Sequence record: OR683401.1
DNA: 38,458 nucleotides
Reading direction: 5' to 3' (one strand)
DNA from: Pseudomonas phage Bise
Shown here one piece after another: positions 1-38,458 of the stretch. The translations under genes and the position numbers were made by a program. Below the pieces are notes generated by a model. That model searched no databases. It saw nothing but the letters and a program-made list of their open reading frames with translations, and was not told where the DNA came from. The first letter of the stretch is position 1; each line of letters begins with the position of its first letter.

Positions 1-137
1 TGAACAGAACCACCATATTCCCTAGAGAGAAGGGACGATAAATCCCGGAAGAACCGGGAAATGGCCGGAAGTAACCGGATGGCCTTTGAAAACGTCTTGC
101 AAGGGTTGAAAACGCGGTCGCGGCGCTCGCCGGGCCA
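1..137. repeat. Candidate prophage left end. Begins 5'-TG. Contains palindromic CCGGAAGNAACCGG x2 (46-58, 66-79) and direct repeats TTGAAAACG x2 (85-96, 104-115) that resemble MuA-type end-binding sites
   Basis: Non-coding; lower GC than surroundings; GAAAACG / GATAAAT cores resemble Mu end repeats and the motifs at the opposite end of the window in inverted orientation. Confidence 0.35.
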
Positions 138-623
138 TCAAATGCCGCCTTCCACGAAGTCGGCCATCATCTCCATCAGCACCGACCGCGCCGTAGGCGT
201 CAGCTCCAGGTCGCTGCCTTTCTTCCTGACCGGCATGTACCCACGGGCTGGAATAGTAACCTTCTGGCCGCGCCCGGCCTTGCCGCCGAGCTGCTGGATG
301 GCCGCGTAGGGCTTCGAGACGGACAAACCGGCCCGGCTGGCGTCGTGGAAGGGCTGGACGCTCGGAGCCAGGCCACCGGGAGAGCGTTGCAGCTTCTTGC
401 CCGGCCAGTGGCCAGCCTTCTCGCGTTGCCGGATGGTCGAGAGCGCCAGCGGTTTCCACTTGTCGCCGCCCACTTCGCCTTCGCGCTCGAAGGCTTCCTC
501 GGTGAGCGACAGCACCTCGGCCGCGATACCAGCCATCAGCGGCTCGGGATTCTGGAGGCGTGCCCTGATTTCTGCCAGTTTGGCACTTGCCTGGTCGTTG
601 ATCTCGACGTTCATGTCGGTCAT
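138..623 (-). CDS. Mu G-like virion morphogenesis protein
   Basis: Internal ATG of ORF 138..842 lies at 621-623 and overlaps the F stop codon as ATGA; sits downstream of F as in Mu. Confidence 0.55.
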   Translation of the reverse strand: MTDMNVEINDQASAKLAEIRARLQNPEPLMAGIAAEVLSLTEEAFEREGEVGGDKWKPLALSTIRQREKAGHWPGKKLQRSPGGLAPSVQPFHDASRAGLSVSKPYAAIQQLGGKAGRGQKVTIPARGYMPVRKKGSDLELTPTARSVLMEMMADFVEGGI

Positions 624-1408
624 GGCTGGCCTCCGTGGTAGTCGGCGGCCGGGTTGTAGTCCCAGCCCGCGTCGGGCTGGAACGGCCTCTCCATGCCCGG
701 CAGCGTCAGGCGCTTGACCTTGATCGTGGAGCCGTCGCGCTGCGGCACGTCCACCTCCTGGATGTGGCCTTCGGCGGACTCGACCTCGTAGCCGTTGCGG
801 CGGACGGCCGAGGCGGTCAGGGGCTGCGCGCGGCACCGGCACTTCCAGCCGTTCGGCGGATAGGCGACCGACCAGCCCGCATCATCGTGGCGGAACACTC
901 GCCCGTGCATGGCTCGGTGGGTCGGCCGTGTGCGGTTGTCCAGCACCGCCACGTAGCGCCAGAAGGGATGCGTGGCCGTGGCCGCCTTCATGCCGCGCCA
1001 GCGCCCGGCCTGGAAGGCGGTCTGCATGTTCTGCTCGTAGATCAGCTTCAGGCGGCGCGGACTGCCCAGCTCCACCGGGCGGTTGGTGCCGGGATACACG
1101 GTGATCTCGCCGGTCTCGTAGTCGATCTCCTTGCCCCACCAGCCCTTTGCTTGCAGCGTCGGGGTGAGCTTGTCGATGAACTGCTGGTAGCTCTCGCCCT
1201 TGCTCATGGACTCCACCAGCGCAGAGCGGATGTCCTCCAGCACGTCATAGCCCGCCGAGCGCGCCACGGTGAAGGCGCGCCGGTGCGCCGTCTGCCAGAG
1301 GTCGCGCCAGGACTCGCTGACCTGCAAGCCCTTGGAGCGCAGGAACTCGACCGCCTGCTCGGGCGGCATGTTGAAGGCGGCCAGGAGGGTGGACTTGTCG
1401 ATGCTCAC
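620..1408 (-). CDS. Mu F-like head morphogenesis protein (gp30 family)
   Basis: 262 aa; conserved C-terminal HP...PNGWKCRC motif of the Phage_Mu_F / SPP1 gp7 family; follows the portal. Confidence 0.8.
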   Translation of the reverse strand: MSIDKSTLLAAFNMPPEQAVEFLRSKGLQVSESWRDLWQTAHRRAFTVARSAGYDVLEDIRSALVESMSKGESYQQFIDKLTPTLQAKGWWGKEIDYETGEITVYPGTNRPVELGSPRRLKLIYEQNMQTAFQAGRWRGMKAATATHPFWRYVAVLDNRTRPTHRAMHGRVFRHDDAGWSVAYPPNGWKCRCRAQPLTASAVRRNGYEVESAEGHIQEVDVPQRDGSTIKVKRLTLPGMERPFQPDAGWDYNPAADYHGGQP

Positions 1409-3015
1409 TCGGTCAGCTCCTGCCGCACGGCGTCAGCGCCGAACAGTTCGGACACGAACAGGGCGCGGGCGATGGCTTCGACCAGCAGAGCGTCATCGGT
1501 CAGCGGGTTTTCACTGGCCAGCAGCGCCAGTGCGTCCTCGGGGCCGGATGCCCGGCCGAGGGCTTCCAGCGCAGGCTTCAGCCAGGCGGCCGCCTGCGGT
1601 TGCAGTACGGCGGACAGTTCCTCCAGTGCGCCATCGAGCACGGCCTGGTCGGGGAATTCGGAACCGGCCGCTGCTTCCTCGCGCAACGCCGCCACCAGTG
1701 CGGCCTTGGCGTCGGCCTTCTTGGTCTTGGGGGCGGGCGGCTCCTCCTTGGCCGGAGCGGCGGTGCTGGTGGCCAGGACGGCCTCCTTATCCGAGGTCGG
1801 CTGGGGAATCCGCAGCCGTTCGTGTGCCCACTGCGTCGGGATTTGCATACCGATGGCCACCAGCTTCGGCAGTGCGTCGGCGTAGACCTTGATGTCCTCG
1901 CCTTCGGTCGTGTCAAACACCAGGCGGGGGCAGCGTCGGAAGTCGGCCCAGCCTTTATTGATGGCCAGCAGCGGGTAGATCAGGTCGCGGGTGAGCGTGC
2001 CCGCGAGCTGCTTGCAGTCGCTGTCGCGGATGTCCAGGCGCACTTCGTTGTGGATTTCGGCCACGCCGGAGCCGAGGCCGGTGGCCTCGGTGGTGCTGGT
2101 CAATGTGCTGCCCAGGATGGCCTTCGATTGCGTCTGCTCGCACCACTTAATCATCACCTCAAACGGCTTTTCCGAACCCTTCGCGGCCTCCTCGAACTCG
2201 ATGGCCATCGCCGAGGGGATGACGCCTGCGGCGTTGTGGCCGATGCCCGCGACGGCGCGCCAGAGCGTTGCCTTTTCCTCGGGGCTGGCGTTGCTCGGAT
2301 ACTTGCCGATGCGCAGCGGCAGACCGTAGATGTCGAGGAACTCGGCCAGGTCGCCAACCGAGAAGTGCTTGAACAAGTAGGGCCACACCAGCACGCGGCC
2401 CAGGCCGGAGCGCACGGTGTAGCCGGACATGGCCTTGTGGACGTGCATCATCCAGCCAAACGGGCGCAGCGGCACGCCGTCCAGGGAGCTGTCGCGCAGG
2501 CGTAGCTCGGTGCGGGTGTCGCGGTCGAAGCGGAACCAGGTCTGCGGGCGGTGGTTGAAGCGCACCACCGTCCAGTCGCTTCCAACCCTGTCCCAGTCGT
2601 ACTCGATAGGCGCGAAACCGTGCCCGATGGCGTCCAGCGCATCGAACATGAGGTCTTCCAGGTCAGTCATGTCCAGCAGCAGCTCCTTGGCATAGGCGCT
2701 GGCTTCCTCCTCCTCCTTGCTCGGGTTGCGTGGCGGCACGATGTCCCAGGGCAGCTTGATGACGGCGCGCTTGCGCTTGGACAGTTCGGAGAAAACGTGG
2801 CCATCGCGTTCCTCCATGTCGCGGAAAAGCTCATGCTGCGCGATCAAGTCGCCGTTTTCCGCGCGCTCCAGGATGGAGTTCAGGCGTGCGGGTGTCAGGC
2901 CGCGCGAGGGATGCTGCGCGACCTCCCGATGCAAGTTGATAAGTTGCGAGGTCTGTGCCTCATCCAGCGACGCCATGTTGATGGGGTTGCCGTATTGGTC
3001 GAGAAGTTTTGCCAT
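1405..3015 (-). CDS. Portal protein (Mu gp29 / DUF935 family)
   Basis: 536 aa; N-terminus MAKLLDQYGNPI... typical of Mu-like portals; lies between terminase and F. Confidence 0.8.
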   Translation of the reverse strand: MAKLLDQYGNPINMASLDEAQTSQLINLHREVAQHPSRGLTPARLNSILERAENGDLIAQHELFRDMEERDGHVFSELSKRKRAVIKLPWDIVPPRNPSKEEEEASAYAKELLLDMTDLEDLMFDALDAIGHGFAPIEYDWDRVGSDWTVVRFNHRPQTWFRFDRDTRTELRLRDSSLDGVPLRPFGWMMHVHKAMSGYTVRSGLGRVLVWPYLFKHFSVGDLAEFLDIYGLPLRIGKYPSNASPEEKATLWRAVAGIGHNAAGVIPSAMAIEFEEAAKGSEKPFEVMIKWCEQTQSKAILGSTLTSTTEATGLGSGVAEIHNEVRLDIRDSDCKQLAGTLTRDLIYPLLAINKGWADFRRCPRLVFDTTEGEDIKVYADALPKLVAIGMQIPTQWAHERLRIPQPTSDKEAVLATSTAAPAKEEPPAPKTKKADAKAALVAALREEAAAGSEFPDQAVLDGALEELSAVLQPQAAAWLKPALEALGRASGPEDALALLASENPLTDDALLVEAIARALFVSELFGADAVRQELTE

Positions 3016-3024
3016 TCAGTGCTC

Positions 3025-4716
3025 CTACCAGCCAGCCATGCGGCCGCCGTATTCAAGATCGGTGTCGGTGTCCATCTCATCGACCTGCGCATCGCGCCGT
3101 GGCACTTCCATGTACTCGGCCAGCCATTCATCAACCGGGTTGAGCGCGGCGAACTGCATCAGCGCACCGGCCACCGCGCCGTCGCCGTGCCTGACCAGGT
3201 CGGCGTCCTTCAGGTCTTTGCGCTCCAGCTTCGGCACCATCGGGATACCGTCGATGAACTCGACGGCGCGATGGTCATCCTCCAGCGAGGCGTCGCGCGG
3301 CATGGTGATGAATCCGTCCTCGAACAGCGAGATGTATTTGCCCATCCACTCGCCGTACCAGGAACGCGAGAGCGTGATCTCGTGGACGGGGCCGCCGGTG
3401 TAGCCGCCCGTTTTCTCATCGAACACCGCGCGCCCGAACTTGTCGCCGGTGTATTCCATGAGCGTCTGGCCAGGGCCGGAGGCATCGCCCGCGAACGTCC
3501 ACCGCTTCAGCTCGCCCAGCAGCGCCCAGAGAATCTGCTCCTGCTGCCGGGTCGGGGCGTTGGCCAGCTCCAGGATGAAGGGCACGTCGCGGCGCAGATC
3601 GGCCGTGATGCGGGCGGGCGTGATGACCGAGAAGTGACGGTGGCGCGCGAAGTCCATGCCGACCGCCCAGCGTCCGGCAAAGCCGCGCTGGGCCTCGTTG
3701 AGCGCGGGCATGAGCGTGGTGGCAATCCACGATGCGGCCCATATCTCGCGCTCCTTTTCCGACCGTTTCGGGAAGTCGTCGCTGAAAACGATGCGGAGCA
3801 CGGGCCGGATTTCCGGCATTGCCCGTTCAATCCAGACCGAGGGAATAGCCGAACCGTCGCCATCACGCGGAATCACGTCCAGCTCCTCGCGCATGGCTGC
3901 CTTGCGCGGGCCATATGCGGCCCGGATGGCGGTGTACCAATCCCTTTTGCCTTCTTCGGTCGCTGGGATGCCTTTCATGGCACAAACGCGCTCGTAGAGG
4001 CCGTTGGCCACGGCGTCATCGAACGTGATGCGGATGCACCTGGCACGCTTCCCGTAGCGCCCGGCACGGACGTCCTGCACCAACTGGTGGAAGGCGTTTT
4101 TCTTGCCGCGATGCGATGACCAGACGCGAATGCGGCCGCCCCAAATGAGCAGAGCCGTCGCTGATTCGAGCACCTTGGAAACGTCCTTGTGCAAGGCTGC
4201 TTCGTCCAGGTCAACCAGCCCTTGCAAGCCGTGGATGTTTTCCGGCCGAGAAGAAAGCGCCGTGACGCGGAACCCGCTGGCGAAGCGGACGCGGAACGCC
4301 TGAATCTCGCGGCTGGTGCCATCGGCCCGCTGGTCAAGGAAGATGTGCTGCTCAATGCGCGTCGCCTGGCCACGCGCCACGATCTGCGAGAACTTGCCGA
4401 CATAGCCGATGTATTCCAGACCCTTTTCACGGGTGTCGGCCATGTACCACACGTTGCTGCCGCCTGCTTCCTTGGCGGTGGCGGCGGTGATCGTGTCGGT
4501 CAGGGCTTGTGCGAACGTGATACCCGTGCGGCGGCCTTTCTCGCACACCGAGATGTCCAAGTCCTGCTGCATCCGAATCCAGTCCGACTGGTGCTTCATC
4601 AGCACCCCTTCGGCGAAGGGGTCGAAGTCGGGAGGTATCTGGCGGACGTTCTCCGGCAGCTCGTCCCACTCGACGATGCGCTCGGTATCGGGGAGAGATG
4701 CAGGAATACCCATCAC
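3025..4716 (-). CDS. Terminase large subunit (Mu gp28-like)
   Basis: 563 aa; position and similarity pattern of Mu-like terminases. Confidence 0.8.
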   Translation of the reverse strand: MMGIPASLPDTERIVEWDELPENVRQIPPDFDPFAEGVLMKHQSDWIRMQQDLDISVCEKGRRTGITFAQALTDTITAATAKEAGGSNVWYMADTREKGLEYIGYVGKFSQIVARGQATRIEQHIFLDQRADGTSREIQAFRVRFASGFRVTALSSRPENIHGLQGLVDLDEAALHKDVSKVLESATALLIWGGRIRVWSSHRGKKNAFHQLVQDVRAGRYGKRARCIRITFDDAVANGLYERVCAMKGIPATEEGKRDWYTAIRAAYGPRKAAMREELDVIPRDGDGSAIPSVWIERAMPEIRPVLRIVFSDDFPKRSEKEREIWAASWIATTLMPALNEAQRGFAGRWAVGMDFARHRHFSVITPARITADLRRDVPFILELANAPTRQQEQILWALLGELKRWTFAGDASGPGQTLMEYTGDKFGRAVFDEKTGGYTGGPVHEITLSRSWYGEWMGKYISLFEDGFITMPRDASLEDDHRAVEFIDGIPMVPKLERKDLKDADLVRHGDGAVAGALMQFAALNPVDEWLAEYMEVPRRDAQVDEMDTDTDLEYGGRMAGW

Positions 4717-5234
4717 ATGCCCATCAAGACTTGTTCGCGCCAGAAGCGGGCTTCGTCGGCATTGAGGCCACGGGCCTGGGCAGCGGTGTCAACGCGCGCG
4801 GCAGCTTCTTCCAGCGCCTGCTTGCGGGCCTCGGCCTGCCAACGCTTCTGCGCCACGGATGCCTTGCCCAACTCGGCCACGGCGCGGGCGAGCTTCGGCA
4901 GATCGACCGCGTCAGGATCGACGTTCATCTCCATGAGGATGGAAAACATCTTTTCCTGGGTGAGCCGCACCAGGGCATCGTTGACCGCGCCATCGTCATC
5001 GGGCGCGGCCTGTACCACGGCACGGGCCTGTTCGGTGACCAGGCGCAGGGTTTTCAGGCGCTCCTCGAACGCCTGGCCGTAGTTGTGCAGGCTGGACTTA
5101 CCGATGCTGTAGCCGCGTTTGCCCAGCTCGGCGGCCAGGCGTTCGTACTGGCTGAAGTTGTTCTCCACCAGCGCCTGGTCGAGCCATGCTTTAACGGGCG
5201 CTGGGAGCGCCTCCACCTTCGAGCGGCGCGGCAT
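4713..5234 (-). CDS. Mu gp27-like (DUF3486) putative small terminase / DNA-binding protein
   Basis: 173 aa, MPRRSKVEALP... N-terminus; 4-nt overlap with the terminase start. Confidence 0.65.
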   Translation of the reverse strand: MPRRSKVEALPAPVKAWLDQALVENNFSQYERLAAELGKRGYSIGKSSLHNYGQAFEERLKTLRLVTEQARAVVQAAPDDDGAVNDALVRLTQEKMFSILMEMNVDPDAVDLPKLARAVAELGKASVAQKRWQAEARKQALEEAAARVDTAAQARGLNADEARFWREQVLMGM

Positions 5235-5240
5235 AGCGGC

Positions 5241-5555
5241 TCACCAGTACTTGGCCGGGCGCGCGATGCCCGGCTCACACGCGACCGTGTACTCGACCAC
5301 GTCGATGCCGTAGCGGTCGAGCTTGCAGAACCACTGCGGCTGCGAGTCGCGGCCGGTGATCGTGACCAGGTTGCGCTCGGCCAGGTAGTCCAGGTTGCGG
5401 CGCAGCTCCAGCGGCGTCAGGTCGGGCAGCATCGGCGTGATCGCCGACAGCACCACCTGTTCGCTGGTGCCCACGGGCTGCGCGGAGTTGAGGGCCAGCA
5501 AGATCAGCCAGCGCAGGTTCTCGCGCCGTGCTTTTTCCAGGTCGGGGGTCATCAT
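5241..5555 (-). CDS. Hypothetical protein (possible winged-helix)
   Basis: 104 aa ORF; GC3-rich; sits between lysis genes and gp27. Confidence 0.4.
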   Translation of the reverse strand: MMTPDLEKARRENLRWLILLALNSAQPVGTSEQVVLSAITPMLPDLTPLELRRNLDYLAERNLVTITGRDSQPQWFCKLDRYGIDVVEYTVACEPGIARPAKYW

Positions 5556-5830
5556 GACTTCTCCATCAATCTTTCAATACGTGCTCCGATTGCATCCAGC
5601 TTGGCGTTGAGCACGGTCTCAAAGCGGATGGCGTCCTCGCGCCGCTGGTATTCCAGCGGCAGCTTGGTCAGCGTTTCGTTGAGCTGGTTTTCCAGCTTGC
5701 TCACGCGGTCGTTTTGCTGGTCGATGCGGGCGTCGAGCTGCCGCAGCAGAATCTTCCCGAACGAGGCCAGGGTGCCGATGAAGCCCAGCAACAAGCCGAC
5801 CAGGTGCCAAAAATCAACTTGAATGGTCAT
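5552..5830 (-). CDS. DUF2730-like membrane / coiled-coil protein of the lysis region
   Basis: Internal ATG at 5828-5830 overlaps the Rz stop as ATGA; predicted TM helix followed by coiled coil. Confidence 0.45.
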   Translation of the reverse strand: MTIQVDFWHLVGLLLGFIGTLASFGKILLRQLDARIDQQNDRVSKLENQLNETLTKLPLEYQRREDAIRFETVLNAKLDAIGARIERLMEKS

Positions 5831-6324
5831 TGCGCTTGCTCCTGCTGGCTGACCCACGATTGCAGCGCCTTCAACTGTTCGGCGACTTCGTGATAGGTGG
5901 CGTAGTTTTCGACGACGGTGGCGGCAGCGGTTTCAACGCTGGCGGCGGGCGCATCAGCAACTCTGGCGGGGTCGGGAAGCTGGCCTTGGGCGGCGGCGTC
6001 GTGGAGCACGCGGAAACCGCCAGGCAAATCGCAGGCAGCAGCAGACGAAACATAGATTGGCACCTCCTTGATGATGTCCTTGCCGCGTTCCTTCACCACC
6101 TGGACGCGGTCAACGTATTGCGTCACCACCTGTGTGGTGACTTCGGCTTGGGTGGTTGCGGTCTGCGCAGCGGCCAGCTTCGTGGCTTCGCGTTCGGCGT
6201 CCCAGGCCGCAGTGACGCGGCCCTCGCCGTACTGACACCCGCCGATAGCGGACACGGCAACGATGCCGACCAGGCCCAGCAGCTTCCAGGGCAACGCGCG
6301 GATGAGGTCGATGGCGGCGCTCAT
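5827..6324 (-). CDS. Rz-like i-spanin
   Basis: 165 aa beginning MSAAIDLIRALPWKLLGLVGIVAVSAIGG (N-terminal TM anchor) followed by a periplasmic coiled coil; ATGA overlap with the holin stop. Confidence 0.55.
   Translation of the reverse strand: MSAAIDLIRALPWKLLGLVGIVAVSAIGGCQYGEGRVTAAWDAEREATKLAAAQTATTQAEVTTQVVTQYVDRVQVVKERGKDIIKEVPIYVSSAAACDLPGGFRVLHDAAAQGQLPDPARVADAPAASVETAAATVVENYATYHEVAEQLKALQSWVSQQEQAQ
5871..6053 (-). CDS. Rz1-like o-spanin embedded in +1 frame within Rz
   Basis: 60 aa; lipoprotein signal LLLPAICLAVSAC (lipobox) then proline-rich; lies entirely inside the Rz ORF. Confidence 0.5.
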   Translation of the reverse strand: MFRLLLPAICLAVSACSTTPPPKASFPTPPELLMRPPPALKPLPPPSSKTTPPITKSPNS

Positions 6325-6563
6325 GGCTTGTCCCCGGCGTTGGCGACGGACGCGGCGATGCTGCCGTACTTGAGCGAGAGGAACTTCGAGGCGGTGACGG
6401 CACCGGCCACGCAGGAGAGGTAGGCCCACCACACCTCGGTTTCGGCCTGACCCACCCAATTCAGCCGCACGAACGAAACGGTGGCGGCGGCGTAGCCGAT
6501 GTTGGCCCAAATCTTCGTGTGCGAGAGGCGGCCGTCGCGGGAGACCAGGTCGATGAGCTTCAT
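6321..6563 (-). CDS. Putative holin
   Basis: 80 aa from MKLIDLVSRD...; two hydrophobic segments; ATGA overlap with the endolysin stop. Confidence 0.4.
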   Translation of the reverse strand: MKLIDLVSRDGRLSHTKIWANIGYAAATVSFVRLNWVGQAETEVWWAYLSCVAGAVTASKFLSLKYGSIAASVANAGDKP

Positions 6564-7003
6564 GCCGAGGCAACCTCCAGCGGGGTCTTGCCTGCGGCGA
6601 GCTGGGCCAGCGACAGGCCGCCCGTGTATTGGAAGTGCGCGTATTCGCGGAACGTCTTCCAGCGGCCAGCCCATTCCAGGCCAGCGGCTTCACCGAGCTG
6701 GCCGATGCGTTCCCACAGCTTGCCGTCTGCGCCGGTGGTGTTCCACACGGCCTTGCCGTCGCGCAGTGGTACCACGTCGAAAGCAACGCGCCAGTTGTGG
6801 AAGCTCTGGCCCGCCTTGGCGTTGGTCACACGCTTGCCGGGCGTGGTGCGGCCTTGCGCATAGAGGGCTGCCTGGCTTTCCAGGTCGCGGTAGGTGGAGG
6901 TGACGATGATGTCGATGCCTTCCCGCTTGCAAGCGTCGAGGAAGGCTTGCGCCCGCGCACGCACGGGCGGCAAAAGATCGTCTAGGGAGCGAGAATTTTT
7001 CAT
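6560..7003 (-). CDS. Endolysin, peptidase M15 (VanY/D-Ala-D-Ala carboxypeptidase-like) family
   Basis: 147 aa; ...IIVTSTYRDLESQAALYAQGRT...SFHNWRVAFDV... resembles M15 zinc peptidase endolysins. Confidence 0.7.
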   Translation of the reverse strand: MKNSRSLDDLLPPVRARAQAFLDACKREGIDIIVTSTYRDLESQAALYAQGRTTPGKRVTNAKAGQSFHNWRVAFDVVPLRDGKAVWNTTGADGKLWERIGQLGEAAGLEWAGRWKTFREYAHFQYTGGLSLAQLAAGKTPLEVASA

Positions 7004-7036
7004 GCCGCCATGATGGCGGCGGCTCCCTGGTGAGGT

Positions 7037-7057
7037 GATTAAAGTGCTTTAGTTTCC
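7037..7057 (-). promoter_or_regulatory. Late-promoter activator site (P_lys equivalent), minus strand: GGAAACTAAAGCACTTTAATC
   Basis: Copy of the 5x conserved dyad motif; centre about 43 bp upstream of the endolysin ATG at 7003. Confidence 0.5.
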
Positions 7058-7414
7058 GTCCGGCAGCAGTGGCATCTGCCGGGTGCTTAGGTCGCGTTGC
7101 CGCGCCCGCTTCACGATGTTTCTCACCTGCATTTCCGTGAGGTCGTACTTGTGCGCGAGCATCTTGTAGTTGTCCCCGTTGAACTCCGACCAGATTTGCT
7201 CATCGCGTTGCGACAGCTCATAGGACAAGCCGCGCGGGATGTACTGTTGAACGCCTCCGATCTCCGTGCGGATGGCCTCGGTGATGGTGAACGCAAGCGA
7301 CGTGGCTTGCGCGATTTCGTGCGTGACCAGCCGGTTGTAGATCACCTGGCCGATCTGTTCGAGCAGTTCCGGGTATCCATCCGGGAAGTGCATCATCGTG
7401 CTCTCTGGCTTCAT
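7049..7414 (-). CDS. Mor/C-family late transcription activator
   Basis: 121 aa; C-terminal ...YKMLAHKYDLTEMQVRNIVKRARQRD... HTH typical of Mu Mor/C; last gene before the lysis cassette, as C is in Mu. Confidence 0.7.
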   Translation of the reverse strand: MKPESTMMHFPDGYPELLEQIGQVIYNRLVTHEIAQATSLAFTITEAIRTEIGGVQQYIPRGLSYELSQRDEQIWSEFNGDNYKMLAHKYDLTEMQVRNIVKRARQRDLSTRQMPLLPDGN

Positions 7415-8061
7415 GGTTTCTCCCTCTTATCGAGTGCTGTTTTCAGTGCTTCCCAAGCAGTTTGCATGGGGTCAAAGGTCTGCCGGGTTTGCGCCAGGCC
7501 GACCGTGGAGCGCAGCCCGGTCAGTTCCTCGTCGCTCAATGTGACGCTGCCGGTCTTGATCGCTTCCGATAAGGTTTGAGCCATTTCCCTCACCTGGCCA
7601 GGCAGGTAACGCATGGCCCATTTCTTCAAAGTCTCGATGAGAGCTTCCGTCTGGTCGCCGTTCGTCCATTGCAGTGCGTCTACCTTGGCGATGCGCTTCA
7701 CATAAGCAGCCAGGGCTTCCTCGGATGGGTTCTTCACCACGCCCAACTGGTGCAGGAACAACCAGAGAGCGCGTACCTTCCGCGCCTCCGGGTATTGCGC
7801 CAGGGGACGGCCCGGCCTGCTTTGAGCAGGAGGCCGGGCCGACTTCACCCGCACCTTGAAACCGCTGCGCTTCATGCGCTCCAGGACGCGCTCCAGCTCC
7901 GGCACGCTCATGGCCGAGGTGGAGTCCTTCTGCACACTGCCCATGAGCAGCGCGCGGTATATCTCATCGTCCAGGCCCAGCTCGCGCTTGCCCACATGAA
8001 TGAGACGTATGAGGCGCTGGCGAGCATCCTGATTAGCGGCGGTGCGGGCGGCGGACTTCAT
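7411..8061 (-). CDS. GemA-like (Mu gp16 / DUF1018) regulatory protein
   Basis: 216 aa; 4-nt overlaps with both neighbours. Confidence 0.6.
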   Translation of the reverse strand: MKSAARTAANQDARQRLIRLIHVGKRELGLDDEIYRALLMGSVQKDSTSAMSVPELERVLERMKRSGFKVRVKSARPPAQSRPGRPLAQYPEARKVRALWLFLHQLGVVKNPSEEALAAYVKRIAKVDALQWTNGDQTEALIETLKKWAMRYLPGQVREMAQTLSEAIKTGSVTLSDEELTGLRSTVGLAQTRQTFDPMQTAWEALKTALDKREKP

Positions 8062-8756
8062 AGGGCCGCTCCCAGCGCCAGGCGCTCATCACCGCCCACG
8101 CCGCGATTGAGCTGGGCATCCCGACCAGCCCGATGCCCTGCTTGCATGTCGCCGTAGTCGCGCTCGGAGAGGTTGCGGCCCGCGTTGCGGTTGTGCCCCT
8201 GGAAGCTGGTCAGCGTGTGCTTGTGCTCCAGGTAGGCCGTGACGCGGGCCTGCGCAGCCGCGCTACCGGCGAAGTTCTCCACCAGCTCGGTTGCCGTCAT
8301 CACCCAGCCCTCGCAGAACAGGTCGGCGCGGCGCGTGCGAGTCGTGGTGCAGCGTTTCAGGGCCGTCTTGACATAGTGCGTCCGCGCCCGCTTCGCCTGG
8401 CGAAACAACACCTCGAAGGCGTAGCGGGCGATTTCGCCGGACGGTGCCGCGCCCACGAACACCCAGCGTCCGACTGGACGACTGCACGCCAGGAACACCG
8501 AGCAGTCGAACGCGGCGGCCACACGGGTGGCCAGGCCGCATTCCCAGAGGGCTGGCTTCTGCGCAGCACCGGCGCGGGTGCTTTCTTCCTGGATGTCGGC
8601 GTGCTCAACGTCCAGGTCGCTGATGCCGTGCATCTGCATCAACTTCTGCGCCTGACGCAGCGCGTTGGCCGCCTCATGCTCGTTGCTGGACTTCGCCAGG
8701 GCCAGGCACTTCTTGACCTTGGCGATGATCTTGTCGCGGTCGGCTTGTTCCATCAC
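8058..8756 (-). CDS. DUF2786-like conserved phage protein
   Basis: 232 aa; N-terminal MMEQADRDKIIAKVKKCLALAKSSNEHEAANALRQAQKLM... pattern. Confidence 0.45.
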   Translation of the reverse strand: MMEQADRDKIIAKVKKCLALAKSSNEHEAANALRQAQKLMQMHGISDLDVEHADIQEESTRAGAAQKPALWECGLATRVAAAFDCSVFLACSRPVGRWVFVGAAPSGEIARYAFEVLFRQAKRARTHYVKTALKRCTTTRTRRADLFCEGWVMTATELVENFAGSAAAQARVTAYLEHKHTLTSFQGHNRNAGRNLSERDYGDMQAGHRAGRDAQLNRGVGGDERLALGAAL

Positions 8757-9262
8757 GCCACCTCGACCTCGAACGGTTCGATGACGAAGTCCTCGATGCC
8801 GGTGACGATGTTGATGCCCGCGATGCCGCAGACGGCCTTGGGGTCGGCAAGCATGGCTTCCTTGTTCGGCTCCTCCTTGCTGCGGATGAAGCGGCCCAGG
8901 CCCAGCGAGCGCAAGGTCTCCAGCACCTTATCGACGCTGCGGATGCTGACGCTGGGCGGGCGCTGCCGCCACTTGACGAGGCCGGTGATGAGGTTGGCCT
9001 CCTTGCCACCGCCTGCCAGCAACTCGGCGCGGTGCGCTTCGCACCAGGTCTGGATGCCACCGGCCAGCGTGTCGATGCGGGTCTTGAGCGCCTCGATTTC
9101 GTCCTTGCGCCCGGCGGTGATGGCCGCGATCTGGTCGTTGATCTCGGTCTCCACCCGCGTCAGCTCGCGCTGTGCATCGCCCAGGGCGCGGATGGCTTCA
9201 ATCGTCAGTTCCTTGCTCTGGCACACCCACTGCGCGGCCTTTGCCTTTTTCTTCGTTGCCAT
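8753..9262 (-). CDS. gam: Host-nuclease inhibitor Gam (Mu Gam family, Ku-like)
   Basis: 169 aa; collinear similarity to Mu Gam (…LQRE..R.ETE.ND.IA.IT…GVQ.WCEA.R.EL..GGK..ANL.TG.V.WR.RPPSVSIR…LGL.RFIR.K.E.NKEA.L..PKAV.G.AGI…GIEDF.I.PFE). Confidence 0.85.
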   Translation of the reverse strand: MATKKKAKAAQWVCQSKELTIEAIRALGDAQRELTRVETEINDQIAAITAGRKDEIEALKTRIDTLAGGIQTWCEAHRAELLAGGGKEANLITGLVKWRQRPPSVSIRSVDKVLETLRSLGLGRFIRSKEEPNKEAMLADPKAVCGIAGINIVTGIEDFVIEPFEVEVA

Positions 9263-9638
9263 GTCGTGGCTCCTTCATTGATAGCGTTTTCTTGAGGTCT
9301 TTCATCAGCTCGCGGATGCGCGCCAGGTTCTGTTCGCGCACTTCCGGCGAGATAGGGGGCGGTGGCAGTTGGCGCGGTGGCGCGCGGGCACCGAGGTTGT
9401 CCAGGTAGAGCTTCGGCGGCGGCCAGCGGTCGCAGATGCGGAACAGCACCAGGAAGGCCCGCTCCATGCGCTCGCGGTCGAGGTGTTCCTCCCACGCGCA
9501 GCCGTTGTTCCAGATCGCCTCCAGCCATACCTCGGCGGTGCCGACGATGGCGTCCTCCGGCGGCGTTCCAGCCAGGCGAAGGGCCAGCAGCTTCTGCAAG
9601 CCGGTGGCGATGACGACGCGGAACCAGTCAGGCACCAT
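9198..9638 (-). CDS. Hypothetical early protein (3' end overlaps the gam start by 65 nt; boundaries uncertain)
   Basis: 146 aa ORF, GC3-rich. Confidence 0.35.
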   Translation of the reverse strand: MVPDWFRVVIATGLQKLLALRLAGTPPEDAIVGTAEVWLEAIWNNGCAWEEHLDRERMERAFLVLFRICDRWPPPKLYLDNLGARAPPRQLPPPPISPEVREQNLARIRELMKDLKKTLSMKEPRHGNEEKGKGRAVGVPEQGTDD

Positions 9639-10113
9639 GCTTGAAACTCTCCAGCGCGGCGATGCCAGACAAGGTCTTGGACGAAGCCTTGGTGACGCCC
9701 AGGCGCGGCGCGCTATCGACCACCAGGTTGCTCACCGTGGGGCGGTAGTTGGCGATGACCTCGTAGAGCCAGCCGTGGCCCTTGAGGGGCGTCTTGAGCC
9801 GCCCGGCGTCGCGGGCGGCCAGCCCTTGTTCGATGGCCCACACCCAGGCTTCCTGGGGCGCTTCATAGACCTGGCCGTTGCGCGTGATGCGCCCGGCCTG
9901 GATGTCCGGCAGCACCTCGGCCAGCAGCTTGCCCACGCGCTCCATCGTCAGCTCGCGCGCCTCGGGGCGGAACAGCGCGAGGTAGCGCACCAGGGCAGCG
10001 CCGACCGTGCCGGAGAGCTTGAAGGCGGCGGCGAGGGCTTCGCGTGCGCCTTCGTGGGCGACCAGCGCGTCGAGCGAGAGCGTTGCGCCGCAGGACGGGC
10101 AGCGTGTCCTCAT
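9628..10113 (-). CDS. Hypothetical early protein with an N-terminal CPSC zinc-ribbon-like motif
   Basis: 161 aa ORF; 4-nt overlap with the upstream gene. Confidence 0.4.
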   Translation of the reverse strand: MRTRCPSCGATLSLDALVAHEGAREALAAAFKLSGTVGAALVRYLALFRPEARELTMERVGKLLAEVLPDIQAGRITRNGQVYEAPQEAWVWAIEQGLAARDAGRLKTPLKGHGWLYEVIANYRPTVSNLVVDSAPRLGVTKASSKTLSGIAALESFKHGA

Positions 10114-10460
10114 TGCACCTGCTCCTTCGCGCGCTGGACTTCCTTCCAGATCACGCGGATGCCCTGGTAGTGGATGGAGCAGAGGCGGCTCCCATCGGCC
10201 TGGGCTTCGGTGGTGCGGCCGCGCCCCAGCTCCAGCAGGGGCTGGAGCTGCTTCGTGGAGCCGGGCATGACCGTGATGGTCGGGCGGTCGGTCATGCCGG
10301 GGTGGAGCGACTCCTGCACCACGCTGTAGCCCATCGCGCGCAGCTCGCGCGCGACACGGTTGACCGCCTCCAGGCGGGAAACGAACTCCTCGGTGAACAC
10401 TCTGCTCATGACATGCTCCGTATGGGCGATGGGGCGGACGAGATGCAGGGGGGCGGCCAT
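10110..10460 (-). CDS. Hypothetical early protein
   Basis: ATG at 10458-10460 lies 2 nt after the B stop (translational coupling); the alternative start MSRVF would be at 10409. Confidence 0.35.
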   Translation of the reverse strand: MAAPLHLVRPIAHTEHVMSRVFTEEFVSRLEAVNRVARELRAMGYSVVQESLHPGMTDRPTITVMPGSTKQLQPLLELGRGRTTEAQADGSRLCSIHYQGIRVIWKEVQRAKEQVQ

Positions 10461-10461
10461 G

Positions 10462-11688
10462 TCACGCCTCCTTGACGATGTCGGCGTCAACCACCGGAGC
10501 GCCCAGGCTGGCGGCCACGTTCATGGCGGCGGTGAGCGCGTTGGCGACGGCCAGGGGATAGGCCAGGCTGACGTAGGTGGTGCCCAACTGGCCGGACTTG
10601 GTGTTGGCGGCCTTCTTGGAGAAGGTCAGGCGCTCGCGCAGCGCGGCGATGCCGTCGGGCGTGATGACCTTGGAGACGTCCAGACCGACGCGGGCCAGCT
10701 TGAACTTCAGGTAGTCGGCCAGGTAGCCGTCGAGCGGCGGCAGTTCGACGATGTCGCAACGCTGCGCGACTTCGCGGATGTCGGGGTCGTTCACCGACAG
10801 GCGCTTGCGCAGCTCGGGCTGCGCGATCATCACCACCGACAGCATGGGCGAGAGGCCGTCCTTGATCTCGGAAAACCGCTTGAGATGCTTCAGCGTTGCC
10901 TTGGGCAAGCAGTGCGCTTCTTCGATCAGCAGCAGGTGGCGCTGGCCCGCGCGGTGCCCGGCGGTGAGCAGCTTCTTGACCTGGCGGGCGCGGGCCTCCA
11001 GGTCGCGCGCGGGGGAGACGCCAGGCGCGACGGTGTCGATGATGGCCTGCACGATGGCTGCGCTCTTGAGCGTCTTGCCCTTGGCGTCGTTCTCCTCCAT
11101 GTAGAGCACCGAGGGTTCAATCACGACCAGGTCGCGGCCCTCGCGCAGCAGGCGCTCCTTGAAGTCATCGACCAGGGTGGACTTGCCGCTGCCGCTCTCG
11201 CCGACGATGGCGAGCATCCCGCCGTGCTTGGCGGTCTGCCAGAGCGTCTCGCGCACGAAGCGGATGTCCTGGTTGATGAACACGTCGCTGGCCTGCGTGA
11301 CGTCGTTCTTGAACGGGTCGGCGGTGAACTGGAAGTGCGCGCGGGCAGCAGGGGTCAGGGTTTGCTTTTGCAGGAGCATGTCGGTTTCCTTCTCGGCAGT
11401 TGATGAGGTCGCGCTGGACGTGGGCGCGGTGGTGGGGCGCTCTGCGGCGTCCTTCGGTTGTGCGGGTTGCATGGCGCGGTCGATTTGCGCGGTGTCGGCA
11501 CCGGCGCGGCGCAGCCGGTCGGTGATCTCGGCGCGCAGCTCGGCGGTGTTCTTCTTCGGCCATTTGCCGTGGTTGACCAGGTCGGCCAGGGTGCCCGGTG
11601 AAATGCCCAGGTCTCGCGCCAGGTGGGCCTGGCGGATGCCGAGCTTGTCGAGCAGCCGTTTGAGGGGCGTGGTGCGTGGAGAGGCCAT
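10462..11688 (-). CDS. MuB-like transposition ATPase (AAA+), with an N-terminal HTH
   Basis: 408 aa; Walker A GESGSGKST; immediately downstream of the transposase. Confidence 0.8.
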   Translation of the reverse strand: MASPRTTPLKRLLDKLGIRQAHLARDLGISPGTLADLVNHGKWPKKNTAELRAEITDRLRRAGADTAQIDRAMQPAQPKDAAERPTTAPTSSATSSTAEKETDMLLQKQTLTPAARAHFQFTADPFKNDVTQASDVFINQDIRFVRETLWQTAKHGGMLAIVGESGSGKSTLVDDFKERLLREGRDLVVIEPSVLYMEENDAKGKTLKSAAIVQAIIDTVAPGVSPARDLEARARQVKKLLTAGHRAGQRHLLLIEEAHCLPKATLKHLKRFSEIKDGLSPMLSVVMIAQPELRKRLSVNDPDIREVAQRCDIVELPPLDGYLADYLKFKLARVGLDVSKVITPDGIAALRERLTFSKKAANTKSGQLGTTYVSLAYPLAVANALTAAMNVAASLGAPVVDADIVKEA

Positions 11689-13517
11689 TACCGGAACCTC
11701 CGCAGCTCAACCACGCTGCCGCCGTGCGTGCCGGTAGCGGCCTGCGCGACGTTCCACTGGTCGGCCCATGCCTGCGGCACGTTGCCGTCCGGGAAGGCGG
11801 CCTTGACCTGGCTGTAGAGGTCGGCCGGGGCCGCGTCGCCGAGGCGTTCCTTGATGGCGCGCACGGCCTCGGGCACCGTGAGCATGATCTGCACCGATGC
11901 GGCCTTGCTCTGGAGCTGCTGCACCTGGGGCGTCTGCACTTCCCCGGCGTTGGGCACCAGGCGGCGAGGCAGGTCGGCCTGGCCGAGGTGGCTGTGCGCG
12001 ACCAAGCCCTTGCCATCGTTGAGGTGGCCGAAGGGGCGGGCTTGCTCGGCGCGCTTCTTCTCGGCCTCGTCCACCGTGGTGCCGTCGCCCCAGGCTGCGG
12101 CGGCCAGCGTGTTCGCCGCGCGCTCGCTGGCGGTCTGCGGGGCACGGGCGTATTCCTCGCCCGCGACCGGCGCGGACAGCGGCCGCCCGTATTCGTCGAA
12201 CCCGCGTTCCGGCTCCACCTGCATCAGCAGCGGCTCCGCGCCCATGCGGTCGATCTCGATGCGTAGCGCGCCCTGCTGCATCAGCAGCGGCGTGATGCGC
12301 ACCTTCTGGCCGTTGCCCAGGAACTCGGCCCAGGGGGTCAGGTCGTAGCTGGCCTTTCGCCCCAGCTCGGGGTGCGCGAAGGTGATGTGCAGGTTGCGCA
12401 CCACGCGGGTCAGCTCCTGGCCCGCCATGAACCACTGGCACACCTCGCGCGCGGGCATCTGCACCAGCGCGCCGGGGTGGCGCATGATGAGCTGCCAGAG
12501 GTCGTCGCGCACCATCGGCTGACCGCTGGCGCGCACCAGGCGGCAATCGACCTTCTCGATGGCGTTGGCGTTGAAGTCGCGCACCCAGCGCGCCGCCGAG
12601 GCGTTGAGCTGCTCGACGCTCTCCACTGGCTCAAAGCGCAGGCGGCTCTCGAAGTGGGTCTCCACCAGGTTGTTTCCCTGCTCGACGCCGCCCTTGCCCC
12701 AGGAATGGCCGGTGGCGTGCGTTTCGTGGTCAACGCCCAGGGCGTCGAGCAGGTTCTTGATGGCGAAGCTGGTGTTGGCGCTGCCTTTGTCCCACAGCAG
12801 CATCTTGGGCACGCCATGCGACATGCGGCCGGGCTGCTGGCCCCAGGTGTAGAGCAGGAACTCGAACAGGCTGTGCTGGTTCTCGCCAGCGGCCTCGAAG
12901 TAGCGCACGTCGATGGTGCCGCTGGCGTGGTCGTAGCGGACGTAGCGCCACACCTTGAGCCGCACCTTGTCCATGCTGGCGGGCTTGTTCTTGTAGAACT
13001 CCTCGTCGCGCATGATCGCCTGCCCTTTCGGCGTGTAATAGATGAGGCAGAGCGAGGGGTCGATCTGGTGCAGGTGGTTGGGGTGCAGGCTGCGCAGGGT
13101 GATGTGGTTGCGGGCGGCGGCCTGGGCCTTGGCGTCCATGCGGGCGGCGCGCAGCAGCGCGTTGACGCGGCCCTCGGAGACGGTCACGTCGATGCCGTTG
13201 GTGTGCGCGATGTTCATGGCCACCGCCGTAGGCAGCGTGGCCTTGCCGTTGCCACGGATGCCTTCGCGCTTGGCCGCCGCGATGAAGTGCAGCGTTTCCT
13301 TGGGCAGCGCCGTGGTGCCCGCGTCGGCGCGCTTCTTGCGGCCGGTGCGGTAGCCCGCGTAGTTGCGCAGCCAGGTATAGACGGTGGAGGGGTTCTTGCC
13401 GATGAGGCTGGCAAAGCGATGCACCAGCTCGGTCGCCGAACCATGCGGGGCCGCAGCGATGCGGTCGCGCAGGGCGAACAGCTCTTGCAGCAGGTCTGGA
13501 GCGAGTTGATGGGCCAT
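11688..13517 (-). CDS. MuA-like DDE transposase
   Basis: Likely start MAHQLAPD at 13515-13517 (ORF 11688..13817 has an implausible Pro/Ser/Arg-rich extension); about 610 aa Mu-transposase-like core. Confidence 0.8.
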   Translation of the reverse strand: MAHQLAPDLLQELFALRDRIAAAPHGSATELVHRFASLIGKNPSTVYTWLRNYAGYRTGRKKRADAGTTALPKETLHFIAAAKREGIRGNGKATLPTAVAMNIAHTNGIDVTVSEGRVNALLRAARMDAKAQAAARNHITLRSLHPNHLHQIDPSLCLIYYTPKGQAIMRDEEFYKNKPASMDKVRLKVWRYVRYDHASGTIDVRYFEAAGENQHSLFEFLLYTWGQQPGRMSHGVPKMLLWDKGSANTSFAIKNLLDALGVDHETHATGHSWGKGGVEQGNNLVETHFESRLRFEPVESVEQLNASAARWVRDFNANAIEKVDCRLVRASGQPMVRDDLWQLIMRHPGALVQMPAREVCQWFMAGQELTRVVRNLHITFAHPELGRKASYDLTPWAEFLGNGQKVRITPLLMQQGALRIEIDRMGAEPLLMQVEPERGFDEYGRPLSAPVAGEEYARAPQTASERAANTLAAAAWGDGTTVDEAEKKRAEQARPFGHLNDGKGLVAHSHLGQADLPRRLVPNAGEVQTPQVQQLQSKAASVQIMLTVPEAVRAIKERLGDAAPADLYSQVKAAFPDGNVPQAWADQWNVAQAATGTHGGSVVELRRFR

Positions 13518-13533
13518 GTCGAGTTCCTGCGCG

Positions 13534-14427
13534 TCAGGCCGCTTCTGGCGTGTATGCGCCCAGCGACTTGTCGAAGGTGGTGCGTTCCTTCTCCAGCCCG
13601 GCCTCGGCCCGCGAGAGCGCCTGCTCGTACACCTCGGCGATGTGGGCCAGCGCCGCGTCGTACTTCGGGCGTTGCTCATCCGGGACTTCCTGCGCGACCT
13701 CGAACAGCGTGATGCGGCAGGTTTCCAGCTCGCTGATGGCCTGGGCGAGCTTGCGACCGGCGGCGGCAACCTGCTCGGAGACTGGCTCCAACGCATCGGG
13801 CCAGTCCGTGTCGGCAACCACCTTCTTCTTGAGCTGCACCTGGAGGCTGGTGAGCTTCTTCTGCGTCTTGTCCAGCACGGCGTCCTTGGCTTCCAGGTCG
13901 CCTTGCAGGCTGCGGATGGCGTTCCGCAGTTCGCCCGCGCTCATGCGGTCGATGTCGTCGATGTCCTTCAGGTTCTCCAGCACGTCATCGTCGTGCGTGA
14001 CCAGCTCCAGGAAGGCGCTGGCGCTTTTCACCTGTGTGCTCAAAAGTGCCAAATTGGCAGATTTCGCCGTCTTGGCAGCAGCCTGCATGAAGCGCGCGGC
14101 CGACCTGTAGCTGAAGCCGAGGAACTCCACACGCTTCTCGAACTCGCCGTGCGGCGTCAGCTCGCGCAGCACCAGGAGCCGCTTGCCAAGCTCCAGCAGC
14201 GACTCGACAGTGCGGCGCTGGTAGAAGCGGATTTCGTCCTCCAGCGCGCCGATGGTCAACGTGCCTTCGTAGCCGATCTCGGTGGCGATGGCTTGCGCCG
14301 CAGCTTCCTGCTTGGTCTGCATGACCGCGAGCTGGTTGGCTGCGGCGACAGCGGTGGGCAAGCCCGGCAGGTCGGCGTCAGCGACGACCTCGGCGACAAC
14401 TGCGGTCTTGGTGGCGGTTCGGGCCAT
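13534..14427 (-). CDS. DUF3102-like coiled-coil early protein
   Basis: ATG at 14425-14427 preceded by AAGGAG; 297 aa, Ala/Glu/Leu-rich. Confidence 0.45.
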   Translation of the reverse strand: MARTATKTAVVAEVVADADLPGLPTAVAAANQLAVMQTKQEAAAQAIATEIGYEGTLTIGALEDEIRFYQRRTVESLLELGKRLLVLRELTPHGEFEKRVEFLGFSYRSAARFMQAAAKTAKSANLALLSTQVKSASAFLELVTHDDDVLENLKDIDDIDRMSAGELRNAIRSLQGDLEAKDAVLDKTQKKLTSLQVQLKKKVVADTDWPDALEPVSEQVAAAGRKLAQAISELETCRITLFEVAQEVPDEQRPKYDAALAHIAEVYEQALSRAEAGLEKERTTFDKSLGAYTPEAA

Positions 14428-14437
14428 GTTCTTCTCC

Positions 14438-14743
14438 TTAGTGGCTGGTGAGGCGTGACTGGATGTTCTCGATGCGCTCGCGGGCGGCGTCGAGGCTGCG
14501 AAGCACGGCCACGGCGTGGCGTGCGAACTGCACCGAGGGGCGGATGCGTCCGGTCTCCGGGATGCGTTCGGCAAAGCCCTTTTCTTCGAGCGTGGCGACG
14601 TAGCGGGTGATGGCGCTGGGGTCGAGGCCGGTGGCCTTCGACAGATCGGTGGGCGTGAGGCCGTGGGCGAAGTGGCCCAGCAGCGCGGCCAGAACGTCGA
14701 GCACCTTGGCTGCTGTCTGGCTGGTCTTGGTTGGCGTACTCAC
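14438..14743 (-). CDS. IclR-type winged-helix DNA-binding protein (stand-alone HTH)
   Basis: 101 aa; VLDVLAALLGHFAHGLTPTDLSKATGLDPSAITRYVATLEEKGFAERIPETGRIRP matches the IclR N-terminal HTH pattern. Confidence 0.45.
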   Translation of the reverse strand: MSTPTKTSQTAAKVLDVLAALLGHFAHGLTPTDLSKATGLDPSAITRYVATLEEKGFAERIPETGRIRPSVQFARHAVAVLRSLDAARERIENIQSRLTSH

Positions 14744-14786
14744 TGGTTGGGTTCTCCTGTGAAAATCATTTGCAGCGTGCGAAAAT

Positions 14787-14966
14787 TCAGGCGGCGGGTT
14801 TGAGGCCCAGCTTCACCGCGATTTCGTGGCCCTTGCCCCAGCGGGCTTTGCTCTGCCCGTTGAGAACCAGGTACACGTCGCGGCGGCTGTAGCCGTTTTC
14901 CTTTGCCCAGGCACTGAAGGTTTGGCCCTTGGCGCGGAATCGGGCCTTCACTTGTTCAGGGGTCAT
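14787..14966 (-). CDS. ner: Ner-like DNA-binding protein
   Basis: 59 aa (below the ORF-track cutoff): MTPEQVKARFRAKGQTFSAWAKENGYSRRDVYLVLNGQSKARWGKGHEIAVKLGLKPAA; Ner/Nlp-family pattern; first gene of the leftward early operon. Confidence 0.65.
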   Translation of the reverse strand: MTPEQVKARFRAKGQTFSAWAKENGYSRRDVYLVLNGQSKARWGKGHEIAVKLGLKPAA

Positions 14967-15036
14967 CGGCGGCGTCCTTGGTTACGAACTTGTTATGTAG
15001 ATTATATCTACTTTTATAGATTTGCAAGGAGGGCTT
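14967..15036. promoter_or_regulatory. Divergent c/ner switch region. AT-rich, with the perfect 13-bp palindrome TAGATTATATCTA (14998-15010) and a half-site repeat TATAGATTT (15014-15022)
   Basis: Only AT-rich stretch in the region; lies between the divergent starts of ner (14966, minus) and the repressor (15037, plus). Confidence 0.55.
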
Positions 15037-15468
15037 GTGGCCGACTTTGAAAAAATCCTGCTGCGCCTGAAAGAGCAGCTTGGTGTCTCGACAGACAAGG
15101 AAGCAGCAGAGCTGCTAGGGCTTTCCGACAAGGCGCTCAATGCCAGGAAGCGGCGCGGGGTGTTCCCCGAGGAGAAGCTGTGGGTGCTCTCGGCGAATCG
15201 CCCGGATGTAGATGCAATCTACATTTTGCGAGGCGTGAAGAAGGGCGAGGAGCACGCCACGCCAGCGGCGCAGTTGCTGCGCATGAAGGTGCTGGCCAGC
15301 CTGGTAGCCGACGAGCTGCACAAGCGCAAGGCCAGCCTGTCCGAGGTCAGCTTCCATGAGCTGCTTGACGAGCTGTGGCCGGAGTGGAGTGCTGATGCTT
15401 CGCCGGAACCAGCGGCGCTACGCGGGCGCATCGGGCACGCATTGAAGGTGCGAGGCATCAAGGGATGA
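15037..15468 (+). CDS. CI-type phage repressor (Phage_CI_repr HTH domain); probable GTG start
   Basis: Perfect SD CAAGGAGGG at 15025-15033 then GTG at 15037; ...DFEKILLRLKEQLGVSTDKEAAELLGLSDKALNARKRRGVFPEEKL... matches the CI-repressor HTH family. Confidence 0.7.
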   Translation: MADFEKILLRLKEQLGVSTDKEAAELLGLSDKALNARKRRGVFPEEKLWVLSANRPDVDAIYILRGVKKGEEHATPAAQLLRMKVLASLVADELHKRKASLSEVSFHELLDELWPEWSADASPEPAALRGRIGHALKVRGIKG

Positions 15469-15710
15469 GCGCAGAAGAACACCGCAGCCTGTTCCTCTCG
15501 CGTTGGGAGGGTATGAAGGCCGCCAAGTTGACGCATCCGTGGGCGCAGTGGGTTGCAGTCATCGACCCAAGTACCGACCCGGCCTGTCGAGCGTTGAATG
15601 GCAAGTCGTGGAAGGTGGATGATCGGGAGCTTGCCTCGACCATCAAGCAGCACCTCGACTGCTGGTATCCGAACTGCCGTTGCCGACTCAAGCCGCAGCG
15701 CAAGCCGTAG
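15465..15710 (+). CDS. Mini-protein paralogous to the C-terminal core of Mu F (HP..WVAV.D..T.P...DD....PNCRC)
   Basis: 81 aa; aligns to residues about 145-200 of the full-length F encoded at 620..1408; ATGA overlap with the repressor stop. Confidence 0.45.
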   Translation: MSAEEHRSLFLSRWEGMKAAKLTHPWAQWVAVIDPSTDPACRALNGKSWKVDDRELASTIKQHLDCWYPNCRCRLKPQRKP

Positions 15711-15731
15711 CGCATCGGGCAAGGGCGGCCC

Positions 15732-15756
15732 GGAAAAACTAAAAGCCTTTACTGTC
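15732..15756 (+). promoter_or_regulatory. Late-promoter activator site (P_I): GGAAAAACTAAAAGCCTTTACTGTC
   Basis: Copy of the conserved dyad motif; centre about 41 bp upstream of the I ATG. Confidence 0.5.
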
Positions 15757-15787
15757 TGCCGCCCATGCCGCTCGGCAAAGTGGCGGC

Positions 15788-16888
15788 ATGGACAAGACCA
15801 CCGCCCACCGCCAAGTAGCAGCACTGGCCTTCGAGATCGTTCTCGAAGGCCAAGGCGCAGCGCGCACCGCTCCTGCGCGGATGCGCGTAATTCCTGATGG
15901 GCACTTCGATGCTCTCGACGGCCGCCCCGGCAACATGGACGGGGTCAAGGCCACGACGTGGTTCCTTGACGCGACGGCCGCCGCTGCGGTTGACGCCAAC
16001 TTCAAGGCGGGCGGCGTCAAGCTCCCCATCGACTACGAACACCAGACCCTCAAGGCCGCAGAGAACGGGCAACCCGCGCCCGCTGCTGGCTGGATTACCG
16101 CGCTGGAGTATTCGCCCGGCGTGGGGATGCTCGCGCATGTGAGCTGGACGGCCGCTGGCCGCGCACACCTGGAGGGCGAGGAGTACCTCTACATCTCGCC
16201 CATCCTCATCTTCGACGCCGAGACCGGCATGGTGCTCGGCCTGCATAGCGTCGCTCTCACCAACAAGCCCGCTCTCGGCGCGCTGGGCGAGATCACTGCG
16301 CTCACCAACGATTCGCTACGCCGACTGCCCGGCTCTGGCAGGACTACCAACGAGGAACCCATCATGGAAAAAACCAAGGTGCTGGTGGCCCTGGGATTGC
16401 CCCTGGACACCGGCGACGACACCGCGCTCGCGCAGCTCTCCACGCTGGTGCAGAAAGCCCGCGACCAGGAGCAGCAGATCGCGGCGCTGAAGGCCAACCA
16501 GTTCGACCCGGCCAAGCACATCCCGCTGGATGAGCACCAGAAGCTCACCACCGAGCTGGCCGCGCTCAAGTCCACCAGCGACAAGGCCGAGCACGAACGC
16601 CTGATGACCGCCGCGCTGTCCGACGCGCGCATCCTGCCGCCCAACGAAGCCTACTGGCGCACGCAGCCGCTGGCGGCGCTGCAAGCCTTCCTCAAGGAAG
16701 CCAAGCCGCTGGCCGCGCTCAAGGGCACGCAGACCGGCGGCACCCCGCCTGCGGGCGGCGGCGACCTGGACGTGAAGGACTCCAGCGCCATCGCCCAGGC
16801 CGCGTTGAAGTACCAGCAGGAACAGGCCCAGGCCGGTGTCACCGTTTCCACGGCTGCGGCCGTGGCCCACGTCACGAAAGGAGCGTAA
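15788..16888 (+). CDS. Mu I-like prohead protease / scaffold
   Basis: 366 aa; position before the major head gene; C-terminal Ala/Gln-rich scaffold-like half. Confidence 0.7.
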   Translation: MDKTTAHRQVAALAFEIVLEGQGAARTAPARMRVIPDGHFDALDGRPGNMDGVKATTWFLDATAAAAVDANFKAGGVKLPIDYEHQTLKAAENGQPAPAAGWITALEYSPGVGMLAHVSWTAAGRAHLEGEEYLYISPILIFDAETGMVLGLHSVALTNKPALGALGEITALTNDSLRRLPGSGRTTNEEPIMEKTKVLVALGLPLDTGDDTALAQLSTLVQKARDQEQQIAALKANQFDPAKHIPLDEHQKLTTELAALKSTSDKAEHERLMTAALSDARILPPNEAYWRTQPLAALQAFLKEAKPLAALKGTQTGGTPPAGGGDLDVKDSSAIAQAALKYQQEQAQAGVTVSTAAAVAHVTKGA

Positions 16889-16891
16889 GCA

Positions 16892-17272
16892 ATGGGCAAT
16901 CCCACCCTCATCAAGAACTACACCGCCGAGGGCGACATTGCGGCCTACCGCATCGTCAAGTTCGGCGCGGCCGATGGCGGCGTGGCGCAGGCTGCGGCCA
17001 GCACCGACCTGGTCATCGGCGTGAACGCGGAGCTGCCCGTGGTTGCGGGCGAGCGCGTGGACGTGGTTCGCGCCGGTCTCGCGGACGTGGAGTTCGGCGG
17101 AACCGTGGCGCGCGGCCAGCCGGTCATGGCGGATGCTGACGGCAAAGCCGTATCTGCCGCGCCTGCGGCTGGCATCAACGCCCACATCATCGGTTTCGCC
17201 GAGGTCAGCGCGGTCGCTGGCGACATCGCCCCGGTGTTGCTCGCGCGCGGCGTGCTCCAGGGCGCTGCCTAA
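16892..17272 (+). CDS. DUF2190-like capsid decoration / cement protein
   Basis: 126 aa Gly/Ala/Val-rich; ...AAYRIVKFGAADGGVAQAAASTDLVIGV... pattern. Confidence 0.45.
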   Translation: MGNPTLIKNYTAEGDIAAYRIVKFGAADGGVAQAAASTDLVIGVNAELPVVAGERVDVVRAGLADVEFGGTVARGQPVMADADGKAVSAAPAAGINAHIIGFAEVSAVAGDIAPVLLARGVLQGAA

Positions 17273-17297
17273 CCCTCATCACACATAGGAGATTCAC

Positions 17298-18227
17298 ATG
17301 GCAATTCGCCCGTTTCCCATCGACCCGGTGTTGACCGCCATCGCCATTGCGTACCGCAACCCGGACGTGGTGCTGATCGCCGACAGCGTCCTGCCGCGCA
17401 CGCCGACCTCGCAGGAGTTCAAGTGGCTGGAGTACGACCTGGCGCAAGGCTTCACCGTCCCCGACACCCGCGTGGGCCGCAAGTCGGTGCCCAACGAAGT
17501 CGAGTTCAAGGCCGAGGAGCGCACCGACAAGGTCGAAGACCACGGCCTCGACGACATCGTGCCGAACGAGGACGTCGAAGCCGACAACCAGGGCGTCGAT
17601 CCGCTCGGCACGTCCACGGCCTACCTGACCAACCTGGTGAACCTGGGCCGTGAGCAGCGCGTCGCTGCCAAAGTGTTCAACCCGGCCAGCTTCTCGGCCA
17701 GCAACCAGGCGACGCTGTCGGGCACCAGCCAGTGGTCGCACGATTCGTCCGACCCGGTGGCCTCCATCGGCGACGCGCTCGACTCGCCGATCATCCGCCC
17801 GAACATCGCCGTGTTTGGCCAGCAGACCTGGACGAAGCTGCGCCGTCACAAGCTGATCGTGCAGGCCATCAAGGGCACGGCGCAGGGCGCTGGCATGGTG
17901 TCGCGCCAGGAGTTCGCCGAGTTCTTCGAGCTGCAAGAAGTGCTGGTCGGCGCAGGCTTCGTGAACCAGGCCAAGAAGGGCCAGGCCGCGACCATGTCGC
18001 GCGTGTGGGGCAAGCACGCGGCCTTCCTGTACCGCGACCGCGCCGCTGGCCCGCAAGCTGGCGTGACCTACGGCTTCACCGCCGCCTGGGGCAACAAGAT
18101 CGCGGGCAGCATCGACGAGCCGAAGATCGGCCTGACCGGCTCCCAGCGCGTGCGCTCCGGCGAGCGCGTGAAGGAGGTCATCTGCGCCCGCGACCTGGGC
18201 TACTTCTTCCAGAACGCGGTGGCGTAA
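17298..18227 (+). CDS. Major capsid protein (Mu T-like)
   Basis: 309 aa; RBS AGGAGA; Mu gpT-like sequence. Confidence 0.8.
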   Translation: MAIRPFPIDPVLTAIAIAYRNPDVVLIADSVLPRTPTSQEFKWLEYDLAQGFTVPDTRVGRKSVPNEVEFKAEERTDKVEDHGLDDIVPNEDVEADNQGVDPLGTSTAYLTNLVNLGREQRVAAKVFNPASFSASNQATLSGTSQWSHDSSDPVASIGDALDSPIIRPNIAVFGQQTWTKLRRHKLIVQAIKGTAQGAGMVSRQEFAEFFELQEVLVGAGFVNQAKKGQAATMSRVWGKHAAFLYRDRAAGPQAGVTYGFTAAWGNKIAGSIDEPKIGLTGSQRVRSGERVKEVICARDLGYFFQNAVA

Positions 18228-18237
18228 GGGGACGGCG

Positions 18238-18534
18238 ATGGCAAAGAAAGAACCCGTCCAGGAACCGCAAGGCGAAGGCACCGCGCCGCAGGCCGACACC
18301 GTACAAGCCGACGCCGCGCAAGCCGGTGCATCCAGCGCGCAGCCGGAAGACCAGGCCCAGGCCGAGCAGCAGGCGAAGCCCACACCGGGCGACGCCAAGA
18401 CCGTCCGGCCCATCGTGCGCATTGAGCACGATGGCCAGGTCTATGAACCCGGCACCGACACCACCTTCGAGGTCGGCGGCAAGCAACTGCAATCCCTGCT
18501 CGACGTGAAAGCCGTCGAGGTCGTGGAGGTATGA
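18238..18534 (+). CDS. Hypothetical head-region protein
   Basis: 98 aa, acidic / Gln-rich N-terminus. Confidence 0.4.
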   Translation: MAKKEPVQEPQGEGTAPQADTVQADAAQAGASSAQPEDQAQAEQQAKPTPGDAKTVRPIVRIEHDGQVYEPGTDTTFEVGGKQLQSLLDVKAVEVVEV

Positions 18535-18929
18535 ACATGGAAGCCACCCAAGTGAACGGCCCGCGTGTCACCCCGGCCGATGTCGAGGCGGAGATCGTCA
18601 GCCAGTTCTTCTTCACCGCCGCCGATGGCGTGCTCGGCGAGTCCCAGCTCGGTACCGCGCCTGCGGCGTGGGTCGGCCTGGAGCGTGTGACGTTCGCCGT
18701 GCTGACGCTGCGCAACGGCACCAAGGTGGTCGGCATCAACTACGGTGCCATCGACCCGGCGCAGCATAGTCCCGAGCGCGGCCGCGACGAGGCTCGCAAG
18801 GACGCCGTGAACAAGGTCTATGAACTGCTGGGCTTCCGCCTGCGCGACGAGCTGGCGCGTCCCGTTCTGACCGAGGCCGATGCACTGGCTGACCTCAACG
18901 GCACGCCGCGTCCCAGCCGGGCGAGCTGA
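18531..18929 (+). CDS. Hypothetical head-completion-region protein
   Basis: 132 aa ORF with 4-nt overlap. Confidence 0.4.
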   Translation: MNMEATQVNGPRVTPADVEAEIVSQFFFTAADGVLGESQLGTAPAAWVGLERVTFAVLTLRNGTKVVGINYGAIDPAQHSPERGRDEARKDAVNKVYELLGFRLRDELARPVLTEADALADLNGTPRPSRAS

Positions 18930-18971
18930 TCTTCCTACCGCAAAGCCACCTGCCCTTCTCCTCGGCAGTTT

Positions 18972-19006
18972 GCCCGCGCCCGTTTCCCCTGGCGCGGGCT
19001 TTTTTT
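18972..19006 (+). terminator. Rho-independent terminator: GCCCGCGCC(10-nt loop)GGCGCGGGC followed by T7
   Basis: 9-bp GC stem plus T-run directly after the head operon. Confidence 0.65.
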
Positions 19007-19213
19007 CGGCGGCGCTCTGTGCGGCCCTACAAGCCCTCTAAGCGCCCACGGTGTCCCGGTTGTATGGCCTGGGACGTTCGGACGCGCTGCGAATGTTCGC
19101 AAACGGCTGTGTGCGGCGATGGAAAGCCCAGGCCGGGATGCAGACGGCGGCGCAGGTTGAAAACCCCGCTGAAATCGCCTGCGCGCACCTGCGCGGCGGC
19201 CCGCTGCATCGCC

Positions 19214-19239
19214 AGCAAAAACTAAAGACCTTTACTGTC
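19214..19239 (+). promoter_or_regulatory. Late-promoter activator site upstream of gp36: CAGCAAAAACTAAAGACCTTTACTGTC
   Basis: Conserved dyad motif; centre about 42 bp upstream of the ATG at 19271. The downstream leader CGCTCGGCAAAGTG(A/G)CGGCATGGAC is near-identical to that of P_I. Confidence 0.5.
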
Positions 19240-19270
19240 CCCGTGGTGGGGCGCTCGGCAAAGTGACGGC

Positions 19271-19726
19271 ATGGACTACGCCACCCTCACTCAACTGACC
19301 GAGCGTTACGCCGAGCGTGACCTGCGGCTTATCACCGACCCGGACGCACAGGCGCTCGACGCTGGCCGCGCTGCCCAGGCGCTGGCCGATGCTGCCGCCG
19401 AGATCGACGCCTGGCTTGATCGCCGCTACGTGCTGCCGCTGGTGACCGTGGACGGCGAGCCGCTGGCCGCGCCGATAGTGCTGGTGCGCTGCGCGTGCGA
19501 CATCGCCATCTACCGGATGCAGACGCTGCGGCCCGCCGATGACGTGAAGGACGCGCGGCAACGCTACGAGGACGTGGTGAAGCTGCTCAAGGCAATCGGC
19601 TGCGGCGACGTTTCGCTGCCAGGCGCGAAGCTGCGCGCCGACGTGTCCGACAGCCCTGCATCGCAATCGGCCGGTATGCCGCAGTTCGGCCAGCCGCCGT
19701 CGCTGTTCGGTCGGAGGAACCGCTGA
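19271..19726 (+). CDS. Mu gp36-like (DUF1320) protein
   Basis: 151 aa; typical position before gp37 and the sheath. Confidence 0.6.
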   Translation: MDYATLTQLTERYAERDLRLITDPDAQALDAGRAAQALADAAAEIDAWLDRRYVLPLVTVDGEPLAAPIVLVRCACDIAIYRMQTLRPADDVKDARQRYEDVVKLLKAIGCGDVSLPGAKLRADVSDSPASQSAGMPQFGQPPSLFGRRNR

Positions 19727-20280
19727 TGAGCACGGTTGGCGAACTGGAGAACGCCATCGTGGCCCGCCTGTCGGCGGCGCTCACGCTGCCGGGCCAGGTG
19801 CATCCCAAGGTGGAAGTGCGGGCCTGGCCTGATCGCCCGCGCGACTACCGCATGGCCCATCCCCACGGCGCGGCGCTGGTCATCTATCGCGGCAGCAGGT
19901 TCAACCACCGCGCGACCGCCGGGCAACTGGTGGCCTACGAGGACGAGTTCGAGCTGGGCCTGGTGTCGCGCTCGCTGCGCGAAGCGAACGCACCGGGCGC
20001 AGCGGAGGCCGCCCTGGGCGTGGGCATCTACGACTTGCTCCAGACCTGCCGCGAAACGCTCATGGGCTGGGTGCCGCAGTTCGCTTCCGGCCAGGTGCGC
20101 GTCATCAGCGTCGAGTTCGACGACTACGTCGAGGGAACGTGGGGCTACAGCCTGCGTTTCGCCATTCCCATGACCACGGTGGCCAACCGGCCACGTCCGC
20201 CAGGCCCGTGGCCCGTCAGCAACGAAGACGACGCCCCGCCACTGACGGAGCGTGCCGTGCAGTTACCCCAAACCACTTAA
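19726..20280 (+). CDS. Mu gp37-like (DUF1834) protein
   Basis: 184 aa; start overlaps the upstream stop. Confidence 0.6.
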   Translation: MSTVGELENAIVARLSAALTLPGQVHPKVEVRAWPDRPRDYRMAHPHGAALVIYRGSRFNHRATAGQLVAYEDEFELGLVSRSLREANAPGAAEAALGVGIYDLLQTCRETLMGWVPQFASGQVRVISVEFDDYVEGTWGYSLRFAIPMTTVANRPRPPGPWPVSNEDDAPPLTERAVQLPQTT

Positions 20281-20293
20281 ACGAAGGAGTCCC

Positions 20294-20561
20294 TATGTCT
20301 CGCTTTCTCTACACCGGCCCCGATTCCGCCGTGACGCTCAAGGTGAGCGACGGCAAGGGCAACTTCAACGACCAGGACGTGCTGCTCTGGAACGACCAGG
20401 AGGTCGAGCTGCCCGCCGATCACGACCTGGTGCGCGTGCTGGTGCAGAAGGGCCGCCTGACCCCGGTGCAGGCCGCGCCTGTGCAGGTCGAGCAGCCTGC
20501 CGCCACCAGCTCCACCGAAACGACGGCCGCGACCGAGAAGTCGGCGGGCAAGACCAAGTAA
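20294..20561 (+). CDS. Small hypothetical tail-region protein
   Basis: ATG at 20294 with RBS AAGGAG; 89 aa. Confidence 0.45.
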
Positions 20562-20579
20562 CCCTGAAAGGAGATTCCA

Positions 20580-22031
20580 ATGGCTGCAAATTTTCTGCAC
20601 GGCGTCGAGACCATCGAGATCGACAGCGGCCCGCGTGCCGTGTCCCTGGTGAAGACCGCCGTGGTTGGCATCATCGGCACGGCGGCGGCTGGCGCGGTGA
20701 ACACGCCCATCCTGGTCACCAGCGAGCGCGACTTCGCGCAGTTCGGCGAGGACATCCCCAACAGCACCATCCGCAAGGCGCTCGACCGCATCTACAAGCA
20801 GAAGGGCACGGTGGCCATCGTCATCAACGTGCTCGACCCGGCCACGCACAAAACCACGCTCTCCACGCCGGAGACCGTGACCATTGACCTGGACGGCAAG
20901 TTCGCGCTGGGCCATGCCGCCGTGGTGGGTGCCCTCACGCTGACCAACTCGGCGGGCACCACCACCTACGTCAAGGACACCGACTATTCTTTCGACCCGG
21001 CGACCGGCACCGGCGAGCGCATCAGCACCGGCAGCATCCCGGCGGGCACCGTGGCCAGCCCCACCACGCTGAAGGCGTCGTACTCCTACGCGAACCCGAC
21101 GCTGGTGCAGCCCTCGGACGTCATCGGCACCGTCAACGGGGCGGGCCAGCGCACGGGCATGAAGGCGTTCCGCGACAGCTACCAGCTTTTCGGCTACTAC
21201 CCGAAGATCATCATCGCCCCGGTGTTCAGCACGCTCAACTCGGTGTCCTCCGAGCTGGGTGCGCTGATGGAGAGCATCCGCGCCTTCGGCTTCATCAGCG
21301 CGCCCATCGGCACCACGGTGCAGCAGGCGATCACGGGGCGCGGGCCGTCCGGTAGCATCAACTTCAACACCAGCTCGCGCCGCATCGGCTTGTGCTTCCC
21401 GCACGTCAAGGACTACGACACGGCGACGGACACCGAGGTGCTGGCCGACCTGGCGACCTACGCCGCAGGCGCGCTGGCCCGCAAAGACCAGGAAAACGGC
21501 TACTGGTGGTCGCCCTCGAACACCGAGCTGCTCGGCGTGACCGGCCTGGAAACGCCCATCTACGCGATGATCAACGACGCCAACAGCGAGGCCAACCTGC
21601 TGAACGAGGCGGGCATCATCACGGTGTTCAACAGCTACGGCACGGGCATCCGCCTGTGGGGCAACCGCAGCGCGGCTTTCCCGAGCGAGACGCACCCCAA
21701 GAACTTCATCAACGTGCTGCGCACGGCGGACGTCATCGCCGAAAGCCTGGAGTACTACACGCTCCAGTACGTGGATCGCCCGCTGGACAACGCCCTCATC
21801 GACGCCATCGTGGAGAGCGGCAACGCCTTCATGCGCAAGCTCAAGGCGGACGGCGCGATCATCGACGGCAAGGTGTGGTTCGACCCGGCCGACAACGAGA
21901 CCACCGAGCTGTCGGCGGGCCACGCCACGTTCACCTACGACTTCATGCCGCCGCCTGCCACCGAGCGCGTGACCTACAAGTCCATCGTCAACACGGACTA
22001 CCTCAACCAGTTGGGCACGAAGTCCTCCTGA
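20580..22031 (+). CDS. Tail sheath protein (Mu L-like)
   Basis: 483 aa; RBS AAGGAGA; sheath-family sequence. Confidence 0.85.
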   Translation: MAANFLHGVETIEIDSGPRAVSLVKTAVVGIIGTAAAGAVNTPILVTSERDFAQFGEDIPNSTIRKALDRIYKQKGTVAIVINVLDPATHKTTLSTPETVTIDLDGKFALGHAAVVGALTLTNSAGTTTYVKDTDYSFDPATGTGERISTGSIPAGTVASPTTLKASYSYANPTLVQPSDVIGTVNGAGQRTGMKAFRDSYQLFGYYPKIIIAPVFSTLNSVSSELGALMESIRAFGFISAPIGTTVQQAITGRGPSGSINFNTSSRRIGLCFPHVKDYDTATDTEVLADLATYAAGALARKDQENGYWWSPSNTELLGVTGLETPIYAMINDANSEANLLNEAGIITVFNSYGTGIRLWGNRSAAFPSETHPKNFINVLRTADVIAESLEYYTLQYVDRPLDNALIDAIVESGNAFMRKLKADGAIIDGKVWFDPADNETTELSAGHATFTYDFMPPPATERVTYKSIVNTDYLNQLGTKSS

Positions 22032-22061
22032 CCCACTTCACCAATCTGAAAGGAGCCAATC

Positions 22062-22583
22062 GTGGCTGGCATTCAAGTCAATACGCTCAACAACGCGAAC
22101 ATCTACATCGACGGCAACAGCCTGCTGGGCCAGGCCGAGGAGTTCAAGCTCCCGGTCGTGAAGTTCAAGATGGCCGAGCACAAGGCCGTGGGTATGGTCG
22201 GCGCGATCAAGCTGCCCAGCGGCTTCGATGCGCTGGAAGGCGAGATCAAGTGGAACAGTTTCTACGCCAACGTGTGGCCCAAGCTGCTCGACCCGTTCAC
22301 CCCGGTGCAGCTCCAGGCGCGCGGCAGCCTGGAGACCTACACCAGCCAGGGCCGCACGCAGCAGGTGCCCTACGTGGTGTTCCTCACCGCGTCGTTCTAC
22401 GAAGTGCCGACCGGCGACTTCAAGCAGAACGACAAGGCCGAGTTCAGCAGCAAGTTCTACGCGACCTACATCAAGCAGCAGGTCAACGGCTCGGACGTGC
22501 TGGAAGTCGATGCGATGGCCAACATCTACAAGGTCAGCGGCGTTGACAAGCTCGACCTGTACCGCACCAACATCGGAGGCTGA
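22062..22583 (+). CDS. Tail tube protein (Mu M-like)
   Basis: 173 aa directly after the sheath; RBS AAGGAG. Confidence 0.75.
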   Translation: MAGIQVNTLNNANIYIDGNSLLGQAEEFKLPVVKFKMAEHKAVGMVGAIKLPSGFDALEGEIKWNSFYANVWPKLLDPFTPVQLQARGSLETYTSQGRTQQVPYVVFLTASFYEVPTGDFKQNDKAEFSSKFYATYIKQQVNGSDVLEVDAMANIYKVSGVDKLDLYRTNIGG

Positions 22584-22588
22584 CCATC

Positions 22589-22885
22589 ATGACCGACACC
22601 ACGAAAAACACCGCCGCACCCGTCAATCCCGCCAGCGCGGAGCTGGCGATTCCGCTGGCCACGCCCAATGGCGAGGTCAAGACCATCAGCTTCCGGCGCG
22701 GCAAGGCCAAGGACATGGTGGCCGCGCAGCGCATCGAGTCCGACCCGGCGCGCCGCGAGCTGGTGCTCATGGCGATGCTGTCCGAGCAGAAACTCACCGT
22801 CGAGGACATCGAGGAGCTGGACTTGGCCGATCTGGCCACTGTCCAGGCGGCATTTCAAAGTCTGTGGCTGCCCCGCGCTTCCTGA
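22589..22885 (+). CDS. Tail assembly chaperone (upstream frame)
   Basis: 98 aa between tube and tape measure. Confidence 0.5.
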   Translation: MTDTTKNTAAPVNPASAELAIPLATPNGEVKTISFRRGKAKDMVAAQRIESDPARRELVLMAMLSEQKLTVEDIEELDLADLATVQAAFQSLWLPRAS

Positions 22886-23036
22886 CGAGACCTTGTGGGA
22901 GGCGTGCGGGCTGCTCGCCAAGTGGTTCCACTTCCAGCCCACGGAAATCTACGAGCTGGAGTGGTGGGATTTTGAGAAGTGGGTGGGCCTGGCGGTGAAG
23001 CAGGCCGAGGCCGCCGCAGCGGCTTACCGGGCGTAG
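22668..23036 (+). CDS. Frameshift extension of the tail assembly chaperone (+1/-2 frame relative to 22589..22885)
   Basis: Overlapping ORF in a different frame with a protein-like C-terminus ...TEIYELEWWDFEKWVGLAVKQAEAAAAAYRA; conserved G/GT-type arrangement. Confidence 0.35.
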   Translation: MARSRPSASGAARPRTWWPRSASSPTRRAASWCSWRCCPSRNSPSRTSRSWTWPIWPLSRRHFKVCGCPALPDETLWEACGLLAKWFHFQPTEIYELEWWDFEKWVGLAVKQAEAAAAAYRA

Positions 23037-23314
23037 CCGAGGCGGCGGGCCAGCCAGGCGAAGGGCGTGGGAAGCATCCAGGCGACCCAGCGCAGGGGCA
23101 GGCAGATCACCAGGCCCAGGGCGTAGCCAATGATGCCGCCGCCGATGGCTCCAGGGATGGAGGTGAGAAGAAGGCCCAGCGCCGTGCCCAAGAACGCGAG
23201 CAGGAAGCCAACCACCCCGGAGCATTGCGCCCAGGGCAGCTTCATGGCGTCAGCGGTGTCGCGTTCCGCCTGATCGCCTGCTTCCTGCCATGTTTTTTGG
23301 AGCCAGTTTTTCAT
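23024..23314 (-). CDS. Antisense moron: two-TM glycine-zipper membrane protein (96 aa)
   Basis: High GC3 coding bias; hydrophobic helices with IPGAIGGGIIGYALGL; lower-GC upstream region 23316-23440 with a sigma70-like TTGGCC-16-TATACT on the minus strand. Confidence 0.5.
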   Translation of the reverse strand: MKNWLQKTWQEAGDQAERDTADAMKLPWAQCSGVVGFLLAFLGTALGLLLTSIPGAIGGGIIGYALGLVICLPLRWVAWMLPTPFAWLARRLGYAR

Positions 23315-23440
23315 GTCGAAAACGCTAACGCTGGGTATCGTCTTTTCGTCGATGGGGGCTGGTGCTGTTGCCACCACTATCGGGACTGTGGTAGGCCACC
23401 TCGGCAGTATAGAAAAAAGGTTGTTCAGGCCAAATCCCGG

Positions 23441-26400
23441 ATGAAGGAACTCGGCCTGGAGACCGTGGATGCCTTCGCCGTCCAGAAGAAGGAACTGCAA
23501 AAGGCGAAGGAAGAACTCCAGTCGCACCAGGAGGCCACCACCTCGCTGGGCCGCGCTGTTTCCCAGGCCCGCGTCCAGCAGGAGGCGGCGACCGAATCGC
23601 TGCAAGCCTATCGCACCGAGCTGGCTGGGCAGACCGGCCGCGCCACGGATGAGCAGCGCACCAAGCTCAAGGAACTGCGCGACCAGGTCGGCCTGGCCGA
23701 CAAGAACCTCAAGGGACTGACGCGCGAGTTCAAGGACGCCCGCGACAAGGGCGAAGGCATGAACGAGAGCGTGATGCGCCAAACCGAGCGCCTGCAACGG
23801 CTGCGCTCGGCCCTGGAGCAGAACGGTGTCTCCACGCGCAACCTGGCCGAGCACCGCCGCCGCATCACCCAGGCCATGCGCGACGAGCAGGCCACGGTGG
23901 ACAGGCTGACCACTCGCTACGAGAAGCTGAAGGCCGCGCAGAACGCGCAGCAGCAGGCTCGCGCCGACCTCAACTCGCGCTGGGGCGATGCGATGGCCGC
24001 CTACGGCACCGCGCGGGCGCTGGGTGCGCCCGTTGGGGCGTTCATCCGCCAGGACGATGCGCTCAACTCGCTCCAGGTCGCCATGATGGACAAGAACGGC
24101 CAGGTGGGCGGCACCTACGACGCGCTCAAGCGTCAGGCCATCGAGCTGGGCAACCTGCTGCCGGGCACCACGGCGGACTTCGTTGGCACCGCCCGCGCGC
24201 TCATGGAGCAAGGCGTGGCGGTCGAGTCGGTGCTGGGCGGCGGCTTGAAGGCGGCCTCGTACCTGTCGGTGGTGCTGCGTATGCCCACCGAGGAAGCCGG
24301 TGAGATGGCGGCCAAGCTGCGCGAAGCCTACAAGCTCTCCGACGACGAGCTGACGAAGATGGCCGACTCCATGCAGCGGGCCAAGTTCGCCTTCGGCATG
24401 AAGCCATCCGACCTCATGGCCGCCAGCGCCTACCAGGCACCCATGCTCAACCAGCTCGGTATCTCCGGCATCGACAACACCAACAAGATGCTGGCCATCC
24501 AGGGCATGGCCGCGCAGGTTGGCCTGGAGGGTTCCTCGTTCGGTACCAACTTCTCGATGATGCTCTCGCGGCTGGCCAAGGGGCCGCAGATGATCGAGGA
24601 CGCCAAGAAGGGCATGAAGGGCCACGCCAAGGGGCTGATGGAGGACGCGGGCATCACCTTCGACTTCTTCGACAAGCAGGGCAACTTCGCGGGCCTCGAC
24701 CACATGGTCACCGAGCTGGAGAAGCTCAAGACCATCAAGGACAAGCTGGGCGACAAGGCGGCGATGGAAGTGGCCGAGGCCATGTTCGGTGCGGAGGCGG
24801 GCCGCCCGGCCATGATTCTGGCCGAGCAAGGCATGGCCGGGTTCCGTGCCGCGCAGGAGCGCATGGCGCAGCAGGCCAGCCTGCAACAGCGCATCGAACG
24901 CACCACGGCCAGCAGCCGCAACACCATCGAAGCCTTGGGCGGCTCCCTGGAGAACCTGGGCGCGGCGCTGGCCGGGCCGGTGGTGCAGGCGCTGCATCCG
25001 CTCATCAACACGCTGAACACCGCCACCGGCTGGCTGACGGAGTTTGCCGATAGCAATCCGCGCGCCACCAAGGCGCTGGGCTTCCTGGTGCTGGGCCTGG
25101 GCGCGGCGATCACCACCTTCTTCGCGCTGGGCGTGGCCATGTCCTTCGGCCGCGTGCTCGCTTCGGGCTTCCAGGTCTTTTCGCTCATGACGCGCATCGG
25201 CGGCGGCGCGGCCTGGCTGGGCGGCGTGCTGCGCGGGCCGCTGCTGGGCGCGCTGGGCGTGGCCAGGGTGGCGGTCATCGCGCTGGGCCGGGCCATGCTG
25301 ATGAACCCCATCGGCCTCATCATCACCGGCATCGCGGCAGGCGCGTACCTGGTGTATCGCTACTGGACGCCGATCAAGGGCTTCTTCCTGGGCCTGTGGG
25401 GCGGCATCAAGTCGGGCTTCGTGAGCGCCTGGAACGGCGTCACGTCGATCTTCACCGGCATCTGGAGCCAGATCACCAGCGCCTTCTCCGGTGGCATCGC
25501 GGGCGTGGGCAAGCTCATCGTGAACTGGTCGCCGATGGGGCTTTTCTACAAAGCATTTTCTGGCGTGTTGTCCTGGTTCGGCGTTGACCTGCCGAAGAAC
25601 TTCACGGACTTCGGCGCGAACATCATCAGCGGGCTGACCAGCGGCATCAAATCGGCCATTGGCGGTGCGGTCACGGCCATCGGCGACTTCGCCTCGGGCC
25701 TGAAGTCGAAGTTCACCAACCTGCTGGGCATCAAGTCGCCCTCCAGGGTGTTCATGGGTTTCGGCGGCAACATCGGCGAGGGCGCGGCGCTGGGCATTCT
25801 GCAATCCGTGCCTGGAGTCCAGGGCGCGGCAGGCAGGCTGGCCGGGGTGGCGTTGGCTGGTGCGGTCGCCGCGAGCAACACCGCCGTCGCGGGGGTGAAC
25901 AGCTCCATCCAGACGCGCCAGCCGATTGAGCCGCCGCGCCTGGAAGCTCCGGCCGCACAGGCGCTGCGCCCGGTCGCGCCTGCCGCCATGCCGCGCGTCG
26001 AGCTGCCGCGCATGGGTGTCCCGCGGCTGGACGTGCCCGAGCAGCCGCGCCAGGCTGCTGCGCCCGCACCGATGCCGCAGTCCGCTGCACCCACGCCTGC
26101 CCGCGTTGAACTGCTGCGCCTGGTTGCTCCGGCAATGGCCCCGCTGTCGCTGCCCACGGTGTCGGTAACGGTGCCGCGCATTGAGCTGCCGTCGATGCCA
26201 CGCGCAGATCTGCCTGGCCAGCCGGTGCCGCGCCAGGTTGCCTCGCCAGCGGCTGCGCAGCCTGTCGCGCCCGTGGTGGTGCAGCAGGCCAGCCAGCCCG
26301 CTCCGGCGCGTATCGTGCTGCCCAGCCAGACAGCACCGGCCGCAGTGCCGCCGCCGGTGGTTGCCTTGCCGCCGATGCCGCGTATCGAGATGCCGCGCCT

Positions 26401-26800
26401 GGCGCTGCCGGGGCCGAACCTGGCCGCGTCGCCGGTGACCAGGCTGGTCGCGTCGGTGTTGATGCCGCAGGCCAGCGCGCCCGGCCCGGTGCGTGTCGAT
26501 CTGCCGAGCCTGACGTCGCCCATGCAAGCGGCGCAGCCTGCCGTGCCCGCGTCCATGCAGCGGGTTGGCGAGGTGAGCCAGGCTGTGTCCCGCCGCGAGA
26601 GCGCGGCCGGGGCGGCGACTGCGGCCGCACCTGGCCAGGGGATGACGATTCACTTCTCGCCCAACATCACCGTGGGCGGCGGCGACAGCAACGGCAGTGA
26701 CGTGCGCGGCCAGGTGCAGGAGAGCCTGAAGCTCTCCATGCGCGAGCTGGAGCAGATGCTGCGGCGCTTGCAGGCCGAGCAACAACGGAGGGCTTTCTAA
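23441..26800 (+). CDS. Tail tape measure protein
   Basis: About 1119 aa from MKELGLETVD; coiled-coil N-terminus, Gly-rich TM-like middle, Pro-rich degenerate repeats near the C-terminus. The upstream part of ORF 22979.. is not protein-like. Confidence 0.75.
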   Translation: MKELGLETVDAFAVQKKELQKAKEELQSHQEATTSLGRAVSQARVQQEAATESLQAYRTELAGQTGRATDEQRTKLKELRDQVGLADKNLKGLTREFKDARDKGEGMNESVMRQTERLQRLRSALEQNGVSTRNLAEHRRRITQAMRDEQATVDRLTTRYEKLKAAQNAQQQARADLNSRWGDAMAAYGTARALGAPVGAFIRQDDALNSLQVAMMDKNGQVGGTYDALKRQAIELGNLLPGTTADFVGTARALMEQGVAVESVLGGGLKAASYLSVVLRMPTEEAGEMAAKLREAYKLSDDELTKMADSMQRAKFAFGMKPSDLMAASAYQAPMLNQLGISGIDNTNKMLAIQGMAAQVGLEGSSFGTNFSMMLSRLAKGPQMIEDAKKGMKGHAKGLMEDAGITFDFFDKQGNFAGLDHMVTELEKLKTIKDKLGDKAAMEVAEAMFGAEAGRPAMILAEQGMAGFRAAQERMAQQASLQQRIERTTASSRNTIEALGGSLENLGAALAGPVVQALHPLINTLNTATGWLTEFADSNPRATKALGFLVLGLGAAITTFFALGVAMSFGRVLASGFQVFSLMTRIGGGAAWLGGVLRGPLLGALGVARVAVIALGRAMLMNPIGLIITGIAAGAYLVYRYWTPIKGFFLGLWGGIKSGFVSAWNGVTSIFTGIWSQITSAFSGGIAGVGKLIVNWSPMGLFYKAFSGVLSWFGVDLPKNFTDFGANIISGLTSGIKSAIGGAVTAIGDFASGLKSKFTNLLGIKSPSRVFMGFGGNIGEGAALGILQSVPGVQGAAGRLAGVALAGAVAASNTAVAGVNSSIQTRQPIEPPRLEAPAAQALRPVAPAAMPRVELPRMGVPRLDVPEQPRQAAAPAPMPQSAAPTPARVELLRLVAPAMAPLSLPTVSVTVPRIELPSMPRADLPGQPVPRQVASPAAAQPVAPVVVQQASQPAPARIVLPSQTAPAAVPPPVVALPPMPRIEMPRLALPGPNLAASPVTRLVASVLMPQASAPGPVRVDLPSLTSPMQAAQPAVPASMQRVGEVSQAVSRRESAAGAATAAAPGQGMTIHFSPNITVGGGDSNGSDVRGQVQESLKLSMRELEQMLRRLQAEQQRRAF

Positions 26801-27415
26801 ATGGCGATCATGACGCCGGTAGGCAATTTCGGCACGGGCACCGTCGCGCAGATCATCCATGAGCTGACGCGCACGCGCGGTGGCGTGTCGCAGCACGCGC
26901 TGCTGGGCGAGATCACCTTCGACCTCATCACCTACTTCGAGGGCATGGAGGCGAGCTTCTCGGCCAACTATGCCGAGCACGGGCTGATCGAAGGCAAGCC
27001 CAGGCTGCAATGGGTGGGCGACAACCTGGACGAGGTGACCTGGCGGCTGGTGTTCCATGCCGGGTTCTGCGACCCGGAGCTGGAGATGCTCAAGATGCGC
27101 GGCGCGATCACCCGCCATGAGGCGCTGCCGCTGGTGTTCGCCAATGGCGACTACAAGGGCTGGTTCGTGCCCACCGAGGTGCGCGTGACCACGCGCCAGG
27201 TGATGCGCGACGGCACGCTGATCTGGATGGAAGCCGACCTGAAACTGCGCGAGTACGTGCGCCCCGTGGTGCTGATCGAGGAGACCTCCAAGCAGGAAGC
27301 CGTGGCCACCGAAAAGACCGACCCGAACGGCCAGGTGAAGAAGCCTGCGCAGACCGTCAACCGCACGCCCGCGTCCAGGCCCGCGAGCGTACCGCCGACC
27401 AGGAGCGCGCGATGA
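26801..27415 (+). CDS. P2 gpU-like tail protein
   Basis: 204 aa immediately after the TMP. Confidence 0.45.
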   Translation: MAIMTPVGNFGTGTVAQIIHELTRTRGGVSQHALLGEITFDLITYFEGMEASFSANYAEHGLIEGKPRLQWVGDNLDEVTWRLVFHAGFCDPELEMLKMRGAITRHEALPLVFANGDYKGWFVPTEVRVTTRQVMRDGTLIWMEADLKLREYVRPVVLIEETSKQEAVATEKTDPNGQVKKPAQTVNRTPASRPASVPPTRSAR

Positions 27416-27645
27416 AGGCCATCGACTGCATCGAACACGTCACCGTGGAGGGCGAACGCTGGGACACGCTGGCCTGGCGGTACTACGGCGACCCGCTGGC
27501 TTACGGCCGCATCATCGAAGCCAACCCTGCCCTGGACATCAGCTCTACCTTGCCCTCGGGCCTGGTGGTGCTGGTGCCGGTGTTGCCGCTGGCCGAAGCC
27601 AGCCAGACCTTGCAGGATGAGGAGCTGCCGCCGTGGAAACGCTGA
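27412..27645 (+). CDS. P2 gpX-like tail protein (LysM-like)
   Basis: 77 aa; ...TLDAIAWRYYG...ANP... pattern of gpX. Confidence 0.65.
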   Translation: MKAIDCIEHVTVEGERWDTLAWRYYGDPLAYGRIIEANPALDISSTLPSGLVVLVPVLPLAEASQTLQDEELPPWKR

Positions 27646-28658
27646 AGGTTGCAACGCCCACGGTGGTGGTGGTCTATGAGGGGAAGGACATCTCTGCCCA
27701 CGTCTCGCCCGCGCTGGTCGAGCTGACCTACGTTGACTTCATGGAGGGTGAGAGCGATTCCGTCGATATGGCCCTGGAGGATGCCGAGCGCCGCTGGCAG
27801 GACGCCTGGTATCCGCAGCACGGCGACGTGGTGCAGGTGCAGCTCGGCTTCGCTGGCGAGCCGCTGCTGCCGTGCGGCGAGTTCGAGGTGGATGAGGTCG
27901 AGCTGGAAGGCCCGCCGGATGTGATTCGCATCAAGGCGCTGGCCGCTGGCGTGAAGCGCAGCGTGCGGACGCGCAACGGCCGCGCCTACGAGAACACCAC
28001 GCTGGGCGACGTGGCCAAGACGGTCGCCCAGCGCAACAAGCTCAAGCTGACCGGCACGATTGAGCCGGTGAAGATCGCGCGTGTCACCCAGGTGTACGAG
28101 ACCGACCTGATCTTCCTCAAGCGCGTGGCGGCGAGCTACGGCTATGCGTTCTCGGTGCGCGGCGACAAGCTCTGTTTCTTCAAGCGGTCGGAGCTGAAGG
28201 CGGCCGAACCCACGCTGGTGATTCGCCGCCAGGACGTGACCAGCTACCACTTCCGCGACAAGGTGCGCGGCGTGGTAACGGCGGCCACGGCCTCTTACCA
28301 CGACCCCAAGACCAAGCAGGTCAAGAAGGCCACGGTGCAGGACGCCCAGGCCAAGGGCAACCAGCACAGTGCCGACGAGCTGAAGCTCAACGTGCGGGCC
28401 GAGAACGAGCAGCAGGCCCGGCTCAAGGCCGACGCGGCGCTGGACGTGGCCAACGAAGACCAGACCGGCGGCTCGCTGACCATGCCCGGCCAGGTCAAGC
28501 TGATGGCCGGGGTGAACGTGAAGCTGGAAGGCTTCGGGAAGATGGACGGCAAATACACCGTCACACAGGCGCGGCATCGCGTCTCGCGCAACTCGGGCTA
28601 CGGCACTGAGGTGGACGTCAAGCGCGTGCGCGACCCGAAGCAAGGAGCGACGACATGA
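27633..28658 (+). CDS. P2 gpD-like late control / tail hub protein (Mu N analogue)
   Basis: 341 aa; GPD-family sequence. Confidence 0.7.
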   Translation: METLKVATPTVVVVYEGKDISAHVSPALVELTYVDFMEGESDSVDMALEDAERRWQDAWYPQHGDVVQVQLGFAGEPLLPCGEFEVDEVELEGPPDVIRIKALAAGVKRSVRTRNGRAYENTTLGDVAKTVAQRNKLKLTGTIEPVKIARVTQVYETDLIFLKRVAASYGYAFSVRGDKLCFFKRSELKAAEPTLVIRRQDVTSYHFRDKVRGVVTAATASYHDPKTKQVKKATVQDAQAKGNQHSADELKLNVRAENEQQARLKADAALDVANEDQTGGSLTMPGQVKLMAGVNVKLEGFGKMDGKYTVTQARHRVSRNSGYGTEVDVKRVRDPKQGATT

Positions 28659-29296
28659 ACATGGCCACGGGCGGCGTGCGCTACAAGCAGGGCATCGTGG
28701 CGGAGTCGCGGCCGGGCTTTGCCCGCGTTCGCTTCGACGATGTGGACGGCCTGGTCACGGCCTGGTTGCCGCTGCTGCACCCCAAGACCTTCGCCGACCA
28801 GGTGGTGTGGACGCTGGACGCGGGCGAGCACGTCGGCTGCATCCTGGACGAGTTCATGGAGGACGGCTGCATCCTCGGCGCGATCTATTCCGACGCCGAC
28901 GCGCCGCCGGTGAGCAGCCCGGACAAGTTCCGGCTCCAGTTCAAGGACGGCGGCTCGGTCGAGTACGACCGCAGCAGCGGGGCCATGAACATCGTCTGCA
29001 AGGGCGTTGCAAATCTGACCGCCGATGGCGACGTGACGGTGAAAGCGCCTTCGGTCACGCTGGACACGCCGCAGACCACCTGCACGGGCAAGCTGACCGT
29101 CGAGGGGCTGCTCTCGTATAACGGCGGCATGGTCGGCAAGGGTGGCAGCGGCGGCGCGGCCGCCAGCATCAGCGGCACCGTCGAGGTTGAAGGCCGACGA
29201 GATCAGCCTCAAGCAGCACCGGCACAAGGAACAGGGCGACGGCTCGCCGACCAGTGCGGCGATGCCGTAGCACCCGCAGAAACTAAAGCCCTTTAA
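28655..29296 (+). CDS. Baseplate assembly protein V-like (spike)
   Basis: 213 aa; gpV-like OB-fold N-terminus. Confidence 0.6.
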   Translation: MNMATGGVRYKQGIVAESRPGFARVRFDDVDGLVTAWLPLLHPKTFADQVVWTLDAGEHVGCILDEFMEDGCILGAIYSDADAPPVSSPDKFRLQFKDGGSVEYDRSSGAMNIVCKGVANLTADGDVTVKAPSVTLDTPQTTCTGKLTVEGLLSYNGGMVGKGGSGGAAASISGTVEVEGRRDQPQAAPAQGTGRRLADQCGDAVAPAETKAL

Positions 29297-29300
29297 TCGC
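29276..29300 (+). promoter_or_regulatory. Late-promoter activator site upstream of the baseplate operon: GCAGAAACTAAAGCCCTTTAATCGC
   Basis: Perfect TAAAG-CC-CTTTA dyad; centre about 42 bp upstream of the ATG at 29332; overlaps the 3' end of the V-like gene. Confidence 0.5.
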
Positions 29301-29331
29301 TGAAAAGAGGGGCGAACGCGACCATAGCCGC

Positions 29332-29757
29332 ATGGTTGCCAACGTCCCCGCCACATCTCGCCCAGCATTCTTCCAGCCCGCTCTGTCGGGCGAAGTCGCG
29401 GGCCATCCGTCCGGCCTTGCGAGTGATCGCCTGGGCGAGATCGTGACGGGCGTGGCCGACATCAATCAGTGCATCCACATCATCCTGACCACGCCGAAGG
29501 GGAGCGACCCGCACCGCCCCACCTTCGGCAGTGAGCTGCACCTCTACCTCGACTACCCCATCGACAGCGCCCGCCCGCACCTGGTGCGCGAGGCGGTGGA
29601 TGCGCTGTCCCTGTGGGAGCCGCGCATCCAGGTGATGCGCGTGCCGGTGACGCGGGAGAGCGAATCGGGCCTGCTGGTCAGCATCGAGTGGGTGTTCGCG
29701 GACAGCGTGGAGGCCGAGATGTTCTCCACGCGCGTGCCCATGAGGAAGGTGCTATGA
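29332..29757 (+). CDS. Baseplate wedge protein GPW/gp25-like
   Basis: 141 aa; ...IHIILTTPKGSDPHRPTFGSEL... conserved GPW_gp25 motif; RBS AAGAGGGG. Confidence 0.75.
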   Translation: MVANVPATSRPAFFQPALSGEVAGHPSGLASDRLGEIVTGVADINQCIHIILTTPKGSDPHRPTFGSELHLYLDYPIDSARPHLVREAVDALSLWEPRIQVMRVPVTRESESGLLVSIEWVFADSVEAEMFSTRVPMRKVL

Positions 29758-30872
29758 GCCTGCTCGACCGCCAACTGCCCGAGCCGAGTTTCATCGAACG
29801 CGACCCCGCGAAGGTCACGCGGGAGATGATCGCCACCTACGAATCGCTGACCGGCAAGACGCTGTACCCGGCGCAGGTGGAGCGCCTGCTGATCGACCTG
29901 ATCGCCTACCGCGAGAGCCTGGTGCGCGAGGCGTTCCAGGACGGCGCGAAGCTCAACCTGGTGCGCTACAGCCGGGGCGTGATTCTGGACAACATCGGCG
30001 AGAACGTGGGCGTGGAGCGTGTGGCGGCGGTCGCTGCCAGCGTGAAGCTGCGCTTCACCTTCTCGCCTGCACCGAACACCGCCACCGTGCTGCCGCAGGG
30101 CACCGAGGTGGAGGGCGGCGGCGTGTCCTTCGCCACCACGCAGGCCGTGACCGTGGCCGCAGGCGCGGCGACGGTCGAAGTGCTGGCCACCTGCACCCAG
30201 GCGGGCGTGGTCGGCAATGGGTTCGTGCCTGGCCAGATCAAGACGATGGTGGGGACGCCCTCGGGCCTGGTCGTGGCCAGTGTCGAGAACATCACCACCT
30301 CGGAGGGCGGCGCGGACGAGGAAAGCGACGAGCGCCTGCGCGAGCGCATCGTGGCCGCCCCGGAGACCTTCAGCGTTGCCGGTTCGGTGGAGGCGTACCG
30401 TTTCCATGCCATGTCGGCCCACCCGGACATCGTGGACGTGGCCGTCATCTCGCACATTCCCGGCGACGTGACGCTGTATCCGCTGACCAGCTCCGGCCTA
30501 CCGGGCGAGGCCATCAAGGCGGCCGTGCTGGCGACGTGCAGCGGCGAAAAGGTGCGCCCGCTCAACGACCAGGTCATGGTCGCCGACCCGGTTCCGGTGG
30601 ACTACGCCATCGACGTGGGCGTGGTGCTGACCCGCACGGCTGACGCGGCGCTGGCCCAGGCCCAGGTTGAGCAGGCCGCGCTGGACTTCCGCGACAACCG
30701 GGTGCAGTTCGGCACGTCCATCGTGCGTTCGCAGCTCATCGACGCGCTGCACGTCTATGGCGTGTATTCCATCACGCCCGTGCAGCCTGCGGCCGACCTC
30801 GACCTGGAGAAGTGGGAGTGGCCGCGCTGCACCAGCATCAAGGTCACGGTGACGGGAGTGGCGCATGGCTGA
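29754..30872 (+). CDS. Baseplate J-like protein
   Basis: 372 aa; 4-nt overlap with W. Confidence 0.75.
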   Translation: MSLLDRQLPEPSFIERDPAKVTREMIATYESLTGKTLYPAQVERLLIDLIAYRESLVREAFQDGAKLNLVRYSRGVILDNIGENVGVERVAAVAASVKLRFTFSPAPNTATVLPQGTEVEGGGVSFATTQAVTVAAGAATVEVLATCTQAGVVGNGFVPGQIKTMVGTPSGLVVASVENITTSEGGADEESDERLRERIVAAPETFSVAGSVEAYRFHAMSAHPDIVDVAVISHIPGDVTLYPLTSSGLPGEAIKAAVLATCSGEKVRPLNDQVMVADPVPVDYAIDVGVVLTRTADAALAQAQVEQAALDFRDNRVQFGTSIVRSQLIDALHVYGVYSITPVQPAADLDLEKWEWPRCTSIKVTVTGVAHG

Positions 30873-31905
30873 CTTCGAGAAGCCCTCGCTGCTGCCGCCC
30901 GCGCTTGCGGTTGACCTGTCCATGCGGGCGCTGGAGGTGCTGATCGCGCGCCTGGTCGAACTCGACCTGGCTCCCACGCTGGTCTACGACTTTGAGCACG
31001 TCACCGAGTCGGCGCTGCCGCACCTGGGCGAGCAGTTCCACGTCATGGGTGCGGAGGGCTGGCGGCTGGCCACGACGCCGGAGCAACGGCGGGCGCTGCT
31101 GGCGCGAGCCGTGGCGCTGCACCGGCACAAGGGAACGCCGTGGAGCATCCGTGAGGCGCTCAAGTCGGTGGGCTTCAACGACCTGGAGATAGCGGAGCGC
31201 CTGCCGTCCAACCGCTACGACGGTGCAATCGCGTACAGCGGCGCGGAAGCCTACGCCGCCTACGGCTGGGCGCAGTTCCGCGTCATCGCCGACGCGGGCG
31301 ACGAACAGCCCATCACTTCAGCGCAGACCGCGCTCATCGTCGAGACCATCAACGCATGGAAACCCGCGCGCAGCCACCTGGTGGATGTGCGCTACCGCGC
31401 CAGCGAGACCGAGCAGGTGGACGTAGCCGAGGTCGAGCAGCACCAGGGCGTCATGACCCATGACGACCAGCACCGATGGGGAAAGCACTTTTATGACGGC
31501 GCGCTGGCCTACGACCAGGGCGCTACCCACCTCTGGAACGGTGCGCTGCGCTTCAACGGCGCGGCCCTGCACAACGGTTTCTCGGCCACGGCCGAGGGTG
31601 CCCGCTACGAAGGCGAACGCGAGGAAGAAAGCCTGGAAGCCACGCTCGGCTTCTTCGACCAGCAGACGCGCTGCCCGGTGTTCGCGGGCGAGCTGGACTA
31701 CAGCGGCGTGGCCGACTTCGGGGCATCGGCTCCGGTGGCGGAGGACTTGCCCATGCCCATCACGTTGCGCCGCCACCGGCGCTTCGACGGCCGCCTGGCC
31801 TACAGCGCCCACCGTTTCGACGGTTCGCAGCGGTACGCCGGGCAATTCACCCACTTCGGCAACTCGGCGTACAGCGGCGACGTTGTCACCCTGTTGGAGG
31901 CGTAA
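30865..31905 (+). CDS. P2 gpI-like tail protein
   Basis: 346 aa after J; Phage_tail_I-like N-terminus. Confidence 0.65.
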   Translation: MADFEKPSLLPPALAVDLSMRALEVLIARLVELDLAPTLVYDFEHVTESALPHLGEQFHVMGAEGWRLATTPEQRRALLARAVALHRHKGTPWSIREALKSVGFNDLEIAERLPSNRYDGAIAYSGAEAYAAYGWAQFRVIADAGDEQPITSAQTALIVETINAWKPARSHLVDVRYRASETEQVDVAEVEQHQGVMTHDDQHRWGKHFYDGALAYDQGATHLWNGALRFNGAALHNGFSATAEGARYEGEREEESLEATLGFFDQQTRCPVFAGELDYSGVADFGASAPVAEDLPMPITLRRHRRFDGRLAYSAHRFDGSQRYAGQFTHFGNSAYSGDVVTLLEA

Positions 31906-32348
31906 TGGAAATAAAGATCAAGGAAGGCGTTCCGCTGGCCGGGCACTTCCACGTTGACCTGTATCGGGCCGGTGTCCTGGTCGCGGTCATCGACGAGGAA
32001 AACCTCATCGTCAACGGTGCCAAGAACCAGCTCGCCCGCCTGATCGGCGGCGCGGGCGCGAACCGGCACATCACGCAGATCGGTTTCGGCATTGGCCAGG
32101 CCGCCGCCGCGCCGGGCCAGACGGCGCTGACCTCGCCCTACATCAAGGCCATCGGCAGCGTGGAGTACCCGGCGACCGGCCAGGTGCGCTTCAACTGGAG
32201 CCTGTCCACGGCCGAGCTGAACGGCGTGGCCATCACCGAGTTCGGGCTGATCTGCGCGGACGGCACGTTGTTCTCGCGCAAGCAGCGCAAACCCATCGAG
32301 AAGGAGTCCGACCTGTCGCTGACCGGCTCCTGGACGATTCTTTTCTAA
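31905..32348 (+). CDS. Hypothetical tail protein (possible fibre accessory)
   Basis: 147 aa; start overlaps the I stop. Confidence 0.4.
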   Translation: MEIKIKEGVPLAGHFHVDLYRAGVLVAVIDEENLIVNGAKNQLARLIGGAGANRHITQIGFGIGQAAAAPGQTALTSPYIKAIGSVEYPATGQVRFNWSLSTAELNGVAITEFGLICADGTLFSRKQRKPIEKESDLSLTGSWTILF

Positions 32349-32358
32349 GGAGACCGAT

Positions 32359-33288
32359 ATGGCAAACGTGACTGAAACCCCGACCTGGGAAGGCGGTGTC
32401 TACCAGATCGAAACCACCGACCCCGTGCTGGGCGGCCCCAATGGCATCGCCAACGTGCAGGCCAAGCAGCTCGCCAACCGCACCACGTACCTAAAGGCCC
32501 GCGCCGACCAGGTCGATGCGGCCAAGGGCAACCATGCCAGCCTGACCGCGCGCATGACCGCCATCGAGGCGGCCACCGAGGCGCTCGGGCCGGACGCCCA
32601 GGACGCATCCCTGGCCGCCATCAAGTTCGCCATCGACCAGGCGAATTTGGCCAACCAGGGCGTGCGTGGGCTGCACCAGTTCGCGCAGCAGGAAGGCGTG
32701 CTGACGATCAGCAACCGGGGCGTGGTCAGCGGCTGCACGGTGAGCAAGTCCACCACGGCCGCGCGCAACCTGCACATCTCGACCGGCACCTGCTTTGCCC
32801 AGGGGCGCAAGTTCGCGGTGGCAGACGGCAACAACGCTGCCTCGGTGCCCAGCAACACCGGCTCGGGGGCCGTGACCGTGTTCGCCTACCTGTTCCAGGA
32901 CGCCAGCGGCCTGTGGCGGCTGGCCGTGACGTCCATCGGCCAGGCCGTGCCGGACGGCTGCATCCGCCTCTACAACCTTACGGTGCCCGCCAACTCGACG
33001 GACGCCACCGACCCCAACTTGGCGGCCGTCACGCTCACCGATGTGCGCCGCGTCGAGGCCGGGTTCCCGATCTTGCTGGACAACCCCGCCTCGGCGTCGC
33101 CGCAGCTCGCGGCGCTGCCGGATTCGGCCTACCACGTCACCTTCGACGTGCTCTCGGCCAACGGCGCGCCCGCCGAGGCCAAGAGCCTGGTGGTGGCCAG
33201 CCGTGCCAGCAACGGCTTCACCGTGCGGCTGGCCGCCGCCGCCGACAACGTGGTGGCCCGCTGGCGGGTGAGCCGCCTCAATGCCTAA
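32359..33288 (+). CDS. Tail fibre protein
   Basis: 309 aa; N-terminal ...GGVYQIETTDPVLGGPNGIANVQAKQLANRTTYLK is the conserved baseplate-attachment motif of phage tail fibres. Confidence 0.65.
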   Translation: MANVTETPTWEGGVYQIETTDPVLGGPNGIANVQAKQLANRTTYLKARADQVDAAKGNHASLTARMTAIEAATEALGPDAQDASLAAIKFAIDQANLANQGVRGLHQFAQQEGVLTISNRGVVSGCTVSKSTTAARNLHISTGTCFAQGRKFAVADGNNAASVPSNTGSGAVTVFAYLFQDASGLWRLAVTSIGQAVPDGCIRLYNLTVPANSTDATDPNLAAVTLTDVRRVEAGFPILLDNPASASPQLAALPDSAYHVTFDVLSANGAPAEAKSLVVASRASNGFTVRLAAAADNVVARWRVSRLNA

Positions 33289-33309
33289 ACCCCTGAAAGG
33301 AGATCATCC

Positions 33310-33630
33310 ATGCCGCAAATCATCTTGAAGCAGCCGAGCCAGAACTCGGCCGACTTCTCCGTCAACGGTGCCGTCATCACGGTGGCCGGTGTCACCGTCA
33401 ACTGCGAGGCCCGCGAGGAGGACGTCGCGCAGATCATCGAAATCCGCCAGCACGATGGCGTGGCCCAGGAGGGCGGCGAAGGCGCGTTCCTGGCGCAGAT
33501 CGAAATCCCGGCCCGCCGCTACGTGGACGAGGAAGGCCCGCTCGGCGAGGACGAGCAGCCGACCATCGTGCGCAGCCCCGTGCCGTTCGACCCCAACCGC
33601 GTCGCGCTGACGTTGTGGCCCACCAACTGA
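33310..33630 (+). CDS. Hypothetical protein upstream of the DGR target
   Basis: 106 aa; RBS AAGGAGA. Confidence 0.4.
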   Translation: MPQIILKQPSQNSADFSVNGAVITVAGVTVNCEAREEDVAQIIEIRQHDGVAQEGGEGAFLAQIEIPARRYVDEEGPLGEDEQPTIVRSPVPFDPNRVALTLWPTN

Positions 33631-33646
33631 CCTAGGAGCACCACCC

Positions 33647-34741
33647 ATGACTATCTTCATCAAAGACGACCTGCGCGCGAGCGTGGAAGCGGCCACGGGC
33701 GGCCTTGTCACCGTGCTCTACACGGCGGCCGGGCATCCGAGCTACATGAACGTGATCCCCAAGTTCAACTTGCAGGACATCGACCCGGCGCTGGGCACCG
33801 GGGTGCATCCGGCTTTCATCGTCAACGGCGTGGAAAAGAGCGAGCTGTTCATCGGCCAGCATGTCGGCTGCGTCAAGGACAGCAACCTGCTGTCCTTCCC
33901 CGGCGCGGTGCCGCAGGTCAGCGCGAACTTCGACACCTTCAGGACGTGGGCGGCGAACAACGGCCCCGGCTGGCACATCATGACCAACGCCGAATGGGCG
34001 GCCATCGCCCTCTGGTGCTGGAAGAACGGCACGATGCCGCGCGGCAACAACAACTGGGGCCGTGATGTCGGCTCGACGTGGGAGACGGCCCGCCGTGTTG
34101 ATGGTGGCGCGCCTGGTGATGCCACGGGCAACGGCCGCCACTACACCGGCTCCGGCCCCGCCTCCTGGCGGCACAACGGCCAGGCCAACGGCATTGCCGA
34201 CCTGAATGGCAACGTGTGGGAGTGGTCGGGTGGCCTGCGCCTCAACGATGGCGAAATCCAGGTGCTGGCCAACAACGACGCCGCCGACAACACGAAAGAC
34301 CAGAGCAGCACCTCGACGCTCTGGAAGGCCATCAAGGCGTCGGATGGCTCGCTGGTTGCGCCGGGTACGGCGGGCACTTTGAAGTACGACGCGACGGGTG
34401 CCAACGGCACTGGAGGCAACGTGCTGTCCGACACCGTGACCAGCCGCTCTGGCAACGTGGGCGAGAACGACAACGTCAACGGCACCGGCCAGGCGTTCGA
34501 GAGCATGACTGTGAAGGCGGGGCTGACGGTGCCCGCCATCGCCAAGGTGTTGTGCTTGTATCCGCCTGTGGCGGGCCTGGGCGGCGATAACTTCTGGATG
34601 CGCAACCACGGCGAACGTCTGCCTCTGGCCGGTGGCAGCTATAACAATGGTGCCTCGGCTGGGGTGTTCGCGCGCGATCTCGCTAATGCACGAGCGAGTG
34701 TTAGCGGAAGCGTCGGCGCTCGCCCGGCCTATGTTCTTTGA
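33647..34741 (+). CDS. DGR variable target protein (Mtd-like receptor-binding protein; C-terminal FGE-sulfatase / C-type-lectin fold)
   Basis: 364 aa; GNVWEWSGG and NNWGRD motifs of the FGE/CLec fold; the last about 41 codons are the VR. Confidence 0.8.
   Translation: MTIFIKDDLRASVEAATGGLVTVLYTAAGHPSYMNVIPKFNLQDIDPALGTGVHPAFIVNGVEKSELFIGQHVGCVKDSNLLSFPGAVPQVSANFDTFRTWAANNGPGWHIMTNAEWAAIALWCWKNGTMPRGNNNWGRDVGSTWETARRVDGGAPGDATGNGRHYTGSGPASWRHNGQANGIADLNGNVWEWSGGLRLNDGEIQVLANNDAADNTKDQSSTSTLWKAIKASDGSLVAPGTAGTLKYDATGANGTGGNVLSDTVTSRSGNVGENDNVNGTGQAFESMTVKAGLTVPAIAKVLCLYPPVAGLGGDNFWMRNHGERLPLAGGSYNNGASAGVFARDLANARASVSGSVGARPAYVL
34615..34738 (+). repeat. DGR variable repeat (VR), 124 bp, at the 3' end of the target gene
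   Basis: Near-identical to TR 35329-35452; all 9 differences fall at TR adenines. Confidence 0.85.
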
Positions 34742-34791
34742 AAGGGGGTGCGGTAGCACCCACCAGCAGCGCAACAGCATGTGATGGGTCT

Positions 34792-34824
34792 CCCGGTCGC
34801 GTTAGCGACCGGGCGATTTTTTTT
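34792..34824 (+). other. GC-rich hairpin with 4-nt loop (CCCGGTCGC-GTTA-GCGACCGGG) followed by T8; DGR target-recognition hairpin and/or terminator
   Basis: About 54 bp downstream of the VR; 9-bp stem. Confidence 0.55.
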
Positions 34825-34880
34825 CAGGGGGTGGTGCGATAAAATCGCAAGCGGATTTTGATTGGGGAGGCGGGGCTGGA

Positions 34881-35294
34881 ATGGCGGTAGATCGGGAAGC
34901 GCAACTGGTGCGCAAGTTCGTGGAGTTCTCGAAGCTCCTCAATGTGTACCTAAACCACTTTCCCCGCCACGAACGCTACGCCCTCTCGAACCGAATCCGA
35001 AACGCCGCCTATGACGTCTACGACTTGATCGTGGAAGGTCAGAAGCGGTACCACAAGAAGACGTCCCTCACGCAGCTTGACATTGCCCATGAGCAATTGC
35101 GGATGCAGTTGTTTCTGGCCTATGAAATGGGCTATTTCAAGTTCACGGACGGACGCACCGAAGGGAACGCGGTAGAAGTAGAAGCGAAACGCTGGCAGGC
35201 GATCAGCAAGCTGGTGGATGAGCTGGGCCGCATGATCGGAGGTTGGATACGGCACGAGCTGGCCGAATCGAAAGAGGCAGGCCAGCAGAAATGA
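34881..35294 (+). CDS. avd: DGR accessory variability determinant (Avd), four-helix-bundle protein
   Basis: 137 aa basic helical protein; similarity pattern to BPP-1 Avd; sits between target and TR. Confidence 0.75.
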   Translation: MAVDREAQLVRKFVEFSKLLNVYLNHFPRHERYALSNRIRNAAYDVYDLIVEGQKRYHKKTSLTQLDIAHEQLRMQLFLAYEMGYFKFTDGRTEGNAVEVEAKRWQAISKLVDELGRMIGGWIRHELAESKEAGQQK

Positions 35295-35328
35295 CCAGTC
35301 CGTTGTGGTTTAAGGGCGGCCTACGATC

Positions 35329-35452
35329 ACGTCTGCCTCTGGCCGGTGGCAACTATAACAATGGTGCCTCGGCTGGGGTGTTCGCGCGCAATCTCAATAA
35401 TGCACGAACGAATGTTAACGGAAACGTCGGCGCTCGCCCGGACTGCGGCTTC
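35329..35452 (+). repeat. DGR template repeat (TR), 124 bp
   Basis: Invariant donor copy; 9 AAY (Asn) codons in the VR reading frame; followed by a diverged IMH*-like region. Confidence 0.85.
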
Positions 35453-35605
35453 TTCCTCAAACCTCGAATGGGGATAGTGGAGCCATAGGGATAGGTCGTC
35501 CTGCTTGCCCGCGTAGCGGGCAGCGAACTCGTAGTCACTCCGCGCTTTTTGGTAGGGTTCGGCCCGAAGACCAGCGCGGAGTTTTTTTTGGGGTATGGAG
35601 GGGCA
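35453..35605 (+). ncRNA. DGR spacer region between TR and RT with nested hairpins (35499-35518; 10-bp stem 35537-35546/35573-35582 followed by T8)
   Basis: Non-coding 153 nt with strong secondary-structure potential; analogous to the Sp region of the BPP-1 DGR RNA. Confidence 0.45.
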
Positions 35606-36637
35606 ATGAAGCGGCACGGGAACCTGTTTGAGCAGACCTTCACCCGCGAGGCGCTGTACGACGCCTACGTGGAGGCCAGGCGCGGTAAGCGCCTGCGCAA
35701 GGCGTGCTTCTGGTTCGACATCCGCGCCGGTGCCGTGCTGGACTGGCTGCACCGCCGCCTGCACGATGGCAGCTATGAGATTCGCGGCTACAAGCGGTTC
35801 CTGGTGCATGAACCCAAGACCCGCGAAATCTGCGCGCCGTGGTTCGGCGACATCGTGGTACAGCACGCCATCTACTCGGTCATCAGGCCGATCTTCGAGC
35901 GTGTATTCATCGACCAGTCCTTCGCCTGCCGACTCGGCAAGGGTACACACAAGGCTTCCGAGTACGCGATGGCGGCGCTGCGCCAGAGCCGCCCCGACAG
36001 CTACACCCTCAAGCTCGACATCAGGAAATTCTTTTACCGCATCGACCGGGGCATCCTGCGCAAGCTCATCGAGCGCAAGATCAAGGACAAGCGCCTGGTG
36101 GACATGATGATGAAGTTCGCCGAGCTGCCCGAGCCGCTGGGCATCCCCATCGGCAACCTGCTCTCGCAGGTCTATGCGCTGATCTACCTCAACGCCCTCG
36201 ACCACTTCGTCAAGCGCGAACTGAAGGTGAAGCTCTACTGCCGGTACGTGGACGACTTCATCCTGTTCGACCTCGACCGGGAACAGTGCCTGGAATACAA
36301 GGCGCGCATCGAAGCGTTCCTGCACAACGAGCTGCACCTGGAGCTGTCGAAGTGGACGATGGCCAAGACCAAGCGCGGGGTGAACTTCGTGGGCTACCGC
36401 ACCTGGCGGCGGGCCAAGTTCATCCGCAAATACAGCCTGTTCAAGTTCCGGCGGGCGGCCAAGCGGGGGAAGACGGACAGCGTCATATCGCTGCTGGGCC
36501 ACGCCAAGCACTCGCACTCGCTTGGGTTCATGTGGCGCACCATCCGCGAGGTCAATCCCGACCTGGTGCGCAAGCTGCCGCCGAAGGTGAGGCGCTTCTA
36601 CCCGGCCAGGCCGAGCGCGCCGCCGCAGCAAAACTAA
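35606..36637 (+). CDS. DGR reverse transcriptase
   Basis: Start MKRHGNLFEQ with RBS GGAGG; motifs IGNLLSQ and YVDD typical of DGR RTs. Confidence 0.9.
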   Translation: MKRHGNLFEQTFTREALYDAYVEARRGKRLRKACFWFDIRAGAVLDWLHRRLHDGSYEIRGYKRFLVHEPKTREICAPWFGDIVVQHAIYSVIRPIFERVFIDQSFACRLGKGTHKASEYAMAALRQSRPDSYTLKLDIRKFFYRIDRGILRKLIERKIKDKRLVDMMMKFAELPEPLGIPIGNLLSQVYALIYLNALDHFVKRELKVKLYCRYVDDFILFDLDREQCLEYKARIEAFLHNELHLELSKWTMAKTKRGVNFVGYRTWRRAKFIRKYSLFKFRRAAKRGKTDSVISLLGHAKHSHSLGFMWRTIREVNPDLVRKLPPKVRRFYPARPSAPPQQN

Positions 36638-36648
36638 AGTGCTTGAAT
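36625..36648 (+). promoter_or_regulatory. Late-promoter activator site (P_com / P_mom equivalent): GCAGCAAAACTAAAGTGCTTGAAT
   Basis: Partial copy of the dyad motif overlapping the RT stop; about 200 bp upstream of com. Confidence 0.4.
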
Positions 36649-36840
36649 GGCGGTGCGTGGGGGAAAGCCGGATGCTATCGGCTGAAAAGGACGGGCGACC
36701 CCACCCGGTGCTGGAACACCGGACGGAACCCCAATCAAGCAGACAAGCCTGCAAGACCGGCCAAGGCCCGCCACCTGGTACCAGGCGGTTCTTAGCCTAT
36801 CAGAATCTGCAAATGGTTTGCAGAAAAGGGCTTGTTCGCT

Positions 36841-37044
36841 ATGACGGAGATTCGTTGCGCCGCTTGCTCCCGCAAGCTGGGAGAGGGTGAGTTCACCCGC
36901 CTTGTCATCAAGTGCCCGCGTTGCCGGGCGCTCAACACCTTGAAGGCCGAGAGCCTCCCGCCAGAACGCCACCGAGCGTCCAGCTCCGAAAGGTTGCCCG
37001 ATGGAAGGCTCCATGATCGCGGAGGCGCAATCCCGCCTCGATGA
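36841..37044 (+). CDS. com: Com-like zinc-finger translational activator
   Basis: 67 aa; MTEIRCAACSRKL...IKCPRCRALN CxxC...CxxC as in Mu Com; overlaps the start of the downstream modification gene. Confidence 0.6.
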   Translation: MTEIRCAACSRKLGEGEFTRLVIKCPRCRALNTLKAESLPPERHRASSSERLPDGRLHDRGGAIPPR

Positions 37045-37825
37045 CGTCCAGGCCGTGCCGCTTGTCCCCTGGGTGGGTGGCAAGCGCCGCCTGGCCCCGC
37101 ATATTCTCCCGCTGCTGCCAGCGCATACCTGCTACGTCGAACCGTTCGCGGGCGCGGCTGGCTTGTTCTTCTCCAAGCCGCCCAGCAAGGTCGAGGTGCT
37201 CAACGATGTGAACGGCGACCTGGTCTGCCTGTACCGCGTGGTGCAGCATCACCTGGACGAGTTCATGCGGCAGTTCCGCTGGTCGCTCACCAGCCGCCAG
37301 ATGTACGCCTGGCTGCGGGAAACGAGGCCAGACACCCTTACGGACATCCAGCGGGCGGCGCGCTTCTTCTACCTCCAGAAACTCGCCTTCGGCGGCAAGG
37401 TGGACGGCCAGACCTACGGCACGTCCACCACGGCCCCGATGCGCCTGAACCTGCTGCGGCTGGAGGAGGACTTGAGCGCGGCCCACCTGCGGCTGCACCA
37501 GGTCAACATCGAGAACCTGGACTGGCACGCCTGCATCACGCGCTACGACCGCAAGCACACCCTGTTCTTCTGCGACCCGCCGTACTACGGCACCGAGGGC
37601 TACGGCGTCGAGTTCGGCCTGGAGCAGTACGACCGCATGGCCGAGCTGCTGCGCACGATGAAGGGCAAGGCGGCCGTCACTGTGAACGACATCCCGGCCA
37701 TGCGTCAGGCGTTCAAGGGGCTGGCCATGAAAAGCCTGGCCATCCGCTACACGCTCGGCAAGGCCGGGGCCGGTCGGCAAGAGCGCGGCGAGCTGCTGGT
37801 GATGAACTACGAGCCGGGCGGTTGA
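37001..37825 (+). CDS. N6-adenine DNA methyltransferase, Dam / D12 class (in the mom position)
   Basis: Motif I EPFAGAAGLF near the N-terminus and motif IV DPPY (FFCDPPYYGTEGYG); start may be at 37013. Confidence 0.8.
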   Translation: MEGSMIAEAQSRLDDVQAVPLVPWVGGKRRLAPHILPLLPAHTCYVEPFAGAAGLFFSKPPSKVEVLNDVNGDLVCLYRVVQHHLDEFMRQFRWSLTSRQMYAWLRETRPDTLTDIQRAARFFYLQKLAFGGKVDGQTYGTSTTAPMRLNLLRLEEDLSAAHLRLHQVNIENLDWHACITRYDRKHTLFFCDPPYYGTEGYGVEFGLEQYDRMAELLRTMKGKAAVTVNDIPAMRQAFKGLAMKSLAIRYTLGKAGAGRQERGELLVMNYEPGG

Positions 37826-37878
37826 CTGTTCGGCCAGGTAGAGCGGTACTGCTGCCATCGCAACGCAAGGAGATGCAC

Positions 37879-38076
37879 ATGGCCACGCCAACCCTTTCAC
37901 CCGCCGCCCAGGAGCAGCTCCTGGGCATAGCCACCACCACGCTGGGCCTGGAAACCCTGGAGACCCGGGACTCGGACAGCCTGGACTTCCACGACCTGGC
38001 GGTCGGGGCGATCAAGGCGGCCCTGGAAGCTGCCTATCTGGCAGGAATGGTTGACCACCACCGGAGGGCCGCATGA
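37879..38076 (+). CDS. Small acidic hypothetical protein (right-end cargo)
   Basis: ATG with AAGGAG RBS; 65 aa. Confidence 0.35.
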   Translation: MATPTLSPAAQEQLLGIATTTLGLETLETRDSDSLDFHDLAVGAIKAALEAAYLAGMVDHHRRAA

Positions 38077-38303
38077 TGACGCCCATCGAACAGAGCCTGA
38101 CCGACTACCTCGGCGGCTACACCCGCAACAACCCCGCCAGCCGGGCGCACGTCATGAGCTACCCGGACTGGCAGCAGATGGCCAGGCTGGAGCTTGATCG
38201 CCGCGCAGCCAGCCTGCTGTCGGTGCTGCCGGACGAGGAACTCCGGGCCATCGCCGAGGGCCAGGTCAGCCTGCCCGAGTTGGCCAGGAACCTGCCCACC
38301 TGA
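38073..38303 (+). CDS. Small hypothetical protein (right-end cargo), translationally coupled to the previous gene (ATGA)
   Basis: 76 aa ORF. Confidence 0.35.
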   Translation: MMTPIEQSLTDYLGGYTRNNPASRAHVMSYPDWQQMARLELDRRAASLLSVLPDEELRAIAEGQVSLPELARNLPT

Positions 38304-38324
38304 TCATCTCCCACCCGGAACGAA

Positions 38325-38358
38325 GAAGGCCGCCCATGAGGCGGCCTTCTCGTTTGTG
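38325..38358 (+). terminator. Rho-independent terminator GAAGGCCGCC-CATGA-GGCGGCCTTC followed by TCGTTTGTG
   Basis: 10-bp perfect stem after the last gene. Confidence 0.6.
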
Positions 38359-38372
38359 CGCGCTGGGCGCTT

Positions 38373-38456
38373 CTGCAATTCTCTTTCAACCTTTGGCGCT
38401 CCACCGGAGGGGCGTTTATCGCGGCTCCGAGGCCGCAGTTATCGCGGCGCGCTTCA
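38373..38456. mobile_element. Mu-like right end: terminal ...GCGGCGCGCTTCA-3' with repeated TTATCGCGG (38417-38424, 38440-38448) transposase-binding-like sites
   Basis: Terminal 13 nt resemble the Mu terminus (GCGCCGCTTCA); repeats in the last 60 bp. Confidence 0.6.
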
Positions 38457-38458
38457 TG

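Follow-up and report, generated by a model that had tools for sequence, protein, structure and literature searches.

Five putative activator-dependent late promoters, four of them predicted to start leaderless operons, in a Mu-like transposable phage

Background

In bacteriophage Mu, the middle promoter Pm is activated by Mor, and the four late promoters Plys, PI, PP and Pmom are activated by C. Both proteins bind an imperfect dyad that lies just upstream of, or overlaps, a non-optimal -35 element, and the -10 element of these promoters is weak (10.1101/2025.05.02.651988; PMC4461284). The tail promoter of Mu precedes gene P, its lys, I and com genes have leaders with a visible Shine-Dalgarno sequence, and com is followed by Mom. 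Closer in layout to the DNA studied here are BcepMu (Bcepmuvirus) and the Ralstonia phage YO107_2, which share with it a leftward early operon ending in mor but have their lysis and head genes on the rightward strand. Burkholderia phage KS10 is also Mu-like and has, as here, a head module split between two strands (PMC2628397), but in KS10 mor is followed by I, and the lysis and terminase genes diverge from the repressor.

The window, i.e. the whole stretch of DNA that was analysed, is 38,458 bp long and carries a Mu-like transposable phage. A near-identity DNA search against sequenced phages gave no useful match, and the named phages are only distant relatives of this one. The first-pass annotation had described its late promoters as the exact counterpart of the four C-dependent late promoters of Mu. 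The likeness holds for the family of the activator (Mor/C), for the dyad next to a poor -35 region with a weak -10, and for the placement of the putative promoters before lysis, head (I), tail/baseplate and DNA-modification (com) genes. It does not extend to an exact equivalence: there are five promoters rather than four, a single activator stands in place of the Mor-to-C cascade, the site sequence is not the same, the tail and baseplate promoters stand before gp36 and W and not before P, four of the promoters abut an ATG where the Mu genes have leaders, and com is followed by a D12-class Dam methyltransferase rather than Mom. The architecture appears to be a variant on known Mor/C-dependent promoters, with a leaderless design that would be unusual. 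No published description of the architecture, or of the corresponding sites in BcepMu and YO107_2, was found in the literature searched, which takes in few of the subscription journals.

Genome organization

The window has about 66% G+C and a BcepMu-like layout, and the host would be a betaproteobacterium of Burkholderiales or Rhodocyclaceae type. Leftward genes span from about 14,970 down to 620. They comprise a Ner-like 59-aa ORF (14787-14966, minus strand; outside the default ORF list), an early IclR/MarR-type helix-turn-helix gene, transposase A (11688-13817) and transposase B (10462-11688), Gam, GemA (7411-8061) and mor, and then the M15 endolysin gene (6560-7003), gp27, large terminase, portal and F. 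The rightward genes are the CI-type repressor, protease/scaffold I (15788), capsid, gp36 (19271), sheath (20580), tube, tape measure, baseplate W (29332), tail-fibre genes, a retroelement cassette, com (36841) and the D12-class methyltransferase (37001). The early control region (14787-15040) is divergent and contains the direct repeats TTATGTAGATT and TTTTATAGATT and the near-palindrome TAGATTATATCTA; the repressor probably starts at GTG 15038, behind AAGGAGG.

The head module is split, with the lysis, terminase, portal and F genes following mor on the minus strand (620-7003) and I and the capsid gene starting from 15788 on the plus strand. In two related loci (L004 and L021) the split lies elsewhere and the tail module directly follows the ner-like gene, and the split of KS10 is different again. 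Since L004 and L021 differ from the window in this respect, the module breakpoints coincide with the motif-bearing promoters described below.

A complete diversity-generating retroelement is found at 33647-36637. Its variable repeat (34615-34730) forms the 3' end of a probable tail-fibre gene (33647-34741), and all 9 mismatches between this repeat and the template repeat (35329-35444) fall on an A in the template. The element further includes bAvd (34881-35294) and a reverse transcriptase gene (35549-36637) with IGNLLSQ and YVDD motifs, and a strong terminator-like hairpin (34792-34813) lies between the fibre gene and the rest of the retroelement.

A palindromic motif at five sites

The motif AAACTAAAG-NN-CTTTA occurs exactly five times in the genome, once on the minus strand and four times on the plus strand. 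All five copies reported in the first-pass annotation were recovered at their positions, and the inverted-repeat core that it had described, TAAAG-N2-CTTTA, proved to be part of a longer 16-bp palindrome, A-N-TAAAG-NN-CTTTA-N-T. This length follows from the T at +2 after the motif, which is invariant in 50 distinct instances from this and related phages and mirrors the A at -13. Relative to the predicted start point (+1), the 16-bp palindrome occupies positions -50 to -35 and the 16-nt motif as scanned positions -52 to -37. A scan allowing up to 2 mismatches gave six matches, corresponding to the five sites and the reverse strand of one of the palindromes, whereas the mean over 100 dinucleotide-preserving shuffles was 0.00; the five copies are thus far in excess of chance. 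A weight matrix derived from these copies scores them at 35.6-41.7 bits and returned elsewhere in the window only the opposite strands of the palindromes or matches of at most 7.7 bits, and hence neither further copies nor a scatter of copies inside genes.

The motif of promoter 1, AAACTAAAGCACTTTA (7040-7055, minus strand), precedes the lysis, terminase, portal and F operon and overlaps the TAA stop codon of mor (7049-7051). It is followed by the -10-like hexamer CATCAT (7010-7015), the discriminator GGCGGC (7004-7009) and the ATG of the M15 endolysin gene (7001-7003; Pfam PF13539), with the predicted +1 at 7003; a copy downstream of mor is conserved in relatives L028-L043. Promoter 2, in front of the operon for head protease I and capsid, has the motif AAACTAAAAGCCTTTA (15736-15751, plus strand), the -10-like sequence CAAAGT (15776-15781) and the discriminator GGCGGC, and the ATG of gene I coincides with the predicted +1 at 15788; the product of gene I matches Mu-like_Pro (PF10123, E = 1e-73). 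At promoter 3 the motif AAACTAAAGACCTTTA (19219-19234, plus strand) leads the gp36, tail sheath, tube and tape-measure operon, with CAAAGT at 19259-19264, the discriminator GACGGC and the gp36 ATG, again the predicted +1, at 19271. Promoter 4 serves the baseplate W and tail-fibre operon; its motif AAACTAAAGCCCTTTA (29280-29295, plus strand) overlaps an upstream stop codon (29294-29296), its -10-like hexamer is GACCAT (29320-29325), its discriminator AGCCGC, and the ATG at the predicted +1 (29332) begins a W/gp25-like gene whose product matches GPW_gp25 (PF04965).

Promoter 5 carries a variant motif, AAACTAAAGTGCTTGA (36631-36646, plus strand), which overlaps the TAA stop of the reverse transcriptase gene and precedes com and the Dam methyltransferase gene. 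Its -10-like hexamer is GATGCT (36671-36676) and its start is predicted near 36683, where a TGA stands in the place of the ATG of the other four sites. The first gene, com, begins only at 36841, and the transcript is predicted to have a leader of about 158 nt (36683-36840) and hence not to be leaderless. The com-like zinc-ribbon gene (36841-37044; Zn_ribbon_Com PF10122, E = 3e-12) overlaps the start of the next gene (ATG 37001) in the manner of com and mom. That gene (37001-37825) encodes a Dam-type D12-class N6-adenine methyltransferase (MethyltransfD12 PF02086, E = 1.4e-28) and not a Mom protein. Loci collected with the Dam methyltransferase as anchor (L060-L083) belonged to other phages and were without the motif.

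Spacing of motif, hexamer and start codon

At four of the five sites exactly 36 nt separate the last base of the motif from the ATG (7003 on the minus strand, 15788, 19271 and 29332) of the first gene, i.e. endolysin, protease I, gp36 and baseplate W. The distance of about 42 bp between motif and ATG proposed earlier is exact at these four, where the dyad centre lies 42.5 bp from the A of the ATG, and fails at promoter 5 with its TGA. A hexamer of the form [C/G]A-NNN-T is located 25-30 nt past the motif, corresponding to -12 to -7 when the numbering takes the ATG's first base as +1. The full register accordingly reads motif, 24 nt, hexamer, 6 nt, ATG, and promoter 5 shares its motif-hexamer part.

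Related loci were gathered from genome and viral collections by way of the tail sheath, and also by way of Mor and of the motif itself. They are prophages or viral contigs of Burkholderiales and Rhodocyclaceae-type bacteria, among them Accumulibacter, Variovorax, Polaromonas, Hydrogenophaga, Brachymonas and Methylotenera. The TAAAG-NN-CTTTA core is kept upstream of the lys, I, gp36 and W orthologues down to about 45-60% protein identity; small departures from it, for example TAAAC-NN-TTTTA and TCAAG-NN-CTTTA, occur. Most of the bases from motif to ATG vary freely, with a few exceptions: of the 50 distinct instances, 49 carry A at +26 and T at +30, and the remaining one is displaced by 1 nt, while G at +23 (equivalent to -14) is found in 90% and C at -1 in 88%.

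When sites were selected blind to the ATG, by the core together with A at +26 and T at +30, 57 distinct sites were obtained, and 52 of them had an ATG in register (41 at +37 and 11 at +38) as against about 3% expected by chance, counts which draw on mutually related sequences and therefore overstate the statistical weight. One of the 57 has a possible GTG start. As a control, exact motif matches were examined in viral contigs: among the matches listed, 8 of 8 from contigs above 55% G+C were in register (+37/+38), compared with just 2 among the roughly 115 chance hits from A+T-rich contigs. In about 20% of the relatives the ATG lies at +38, and once at +40. At the +38 sites the hexamer is still found at +25 to +30, and this constancy despite the shift of the ATG indicates that the frame of reference runs from motif to hexamer to start point.

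These data bear on the idea that the motif has no role in transcription and serves instead as an RNA element, or in recombination or packaging, at module borders. Module order does vary among relatives, with breakpoints near motif copies when L004 and L021 are compared with the window, and three copies (those at mor, at the gene ending at 29296 and at the reverse transcriptase gene) overlap the TAA stop at the end of the upstream gene. The dyad as RNA, however, would form an unstable 5-bp A/U stem with a 2-nt loop, an Rfam search gave no match, and with four copies in direct and one in inverted orientation, recombination among them would lead to loss or inversion of essential genes. A non-transcriptional role would also leave the fixed register of the hexamer and the ATG unexplained, and we consider it scarcely credible.

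The late region was searched for a consensus sigma-70 promoter and none was found, as expected of activator-dependent promoters. Other promoter types were considered and rejected: a sigma-54 promoter for its wrong GG-to-GC spacing, a sigma-32-like promoter for a spacer that would be about 21 nt, and a MerR-type spacer operator for lack of conservation at the upstream -35.

Comparison with BcepMu and other phages

In a de novo search the register was present in the window and in the Ralstonia phage, and it could be recognised in BcepMu by inspection; the search found it absent from Mu, KS10 and Pseudomonas phage Ps59, and no motif of the window type was found in KS10 either. In BcepMu and YO107_2 a 12-mer, 24 nt, a hexamer, 6-7 nt and an ATG (+37/+38) precede I and W, and a G+C-rich inverted repeat surrounds the hexamer, as in the window. 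Their right half-site is nevertheless a variant (TAAAG-NN-[GC]ATTA instead of CTTTA), and their Mor is 34% identical to that of the window and has another recognition helix. Their lysis promoter differs as well, in that the module is followed by an A and then by a 22-23-nt leader with a Shine-Dalgarno sequence. Since here the module precedes a leader, it appears to be tied to the transcription start and not to the start codon.

The annotated start of BcepMu gp32 (protease I) is at 18850 (L044, NC_005882; 18813-18864). Judging by the register, the start is probably the in-frame ATG at 18862 (MNAKPLH...), 12 nt downstream, which stands at +38 after TAAAGCCGATTA. The register can in this way be used to correct annotated start codons. 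If the prediction holds, it provides from sequence alone a complete map of a five-operon late regulon for an uncultured clade of transposable phages, and, if true, the map would extend to BcepMu-type phages of Burkholderia and Ralstonia. The module also suggests a design for compact Mor-dependent expression cassettes for Burkholderiales.

The putative activator

The gene at 7049-7414 (minus strand), the last of the leftward early operon, was proposed earlier to encode a Mor/C-type activator, and its product indeed matches Pfam PF08765 (E = 8.9e-27). It is the sole copy, as a search for a second Mor-family gene in the window found none. Its location at the end of the early operon is like that of Mu mor, and promoter 1 begins on its stop codon. 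The helix-turn-helix TEMQVRNIVKR (recognition helix EMQVRNIVKR) shows no variation among any of the relatives in which the motif is kept; an alignment-based scan of viral contigs with Mor gave no relatives beyond the first 16. The covariation of Mor and motif is weak evidence, since both are simply conserved within the clade and both change only in the comparison with BcepMu.

The position of the palindrome agrees with what is known of Mor and C. Positions +2 to +7 past the motif are a poor match to TTGACA, and the palindrome ends two bases before the position of a -35 hexamer (17-bp spacer). Relative to the predicted start, the dyad thus lies upstream of a non-optimal -35, and a -10 element is found at a fixed distance from the activator site. 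The five sites are very probably late promoters with the palindrome as the activator site, and we place equally high confidence in the product of 7049-7414 as the likely activator.

One alternative accepts the five late promoters but has the palindrome read by some other factor (a host protein, the Ner-like, IclR/MarR-like or GemA products, or an unannotated early ORF), with Mor acting elsewhere or indirectly. Several early ORFs (9198-10490) are indeed without an assigned function, two further helix-turn-helix proteins are encoded nearby, and within the clade Mor and the motif show simple conservation. Yet no late activators of Mu-like phages other than Mor and C are known, and just one such protein is present, the position of the dyad with respect to the -10 element fits the Mor and C sites of Mu, and the c/ner control region, the early operator, has different repeats of its own and no copy of the motif. 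In BcepMu-type phages, moreover, the half-site and the Mor recognition helix both differ. We regard another factor as improbable.

The explanation that we favour, with moderate confidence, is that of a Mor-bound palindrome at five activator-dependent late promoters, four of them heading leaderless operons. We infer Mor binding and Mor-dependent transcription as follows. A single Mor/C-family activator, produced at the end of the early operon, would recognise the 16-bp palindrome, its binding site being centred 42.5 bp before the start point and immediately upstream of the poor -35 region. The bound protein would bring the sigma-70 RNA polymerase of the host to the five promoters, which would otherwise be silent and which all have the weak -10 [C/G]A-NNN-T and G at -14. 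At the lysis/packaging, head, tail and baseplate promoters the register would make transcription begin with the A of the ATG, and the first cistron of four leaderless mRNAs would be translated without a Shine-Dalgarno sequence, while the fifth promoter would give the leader of about 158 nt followed by com and the Dam-type methyltransferase gene.

Predicted leaderless transcripts

Leaderless mRNAs are uncommon in Proteobacteria, a known example being the lambda cI mRNA from PRM, and the need for high expression of the late genes counts against such a design here. Almost all internal genes of the window have GGAG or AGGAG 6-10 nt upstream. A GGAG-like Shine-Dalgarno sequence was also looked for upstream of the four motif-led genes, all of which begin with ATG, and none was found, a combination characteristic of leaderless genes. 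The N-termini of the encoded proteins are conserved in relatives from residue 1-2 (MKNSRSL, M-x-YAT, MVA), third-codon-position variation begins directly after the register ATG, and the Pfam Phage_Mu_Gp36 match begins at residue 3. For gp36 an upstream start is excluded by an in-frame TAA inside the motif. Judged from these sequence comparisons, the register ATG is the true start codon of the motif-led genes.

A hexamer at -12 to -7, a 6-nt discriminator, C at -1 and A at +1 constitute the canonical geometry for initiation at A. The late mRNAs of the four operons therefore probably start at the A of the AUG, and it is quite likely, if slightly less so than the identity of the promoters themselves, that the four predicted transcripts start within 2 nt of this A. 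The first-pass annotation had suggested very short or leaderless late transcripts. This is strengthened at four promoters by the missing Shine-Dalgarno sequence, the constant ATG, C at -1 and A at +1 and the conservation beginning at the ATG, and it does not apply to the fifth with its predicted long leader. As T is never found at -12 in the -10 hexamer and the discriminator is rich in G+C, the start point could be 1-3 nt off the A of the ATG, and relatives with the ATG at +38 or +40 may have transcripts with a 0-3-nt leader or a 7-nt discriminator.

With lambda cI the four operons would share the start at the A of the AUG, the absence of a Shine-Dalgarno sequence and the strict use of AUG. 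They would differ from it in scale, as cI is one regulatory gene, whereas the prediction here covers the structural and lysis operons of an entire activator regulon, and does so throughout a clade. If true, a set of structural and lysis operons with high expression would be leaderless as one, which is rare in Proteobacteria, and would offer a natural system for the study of leaderless translation and of RNA polymerase positioning by Mor/C activators.

Inverted repeats around the -10-like hexamer

A G+C-rich inverted repeat flanks the -10-like hexamer in many promoters of lys and I, the types at which it is mainly found, and its last base immediately precedes the ATG. The 3' arm coincides with the discriminator (-6 to -1), and the loop covers roughly -11 to -7. 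In the window it is found at 7004-7020 (minus strand; lys arms GCCGCC at 7015-7020 and GGCGGC at 7004-7009) and at 15758-15787 (plus strand), and among relatives also in L022, L024, L026, L032, L034, L039, L044 and L206. The arms covary between lineages with complementarity kept, in at least 9 arm sequences (GCCGCC/GGCGGC, GTCGCC/GGCGAC, GTCGGC/GCCGAC, GCCGTC/GACGGC, AAGCGC/GCGCTT, ACCGC/GCGGT, AGGGC/GCCCT and others). Perfect 5-6-bp stems occur at 21 of 50 sites in a flexible search, compared with about 5-10% in swap and shuffle controls. The signal is modest in a fixed-position test (0.54 paired vs. 0.45 ± 0.02), the stem position being variable, and within the window, folding superior to that of shuffled sequences is confined to the lys and I sites (z = -1.7 and -2.6). 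The W-class promoters are without the repeat, and the lys stem of the closest relative carries a change that is not compensated.

The repeat also figures in a further alternative, which assigns the -10 element to the 3' half of the motif (TTTAAT/TTTACT) and treats the dyad as an operator that overlaps it. Transcription would then start about 7 nt past the motif, and the leader of about 29 nt would form a G+C-rich hairpin abutting the AUG, possibly as a 5' stabiliser. The invariant T at +2, which makes TTTA[AC]T resemble TATAAT, and the covarying inverted repeat between motif and ATG in many lys and I promoters are both in keeping with this. TTTA[AC]T, however, is without the key A at -11, and there is no conservation at the corresponding -35 or upstream activator position. 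The invariant A at +26 and T at +30 would be left unexplained, also in the hairpin-free W-class promoters, as would the 16-bp symmetry. A leader without a Shine-Dalgarno sequence and with a stable hairpin at the AUG should, moreover, block the translation of abundant late proteins, and in BcepMu and the Ralstonia phage the module precedes a separate Shine-Dalgarno leader, which ties it to the start point. For these reasons we hold a -10 element within the motif to be very improbable, and retain the hexamer at +25 to +30 as the predicted -10.

With the start point predicted at the ATG, the repeat might still act on transcripts that read through from upstream: on these, it may be speculated, the hairpin and the missing Shine-Dalgarno sequence silence the first cistron. 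A broader and quite tentative proposal, which we think rather doubtful as a whole, is that the dyad, the hexamer inside an inverted repeat and the AUG at +1 represent an ancestral design of betaproteobacterial Mu-like myophages, in which first cistrons would be translatable only from Mor-started transcripts and leaderless initiation would serve as an insulator. If true, translation of endolysin, protease/scaffold, gp36 and baseplate W would be tied to promoter choice.

The W-class promoters show a different feature. In the window (29296-29320) and in L003, L006, L014, L019 and L020, a segment about 10-21 nt past the motif is complementary to the motif, reading TAAGGGCTTTAG in the W promoter of L014, and this segment may be a second, degenerate activator site or a structural element.

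Follow-up and report, generated by a model that had tools for sequence, protein, structure and literature searches.

The window analyzed here, a 38,458-nucleotide stretch of Pseudomonas phage Bise (sequence record OR683401.1), contains a Mu-head/P2-tail (BcepMu-like) transposable prophage of P. aeruginosa. Between its tail assembly chaperone and tape measure protein (TMP) genes lies a short open reading frame, ORF96, on the strand opposite to the tail genes. A sequence-only reading had taken this frame for a moron, that is, a separately promoted small membrane protein gene of the lysogenic-conversion or superinfection-exclusion kind set down inside the tail operon. We asked whether ORF96 is a gene at all, how it is embedded between its neighbors, and what its product might do for a prophage. 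The features of the locus are listed in Table 1.

Table 1. Features of the ORF96 locus, in window coordinates
Feature	Position	Strand	Details
gpE tail assembly chaperone	22589..22885	plus	Phage_TAC_7, PF10109, E = 1.2e-11
E′ chaperone extension	22871..23036	plus	phrog_8286; +1 frame relative to E
ORF96/E′ 3′ overlap	23024..23036		tail-to-tail, 13 nt; ORF96 ..YAR-stop versus E′ ..YRA-stop
ORF96 CDS	23024..23314	minus	ATG 23314-23312, TAA 23026-23024; 96 aa, predicted two-TM inner-membrane protein
CATG palindrome	23312..23315	both	ORF96 ATG and TMP ATG (23313) overlap by 2 nt
True TMP N-terminus	23313..23444	plus	43 codons; severed by frameshift in the window
Predicted 5′ UTR	23315..23399	minus	~85 nt; inferred from -10 position
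Sigma-70-type promoter-like site	23406..23433	minus	-35 TTGGCC 23433-23428; -10 TATACT 23411-23406
A6 homopolymer	23413..23418	plus	A7 in 11/11 other examined copies
Remaining TMP	23441..26800	plus	-1 frame relative to 23313; PhageMin_Tail

Spurious long antisense open frames arise in GC-rich DNA, the ORF96 frame remains open for 1,364 codons through the TMP antisense, and no strong Shine-Dalgarno sequence lies upstream of the ORF96 ATG, all of which would suit a chance frame that is no gene. The coding evidence effectively refutes this explanation. GC by codon position is 0.65/0.52/0.81 in ORF96, its third-position value being close to those of the flanking late genes (0.86 to 0.95), and among the open frames over 23037-23312 the ORF96 frame alone has a coding-type GC pattern. 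It is also the only frame there with omega below 0.3: dN/dS was 0.12 to 0.27 in the ORF96 frame, while all other frames gave values above 1 or contained stops, and no plus-strand gene spans this region. The translation (MKNWLQKTW...RRLGYAR, 96 aa) is 100% identical to P. aeruginosa WP_073652172.1, which is mentioned in no paper that we found; assemblies GCA_900145385.1 and GCA_023918445.1 are examples that carry it. Searches of 5.8e9 proteins returned 9 homologues and searches of 1.84e9 representatives returned 17 clusters, with the N- and C-terminal motifs kept. Homologues at 30 to 93% identity share these motifs and the start position, and even those at ~30% identity retain the antisense position between E′ and TMP (here, the slot). 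Matching synteny was found at L001, L002, L003, L006, L007, L008, L022, L019, and L025 and on the P0010 contig. The 96-aa minus-strand frame with coding bias described from the sequence is thus upheld by codon-position GC, dN/dS, and homologues alike, and ORF96 is, with hardly any doubt, a genuine protein-coding gene under purifying selection.

A plus-strand frame through 23037-23440 had been named as a possible N-terminal extension of the tape measure, and this was half right. The part at 23313-23440 is true TMP coding sequence, but 23037-23312 is noncoding in that direction, and an extension from a GTG at 22979 through it is ruled out by a GC pattern of 0.81/0.52/0.66 and omega of 1.5 to 2.1. 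Gene callers on other contigs place the TMP start at the CATG (23313), and a continuous TMP of 1,162 aa, with a hydrophobic segment at about residues 640-760, runs from the equivalent start in relatives and in other P. aeruginosa copies. In the window, a 1-nt deletion that turned A7 into A6 splits the TMP, and the frameshift is a deletion or sequencing error. A programmed frameshift at A AAA AAG/AGG was discarded as the simplest reading, since A7 and an unbroken TMP are seen in all 11 other copies.

ORF96 is interlocked with both of its neighbors. The start overlap at CATG is conserved in families A and B, and the Shine-Dalgarno sequence of the TMP gene (GGAG, 23299-23302) lies inside ORF96 codons. 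At the opposite end, the 3′ overlap with E′ occurs in 7 of 10 family-A loci. E′ was placed in the +1 frame because the E and E′ stops are 151 nt apart, and CCC-C at 22871-22874 is the putative E/E′ slip site.

The minus-strand TTGGCC-16 bp-TATACT noted in the sequence-only reading is present and was the single match in a scan of 22500-24000, where shuffled sequences are expected to give 0.1. In every family-A locus, even where members are only ~33% identical, a promoter-like TTGnnn-17-TATACT stands 88 to 91 nt upstream; the spacer measures 16 nt in the window only and 17 nt in every other copy, a consequence of the A7-to-A6 deletion. The site lies within the true N-terminal coding region of the TMP gene and not in intergenic DNA, and its -10 element, TATACT, is the antisense of the rare TMP codons AGT-ATA. 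Since AGT makes up 2.2% of Ser codons and ATA 1.7% of Ile codons, the pair is expected at only ~0.04%. The empty-site relative L021 has the common codons GCG-ATC at the -10 position, and the antisense promoter-like site is absent from it. Promoter-like sites precede 12 of 18 slot genes; the background rate is 1.2% per 130 nt. These patterns suggest that ORF96 very probably has its own conserved sigma-70-type promoter. The predicted 5′ UTR would be wholly antisense to TMP codons 1 to 29; this putative leader shows no more structure than shuffled sequences (z = -1.0), and no Rfam family was found within the window. The promoter had also been placed in the only lower-GC stretch of the tail region. 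GC is indeed reduced over 23315-23440 (0.548 versus 0.66 overall), but this stretch encodes the TMP N-terminus and is not intergenic; neither is it the only one, since comparably low values occur in the 126-nt segments that begin at 35017 (0.49) and 21983 (0.51).

Hydropathy analysis of ORF96 gave two hydrophobic segments, at about residues 28-50 and 53-80, and the AF2 model (pLDDT 83) has helices at 2-24, 28-50, 53-80, and 82-91. The two agree on a pair of hydrophobic helices with a glycine zipper, as first proposed, and the amphipathic N terminus is likewise recovered as a polar helix at residues 2-24 (muH 0.35 to 0.47). The glycine motif G55xxxG59xxxG63xxxG67 falls within GAIGGGIIGYALG, and G59, G60, and G67 are invariant in family alignment A2, which was used because alignment A1 was too divergent for locus searches. 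We expect ORF96 to form an inner-membrane helical hairpin with N-in/C-in topology, in which the N-terminal helix (W-R/Q-E...ERDxADA..LPW) would be cytoplasmic, TM2 would be the glycine zipper, and the tail PTPFAWLARRLGYA would be cytoplasmic, basic, and amphipathic. The basic C terminus points to the C-in orientation. The predicted periplasmic loop is only ~2 to 5 residues long, which would limit contact with an incoming TMP to within the membrane or its cytoplasmic face.

The hallmarks of the ORF96 family are the N-terminal W-(R/Q)-E..ERDxADA..LPW helix, two TM helices, and a C-terminal P(T/A)PFAWLARRLGYA; ORF96 has all of these, along with the antisense position between E′ and TMP. The C-terminal motif is not a product of the E′ overlap or a DNA element, since the two genes share 13 nt and there is variation at synonymous sites inside the motif. 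The family is new and as yet without a name. There was no significant match to ORF96 in Pfam, PHROGs, PADLOC, NCBIfam, a PDB sequence search, or Foldseek against PDB, and tblastn did not find it in 50,697 phage records. A Pfam scan at E ≤ 1 returned DUF6332 alone, below the cut-off (E = 0.17), and no glycine-zipper domain profile (e.g., Gly-zipper_Omp/YMGG or Rick_17kDa_Anti). Neither a Pfam or PHROG lysis match to holin families nor a YebO-type Pfam match or PHROG match indicating gp15/YebO homology was obtained, and the defense models of PADLOC-DB matched neither ORF96 nor four positional analogues. Altogether, ORF96 resembled no Sie, Imm, gp15/YebO, holin, or defense family in sequence or fold, and the homology search suggested against glycine-zipper, holin-like, and Sie proteins gave no match; the best structural matches were weak ones to alpha-pore-forming toxins (E of at least 1). 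Papers on the BceTMilo tailocin, a P2-like BCC phage, and VarioGold describe no gene comparable to ORF96.

Across BcepMu-like tail modules, the slot holds several unrelated small proteins with two to three TM segments. Neither BLASTP nor hhalign linked ORF96 significantly to the slot proteins of BcepMu, Komp_PAO1_1, or families B, D, and E (best hhalign probability against other slot proteins, <40%), and we therefore call these proteins positional analogues rather than homologues. All slot families are TM proteins under purifying selection (omega, 0.14 to 0.45). Among type phages, phiE255 gp17, a "putative membrane protein," and its BcepMu counterpart are 80-aa multi-TM proteins with a basic C terminus that occupy the same antisense slot between E′ and TMP, back-to-back with the TMP start. 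They have no detectable homology to ORF96 (BLASTP E of at least 0.39; hhalign probability, 2.5%). Furthermore, the small-gene and TMP starts are 30 nt apart in these phages but overlap for ORF96, and no promoter-like site above threshold was found in their slot, whereas ORF96 has one.

Presence of the gene is polymorphic among relatives. L021 and L020 have no ORF96-type gene, and in L021 the TMP ATG directly follows the E′ stop; similarly, no gap separates E+E′ from T in the P2-like phage KS14, where they abut or overlap (PMC3091744). Conversely, the decayed prophage remnant L100 retains only the small gene, 52 TMP codons that bear the promoter, and E′, and its ORF is intact beside host genes with no TMP left to regulate. 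The small gene co-segregates with TMP type and not with tube type: the window and L012 agree at 87% in the tube and 16% in the TMP, and they carry different small-protein families. Slot genes also evolve faster than the adjoining TMP (L041 versus L073: TMP, 98%; small protein, 64%). Co-segregation with TMP is also trivially expected from the physical overlap of the two genes.

Is ORF96 then a moron in the sense of Juhala and Hendrix? Computationally, it has a predicted promoter of its own, a conserved sigma-70-like site kept by rare codons, and it is inserted between genes that are adjacent in relatives (L021, L020, and KS14). On the other hand, no intrinsic-terminator-like site was found in 22500-24000, the ORF96 3′ end overlaps E′, and ORF96 GC (0.66) equals that of the window (0.66). 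The moron claim thus holds insofar as ORF96 is separately promoted, oppositely oriented, absent from some relatives, and found alone with its promoter in L100; it fails on the missing terminator, the phage-like GC, the lack of intergenic DNA of its own, and the overlap of both ends with essential tail genes. ORF96 is not a compositionally foreign recent insertion, and it is best read as an autonomous, moron-like gene. Its tight integration and phage-like GC count against recent accessory acquisition and are compatible with a function in the life cycle of the phage itself.

The explanation that we favor overall, with reservations, is that ORF96 is a moron-like, prophage-expressed inner-membrane protein that probably excludes superinfecting phages at TMP-dependent DNA entry; for the exclusion mechanism by itself, our confidence is a shade lower still. 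Under this proposal, the promoter would be independent of the late activator, so that ORF96 would be transcribed in the lysogen while the late operon is silent. The protein would then block entry of a superinfecting genome at a TMP-dependent step at the inner membrane, like HK97 gp15, T4 Imm, and P22 SieA, and once lytic growth began, convergent late transcription would shut the gene off. The lysis cassette and late activator are encoded elsewhere in the window, apart from ORF96.

In HK97, the gene for the archetypal moron gp15 (gene 15) is found between those for the tail chaperone and the TMP and encodes a small, YebO-related, prophage-expressed inner-membrane protein (PMC3594210) that blocks DNA entry in a tail/TMP-dependent manner (PMC3594210; PMC10883804). 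ORF96 shares its location and, by prediction, its small inner-membrane product and own promoter. The two have no sequence similarity, and HK97 is a siphovirus of E. coli, whereas the ORF96 element is a contractile-tailed Mu-like Pseudomonas phage. Furthermore, the gp15 gene runs in the same direction as the tail genes, with a flanking promoter and terminator in DNA of its own, whereas ORF96 is antisense, has no terminator, carries its promoter inside TMP codons, and overlaps both neighbors. T4 Imm and P22 SieA, small to medium inner-membrane proteins that stop genome translocation as ORF96 may do, have no sequence or fold match to it, and their genes are not interlocked with that of their target as ORF96 is with the TMP gene. 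Imm binds the TMP of a contractile-tailed phage directly, but it is the product of a lytic phage, and its model shows four helices (bioRxiv 10.64898/2026.03.06.709160). SieA escape mutants map to ejection proteins, and SieA sequence types that are <30% identical have the same specificity (PMC10883804), a diversity that echoes the sequence-diverse occupants of the slot.

The predicted hairpin would also suit a pore. Class II holins and pinholins have a two-TMD, N-in/C-in topology, and ORF96 resembles class II holins and glycine-zipper small membrane proteins in its two predicted TMDs, GxxxG-repeat helix (GxxxGxxxGxxxG), and basic cytoplasmic C terminus. ORF96 might accordingly be a pore-forming or pinholin-like toxin of the membrane, an effector of abortive infection or a factor in lysis timing, whose glycine-zipper TM2 would oligomerize into a small channel and depolarize the membrane when triggered; the weak resemblance to alpha-pore-forming toxins leans the same way. 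However, a sigma-70 promoter implies expression in the healthy lysogen, which is incompatible with an unregulated pore, and ORF96 matches no holin, PADLOC, or Abi model. Unlike holins, it lies outside the lysis cassette, a separate endolysin/membrane-protein/lipoprotein block at 5552-7003 on the other arm, and the slot has no partner or sensor gene. We consider both the toxin role and its channel mechanism unlikely. We judge it just as unlikely that ORF96 is a lysogenic-conversion factor unrelated to exclusion that modulates envelope, transport, or stress functions of the host to its benefit. The autonomous promoter and retention of the gene in L100 beside host genes are consistent with such a role, as are the host-directed roles of many small prophage membrane proteins (PMC3594210), but it would fail to explain why, in BcepMu-like phages, unrelated small TM proteins are always found exactly at the TAC-TMP junction, back-to-back with the TMP start, and why the small genes track TMP type.

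We regard each of two further alternatives as quite improbable. The locus might be mainly a cis-antisense transcription-interference device, in which the convergent promoter and an RNA that covers the TMP ribosome-binding site would lower expression of TMP and baseplate genes relative to sheath and tube, with the protein secondary. The promoter, with its 85-nt leader, lies antisense to the region of TMP initiation, ORF96 codons contain the TMP Shine-Dalgarno sequence, slot position is conserved while protein sequence is not, and the slot is, we infer, exactly where the required protein stoichiometry drops. Yet selection in every slot family acts on the protein, always a TM protein; relatives without the gene (L021, L020, and P2-like phages) assemble tails; and the ORF stays intact in L100, where no TMP is left to regulate. 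Alternatively, ORF96 might serve the phage's own cycle, as an immunity-like protein that shields the membrane of the producer from its own hydrophobic TMP or as a membrane factor needed in tail assembly or injection, in keeping with its tight interlocking with E′ and TMP, its phage-like composition, and conservation of the slot in the type phages BcepMu and phiE255. In that case, late transcription would oppose the antisense gene just when TMP is made, and both the absence of the gene from close relatives and its persistence in L100 without tail genes would be difficult to account for.

Returning to superinfection exclusion, the TAC-TMP junction of BcepMu-like contractile phages may even be a dedicated, conserved "immunity slot" that holds a TMP-specific blocker for each TMP type, a broader proposal that we think has a limited chance of being correct. 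Each antisense, prophage-expressed small inner-membrane protein would neutralize the membrane-insertion or channel step of its own TMP type, forming a lock-and-key cassette comparable to colicin/immunity pairs. A promoter within the codons of the target gene would make target and blocker inseparable by recombination, and the unrelated slot families might have arisen through an arms race or recurrent replacement.

If ORF96 does act in exclusion, the HK97 gp15 paradigm, in which a small exclusion protein of the inner membrane is encoded beside the TMP gene, would also cover Mu-like phages with contractile tails from Pseudomonas, Burkholderia, and other Betaproteobacteria, and natural TMP/blocker pairs would become available for dissecting TMP passage across the inner membrane. 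It would also be relevant to phage therapy and prophage-mediated resistance in P. aeruginosa. Whatever its function, the locus holds lessons for annotation, where rare codons within an essential structural gene spell out a promoter and two divergent genes have a CATG start in common. Genes such as ORF96 are easily missed or miscalled in GC-rich phage genomes; the BcepMu slot gene is unannotated, and the BcepMu reference record appears to annotate the wrong strand (gp43).

The minus-strand ORF at 23024-23314, which translates to a 96-amino-acid product (ORF96), is a real gene. Across 23037-23312, its frame is the only one that is both open and of coding-type GC (0.66/0.52/0.81 by codon position), and the open plus-strand frame, an apparent extension of the tape measure protein (TMP) from a GTG at 22979, reads 0.81/0.52/0.66. 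Nei-Gojobori comparisons of unsaturated pairs gave dN/dS of 0.12 to 0.27 in the ORF96 frame, with substitutions mostly at codon position 3 (e.g., 6/7/17 and 13/9/28), while the remaining five frames had dN/dS above 1 or contained stops. A hypothetical protein of P. aeruginosa that is 100% identical to ORF96 (WP_073652172.1) occurs on at least 15 contigs, and homologs were found at 93, 79, 63, 45, and ~33% identity. When 1.84 billion representatives were searched with a profile, only 17 ORF96-family clusters came up. Homologs share the pattern W-(R/Q)-E..ERDxADA..LPW, have two TM helices, and carry P(T/A)PFAWLARRLGYA almost without variation, and their common N-terminal start position supports ATG 23314 as the start. 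The antisense coding ORF proposed in the sequence-only reading is thus borne out. That reading had allowed that the plus-strand frame might be a genuine extension of TMP; over 23037-23312 this frame is noncoding (omega, 1.5 to 2.1), but TMP does start at 23313.

Hydropathy and an AF2 model (pLDDT 83) place helices at residues 2-24, 28-50, 53-80, and 82-91, in agreement with the amphipathic N terminus, two hydrophobic helices, and glycine zipper (G55/G59/G63/G67) first noticed from the sequence. In the predicted layout, the N-terminal helix is polar and amphipathic, the TM helices form a hairpin whose turn (TSIPG) is very short, and the tail is basic and amphipathic; the positive-inside rule suggests an N-in/C-in, inner-membrane topology. 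Sequence, profile, and fold searches matched ORF96 to no known Sie, holin, or defense family, and no kinship with glycine-zipper, holin-like, or Sie proteins emerged.

All ORF96 homologs with usable context lie antisense between TMP and E′, the extension of the tail assembly chaperone gpE. Relatives and every other P. aeruginosa copy use the TMP start homologous to 23313, where the N terminus reads MSKTLTLG(I/L)VFSSMGAGAVAT...GSIEKK..., so that the two ATGs overlap in a shared CATG palindrome. Codons 5 and 6 of ORF96 contain the TMP Shine-Dalgarno sequence GGAG (23299-23302), and in 7/10 loci the end of ORF96 (..YAR*) shares 13 nt, tail to tail, with that of E′ (..YRA*). Given overlaps at both ends, no intergenic DNA belongs to ORF96 alone. 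Conservation of its C-terminal motif merely through the E′ overlap was ruled out since synonymous sites vary, and the motif is therefore kept at the protein level. The TMP gene of the window is split by a 1-nt homopolymer deletion (A6 at 23413-23418), which reflects a sequencing error or else a mutation that inactivates this prophage; A7 and a continuous 1,162-amino-acid TMP occur in 11/11 other copies examined (P. aeruginosa contigs L090-L098 and, in addition, L006/L023 and L007/L010). In one of these, the Logan contig L095, an Illumina adapter (AGATCGGAAGAGCACACGTCTGA, ~1191-1240) directly follows the A7 run and terminates the contig, an assembly artifact in public data.

Of 80 viral loci for which the tube protein served as bait, many carry minus-strand ORFs of 80 to 100 amino acids in the slot between chaperone and TMP, ending 350 to 760 nt after the tube gene and encoding 2 to 3 TM segments and a basic C terminus. 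Their products form four sets, family A (that of ORF96), family B (...LALAAWWLERKSAHSPA), family D (...IRWRRSRA), and family E (...LVSRFNRRRSHV), plus the L011 occupant, and the families have no detectable homology to one another. Such an ORF is also present in Burkholderia phage BcepMu, Pseudomonas phage Komp_PAO1_1, and a Komp-like relative in locus L039. All slot genes stand back-to-back with the TMP start, by CATG overlap or 20 to 45 nt apart, and tested pairs had omega of 0.14 to 0.45, except one near-saturated pair (0.71). No such gene was found in lower-GC enterobacterial-type relatives or true P2-like phages. The BcepMu ORF is unannotated, and its coding-type GC, together with the noncoding composition of the annotated gp43, indicates that gp43 is probably a misannotation on the wrong strand; the phiE255 counterpart is annotated as gp17, a "putative membrane protein."

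Small-protein family tracks TMP type rather than tube type. The window is 87 to 88% identical to loci L012 and L011 in tube versus 14 to 16% in TMP, and the small-protein family differs; L012 and locus L024 (tube, 64%; TMP, 66%) share theirs. Since the genes physically overlap, this linkage is unsurprising. The small gene can diverge far faster than its neighbors: loci L041 and L073 are 99% identical in tube, 98% in TMP, and 64% in the small protein, with both dS and dN raised, which suggests allelic replacement. The junction of the tube and chaperone genes is likewise a hot spot for insertions, holding a 420-amino-acid minus-strand ORF in locus L030 and, in L039, a 183-amino-acid plus-strand TM protein besides the antisense ORF before TMP.

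A consensus scan of 22500-24000 found a single promoter-like site, TTGGCC-16-TATACT on the minus strand (23433..23406), where shuffles predicted 0.1. This is the site from which a dedicated promoter had been proposed, and it is conserved in family A. The low-GC stretch assigned to it (23315-23440; GC, 0.548) does have that composition but is the N-terminal coding region of TMP. TTGnnn-17-TATACT lies 88 to 91 nt upstream of the small ORF in all family A loci (TAAACT in locus L022); the A6 deletion shortens the window's spacer from 17 to 16 nt. The -10 box is antisense to TMP Ser-Ile codons AGT-ATA, used in 8/9 family A loci; in late genes of the window, AGT makes up 2.2% of Ser codons and ATA 1.7% of Ile codons (joint expectation, ~0.04%). 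A natural control for the promoter codons is the relative L021, whose TMP is homologous (of the type in L019, L025, and L022) but which lacks the antisense gene, its E′ stop abutting the TMP ATG. It reads GCG-ATC-GGC at the -10-equivalent position and has no antisense promoter-like site. A site with at least 9/12 matches within 130 nt upstream was found for 12 of 18 dereplicated slot genes (background, 1.2% per such window), which span at least five protein families in loci that are not phylogenetically independent. As judged from these comparisons, the promoter-like element is conserved and under nucleotide-level constraint, and ORF96 is presumably expressed in the lysogen. The same scan found no terminator for ORF96; no strong Shine-Dalgarno sequence precedes its ATG, the fold of its leader is not unusual, and no Rfam family was matched. 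In family D loci L027, L048, and L043, a promoter-like TCGCCA-17-TATACT ends just 8 to 9 nt before the ATG, so these genes may be expressed as leaderless mRNAs.

In the 120-kb contig L100, a prophage remnant of ~690 nt has host pnp on one side and host ahpC/dsbD genes on the other, with REP-like palindromes GTTGGGCT...AGCCCAAC at its edges. Nothing is left in it but the 3′ portion of E, E′, an intact family A ORF (P0014), and the first 52 TMP codons, which include TTCAGT-17-TATACT. This content argues that the unit can function without tail genes. Two rival readings are weakened by this remnant: that ORF96 serves the cycle of the phage itself, in the morphogenetic form of that idea, and that it is purely regulatory, as an antisense or transcription-interference regulator of TMP. 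A second, more decayed remnant (L009, Accumulibacter MAG JAITIQ010000207.1, 2827-3248) retains only the last 17 codons of an ORF96-family gene (..LIPTPFAWLARHLGYAR*) plus the end of E′ that overlaps them (..KQAYRA*), and adjoins a glutamate-synthase-like gene.

ORF96 might also be a pore/Abi or pinholin-like toxin or a generic lysogenic-conversion factor; a holin role for ORF96 is not required, as a separate lysis block is encoded at another place in the window. We tentatively rank first, at somewhat under even chances, superinfection exclusion at the TMP step, in which ORF96 would exclude superinfecting phage, because of three precedents. The first "moron," HK97 gene 15, is flanked by the genes for the tail chaperone and TMP and encodes a small, prophage-expressed inner-membrane protein that stops DNA entry in dependence on the incoming tail/TMP (PMC3594210; PMC10883804). 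For T4 Imm, binding to a contractile-phage TMP has been shown (2026 preprint, bioRxiv 10.64898/2026.03.06.709160), and P22 SieA, which blocks injection at the inner membrane, has sequence types that are <30% identical (PMC10883804). HK97 gene 15 is the closest precedent, sharing the junction and the small inner-membrane product, but ORF96 differs in being antisense, with a promoter embedded in TMP, and in belonging to an uncharacterized family. The moron label given on first reading fits the autonomous promoter, presence/absence polymorphism, and remnant retention, but not the missing terminator, unremarkable composition, deep integration, and conserved slot; it is thus partly supported, with ORF96 read as a gp15-like junction moron of an antisense, promoter-embedded kind. 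The architecture and slot give a directly testable hypothesis for a function that we infer.

Overall, the window is a transposable, Mu-like prophage whose contractile tail is of the P2 type, an architecture like that of BcepMu. Its gene order is unlike that of Mu and BcepMu, with a minus block (620-14743) running leftward from a central regulatory region (early genes and lysis, gp27, terminase, portal, and F) and a plus block (15788-38303) running rightward (protease, capsid, and tail genes).

Features of the window and of compared loci
Feature	Position	Strand	Remark
Mu F, portal, terminase, gp27, endolysin block, Mor/C-like late activator, Gam, B-like ATPase, A-like 709-aa protein		minus	
Ner-like gene	14438-14743		central regulatory region
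Unknown 148-aa ORF	15022-15468		central regulatory region
Protease, capsid, gp36/gp37	from 15788	plus	
Sheath	20580-22031	plus	
Tube	22062-22583	plus	
Chaperone gpE	22589-22885	plus	PF10109
E′ extension of gpE	22871-23036	plus	phrog_8286
TMP halves	23313-23444 / 23441-26800		split at A6 run
TMP	end at 26800	plus	PF10145; followed by baseplate genes
BcepMu antisense 80-aa multi-TM ORF	L004 (NC_005882) 5045-5287	minus	unannotated; GC 0.58/0.48/0.93
BcepMu gp43	4958-5344	plus	annotated "alternative gp42 C-terminus by slippage"; GC 0.93/0.48/0.58, noncoding
L100 remnant	~2310-3060		JGI Ga0466725_061032

The E′ frame is +1 relative to gpE, with stops 151 nt apart, a relation repeated in locus L002 and in BcepMu gp41/gp42 (130 nt); the P2 chaperone extension uses the -1 frame. 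The slip from gpE to E′ likely occurs at a CCC-C/G proline codon. In FRLO01000082.1, an independent P. aeruginosa contig that nearly matches the window in length (38,544 nt), ORF96 is equally far from one end, which fits the window layout and suggests that the contig ends may be the phage ends.

Follow-up and report, generated by a model that had tools for sequence, protein, structure and literature searches.

Layout of the Locus

The window, i.e., the whole 38,458-nt stretch of DNA that was analysed, contains within positions 33647–36637 all the canonical parts of a diversity-generating retroelement (DGR). The order of the parts is: target gene with VR at its 3′ end, IMH-like block and hairpin, avd, TR, spacer, and reverse transcriptase (RT) gene. 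This is the BPP-1-like order, target-VR/avd/TR/RT, of the initial annotation, and all of the parts listed there were found, with coordinates exact or off by a base or two. Pfam and PHROGs matches place the cassette downstream of baseplate and tail-fibre genes on the same strand. The genes and repeats are as follows.

32359–33288, + strand: tail-fibre protein, 309 aa (PHROGs phrog_3100, phrog_4209)
33310–33630, + strand: 106-aa ORF, function unassigned (phrog_8734, E = 5e-13)
33647–34741, + strand: DGR target gene, 364 aa, TaqVP-like variable protein
34615–34730, + strand: VR, 116 nt, 92% identical to TR
34881–35294, + strand: avd, accessory variability determinant, 137 aa, four-helix-bundle family
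35329–35444, + strand: TR, 116 nt, identical in five prophage copies
35606–36637, + strand: DGR RT, 343 aa (ATG at 35606, stop at 36637)

The element that carries the cassette is a genuine Mu-like transposable phage; phage genes and element ends bear out the prophage setting that had been proposed. The transposase matches phrog_310 (E = 1e-68), and a Pfam search of this protein gave zero matches. Also present are phrog_296 (DNA transposition protein; MuB-like ATPase), Mu Gam (phrog_491), a late activator (phrog_532), and Pfam matches to Phage_Mu_F and Zn_ribbon_Com. The element ends are 5′-TG...CA-3′: the window opens with TG, and homology among copies stops at ...TTCA (38456). The flanks past 38456 differ in every copy, indicating different insertion sites. 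The GC content is 66%, the chromosome is proteobacterial, and the closest relative is in a Burkholderiaceae MAG.

The VR-TR Repeat Pair

VR and TR are direct repeats at an offset of 714. The pair had been annotated as 124 bp long; the repeats exist, but their ungapped core is 116 nt. In the 8 nt upstream of the core only 4 of 8 positions match, and the mismatches lack adenine specificity. TR does lie downstream of avd as the second copy, starting 34 nt, rather than the annotated 35 bp, past the avd stop codon. A search of the whole window found no additional VR-like copy.

VR corresponds to the last 41 residues of the target, with codons 324–362 in frame in the 364-codon ORF. All nine VR/TR mismatches are at TR adenines. 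With adenine at just 25 of 116 TR positions, random placement of the mismatches would produce this 9/9 outcome with P = 2.7e-7. Codon positions 1 or 2 hold 21 of the 25 adenines, and nine TR codons are AAY. No stop codon is reachable from TR by A-mutagenesis. Twelve TR codons are able to change amino acid, which gives ~2.5e12 variants.

The Target Protein and Its Role

The target aligns with PDB 5vf4 over residues 3–364 (E = 8e-103), and the VR regions line up at the C-terminus. PDB 5VF4 is TaqVP, a solved C-type-lectin DGR variable protein (PMC6328139). The target also matches phrog_2889 (E = 1e-139); Pfam and NCBIfam searches gave zero matches, including to Pfam FGE-sulfatase. On the basis of the alignment, the target is predicted to have an FGE-type C-type-lectin fold with the variable residues on a C-terminal ligand-binding surface. 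Phages ACA1, VHML, and Lagaffe encode homologs that carry the annotation antireceptor or Mtd-like.

In the 309-aa protein, the matches to the two tail fiber families (phrog_3100, phrog_4209) are confined to residues 1–100. This protein is the N-terminal fibre/baseplate-attachment part, encoded apart from the variable protein, and its gene is conserved beside the cassette in close relatives. The 106-aa ORF sits between the fibre gene and the target, has a GC3 of 0.92, and accompanies the cassette in 12 related loci.

Gene position and homology, with BPP-1 as the model, suggest that the target binds a receptor and that its diversification would switch tropism. The target lies directly 3′ of the baseplate J, Tail_P2_I, and tail-fibre genes on the same strand; homologs in VHML-type, ACA, and Faecalibacterium phages have the equivalent position and the antireceptor or Mtd-like annotation; and BPP-1 Mtd, from a cassette of identical order, is an experimentally shown receptor-binding protein. 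These points argue against a different outcome, in which the DGR is active but the target is not a receptor-binding protein and tropism does not switch. The target might then be, e.g., a protein made by the lysogen for its surface or for adhesion, or a structural protein outside host recognition. We consider this unlikely, but it has several points in its favor. The evidence for receptor binding consists of gene position and homolog annotations. The closest homolog with a solved structure, TaqVP, is monomeric, consists of a single domain, and has no demonstrated ligand (PMC6328139). Upstream of the target there are a separate 309-aa fibre protein and the 106-aa ORF of unassigned function, and the ACA1/ACA2 paper raises open questions on its homologous antireceptor.

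Diversification in Prophage Copies and Related Loci

The decisive comparison is of five independent assemblies of one prophage, 99.6–100% identical over 6.85 kb. The five share a single TR sequence, each has a VR of its own, and the target ORF is intact in every one. Between copies, 23 of the 116 VR columns vary, 21 at TR adenines and 2 at TR thymines; outside VR, 10 columns vary over about 6,730 nt. That is, the density of variable sites is 0.20 per nt in VR versus ~0.0015 per nt elsewhere. The VR polymorphism anticipated by the initial annotation is seen: copies with identical TR have VRs that differ almost only at TR-adenine positions. In the 92 related loci, mismatches occupy 1400 of 2489 TR-adenine sites (56%) versus 66 of 8130 other sites (0.8%), and each VR tracks its own TR at non-adenine positions.

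These differences among the copies show that diversification has occurred in this lineage. It is very improbable that the cassette is a relic, decayed or silent, whose VR/TR mismatches would record past activity. A single genome gives only a static VR/TR pair, and the Avd score is slightly under the NCBIfam equivalog cutoff; against this, the ORFs for RT, Avd, and target are all intact, the catalytic YVDD is present, and five near-identical copies (≤24 differences in 6.85 kb) share one TR and carry five VRs. Since the near-identical copies all have different VRs, diversification postdates almost all other divergence between them.

Avd and Reverse Transcriptase

The small Avd gene of the initial annotation is confirmed by its score against Pfam bAvd PF22296, 54.5 bits (cutoff 40). 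The score against the NCBIfam equivalog DivGenRetAVD, 74.7 bits, is just under the cutoff of 80, and phrog_3206, “Avd protein of DGR”, is matched with E = 4e-22. All 92 related loci have an Avd homolog between VR and TR.

The 343-aa RT is as had been described and contains both IGNLLSQ (residue 182) and YVDD (residue 214). The [I/L/V]GxxxSQ motif is known as DGR-specific. A GGAGG Shine-Dalgarno sequence is found upstream of the gene. The RT matches Pfam RVT_1 and phrog_1423 (E = 1e-91), and it is closest to the solved BPP-1 DGR RT: bRT (PDB 8ub7) scores 184 bits (E = 4.5e-53, residues 2–294), versus ≤71 bits (E about 1e-18 or weaker) for group II intron RTs and ≤51 bits for retron-type RTs. 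In a tblastn comparison with BPP-1 brt, identity is 38% across 90% of the query. The NCBIfam group II, retron, Abi, and DRT RT models are all far under cutoff. Judged by match scores, grouping of this RT with the DGR RTs is supported, in agreement with the annotated class.

It is hardly credible that the RT is from another class (a group II intron, retron, or Abi RT, or a defence RT of the DRT type) and the repeat an unrelated duplication. Among the NCBIfam models the highest score, 108 bits, is that of the model for group II intron RTs, and many PADLOC DRT models score 40–87 bits; weak cross-matches of this kind are expected because RT domains are all homologous, and these are far under curated cutoffs (108 versus 300, 59 versus 200). 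The match to the BPP-1 DGR RT reaches 184 bits across the entire protein, which also has the DGR-type IGNLLSQ motif. Intron RNA, a maturase/endonuclease domain, and retron ncRNA are absent, the Rfam search is empty, and a simple duplication cannot explain adenine-only mismatches plus Avd.

The IMH-like Block and the Hairpins Downstream of VR

The 3′ end of VR and the DNA just beyond it contain three further features.

34711–34741, + strand: IMH-like VR end, a GC-rich block common to VR and TR, then divergence
34746–34761, + strand: target-site hairpin/cruciform, GGGTGC-GGTA-GCACCC, 6-bp GC-rich stem and GRNA-type tetraloop
34792–34823, + strand: intrinsic-terminator-like hairpin and T-run downstream of the target gene

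An adenine-free, GC-rich 17-nt block, CGTCGGCGCTCGCCCGG, is identical in VR (34711–34727) and TR (35425–35441). Past the shared block, VR reads CCTATGTTC... and TR reads ACTGCGGCT...; the block and both divergent tails are kept in relatives. By analogy with BPP-1, the block and the divergent sequence past it would set directionality, with IMH at VR and IMH* at TR (PMC3240598).

The target-site hairpin begins 15 nt past VR and 4 nt past the stop codon. With a dG of −8 kcal/mol and z = −1.3, it is weak when taken alone. Among 68 distinct related loci, 51 have a GNNA-loop hairpin 3′ of VR, versus 12–21% of control windows, and the loops are mostly GATA or GGTA. The published rule for phage DGRs is a GC-rich stem with a 5′-GRNA tetraloop, 4–34 bp downstream of VR (PMC3240598). 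The hairpin here fits in stem, loop, and distance; its stem is 6 bp perfect (8/9 with one mismatch), compared with 7–10 bp reported for other phage DGRs (PMC3240598). The terminator-like hairpin has a 9-bp stem with 8 GC pairs followed by T8, and its DNA fold has z = −3.9.

The Spacer RNA

Between TR and the RT gene lies a structured spacer, one strand of which pairs upstream of TR.

35313–35323, + strand: upstream duplex strand AGGGCGGCCTA, in the avd-TR intergenic gap
35445–35605, + strand: spacer (Sp-like) of the DGR RNA, 161 nt, structured
35445–35484, + strand: stem-loop region directly 3′ of TR, from the spacer alignment/fold
35479–35484, + strand: GGAGCC, pairing with GGCTTC at 35447–35452
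35485, + strand: conserved adenosine, candidate priming site
35492–35502, + strand: spacer duplex strand
35503–35524, + strand: spacer hairpin, then GAA at 35525–35527
35539–35546/35573–35580, + strand: covarying 3′ helix around the conserved TTTTTGGTAG...CGAAGACCA blocks
35581–35588, + strand: T8 tract

Covariation was assessed in an alignment of 63 spacers, with a consensus fold and compensatory changes. In this fold 90% of cells are paired, versus 37–52% with slid partners, and the covariation score is 0.50 versus ~0.12 in controls. Covariation support for the primer-proximal helix is moderate only. The segment 35313–35323 pairs with 35492–35502 at 11 of 11 positions, 2 of which are G-U. 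Across 63 loci with 30 distinct spacer strands, a spacer strand forms 12.5 of 13 pairs with its own upstream region versus 9.8 of 13 with those from other loci. A duplex between avd and Sp, “cPRT Stop”, is described for BPP-1 (bioRxiv 10.1101/2023.10.23.563531), and the long-range duplex here is, by analogy, its counterpart. The spacer RNA elements agree with this BPP-1 RNP structure paper, and the BPP-1 spacer has TTCCTCAA...GTGG...GTCCTGCTTCGGCGAAC in common. The individual elements may, by the same analogy, carry the BPP-1 functions.

In this subfamily, the 3′ helix (taken here as 35538–35546/35573–35581) is followed directly by the T8 tract and then by the RT Shine-Dalgarno sequence and the RT start codon. 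In distant relatives, the RT start codon is inside or adjoins the 3′ strand of the equivalent helix. A speculative proposal, to which we give a low probability, is that the RT-binding-type 3′ RNA helix doubles as a cis regulator, either as a terminator/attenuator or by occluding translation. If so, 3′-end formation of the DGR RNA would be coupled to RT synthesis, perhaps with autoregulation through RT–Avd binding, and mutagenesis would be limited in a phage that amplifies by replicative transposition.

Relationship to Known DGRs

The prototype BPP-1 DGR, mtd-avd-TR-brt, has equal gene order and a spacer of about 140–160 nt. Its Avd is from the same Pfam family, and the RTs are 38% identical over 90% of length. 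Also alike are the C-type-lectin-type target, the GC-rich IMH-like block ending VR, and the post-VR GRNA-loop hairpin. In both, the spacer RNA pairs over a long range with sequence upstream of TR and has a short hairpin with unpaired adenosines as well as a 3′ helix. The differences are as follows. The phage type is not that of BPP-1: the element here is Mu-like, transposable, and of myovirus type, with a tail sheath. In place of the trimeric three-domain Mtd, the target gene encodes a 364-aa, TaqVP-like protein of one domain, and TR is 116 nt versus 134 nt in BPP-1. The upstream strand of the duplex is in the 34-nt avd-TR gap, whereas that of BPP-1 is inside avd. Unlike BPP-1, the subfamily here has a T8 tract after the 3′ helix, just before the RT start.

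The Thermus aquaticus prophage DGR (TaqVP, PDB 5VF4) has equal cassette order (PMC6328139); its target aligns in full length, with VR at the extreme C-terminus in both. The host phylum and the prophage are different. TaqVP has 9 variable residues and ~3e9 variants (PMC6328139), compared with 12 changeable codons and ~2.5e12 variants here.

Vibrio phage VHML and Pseudoalteromonas phages ACA1/ACA2 encode homologous targets with 35–39% identity over full length and RTs of about 35% identity, in equal order after the tail-fibre genes. The N-terminal fibre part is a separate polypeptide there as well. Unlike the element here, these phages are not transposable, and they differ also in the RT start, which here is at 35606, after the T-tract and Shine-Dalgarno sequence.

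DGRs on transposable phages are known. Toussaint 2013, which we cite as referenced in PMC5883640, deals with DGRs of Firmicutes Mu-like phages. In the Bacteroides hankyphage, a DGR occurs together with a Mu-like transposase, and the insertion sites are random (PMC6199706). Bacillus phage BalMu-1, like the element here, has an FGE/CLec-type target (35% identical), Avd, and RT (40% identical) after the tail genes near the right genome end. In all of these, as here, the DGR is on a transposable phage. The earlier Mu-like DGR phages have Firmicutes or Bacteroides hosts, compared with a 66% GC proteobacterium here, and they differ also in that a com-dam module follows the DGR here. The left 15 kb here is oriented opposite to that of Mu. 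The novelty attributed to the element in the initial annotation was overstated: DGRs located after tail genes in Mu-like or transposable phages had already been described. The element is a new member only, since the DGRs of Mu-like phages are already published (Toussaint 2013, BalMu-1, hankyphage). It is a clean textbook case of a system known from similar phages and no new element type.

Proposed Mechanism

Very probably, the cassette is a canonical, currently active BPP-1-type DGR in a Mu-like transposable prophage. The mechanism we propose, by analogy, is RT–Avd-dependent synthesis of adenine-mutagenised cDNA followed by retrohoming. The avd-TR-spacer region would be transcribed. The RNA would fold through the long-range duplex (35313–35323 with 35492–35502), a hairpin followed by unpaired adenosines, and the 3′ RT-binding-type helix, so as to place the TR 3′ end inside the RT–Avd complex. 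Synthesis may be self-primed from a spacer adenosine, as in BPP-1, with 35485 as the candidate. RT would make a cDNA copy of TR that is accurate at G, C, and U, with random incorporation opposite adenines. Through integration steps modelled on BPP-1, this cDNA would take the place of VR in the target gene's 3′ end; the GC-rich IMH block, together with the GRNA-loop hairpin immediately 3′ of VR, would give directionality. TR would stay unaltered throughout. The outcome would be up to ~2.5e12 variants of the C-terminal ligand-binding surface of the TaqVP-like C-type-lectin protein. The gene for this protein closes the tail-fibre cluster at its distal end, and diversification of the protein most likely alters the choice of host receptor.

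Significance

The element leaves knowledge of DGR workings or distribution unchanged, and it adds a well-documented natural case of an active DGR. Five sequenced prophage copies have one template and five receptor-tip sequences, each at its own chromosomal insertion site. The TaqVP/VHML-type cassette is extended to a Mu-like phage of a high-GC proteobacterium. Family-wide covariation supports the view that the BPP-1 RT–Avd–RNA architecture is common to a large group of proteobacterial phage DGRs. The RNA elements with this support are the duplex between upstream region and spacer, the hairpin with adenosines after it, and the 3′ helix.

Gene Parts and the VR/TR Pair

The DGR extends from 33647 to 36637. 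Its target gene, avd, TR, and RT were all recovered as the initial annotation had described them, by ORF listing and repeat finding. The parts are as follows.

33647–34741, plus strand: target ORF, 364 aa (ORF listing)
34615–34730, plus strand: VR, 116-nt core inside the 3′ end of the target (repeat finder)
34746–34761, plus strand: target-site hairpin, GGGTGC-GGTA-GCACCC, four bases 3′ of the target stop codon
34792–34823, plus strand: strong terminator, next after the target-site hairpin
34881–35294, plus strand: avd ORF, 137 aa (ORF listing)
35329–35444, plus strand: TR, 116-nt core between avd and RT (repeat finder)
35606–36637, plus strand: RT, 343 aa from the internal ATG at 35606 of a longer ORF

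A single long direct repeat, 34615–34730 versus 35329–35444 at 92% identity, was returned by the repeat finder, and there is no third VR/TR copy within the window. The repeat had been put at 124 bp. The pair is confirmed, at a shorter length: the core is 116 nt, and the other 8 flanking bases match at 4 of 8 positions. Base-by-base comparison of the core finds nine mismatches, and the downstream copy has A at all nine. Because only 25 of the 116 TR bases are adenines, random placement of the mismatches would give this result with a probability of 2.7e-7. Read in the target frame, TR contains nine AAY (Asn) codons, and 21 of its 25 adenines lie at codon position 1 or 2. Mutagenesis of TR adenines cannot reach a stop codon, and about 2.5e12 protein variants are reachable through them.

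Protein Identities

The RT belongs to the DGR class, not to the group II intron, retron, or Abi RTs. It matches the BPP-1 DGR RT structure (PDB 8ub7) over residues 2–294 with E=4.5e-53, versus E=1e-18 for the best group II intron RT and 1e-12 for the best retron-type RT. It is 38% identical to brt of the BPP-1 genome, and the IGNLLSQ and YVDD motifs noted in the initial annotation are both present. Its scores against the NCBIfam group II, retron, Abi, and DRT RT models are all far under the cutoffs. PADLOC is non-discriminating here, returning a generic RT call along with many DRT cross-hits.

Avd scores above the Pfam bAvd cutoff and slightly under that of the NCBIfam Avd equivalog model, and it matches the PHROG 'Avd protein of DGR'. 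The target protein has no Pfam or NCBIfam family; its homology comes from PDB and PHROGs only. The alignment with PDB 5vf4 spans the full length (E=8e-103). This is the structure of TaqVP, the DGR variable protein of a Thermus aquaticus prophage; the protein has an FGE-type C-type-lectin fold, with the variable region right at the C-terminus (PMC6328139). Judging from gene position and homology, the target would act in receptor binding and tropism switching.

VR Diversification among Copies and Relatives

At least 23 contigs encode an RT protein identical to that of the window. One locus, on the 6.28-Mb chromosome CP115295.1, matches the window at 100% identity, and four further loci in separate assemblies match it at 99.6–99.8% across 6.85 kb. 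TR is exactly the same in these five copies, and VR is different in all five. VR polymorphism at TR-adenine positions had been anticipated, and it was found: of the 116 VR columns, 23 vary, 21 where TR has an adenine and 2 where it has a thymine. Outside VR, the five copies show 10 variable columns in ~6,730 nt. The target ORF is open in every copy, and the encoded tips differ by at most 12 residues. A silent relic is ruled out by five differing VRs alongside one unchanged TR.

The two non-adenine positions are 34665 and 34684, with T to C in L166 and T to G in L169 (L-numbers denote loci found by the RT search in other assemblies). These changes could be occasional RT errors or ordinary mutations. 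L166 also has 8 substitutions within 131 nt (31869–32000), where the Tail_P2_I gene meets a 147-aa ORF, in an otherwise near-identical 6.85 kb; the cluster looks like a small recombination patch.

RT-based scans recovered 160 loci, of which 92 had an RT of ≥52% identity together with sufficient flanking DNA. All 92 have the same cassette, with a VR/TR pair of ~115 nt each and Avd between VR and TR in 92/92. Across this set, mismatches fall at 1400 of 2489 TR-adenine positions (56%) versus 66 of 8130 other positions (0.8%). Non-adenine TR positions vary by lineage, and each VR matches its own TR there. This tracking is the signature of repeated TR-to-VR information transfer. In L163, a 93% relative (4439–4554 versus 5154–5269, reverse-complemented), a VR codon TAT fits the window TR codon AAT better than its own AAC, which suggests a T-to-C drift of the L163 TR itself since homing last occurred.

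Besides the identical copies, the nearest relative lies in a Burkholderiaceae MAG, at 92% nucleotide identity. A metagenome scan for the TR 3′ end found two loci, both ~93% relatives, and an exact-pattern scan of IMG/VR for it gave no match. When the cassette DNA was compared with phage genomes, the Dam gene was the sole match. Psychrobacter sp. 72-O-c has three loci of this DGR family, L015 and L029 (NZ_CAJHBI010000012.1) and L032 (NZ_CAJHBI010000009.1). Two of them share a contig at a distance of ~35 kb, with RTs equally identical (54%) to the window RT; a DGR-bearing transposable prophage in several copies would give this pattern.

Cis Elements at the VR and TR Ends

A 17-nt adenine-free, GC-rich block is common to the 3′ ends of VR (34711–34727) and TR (35425–35441). 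The two sequences part ways 3′ of this block, like IMH, the initiation-of-mutagenic-homing element at the VR end, and IMH*, its TR counterpart. The hairpin at 34746–34761 conforms to the phage DGR target-site rule of a GC-rich stem with a 5′-GRNA tetraloop 4–34 bp after VR (PMC3240598). Taken alone this hairpin is weak (z=-1.3). Among 68 distinct related loci, 51 have a GNNA-loop hairpin 3′ of VR, versus 12–21% of control windows; this count uses a tolerant rule with controls, a perfect-stem filter having under-counted at 18/68. The G-run 5′ of the hairpin (34744–34748) is G5 in the window and CP115295.1 and G6 in the other four copies.

Spacer RNA

The TR–RT spacer is 161 nt here versus 144 nt in BPP-1, with sequence blocks common to both. 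In an alignment of 63 spacers, with the TR ends of loci defined by BLAST, the helix 35539–35546/35573–35580 shows compensatory changes at six of its eight pairs, in 21–26 sequences each. For the whole proposed RNA structure, 90% of cells are paired versus 37–52% with slid partners, and the covariation score is 0.50 versus ~0.12 in controls.

The conserved block GGGA...TCC (35492–35502) pairs with 35313–35323, immediately 5′ of TR. With 30 distinct spacer strands, complementarity averages 12.5/13 within a locus versus 9.8/13 with other loci. This long-range duplex, which covaries strongly, is preferred to the local hairpin proposed by RNAalifold (35489–35501), in which one of five pairs has a compensatory change. 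A hairpin (35503–35524) and then GAA follow 3′ of the duplex. In the BPP-1 RT-Avd-RNA structure, the 'cPRT Stop' consists of an avd:Sp duplex, a short stem-loop, and A-minor adenosines (bioRxiv 10.1101/2023.10.23.563531), an arrangement reproduced here by the duplex, hairpin, and GAA. Adenosine 35485 is A in 60 of 63 spacers. The three bases 5′ of it covary with the bases at +3 to +5 downstream of TR, which suggests, with moderate support, a template–primer helix; by analogy, priming would be from this adenosine.

Directly 3′ of the covarying spacer helix is T8 (35581–35588), then GGAGG and the RT ATG (35538–35606 in all). The nearest relatives keep the T-tract; in distant ones the RT start codon is in or beside the 3′ strand of the helix. 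Helix and T8 could form a terminator or attenuator, or a translational control of RT.

The Mu-like Element around the Cassette

The whole window amounts to a single, complete Mu-like element and coincides almost exactly with one transposable-phage genome. The proposed Mu-like context is borne out by a transposase, a MuB-like ATPase, Gam, Mu F, and Com. Also encoded are a late activator, terminase, portal, head protease, major head protein, sheath, tape measure, and baseplate proteins. The landmarks are as follows.

11688–13817, minus strand: transposase, 708 aa (PHROG phrog_310, E=1e-68)
15022–15468, plus strand: CI-like repressor; the minus-strand genes diverge from it and from the plus-strand head and tail genes
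36832–37044: Com-type zinc-ribbon gene, overlapping the Dam gene start by 44 nt
37001–37825: Dam-family N6-adenine methyltransferase gene

The first two bases of the window are TG, and at the other end homology to every other copy and relative breaks off at ...GCTTCA (38456). Past 38456 each assembly has different flanks and hence a different insertion site. Just within the right end (38300–38458) are two GCCGCGATAA repeats, candidate transposase-binding sites. The transposase has no Pfam match at E<0.001, neither rve nor Mu-transposase domains. Among phage records, Pseudomonas phage Komp_PAO1_1 comes closest to it, at only 42% identity, and the enzyme appears to be a divergent one of the MuA type.

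The DGR lies after the baseplate J, Tail_P2_I, and tail-fibre genes and before the com-dam module. The com-dam pair occupies the position of com-mom in Mu, with a Dam enzyme instead, and is so annotated in Pseudomonas phage B3. Within 620–15468, every early and packaging gene runs on the minus strand: Ner-like HTH, transposase, MuB-like ATPase, Gam, late activator, small and large terminase, portal, and Mu F. This left-part gene order is unlike that of Mu. The inverted left 15 kb might be read as an assembly artefact or as two prophages. That reading was dropped, as a leftward terminase-portal-MuF block is found in Curvibacter phage TJ1 too, and the whole 38.46-kb unit recurs as ~38.3–38.6 kb contigs in other assemblies. 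In TJ1 only the lysis-terminase-portal-MuF block is leftward, whereas here all early genes are leftward too.

Rfam at gathering thresholds gave no match anywhere in the window. ARAGORN called a 93-nt tRNA-Val(GAC) at 14104–14196 (minus strand) within a high-GC3 coding region, probably a false positive since Rfam finds no tRNA there.

Place among Known DGRs

The cassette belongs to the DGR family, and within it to the BPP-1/TaqVP/VHML type, and has all the defining features that can be tested in silico. A DGR in a Mu-like phage had been presented as far from the BPP-1 paradigm, but Mu-like or transposable phages with DGRs have been documented before, so the finding is sound yet not new in kind. 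Toussaint reportedly described such DGRs in 2013, in a paper that PMC5883640 cites. The hankyphage combines a Mu-like transposase with a DGR (PMC6199706), and Bacillus phage BalMu-1 has an FGE/CLec-type target, Avd, and RT at the same position as here. Homologous antireceptor DGRs have been described in VHML and phages ACA1/ACA2. The cassette thus adds to the known DGRs, and its value lies in clean evidence of natural variation and in family-wide RNA covariation.

Follow-up and report, generated by a model that had tools for sequence, protein, structure and literature searches.

A BPP-1-type DGR, very probably active, at the right end of Pseudomonas phage Bise, a BcepMu-like transposable prophage

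The 38,458-nucleotide stretch of Pseudomonas phage Bise analysed here (OR683401.1, hereafter the window) almost certainly carries a complete and currently active diversity-generating retroelement (DGR) of the BPP-1 type, with a variable repeat (VR) and a template repeat (TR), which occupies the right end of a BcepMu-like prophage. On the plus strand the locus consists of the target gene with its VR, a hairpin, a terminator-like site, avd, TR, a spacer and the reverse transcriptase (RT) gene, in that order (Table 1). The features by which a DGR is recognized in silico were all present: TR/VR differences confined to adenines, an RT of the DGR type, a VR placed in the end of an ORF of the putative C-type-lectin type, an Avd protein, and a TR that is invariant.

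Nearly the whole window is taken up by a single transposable myovirus prophage that resembles BcepMu. A Mu-type transposase (phrog_310) and a MuB/transposition protein (phrog_296) are encoded on the minus strand, and portal, terminase, protease, capsid, sheath, tape measure and baseplate genes were also found, the sheath/tube DNA being 66% identical to that of BcepMu. The window begins with TG and the phage ends with ...GCGCGCTTCA (...GCTTCA) at position 38456, so that the last two bases (38457-58) are host DNA. Three different host junctions were observed among the copies of the prophage, which thus combines transposase, MuB, TG...CA ends, variable insertion sites and tail in the manner of a transposable phage.

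Table 1. Features of the DGR locus and its surroundings, in window coordinates.
Feature	Position	Strand	Remarks
Tail-fibre ORF	32359-33288	+	matches tail-fibre phrogs; small ORF between it and the target gene
DGR target (variable protein) gene	33647-34741	+	364 aa; TaqVP homologue; VR forms the last ~40 codons
VR	34615-34730	+	116 nt; 107/116 identical to TR; 9/9 mismatches at TR adenines
Varying part of VR	34637-34710	+	TR adenines at repeat positions 23-96; nine AAY codons, TAT, ACG and three third-position adenines
IMH-like 3' end of VR	34712-34741	+	GC-rich GTCGGCGCTCGCCCGG, fixed C34728, then flank diverged from the TR flank
DNA hairpin/cruciform	34746-34761	+	GGGTGC-GGTA-GCACCC; 6-bp stem, GGTA loop; downstream of VR
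Terminator-like site	34792-34826	+	9-bp stem (34792-34813; 8 GC pairs), then T-run; after the target gene
avd	34881-35294	+	137 aa; accessory variability determinant
TR	35329-35444	+	116 nt, 25 adenines; non-coding; same in all eight prophage copies
Spacer (Sp) of the DGR RNA	35445-35605	+	161 nt; alignment of 55 spacers
TR-flank:Sp duplex	GGCTTC 35447-35452 : GGAGCC 35479-35484	+	covariation
Spacer hairpins	35462-35473, 35488-35501, 35505-35522	+	
Long spacer stem	35537-35545 / 35574-35582	+	followed by T8
DGR reverse transcriptase	35606-36637	+	343 aa; RVT_1 E=6e-17

VR and TR are direct repeats at an offset of 714 nt, and when the alignment was extended both ways the homology ended sharply at either side. 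VR is the upstream copy and is read in frame as the 3' end of the target ORF, in agreement with the orientation and frame described in an earlier note on this DNA. The repeats differ at nine positions (TR coordinates 35352, 35390, 35396, 35397, 35408, 35412, 35418, 35424 and 35442), each of them an adenine in TR, with seven A>G and two A>C replacements. Re-translation gave the residue changes N>S, N>D, N>A, T>A, N>S, N>S, N>S and D>A, the same series as had been listed before, including the terminal change.

The earlier note had placed the repeat at 34615-34738 (124 nt) with 115/124 identities. Its start, and the number and kind of the mismatches within 116 nt, proved correct, but homology stops at 34730/35444, and the identity over 124 nt is actually 109/124, the last 8 nt (34731-34738 against 35445-35452) adding six mismatches, which fall on G, C, G, C, T and C of TR. 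The statement that no TR C, G or T had changed thus holds inside the 116 nt and fails beyond them. These six mismatches are not counter-evidence, since they mark the end of homology; they are the IMH-side and IMH*-side flanks, as in BPP-1.

With 25 adenines in 116 nt, the probability that nine out of nine mismatches fall on adenine is 2.7e-7 (hypergeometric). Codon positions 1 and 2 hold 21 of the 25 TR adenines, and TR contains nine AAY codons. Two copies of the repeat (family D1) are present in the window; its adenine-free 28-mer core is present only twice and no second VR was found there, so that the window has a single VR.

The ninth mismatch, A35442/C34728 (D>A), differs from the others in that it recurs. 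At least 55 of 62 related TR/VR pairs have GCCT in VR where TR has GACT, as do 7/7 alleles of this prophage, in whose copies repeat position 114 is always C in VR and always A in TR. Judged by this recurrence in the alignments, it is a fixed boundary difference and not a product of random mutagenesis, and probably forms part of the distinction between IMH and IMH*. Alternatively, the Ala codon could be under absolute selection. The GC-rich GTCGGCGCTCGCCCGG is found in both the VR and the TR copy, and the IMH-like end (34712-34741) encodes an invariant GARPAYVL*; in the TaqVP paper the equivalent invariant last 7 residues were assigned to IMH. With the ninth mismatch set aside, eight genuine mutagenic differences remain (7 A>G, 1 A>C), again all on adenine (8/8, P=1.2e-6, hypergeometric). 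The earlier interpretation as a signature of mutagenic homing is thus supported for these eight, but not for the terminal A>C.

Could the repeats have arisen by an ordinary duplication that diverged through point mutation, gene conversion, selection or adenine deamination, with no reverse transcription involved? Seven of the eight changes in the window's allele are A>G transitions, as would be expected from deamination of adenines in one strand. Such an origin is nevertheless extremely improbable: the restriction to A is strand-specific (chance ~3e-7), an RT of the DGR clade and Avd are encoded at the repeat locus, TR never changes while VR does, and in the sister alleles A>T and A>C are each about as frequent as A>G, although deamination cannot give rise to either.

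These sister alleles come from other copies of the same prophage. The exact RT protein occurs in 50 blocks of the assembly collection, and the window is 100% identical to a 6.28-Mb chromosome, CP115295.1 (L085; GCA_036236995.1). Eight public copies (L085-L092) were compared over ~5.85 kb of phage DNA each, with host-flank bases 38457-58 set aside. The RT protein is identical in all eight, and so is TR, base for base. Two copies (L085 and L091) carry the VR allele of the window, L091 agreeing with it at every aligned base, and the remaining six (L086-L090 and L092) have other VR alleles, with 11-17 differing sites per copy. Altogether 88 differences from the window are located in VR, 86 of them at TR adenines, and a single one outside VR (a SNP at 34132). 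The activity in this lineage that the earlier note had claimed is thus borne out by the different VR alleles of copies whose RT protein and TR are identical.

Seven distinct VR alleles were found, with A>G, A>T and A>C substitutions numbering 31, 26 and 25, respectively, along with two changes at TR thymines (repeat positions 51 and 54). Across the alleles 21 of the 22 TR adenines at positions 23-96 vary, the exception being position 27. Synonymous third-position adenines (positions 76, 79 and 94) are altered too, which speaks for a mutational process and against selection. Six of the copies have one host junction in common, and hence presumably stem from the same insertion event, yet they carry five alleles; the two other copies are at other junctions. 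Thus, in the eight copies TR is invariant and VR turns over, as expected of a DGR. An IMG/VR contig that is 98.5% identical (L002) differs from the window only at A sites in the 67 nt of VR that it covers. The alleles of L089 and L092 differ from each other in their 5' part only, a mosaic appearance that is not predicted by a simple 3'-anchored homing event.

The same comparison bears on the possibility that the element is a fossil, with VR/TR differences that stem from ancient homing and a DGR that no longer works. The window alone cannot separate old from recent events, and its allele, with only eight changed adenines, is common to two assemblies (L085 and L091). A fossil is still very unlikely, as copies that are otherwise identical over the compared DNA, apart from one SNP, carry seven alleles, and those inserted at one common junction alone account for five. 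Moreover, every component, from RT and Avd to TR, hairpin and spacer, is intact and conserved. The allele series in near-identical copies therefore leaves very little room for a fossil DGR, and practically none for ordinary divergence.

It is also extremely unlikely that the variation in VR was produced during assembly or consensus calling, from the 116-nt repeat or from mixed reads. Some related IMG/VR contigs do break within or directly after VR, the L089 and L092 alleles look mosaic, and there is a homopolymer indel beside the hairpin in the window. Mis-placed TR reads, however, would restore adenines instead of giving new G, C or T at A sites only, and an artefact is for this reason hard to sustain; moreover, the same allele is present in two independent assemblies (L085 and L091), and position 114 separates every VR from every TR. 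A complete, currently active DGR hence remains the preferred explanation.

IMG/VR yielded 177 relatives of the RT, and 93 more came from GTDB representative genomes; the hosts are mostly Betaproteobacteria but also include Geobacter, Psychrobacter and others. The best match was a Burkholderiaceae MAG (93%), and uncultivated IMG/VR contigs reached up to 85%. From the viral loci 62 distinct TR/VR pairs were obtained with a common layout, namely VR, ~430-640 nt including avd, a ~115-nt TR, a ~120-190-nt spacer, and RT. In these pairs 903 of 933 mismatches are at TR adenines (97%, a value somewhat inflated at the repeat edges because the pair finder penalised non-A mismatches), with 55% A>G, 24% A>C and 21% A>T. 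A different mechanism behind the A>G excess of the window's allele (7/8) was considered and rejected, given that the family proportion of A>G corresponds to P ~0.07 for at least 7/8 and that the sister alleles show all three substitutions.

A megablast of the locus against deposited phages gave no DNA-level match, and all protein matches to deposited phages were below 60% identity. Scanning the GTDB representative genomes for the exact VR/TR pattern likewise gave no match, and no mention of the assembly accessions was found in the literature searched. DGRs on temperate and transposable phages are already well documented, BPP-1, VHML, ACA1/ACA2, BalMu-1 and the hankyphage being examples.

The target protein was identified solely via PDB 5VF4 and PHROGs. 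It matches TaqVP (PDB 5VF4), a crystallised C-type-lectin variable protein from a Thermus aquaticus prophage DGR, with E=8e-103 (residues 3-364 against 7-385), and phrog_2889 with E=1e-139; in a Pfam scan of the protein no domain reached E<=0.01. On the strength of about 50% homology in sequence, its fold is predicted to be an FGE-type C-type lectin. The nine AAY codons plus TAT and ACG allow a protein repertoire of ~6e11 variants. The Tyr codon TAT (position 27) is constant in 7/7 alleles and is aligned to the non-variable W349 of TaqVP, and these two observations suggest purifying selection at this codon. Because the target gene follows tail-fibre genes and its homologues are annotated as antireceptors, the protein may have a receptor-binding role comparable to that of the BPP-1 target.

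The Avd protein matches PF22296 (bAvd) with E=1.9e-14 and 54.5 bits (cut-off 40), and phrog_3206, annotated as 'Avd protein of DGR', with E=4e-22; against PDB only a weak match was obtained, to a 23S-IVS-like protein. The best PDB match of the RT is BPP-1 bRT (8ub7; E=4.5e-53, 40% identity), group II intron RTs following at 1e-18. The motifs IGNLLSQ and YVDD are present, and bRT residues K29, F66, R74, I76, D138, I181, G182, S186, Q187, D215 and D216 are all conserved. The conserved set includes the catalytic aspartates as well as the fingertip and NTE residues that, according to the bRT cryo-EM paper, contact the template and the incoming dNTP. Taken together, the PDB matches, motifs and contact residues would assign the RT to the DGR clade. 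No sigma-70-like promoter for avd-TR-RT was found in a scan around these genes.

In the alignment of 55 spacers, 16 of the 22 pairs given by RNAalifold show compensatory changes. In the duplex between the TR flank and Sp, 81.6% of cells pair, compared with 68.1% after shuffling (0/2000 shuffles as high), and an additional G in the TR flank goes together with an additional U in the spacer. When anchor-defined segments were compared, the two pairs adjoining A35485 were formed in 29/29 distinct pairs, with GC/TA/AT covariation. A35485 itself is near-invariant (49/50 loci) and faces an invariant C35446. In BPP-1 the template:primer duplex is formed by TR117-129 and Sp47-56, and A56 of Sp is the priming adenosine; by analogy, we regard A35485 as a candidate for this function. 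The MFE fold of the DGR RNA is no better than that of shuffled sequence (z=-1.26), and it is therefore covariation that supports the structure. A gathering scan of the whole window with Rfam matched no family.

Just past VR the hairpin at 34746-34761 provides the GC-rich stem and 4-nt loop that are characteristic of BPP-1-type elements. A hairpin with a G[AG]NA loop was present in 49/49 distinct loci, including BPP-1 (GCGGGGCC-GAAA-GGCCCCGC), and starts 12-42 nt past VR. Hairpins in the relatives were found by a loop-anchored search, as a search for perfect stems under-called bulged ones. In eight of nine stem pairs both partners have changed, and pairing is seen in 72.6% of cells, compared with 53.5% after shuffling, with 0/500 shuffles as high. 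The homopolymer indel of the window directly adjoins this hairpin.

In gene order and in the logic of its spacing the locus resembles that of the prototype, BPP-1 (mtd-avd-TR-brt). The resemblance extends to the RT, with its 40% identity to bRT and conservation of the catalytic, fingertip and SQ-motif residues that were checked, and to the Avd family. It further includes a VR made up of the last codons of a tail gene for (here, putative) receptor binding, a repeat whose 3' end contains a GC-rich segment, a hairpin with a GNNA loop after VR, and a duplex, formed by Sp with the TR 3' flank, that adjoins a conserved A, the spacer being 161 nt here and 144 nt in BPP-1. There are also clear differences. 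The target is not Mtd, to which it has weak local similarity only, but a single-domain protein of the TaqVP type, and none of the beta-prism/beta-sandwich trimerisation domains of Mtd were detected in it. The homology ends 3 nt past a single fixed A/C difference, whereas BPP-1 has a 21-bp IMH with 5 differences. The hairpin stem is 6 bp and lies 15 nt past the repeat, compared with 8 bp and 4 nt in BPP-1, and the gaps from avd to VR and TR are 150 and 34 nt compared with 35 and 0 nt. The candidate priming A faces a C inside a longer duplex, while the A of BPP-1 pairs with U at the duplex end. Finally, the phage is a transposable myovirus and BPP-1 a podovirus.

TaqVP is similar in that it is a full-length homologue with a C-terminal VR ending in an invariant ARPA[YF]VL and a non-variable aromatic residue among the variable AAY codons, Y in the present case and W349 in TaqVP. 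It belongs to another host phylum and phage, and has nine mutable codons against 11 here (nine AAY, TAT and ACG). A DGR at the tail-fibre end of the genome, as here, is also found in Vibrio VHML, Pseudoalteromonas ACA1/ACA2, the Klebsiella Kp48xx prophage-like phages, Bacillus BalMu-1 and the Bacteroides hankyphage. In this set of temperate/transposable phages the targets are 36-44% and the RTs 35-40% identical to those described here. For ACA1/ACA2, TR was reported to be identical between the genomes and the antireceptor VR to follow an A>N pattern, and the DGR of the hankyphage is likewise located on a transposable phage.

On the model of BPP-1 the element would work as follows. A complex of RT and Avd would bind an RNA covering the avd 3' end, TR and the ~160-nt spacer, and the spacer would fold back onto the sequence just 3' of TR (GGCTTC:GGAGCC). 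At this duplex cDNA synthesis would be primed in cis, probably from A35485, and the RT would copy TR faithfully except for misincorporation opposite adenines. The cDNA would then replace VR (34615-~34727) in one direction only. Homing would owe this direction to the GC-rich, IMH-like end together with the fixed C/A position, the divergent flank and the hairpin beyond VR, and the homing boundary proposed here again follows BPP-1. Only the AAY-rich codons on the predicted ligand-binding face of the C-type-lectin target would be rewritten, and receptor binding by the tail would presumably be retuned as a result.

The element is a textbook DGR with hundreds of close relatives in public viral and genome collections, and as such it represents no new biology in kind. 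It is, on the other hand, a clean natural example, in which near-identical copies carry seven VR alleles and the silent adenine changes separate mutation from selection. The family alignment leads to testable predictions for the duplex, the candidate priming adenosine A35485 and the fixed A/C boundary base. The host is cultivable, with a complete genome (CP115295.1) and related isolates, and rates of DGR turnover in the lysogen should thus be measurable. We tentatively consider a joint reading, possible though rather doubtful as a whole, in which the target has been diversified in the prophage state within one clonal lineage, and in which this RT family uses a priming geometry other than that of BPP-1 and a minimal, one-base discriminator between IMH and IMH*. 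If the former were true, the turnover of a DGR in a transposable prophage could be followed through the isolate series as a natural time course.

Two of the eight public prophage copies that carry the same RT protein and TR as the window (L085 to L092) have VR alleles with 12 substitutions in common at positions 62-96 of the 116-nt repeat (L089 and L092, VR at locus 2009-2124, equivalent to 34615-34730 of the window), and these alleles differ from each other only in the 5' part, at positions 29, 30 and 32. This is the opposite of partial homing anchored at the 3' IMH, putatively the GC-rich end of the VR, in which the 3' part would be changed and the 5' part kept. The pattern could possibly have arisen by recombination between alleles, or from the consensus of a mixed population.

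The VR allele of the window was found in two assemblies (L085 and L091). It encodes a surface rich in Ser, Asp and Ala, and seven of its eight genuine changes are A to G. Summed over seven prophage alleles, including that of the window, the substitutions amount to 31 G, 26 T and 25 C, and in the wider DGR family G makes up 55% of substitutions. The A to G excess is regarded as a borderline oddity, noted post hoc.

Downstream of the VR, the G-run adjoining the hairpin has five residues in the window, as in CP115295.1, the copy identical to it. Six residues are found in L086 and L088, both checked at base level, and in the more distant related locus L004, and a 1-nt length offset as in L086 and L088 is seen at the run in L087 and L089-L092. 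The shorter run may reflect a long-read sequencing error in the homopolymer; a genuine G5 would cost the extended hairpin stem one outer base pair.

Coordinates of features in the window, with contig breaks given as window equivalents
Feature	Position	Remark
G-run beside hairpin	34744-34748	G5
Terminator-like site	34792-34813	
Spacer stem and T8	35537-35590	
Mu Com-type zinc-ribbon gene	36841-37044	PF10122, E=3e-12
D12-class N6-adenine DNA methyltransferase gene	37001-37825	PF02086, E=1e-28
29-nt motif	15728-15756	ATG at 15788
29-nt motif	19211-19239	ATG at 19271
29-nt motif	29272-29300	ATG at 29332
29-nt motif	36623-36651	
L001 locus start	34741	
L002 locus end	34681	
L003 locus end	34680	

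Three related IMG/VR contigs (L001-L003) break within the VR or precisely at the target-gene stop codon, and in several isolate assemblies the entire prophage forms its own contig of about 38.5 kb with less than 100 nt of host flank. Assembly breaks are the likely cause, brought about by the VR/TR repeat or by heterogeneity of the VR, and also by a transposable phage present in more than one context. The window begins with TGAA, and the right end of the phage is ...GCTTCA at 38456, with host bases beyond. The host flanks of L086 and L087, around locus position 5850, are unlike those of the other six copies, as expected from Mu-like transposition.

The Com-type gene overlaps the beginning of the methyltransferase gene, and this pair occupies the place of com-mom in Mu, which suggests that a Dam-like methylase is under translational control of the Com type. 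Mu has four late promoters, and a 29-nt motif (GCCCGGAAAAACTAAAAGCCTTTACTGTC and variants; repeat family D3) is likewise present in four copies, a number on the analogy of which they may be late-operon control sites. Three of the four are followed by an ATG exactly 60 nt after their start; the last overlaps the stop codon of the RT gene, with com farther downstream. If they do have this role, avd-TR-RT would be flanked by the terminator-like site and the last motif copy.

In the spacer, a long stem (ACTCCGCGC...GCGCGGAGT) leads into T8, which lies only 16 nt upstream of the RT start codon. Relatives show conservation and covariation of the stem, but the T-run occurs in the closest of them only. 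The element looks like an intrinsic terminator, and as such it could set the 3' terminus of the DGR RNA.

Follow-up and report, generated by a model that had tools for sequence, protein, structure and literature searches.

The closest described system is the diversity-generating retroelement (DGR) of the Bordetella phage BPP-1. Reverse transcription of its avd-TR-spacer RNA with adenine-specific errors has been established (PMC12875486), and a hairpin or cruciform stem-loop downstream of the variable repeat was identified by Guo et al. 2011 (PMC3240598) and later reconfirmed in E. coli (PMC12875486). The published rules for BPP-1-type stem-loops are a GC stem of 7-10 bp, a 4-nt loop that reads G-R-N-A on the sense strand, and a position 4-34 bp from the variable repeat (PMC3240598). 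Both the size and the sequence of the loop are critical, and activity drops progressively as the spacer is lengthened by insertions (PMC3240598). The requirement lies at the DNA level, as was found in experiments that included inversion of the target (PMC3240598; PMC12875486). The resemblance of DGR stem-loops to terminators has also been remarked upon (PMC3240598). In BPP-1, a G/C-only 14-mer (GC14) is followed by a 21-bp element that differs at few positions between the variable and template repeats (IMH versus IMH*), and then by GCGGGGCC-GAAA-GGCCCCGC, which overlaps the stop codon; avd begins 12 nt later.

The DGR described here lies in a stretch of 38,458 nucleotides, hereafter the window. 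The element is of a known kind and its mechanism is not new; the roles of two hairpins downstream of its target gene are reassigned.

Layout of the retroelement and its homologues

A complete DGR is encoded on the + strand toward the 3' end of the window. The features that define membership of the class are present: a reverse transcriptase (RT) with an RVT_1 domain, an Avd protein of the bAvd family, and a template/variable repeat pair with adenine-specific differences. Its parts are listed below.

33647..34741, + strand: target gene of the DGR, an open reading frame for a tail-associated protein of 364 aa; stop codon TGA at 34739-34741
34615..34727, + strand: variable repeat (VR), 113 nt, a direct repeat of TR at an offset of 714
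34711..34727, + strand: A-free GC-rich 3' end of VR, an IMH-like boundary; same sequence in TR at 35425-35441
34744..34764, + strand: stem-loop H1; perfect core 34746-34761, loop 34752-34755
34792..34813, + strand: stem-loop H2, read as an intrinsic terminator; extendable to 34789-34816
34817..34824, + strand: T8 tract of the putative terminator; T-rich tails retained in positional homologues
34840..34845, + strand: TAAAAT, a -10-like box downstream of the putative terminator; a lead only
34881..35294, + strand: avd, accessory variability determinant (Pfam bAvd, E 1.9e-14)
35329..35441, + strand: template repeat (TR), 113 nt, a direct repeat with VR
35442..35605, + strand: TR-to-RT spacer, conserved family-wide and structured; no G-R-N-A hairpin at the position equivalent to that beside VR
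35606..36637, + strand: DGR RT (Pfam RVT_1)

The target gene is the last gene of the + strand baseplate/tail block and matched phrog_2889 of PHROGs (E 1e-139) as well as a tail-protein family. A Shine-Dalgarno (SD) sequence of its own, GGGGAGG at 34864-34870, precedes avd. The window DGR differs from that of BPP-1 in its RT, which is only 38% (37.9%) identical to Brt, and in the position of avd, which lies behind the putative terminator instead of directly following the target.

A megablast search of 33600-36700 against phage genomes returned no matches, and homologous loci were therefore sought through relatives of the RT protein in viral contigs, genomes and metagenomes. This yielded ~100 loci with the same layout, whose RTs are 52-94% identical to that of the window. 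TR/VR pairs in the homologues were called automatically, and the differences within a pair had to be adenine-biased.

The repeats and their GC-rich boundary

All eight internal differences between VR and TR in the window fall at TR adenines (P ~4e-6), and they occupy codon positions 1 and 2. The identity of the two repeats ends in CGTCGGCGCTCGCCCGG, as the first-pass annotation had proposed, at 34711-34727 and not at 34721-34737, an error of 10 nt. This stretch comprises 17 nt without A, of which 15 are G or C. The A-free terminal stretch of TR has a median length of 17 nt across the family, and the last 14 nt of TR are 79% GC as against 54% for the remainder. The window thus resembles the IMH region of BPP-1 in having an A-free GC-rich stretch at the end of both repeats, followed by divergence, with a stem-loop after VR only. 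It differs from BPP-1 in that the stretch is not purely G/C and in that no 21-bp near-identical element follows it.

The latter difference bears on the earlier proposal that VR and TR retain partial similarity beyond the boundary, in an IMH versus IMH*-like arrangement. In the 21 nt after the boundary, 5/21 positions are identical in the window and a mean of 6.4/21 across 75 loci, both of which are chance level, and 'CT' at positions 2-3 is all that VR and TR have in common. The divergence is immediate throughout the family, VR continuing into CCTTGTATCT.TGA and TR into ACTCGG.TTCACCTC. A BPP-1-style 21-bp IMH/IMH* pair was therefore rejected for the window DGR, and the survey of ~100 loci indicates that such a pair is not general. 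The GC-rich boundary can fairly be regarded as the functional counterpart of the IMH's GC part, and VR and TR are presumably told apart by the complete divergence beyond it together with a stem-loop found beside VR only.

The closest relative, L081 (RT identity 93%), was found in a metagenome-assembled genome (MAG) of Burkholderiaceae. Its VR (3014-3128) was compared with that of the window (34615-34727), and its TR was found to differ from the window TR at eight sites. In both loci, VR tracks its own TR except at adenine sites, which are scrambled, and it is at adenines that the VR of L081 differs from that of the window. The DGR has therefore been active since the two lineages diverged, and the comparison reads as direct evidence that homing is ongoing in both. 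The origin of L081 hints at a Burkholderiaceae host.

Two hairpins between the target gene and avd

The hairpin H1 was overlooked in the first-pass annotation. It lies between the stop codon and H2 (GG-GGGTGC-GGTA-GCACCC-(A)-CC, loop GGTA), 16-18 nt past the VR/TR boundary at 34727, 2-4 nt past the stop codon and 30 bases upstream of H2. H1 formed in every fold computed, as DNA and as RNA, with pair probabilities of at least 0.95; its predicted stability is modest as DNA (-7.2 kcal/mol) and greater as RNA (-13.8 kcal/mol). The distance from VR falls within the published range of 4-34 bp and the loop conforms to G-R-N-A. The stem consists of six perfect pairs, five of them G-C, and two more beyond a bulged A, compared with the 7-10 bp of the published rule; the perfect stem (6 bp, or 8 bp with the bulged A) is also shorter than the BPP-1 optimum of 8-10 bp.

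H1 resembles the BPP-1 stem-loop in several respects: its inverted repeat is rich in GC, its 4-nt loop reads G-R-N-A on the sense strand, and it is placed soon after the stop codon of the target, ~20 nt beyond the point where the GC-rich part of VR ends, with no counterpart beside TR. The two differ in their loops, GGTA in H1 and GAAA in BPP-1, and in their stems, 6+2 bp with a bulge in H1 and eight perfect pairs in BPP-1.

The conservation of H1 was examined in the homologous loci. By an automatic rule, 74 of 76 non-duplicate loci (RT identity 52-93%) have a hairpin just past the target stop codon whose 4-nt loop reads G-R-N-A and begins 22-41 nt beyond the boundary; L018, L068, L056 and L098, in which the automatic VR-end rule had mis-set the boundary, were excluded from the distance statistics. 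In the other two loci (L011 and L098) a variant of the hairpin can be seen, with a G.T pair or with T-A as the closing pair. The hairpin was also present in 29/29 further non-duplicate loci from metagenomes. The loops of the first set were GATA (44), GGTA (16), GAGA (8), GAAA (3), GGCA (1), GGGA (1) and GACA (1), and position 2 of the loop was a purine in every one of the ~100 homologues and never a pyrimidine. The published G-R-N-A rule, which covered a handful of phage DGRs, is thereby extended. Within 60 nt of the end of the repeat, a G-R-N-A hairpin was found on the VR side of 97/98 loci and on the TR side of 7/98, the latter mostly marginal stems of 2 bp.

As in BPP-1, the sequence of these stems is free to vary while their position and pairing are kept. 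Among 30 sequences with a continuous stem, eight of nine pairs showed changes on both sides, and 84% of cells were paired, compared with 62% in shuffles. The covariation score was 0.512, against 0.147 in shuffles (0/500 of which reached 0.512) and at most 0.27 in slid controls. As the alignments were anchored on the loop and selected on the innermost 2-3 pairs, which favours those pairs, only the outer pairs provide an unbiased test of covariation. In a search of the window with a covariance model (CM) built from 30 family hairpins, H1 was the top match, at 28 bits. The anatomy, conservation and covariation of H1 and its VR-versus-TR asymmetry are matters of direct observation.

A second architecture, CTGAGC-GATA-GCGATGGG, combines two inner pairs with a tandem G.A, a bulged T and an outer stem of 5-6 bp, and this outer stem also covaries. 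It occurs 14-35 nt past the VR end in L026, L015, L047, L091 and ~35 other loci that form a more distant subfamily. In these loci the ATG of avd lies inside the 3' arm of the hairpin and the TGA of the target abuts the 5' arm, an arrangement that suggests translational coupling of avd, or occlusion of its start codon, by the target-marking hairpin in this subfamily.

The second hairpin, H2, is the one to which the first-pass annotation had drawn attention. Its description as a perfect hairpin with a GTTA loop followed by T8 was accurate: H2 is CCCGGTCGC-GTTA-GCGACCGGG at 34792-34813, and is followed by CGA and then by T8 at 34817-34824. The distance given, ~54 bp, was not; with the boundary at 34727, H2 starts 64 nt downstream of it. 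The 9-bp stem contains eight G-C pairs and agrees with the published stem rule of 7-10 bp, GC-rich. When folded with its flanking sequence, H2 did not show the instability that would have refuted the first-pass reading: pair probabilities are at least 0.97 as DNA or RNA, and its predicted RNA free energy is -19.4 kcal/mol, or -23.9 kcal/mol in an extended form with two further pairs.

Several properties of H2 are those of a rho-independent terminator. It is a stable GC-rich stem-loop (9-bp stem, 4-nt loop) with a T8 tract, and occupies an intergenic site where a co-oriented operon closes, 50 nt beyond the stop codon of the last late-operon gene. As there is no A tract upstream, it would act on one strand only. 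It departs from a typical terminator in the three bases (CGA) between the perfect stem and the T tract; a single base is left there if the stem is lengthened across a 1x1 mismatch. Of 17 perfect hairpins of at least 8 bp in the window, H2 alone precedes a T run, and it ranked first in terminator scans of the whole window, in which it was the only convincing terminator-like site. The suggestion that H2 and T8 form a plausible terminator for the late tail transcript is supported, and H2 is predicted to have termination activity. An Rfam search at a permissive threshold returned only sub-threshold chance matches on terminator-like stems.

The distribution of H2 among relatives is the second line of evidence. 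The spacer between the VR end and avd is 30-85 nt in ~89/95 loci and therefore has room for the H1-type hairpin and none for a second. It is expanded, to 102-192 nt, only in the closest clade (RT identity at least 76%), nine loci of which (the window itself, L081, L162, L001, L163, L002, L003, L004 and L167) have a second GC-rich hairpin with a T-rich tail. A stem-loop conserved at the position of H2 in homologous targets, which the first-pass reading called for, was consequently not found, an outcome that the reading itself had named as refuting: the second hairpin is confined to these nine loci, at variable offsets of +65 to ~+102. Its loops are GTTA (window, L081, L162), TTCT (L001, L163), ATCA (L002), GAA (L003) and GTA (L004, L167), 3-4 nt long; the hairpins are unrelated in sequence, and pairing in their stems is retained via compensatory changes. 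The T-rich tail CGATTTTTTTT is common to L167 and the window. These hairpins look like terminators because the loop varies in sequence and size while the stem and the T tail are kept. The pattern is the opposite of that of the DGR stem-loop.

Roles of the hairpins and of the flanking spacers

It is highly probable that H1 is the target-recognition stem-loop of this DGR and that H2 is a clade-specific rho-independent terminator. The first-pass annotation had instead assigned both functions to H2, and H2 is indeed of the same physical type as the BPP-1 hairpin, with a GC-rich 9-bp stem and a 4-nt loop that begins with G and ends with A. Moreover, the likeness between DGR stem-loops and terminators is on record (PMC3240598), and the core of H2, GCGTTAGC, differs from that of H1, GCGGTAGC, by one base. 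A clean exclusion of H2 by the family CM was attempted and failed, as H2 scored 18.3 bits (E ~0.05), which is the second-best score in the window and comparable to those of the weakest true family members. The case against H2 as a target-recognition element is consequently built on its distance, the second position of its loop and its lack of conservation, the points on which it departs from the BPP-1 stem-loop. H2 lies 64 nt from the boundary, beyond both the family range and the published range of 4-34 bp, and insertions in BPP-1 cause a progressive loss of activity. Its loop has T at the position that is a purine in all of the ~100 homologues. The loops of its positional homologues include TTCT, ATCA, GAA and GTA; in the majority of homologues a second hairpin is lacking altogether. 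H1, in contrast, is a better-placed and conserved candidate. A dual function for H2 is accordingly considered unlikely.

The CM score and the near-identical core do allow for a minor or redundant role of H2 in targeting, to which we give little credence. Similarly, there is a slim chance that H2 arose as a diverged copy of the DGR stem-loop or is its functional twin, with stem-loop and terminator interconverting or sharing work in this clade. Group IIC introns target sites just upstream of terminator-like hairpins, and such a twin, if real, would back with a natural example the old speculation that DGRs evolved to do likewise. It is scarcely credible that H2 has no function and is an inverted repeat due to chance or a piece of another element. 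The consensus scan for terminator-like sites, taken overall, showed no enrichment over shuffles; however, dinucleotide shuffles give an expectation of ~0.5 perfect hairpins with a stem of at least 9 bp and a 4-nt loop per 38 kb, or ~0.001 per 100-nt interval, and H2 is intergenic, is followed by T8, and has a stem and tail maintained in relatives via compensatory changes.

H1 might alternatively act mainly as RNA, by stabilising the target mRNA at its 3' end or regulating the translation of avd, and not as a DNA target signal. The stability of its RNA fold (-13.8 kcal/mol) would suit such a role, as would the ~40 more distant loci in which the avd start codon and the target stop codon are positioned for coupling or occlusion. 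Against this, the loops of H1-type hairpins, mostly GATA and GGTA, obey the G-R-N-A consensus of DGRs and not the GNRA rule of RNA tetraloops, the hairpin is specific to the VR side, and in BPP-1 the requirement is at the DNA level (PMC3240598; PMC12875486). In the window, avd begins 117 nt downstream of H1 and past the putative terminator, and so no avd-related RNA role is possible there. A mainly RNA-level function thus seems very unlikely, though RNA-level and DNA-level roles are not mutually exclusive.

With H1 as the target-recognition stem-loop, the following sequence of events may be proposed. The avd-TR-spacer RNA would be reverse-transcribed with adenine-specific errors, as in BPP-1 (PMC12875486), and the cDNA would replace VR, transfer beginning in the GC-rich stretch common to VR and TR. 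H1 and the A-free GC-rich end of VR (34711-34727) would together mark VR, and not TR, as the recipient of the adenine-mutagenised cDNA. By analogy with the BPP-1 experiments, H1 would function at the DNA level, probably raising the efficiency of cDNA integration as a hairpin or cruciform, perhaps because it holds the target open, the model put forward in PMC12875486. H2 would end the transcript of the late tail operon before avd, 50-80 nt past the target gene. It was probably added in the small clade in which the target-to-avd spacer grew from ~30-85 nt to 154-192 nt, and would insulate the avd-TR-RT cassette, which is served by a ribosome-binding site, and possibly a promoter, of its own. For annotation, the stem-loop of the DGR target site is corrected to H1 (34744-34764) in place of the putative terminator, and the right stem-loop is needed if the system is to be reused in targeted diversification or genes accessible to DGRs are to be predicted.

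The region between H2 and avd contains GCGATAAAATCGC (34835-34849), within which TAAAAT occupies 34840-34845. The T-A-n-A-A-T pattern is invariant in the aligned close relatives with an expanded target-to-avd spacer and is also present in L162, L163, L166 and L167. The box may be the -10 element of a promoter for avd-TR-RT; a sigma-70 consensus scan between H2 and avd found no promoter, and no -35 element at the proper spacing to TAAAAT. In the same region, GCGATTTT (34813-34820) is perfectly complementary to AAAATCGC (34841-34848). L166 and L167 contain, between the VR-side hairpin and avd, a GATAGAAT box flanked by the inverted repeats CCCCCTG(G)/(C)CAGGGGG and followed by T runs, an arrangement around the conserved box that differs from that of the window.

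A hairpin on the TR side, TGCCCGC-GTA-GCGGGCA (35506-35522), lies at +65 past the TR end, the same offset as that of H2 past VR. Homology between the two was considered and rejected, as the 64 nt preceding each hairpin are unrelated and relatives do not share the offsets; the equal offset is probably a coincidence. The TR-to-RT spacer that contains this hairpin (35442-35605) matched no Rfam family. Across ~75 loci (RT identity 52-93%) it is strongly conserved in sequence and in apparent structure, the motifs GTGGA.C.A.GGGA, GCGAA.TC, CTTT.TGGTAG and CGAA.GTCAG being interspersed with variable hairpins, and it presumably serves, as the spacer of the DGR RNA, in RT-Avd recruitment and cDNA priming. 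In the window, the spacer ends in CCGCGCT...AGCGCGG and AG-T8 (35540-35589), immediately before the start codon of the RT.

Follow-up and report, generated by a model that had tools for sequence, protein, structure and literature searches.

Organization of the DGR cassette in phage Bise

The window analysed here is the whole 38,458-nucleotide stretch of Pseudomonas phage Bise (sequence record OR683401.1), and the segment of interest, at 35329–35452, lies within a group of genes and RNA features arranged in the canonical order of a DGR: a target gene with its VR, a hairpin with a GRNA loop, avd, the template repeat (TR), a spacer RNA and a reverse transcriptase (RT) gene. The features are as follows.

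33647–34741, plus strand: DGR target gene, encoding a 364-aa TaqVP-type single-domain variable protein of the CLec/FGE fold (phmmer match to 5VF4, E = 8e-103; phrog_2889, E = 1.4e-139)
34615–34730, plus strand: VR, at the 3' end of the target gene, ending 11 nt before the stop codon; direct repeat with the TR
34712–34727, plus strand: candidate IMH-like element, the adenine-free, G+C-rich VR end GTCGGCGCTCGCCCGG, read from the sequence
34746–34761, plus strand: hairpin/cruciform GGGTGC-GGTA-GCACCC, 15 nt past the VR, with a 6-bp stem and a 4-nt GRNA loop
34792–34824, plus strand: intrinsic terminator downstream of the target gene, whose 9-bp stem leads into a T run (fold z = -3.9)
34881–35294, plus strand: avd, 137 aa (PF22296 bAvd, E = 1.9e-14; PF05635, E = 1.7e-9; phrog_3206 'Avd protein of DGR', E = 4e-22)
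35329–35444, plus strand: TR, with 25 adenines and nine in-frame AAY codons
35445–35605, plus strand: spacer RNA of 161 nt from the TR to the RT gene, conserved across 35 relatives
35606–36637, plus strand: DGR RT, 343 aa (RVT_1, E = 5.9e-17; BPP-1 bRT 8UB7, E = 4.5e-53, 38% identity)

BPP-1 bRT is the best match of the RT among solved structures, and its IPIGSLTSQ and YMDD line up with the motifs IPIGNLLSQ and YVDD of the Bise RT. The exact target protein is on record as WP_073657885.1 / WVC95901.1, where it is named 'hypothetical protein' (Pseudomonas phage Bise). A Pfam search of this protein returned no domain at E <= 0.01; the FGE-sulfatase model, which is recorded for many homologues, misses the target protein itself. 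Its gene follows the baseplate and tail-fibre genes, with Tail_P2_I on ORF 30865–31905 and a tail-fibre PHROG on ORF 32359–33288. A sigma-70-like promoter was sought in 33500–37000 and none was found.

The TR is written in AAY codons

Within the window, the TR and the VR form a 116-nt direct repeat that is 92% identical. The homology stops at 35444, and positions 35445–35452 lie outside the repeat. A search for a second VR across the window found none, the next best ungapped match to the TR segment being 60/124. Translated in the frame of ORF 33647–34741, the TR reads R-LPLAGGNYNNGASAGVFARNLNNARTNVNGNVGARP-D, and the downstream copy gives RLPLAGGNYNNGASAGVFARNLNNARTNVNGNVGARPD in that frame. 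The sequence-only reading had claimed nine Asn codons (AAC or AAT) for the TR in the VR frame, and this is confirmed: there are nine AAY codons (four AAC and five AAT) among 38, against none and one in the two other frames. The enrichment is far from chance, as not one of 100,000 mononucleotide shuffles of the TR reached nine and the shuffle maximum was five. Similarly, Asn makes up 24% of the translated TR and 9% of the rest of the target protein (binomial P = 0.006).

The TR holds 25 adenines, of which 24 are in-frame, and 18 of these 24 occupy the first and second positions of AAY codons. Three more are silent third-position adenines (in GCA, CGA and GGA), and the leftover ones are in TAT, ACG and GAC codons. 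Mutation of the adenines can therefore give 15 different amino acids at each of nine positions and four at each of three more, which amounts to a theoretical protein diversity of about 2.5e12 variants that never includes a stop. The stop-avoiding design that had been proposed for these codons thus holds, since none of the adenine-containing codons of the TR can be turned into a stop codon by mutation of its adenines.

Codon choice also differs between the TR and the gene that it resembles. Five of the nine Asn codons in the TR (35330–35443) are AAT, whereas the gene body (33647–34615) uses AAC 28 times and AAT once; the AAT-rich usage fits an untranslated template that is free of translational selection. 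The TR nevertheless sits in an open frame of 81 codons (35243–35488), which exists because the TR copies the end of the target gene. In relatives, gene callers mark a 65-aa protein over the TR (L044, 10209–10406; L045, 11646–11843), and this ORF is almost certainly spurious.

Two TR alleles occur in the lineage, and they differ at codons 353–355. In the window these codons are AAC GGA AAC (N G N; 35417–35425), whereas the prophages of Citrobacter type have AAC AGC AAC (L042, 11771–11779) and the L001 locus has AGC AGC. The existence of two alleles accounts for the Gly, Ser or Cys at residue 354 of some homologues, though this residue is invariable in the window's own element.

TR and VR differences and the target site

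The TR and VR differ at nine positions, all of them TR adenines (seven A>G and two A>C; hypergeometric P = 2.7e-7). These adenine-specific mismatches, together with the flanking Avd and DGR-type RT genes, bear out the earlier identification of the segment as a TR. One of the nine stands apart. Residue 361, encoded by GAC in the TR and by GCC in the VR, is Ala in 27/27 close homologues; because it is invariant despite the adenine in its TR codon, the mismatch between A at 35442 and C at 34728 is a fixed difference between TR and VR and not a product of mutagenesis. This leaves eight mutagenesis-type differences in the window, and three AAY positions are still Asn in the VR. The 35442/34728 mismatch appears to mark the 3' boundary of homing.

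The fixed C at 34728 directly follows the GTCGGCGCTCGCCCGG element. By comparison with the IMH of BPP-1 (PMC3240598), this element is likely to be an IMH-like site at which the 3' end of the cDNA integrates. Past the VR, the predicted hairpin can be set against the target-site consensus of phage DGRs, which has a GRNA loop and a stem of 7–10 bp (PMC3240598). The 6-bp stem in Bise is shorter than that range. Relatives have hairpins in the same place, with differing stems and with GGTA, GAAA, GATA or GAGA as loops. In loop and position, the Bise hairpin matches the conserved target-site element of phage DGRs (PMC3240598).

The spacer RNA and a candidate priming site

The alignment of spacer sequences from relatives, analysed with RNAalifold, gave the following elements between the TR and the RT gene.

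35447–35452, plus strand: template-side duplex strand, GGCUUC
35455–35480, plus strand: covarying stem-loop, with strong covariation in RNAalifold
35479–35484, plus strand: primer-side duplex strand, GGAGCC
35485, plus strand: conserved A, candidate priming nucleotide, directly after the primer-side strand
35503–35524, plus strand: hairpin, from the spacer alignment and RNAalifold
35537–35582, plus strand: terminator-like hairpin, then T8 at 35582–35589

The 6-bp duplex between GGCUUC and GGAGCC is matched by compensatory changes in relatives (GGUUUC/GGAACC, AGCUUC/GGAGCU, GAUUUC/GGAGUC and GAUUCC/GGAAUC), and the conserved A that follows it stands opposite a C in 21/21 cases. A parallel is the template:primer duplex of BPP-1 seen by cryo-EM (TR118–125:Sp49–56), in which Sp A56 is the priming nucleotide (bioRxiv 10.1101/2023.10.23.563531). 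On this evidence, A35485 is probably the priming adenosine. Position 35481 (GUGG-A) was also considered for this role and was rejected, as covariation favours 35485, the A after the duplex. Positions 35445–35452 are part of the functional template RNA, and the pairing of 35447–35452 explains why the functional template reaches to about 35452, the end that had been picked in the sequence-only reading.

Further along the spacer, the terminator-like hairpin ACTCCGCGCT...AGCGCGGAGT with its T8 (35537–35589) ends 16 nt upstream of the RT start codon. It is kept in the closest relatives (L046–L050) and is not conserved in more distant ones or in BPP-1. The structure could end a discrete TR-spacer RNA or attenuate expression of the RT. 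An Rfam scan of 34500–37000 gave an anti-hemB match that overlaps this hairpin; at 19.6 bits against a gathering threshold of 49.5, it was dismissed as a sub-threshold chance match.

The spacer of the Bise lineage could not be aligned with those of loci found through the target protein, and it aligns well only with those of loci found through the RT. Comparison with the Castellaniella locus (L003) gives 59% identity for the target and only 37% for the RT, and the two spacer RNAs cannot be aligned; by RT and spacer, Bise groups instead with a separate set of IMG/VR phages. The unequal identities and the spacer mismatch imply that the target module and the RT/spacer module have different histories. 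These sequence comparisons suggest that the RT/TR-spacer module may have been exchanged between DGRs that share the target family.

Probable mapping of the variable positions to the binding face of a TaqVP-type protein

An AF2 model of the target protein, built from an alignment of 116 homologues, has a pLDDT of 96.5 and a pTM of 0.94. Its top PDB match in Foldseek is TaqVP (5VF4; TM 0.94, E = 1e-52, 48% identity), followed by TvpA (E = 2.4e-3) and then CalU17, EgtB, Mtd and PvdO, which are FGE-type CLec proteins. The sequence match to TaqVP listed above is ungapped across the VR. The CLec-type fold that had been presumed in the sequence-only reading is therefore upheld by the model and by its similarity to TaqVP.

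[quoted passage not shown] With an offset of 17, they align to window residues 331, 334, 344, 347, 351, 353 and 355. The two other AAY positions, 333 and 346, lie within the same segments, are equally hypervariable and are AAY in most related TRs. By way of this solved homologue, the mapping indirectly supports the prediction that the AAY positions are exposed on the ligand-binding face at the C terminus of a C-type-lectin fold like that of TaqVP.

Sequence entropy among homologues gives the same positions. We compared 27 proteins from the two closest 90% clusters (roughly at least 88% identity), and the nine highest-entropy positions of the 364 were 331, 333, 334, 344, 346, 347, 351, 353 and 355, which are all nine AAY positions. 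Thus, the proposal that the AAY codons are the sites of diversification is borne out residue by residue. Furthermore, the amino acids seen at these nine positions are chemically diverse, a tolerance that indirectly supports their predicted exposure, and all of them fall within the set of 15 residues that an AAY codon can reach.

Natural variation in the VR

Near-identical relatives of Bise allow variation in the cassette to be followed over short distances. Over window positions 32001–38456, a Logan contig (L040) departs from the window only by 16 substitutions (34637–34710) and by a single indel at 34744, which lies 14 nt past the VR. Of the 16 substitutions, 15 fall on TR adenines, the three silent third-position ones among them, and the TR, avd and RT are identical between the contig and the window. 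Similarly, three prophages of a sister sub-lineage (L042, L043 and L045) differ at 15–17 sites over 6.7 kb, 14 of which lie within the 116-nt VR, and their TRs are identical though their VRs differ. Across six VR copies (five of them distinct), 22/26 adenine positions vary, against 3/90 non-adenine positions (Fisher P = 1e-16). From these comparisons, the DGR looks active in nature.

Two VR changes in these genomes are not at adenines. One is T>C at 34665 in L040, which gives V340A, and the other is G>T at TR offset 81 in L043, beside a mutated adenine. They may be rare RT errors or ordinary mutations.

The cassette within its wider family

With the target protein as query, 39 loci were found in species-representative genomes, and 18 of these have clear TR/VR pairs with adenine-directed mismatches and 8–10 AAY codons at conserved positions. 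With the RT as query, 80 IMG/VR loci were found, and TR/VR pairs were present in 65 of the 66 that were testable. The 53 distinct TRs associated with related RTs average 10.2 AAY codons out of about 37, and their mismatches number 826 at adenines and 20 elsewhere. A stop is reachable in just 4 of their 859 adenine codons, and three of these four come from one truncated locus. In addition, the 90% protein cluster of the target has 151 members, with the VR differing in most. The window belongs to a large family of phage DGRs and is typical of it. At the nucleotide level, a megablast search of 50,697 phage records, with the cassette and with 24 kb of the window as queries, gave nothing useful and no relative of the cassette, and a search of 30000–38458 against complete E. 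coli genomes gave no match.

The phage genome and its hosts

Bise is a transposable prophage of CI/Ner type with a G+C content of 66%, from a cystic-fibrosis isolate of P. aeruginosa, and was described as a novel, monotypic taxon that resembles known phages only slightly (PMC11846083). The terms 'reverse transcriptase', 'DGR' and 'diversity-generating' do not occur in that paper (PMC11846083). Among the genes of the window are a Mu portal, a transposase and a MuB-like ATPase, together with a myovirus tail and a P2-type baseplate, and com and a D12 adenine methyltransferase lie at the right end. There, a Com-type zinc-ribbon translational regulator (36841–37044) overlaps the start of a D12-class N6-adenine DNA methyltransferase (37001–37825). 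The pair lies immediately after the DGR, in the position of com-mom in Mu.

The genome is laid out in two divergent arms (1–15468 and 15788–38458). The minus strand carries a ner-like gene, the transposase (11688–13817), the MuB-like ATPase (10462–11688), the terminase (3025–4716), the Mu portal (1405–3015) and a Mu G-like gene (138–842). On the plus strand are a c-like repressor (15022–15468), the head protease, major head and tail genes, the DGR, and com with the methylase. Mu has its portal, G, protease and head genes side by side on one strand. The opposite orientation of the left-arm genes, and the three read mappings that had to be combined for Bise (PMC11846083), raised the suspicion that the left 15 kb is an artefactual inversion. 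However, TG stands at the start of the record, as at the end of a transposon, and an independent provirus from IMG/VR (L128) likewise stops at the G-like gene, so that the divergent layout may be real.

Prophages like Bise are also found in other hosts. The three prophages of the sister sub-lineage (L042:1–14804, L043:1–14652 and L045:1–14652) are about 92% identical in nucleotide sequence to window positions 23427–38456, with a G+C content of 64% and a TR that is essentially unchanged. In the Citrobacter hosts, the junctions between prophage and chromosome are visible, leading into enterobacterial DNA of 54–55% G+C: the prophage of C. freundii adjoins hypE-hypA/hycA and that of C. farmeri adjoins nrfA/acs/actP. 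On a Pseudomonas-like metagenome contig, a Bise-like prophage adjoins uvrC/pgsA. The insertion site differs each time, as Mu-like transposition predicts. One member of the target cluster is named from Aeromonas hydrophila, which is probably also a host of the Bise lineage.

Discussion

The window carries the sequence-level features of a DGR: a TR/VR pair with mismatches confined to adenines, an RT of the DGR clade, Avd, a VR at the 3' end of the target gene with a hairpin, and an AAY-built template. We conclude with high confidence that the segment is the TR of an intact DGR, apparently active in nature, in the Mu-like P. aeruginosa prophage Bise, where it would diversify a tail-associated, putative binding protein. 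Our data show the repeat, its adenine specificity, the codon design, the set of genes, the fold of the target and a natural hypervariation limited to the AAY sites. Ongoing, unidirectional retrohoming from TR to VR has strong comparative support, as the TR is constant where the VRs of otherwise identical phages differ; we infer the priming site, the mechanism of homing and the role of the target protein as a receptor binder.

The proposed cycle would run as follows. The avd-TR-spacer-RT region would be transcribed, and a complex of RT and Avd would fold the spacer RNA onto the 3' end of the template. Synthesis of cDNA would then be primed at a spacer adenosine, probably 35485, and the TR would be copied with misincorporation only opposite adenines. 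The mutagenised cDNA would take the place of the VR (34615 to about 34727) in the tail-associated gene (33647–34741), guided to it by two features, the G+C-rich VR end that lacks adenines and the downstream hairpin with its GRNA loop. As the variable positions probably lie on the ligand-binding face, we propose that new receptor-binding specificities keep arising in this way.

Two alternatives would deny that diversification by the cassette is under way. The cassette could be a decayed relic, with TR/VR differences that are old and with no more diversification. The small number of mutagenesis-type differences (just eight, with three AAY positions still Asn), the terminator-like hairpin before the RT and the failure to detect a promoter would all suit a relic. 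However, the three ORFs are intact and the RT retains its catalytic YVDD; phages that are identical over more than 6 kb differ in the VR only, silent adenine sites included, apart from the indel 14 nt beyond it; and the VR differs in most of the 151 members of the protein cluster. We therefore consider a relic very improbable. It is harder still to credit that the hypervariation of the VR reflects point mutation under strong diversifying selection, or recombination of tail-fibre alleles, with the Asn-rich repeat as an incidental partial duplication. Receptor-binding tips are classic targets of diversifying selection and the protein scaffold is itself rather Asn-rich (9%), but selection on the protein does not explain why silent third-position adenines (GCA, CGA and GGA) vary while the 90 non-adenine positions are near-invariant. 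Nor does selection account for a downstream copy that stays constant while the gene copy changes, and the adjacent Avd and DGR-type RT genes would be left unexplained. The AAT-rich Asn codons of the TR, so different from those of the gene body, likewise fit an untranslated template.

A different question is what the diversification is for. It could serve a purpose other than receptor binding, such as recognition of environmental ligands or a role inside the lysogen, as has been suggested for chromosomal DGR targets. TaqVP-type proteins are monomeric and single-domain and their ligand is unknown (PMC6328139), and the Bise target has no recognisable tail-fibre attachment domain. We nonetheless think such a purpose unlikely, because the gene lies in the late tail operon, right after baseplate J, Tail_P2_I and a homologue of a tail-fibre N terminus, and because phage homologues are annotated as 'antireceptor', 'virion structural protein' or 'BPP-1 major tropism-determinant-like'. 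In the BPP-1 precedent, the diversified protein is the receptor-binding protein.

If the target protein of Bise is indeed a diversified receptor binder, what might this mean for its hosts? The hosts of this one DGR phage lineage span different orders. A tentative and rather doubtful interpretation is that one DGR-armed, Mu-like lineage lysogenises hosts of different orders because the DGR-diversified tail protein enables the crossing. Were the DGR the cause, this would be a natural, DGR-driven expansion of host range, far beyond the phase-variant switching of BPP-1.

This study shows that a published cystic-fibrosis prophage carries an intact and apparently active DGR that is absent from its description (PMC11846083). 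The receptor specificity of Bise could accordingly change fast, which matters for phage-host dynamics in P. aeruginosa and for phage therapy. Furthermore, Bise makes a DGR available in a genetically tractable Pseudomonas, and a crystal structure exists for a close homologue of its variable protein.

Comparison with known systems

The prototype DGR of BPP-1 (mtd-avd-TR-brt) has the same gene order as Bise, namely a target with a C-terminal VR, avd, the TR, a spacer of about 150 nt and the RT. The two RTs are 38% identical, and both have IGxxxSQ and YxDD. The TRs are of similar build, with 134 nt, 25 adenines and 10 AAY codons in BPP-1 and 116–124 nt, 25 adenines and nine AAY codons in Bise, and both systems have a G+C-rich VR end and a GRNA-loop hairpin past the VR. 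The spacer motifs are also collinear (CCUC, GUGG, the conserved A and GUCCUGC-hairpin-GCGAA). However, the Bise spacer is without about 30 nt of the 5' part of the BPP-1 spacer, and the candidate priming A stands opposite a C in Bise and opposite a U in BPP-1, so that the priming geometry is not identical. The phages differ as well, Bise being a Mu-like myovirus and BPP-1 a podovirus. The target proteins are very different: that of Bise has no sequence similarity to Mtd and matches it in Foldseek at E = 0.02–0.1 with a TM of about 0.3, in the CLec core. Mtd is trimeric, with three domains (beta-prism, beta-sandwich and CLec), an architecture not seen in the Bise target, which matches TaqVP over its full length.

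TaqVP, from a prophage DGR of Thermus aquaticus (PDB 5VF4), is a much closer counterpart of the target, with 48% identity over the full length and a TM of 0.94. Both proteins have the VR at the extreme C terminus, over about 40 residues, and 7/9 variable positions of TaqVP coincide with variable positions in Bise. AAY is the main TR codon of the TaqVP DGR (PMC6328139), as it is in Bise. The number of AAY codons is seven in TaqVP and nine in Bise, where 333 and 346 are the extra variable sites, whereas I344 and V354 of TaqVP have no variable counterpart in Bise. Where the TaqVP site has conserved Trp residues, Bise has Tyr332 (TAT, partly variable) and Gly354. The host of Bise is a mesophilic Pseudomonas, unlike that of TaqVP.

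More distant homologues of the target, with 36–44% identity over the full length, are found in Vibrio phage VHML (ORF35), Klebsiella Kp487x prophages, Aeromonas phiARM81mr, Pseudoalteromonas ACA1/ACA2 and Faecalibacterium Lagaffe. Like Bise, these phages are temperate and have contractile tails, and VHML is among the phage DGRs for which a GRNA hairpin has been shown (PMC3240598). Mu-like phages with a DGR near the tail-fibre genes, as in Bise, include the Bacteroides hankyphage, Faecalibacterium Mushu/Lagaffe and Bacillus BalMu-1; unlike Bise, these infect other bacterial phyla, and their RTs are at most 40% identical to that of Bise. Since Mu-like DGR phages are known and the AAY design is textbook (PMC6328139), the sequence-only reading was right about a DGR that is ordinary, though unannotated. 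That an AAY-rich TR feeds the binding face of a CLec fold is a long-established principle, one that Bise confirms and does not extend.
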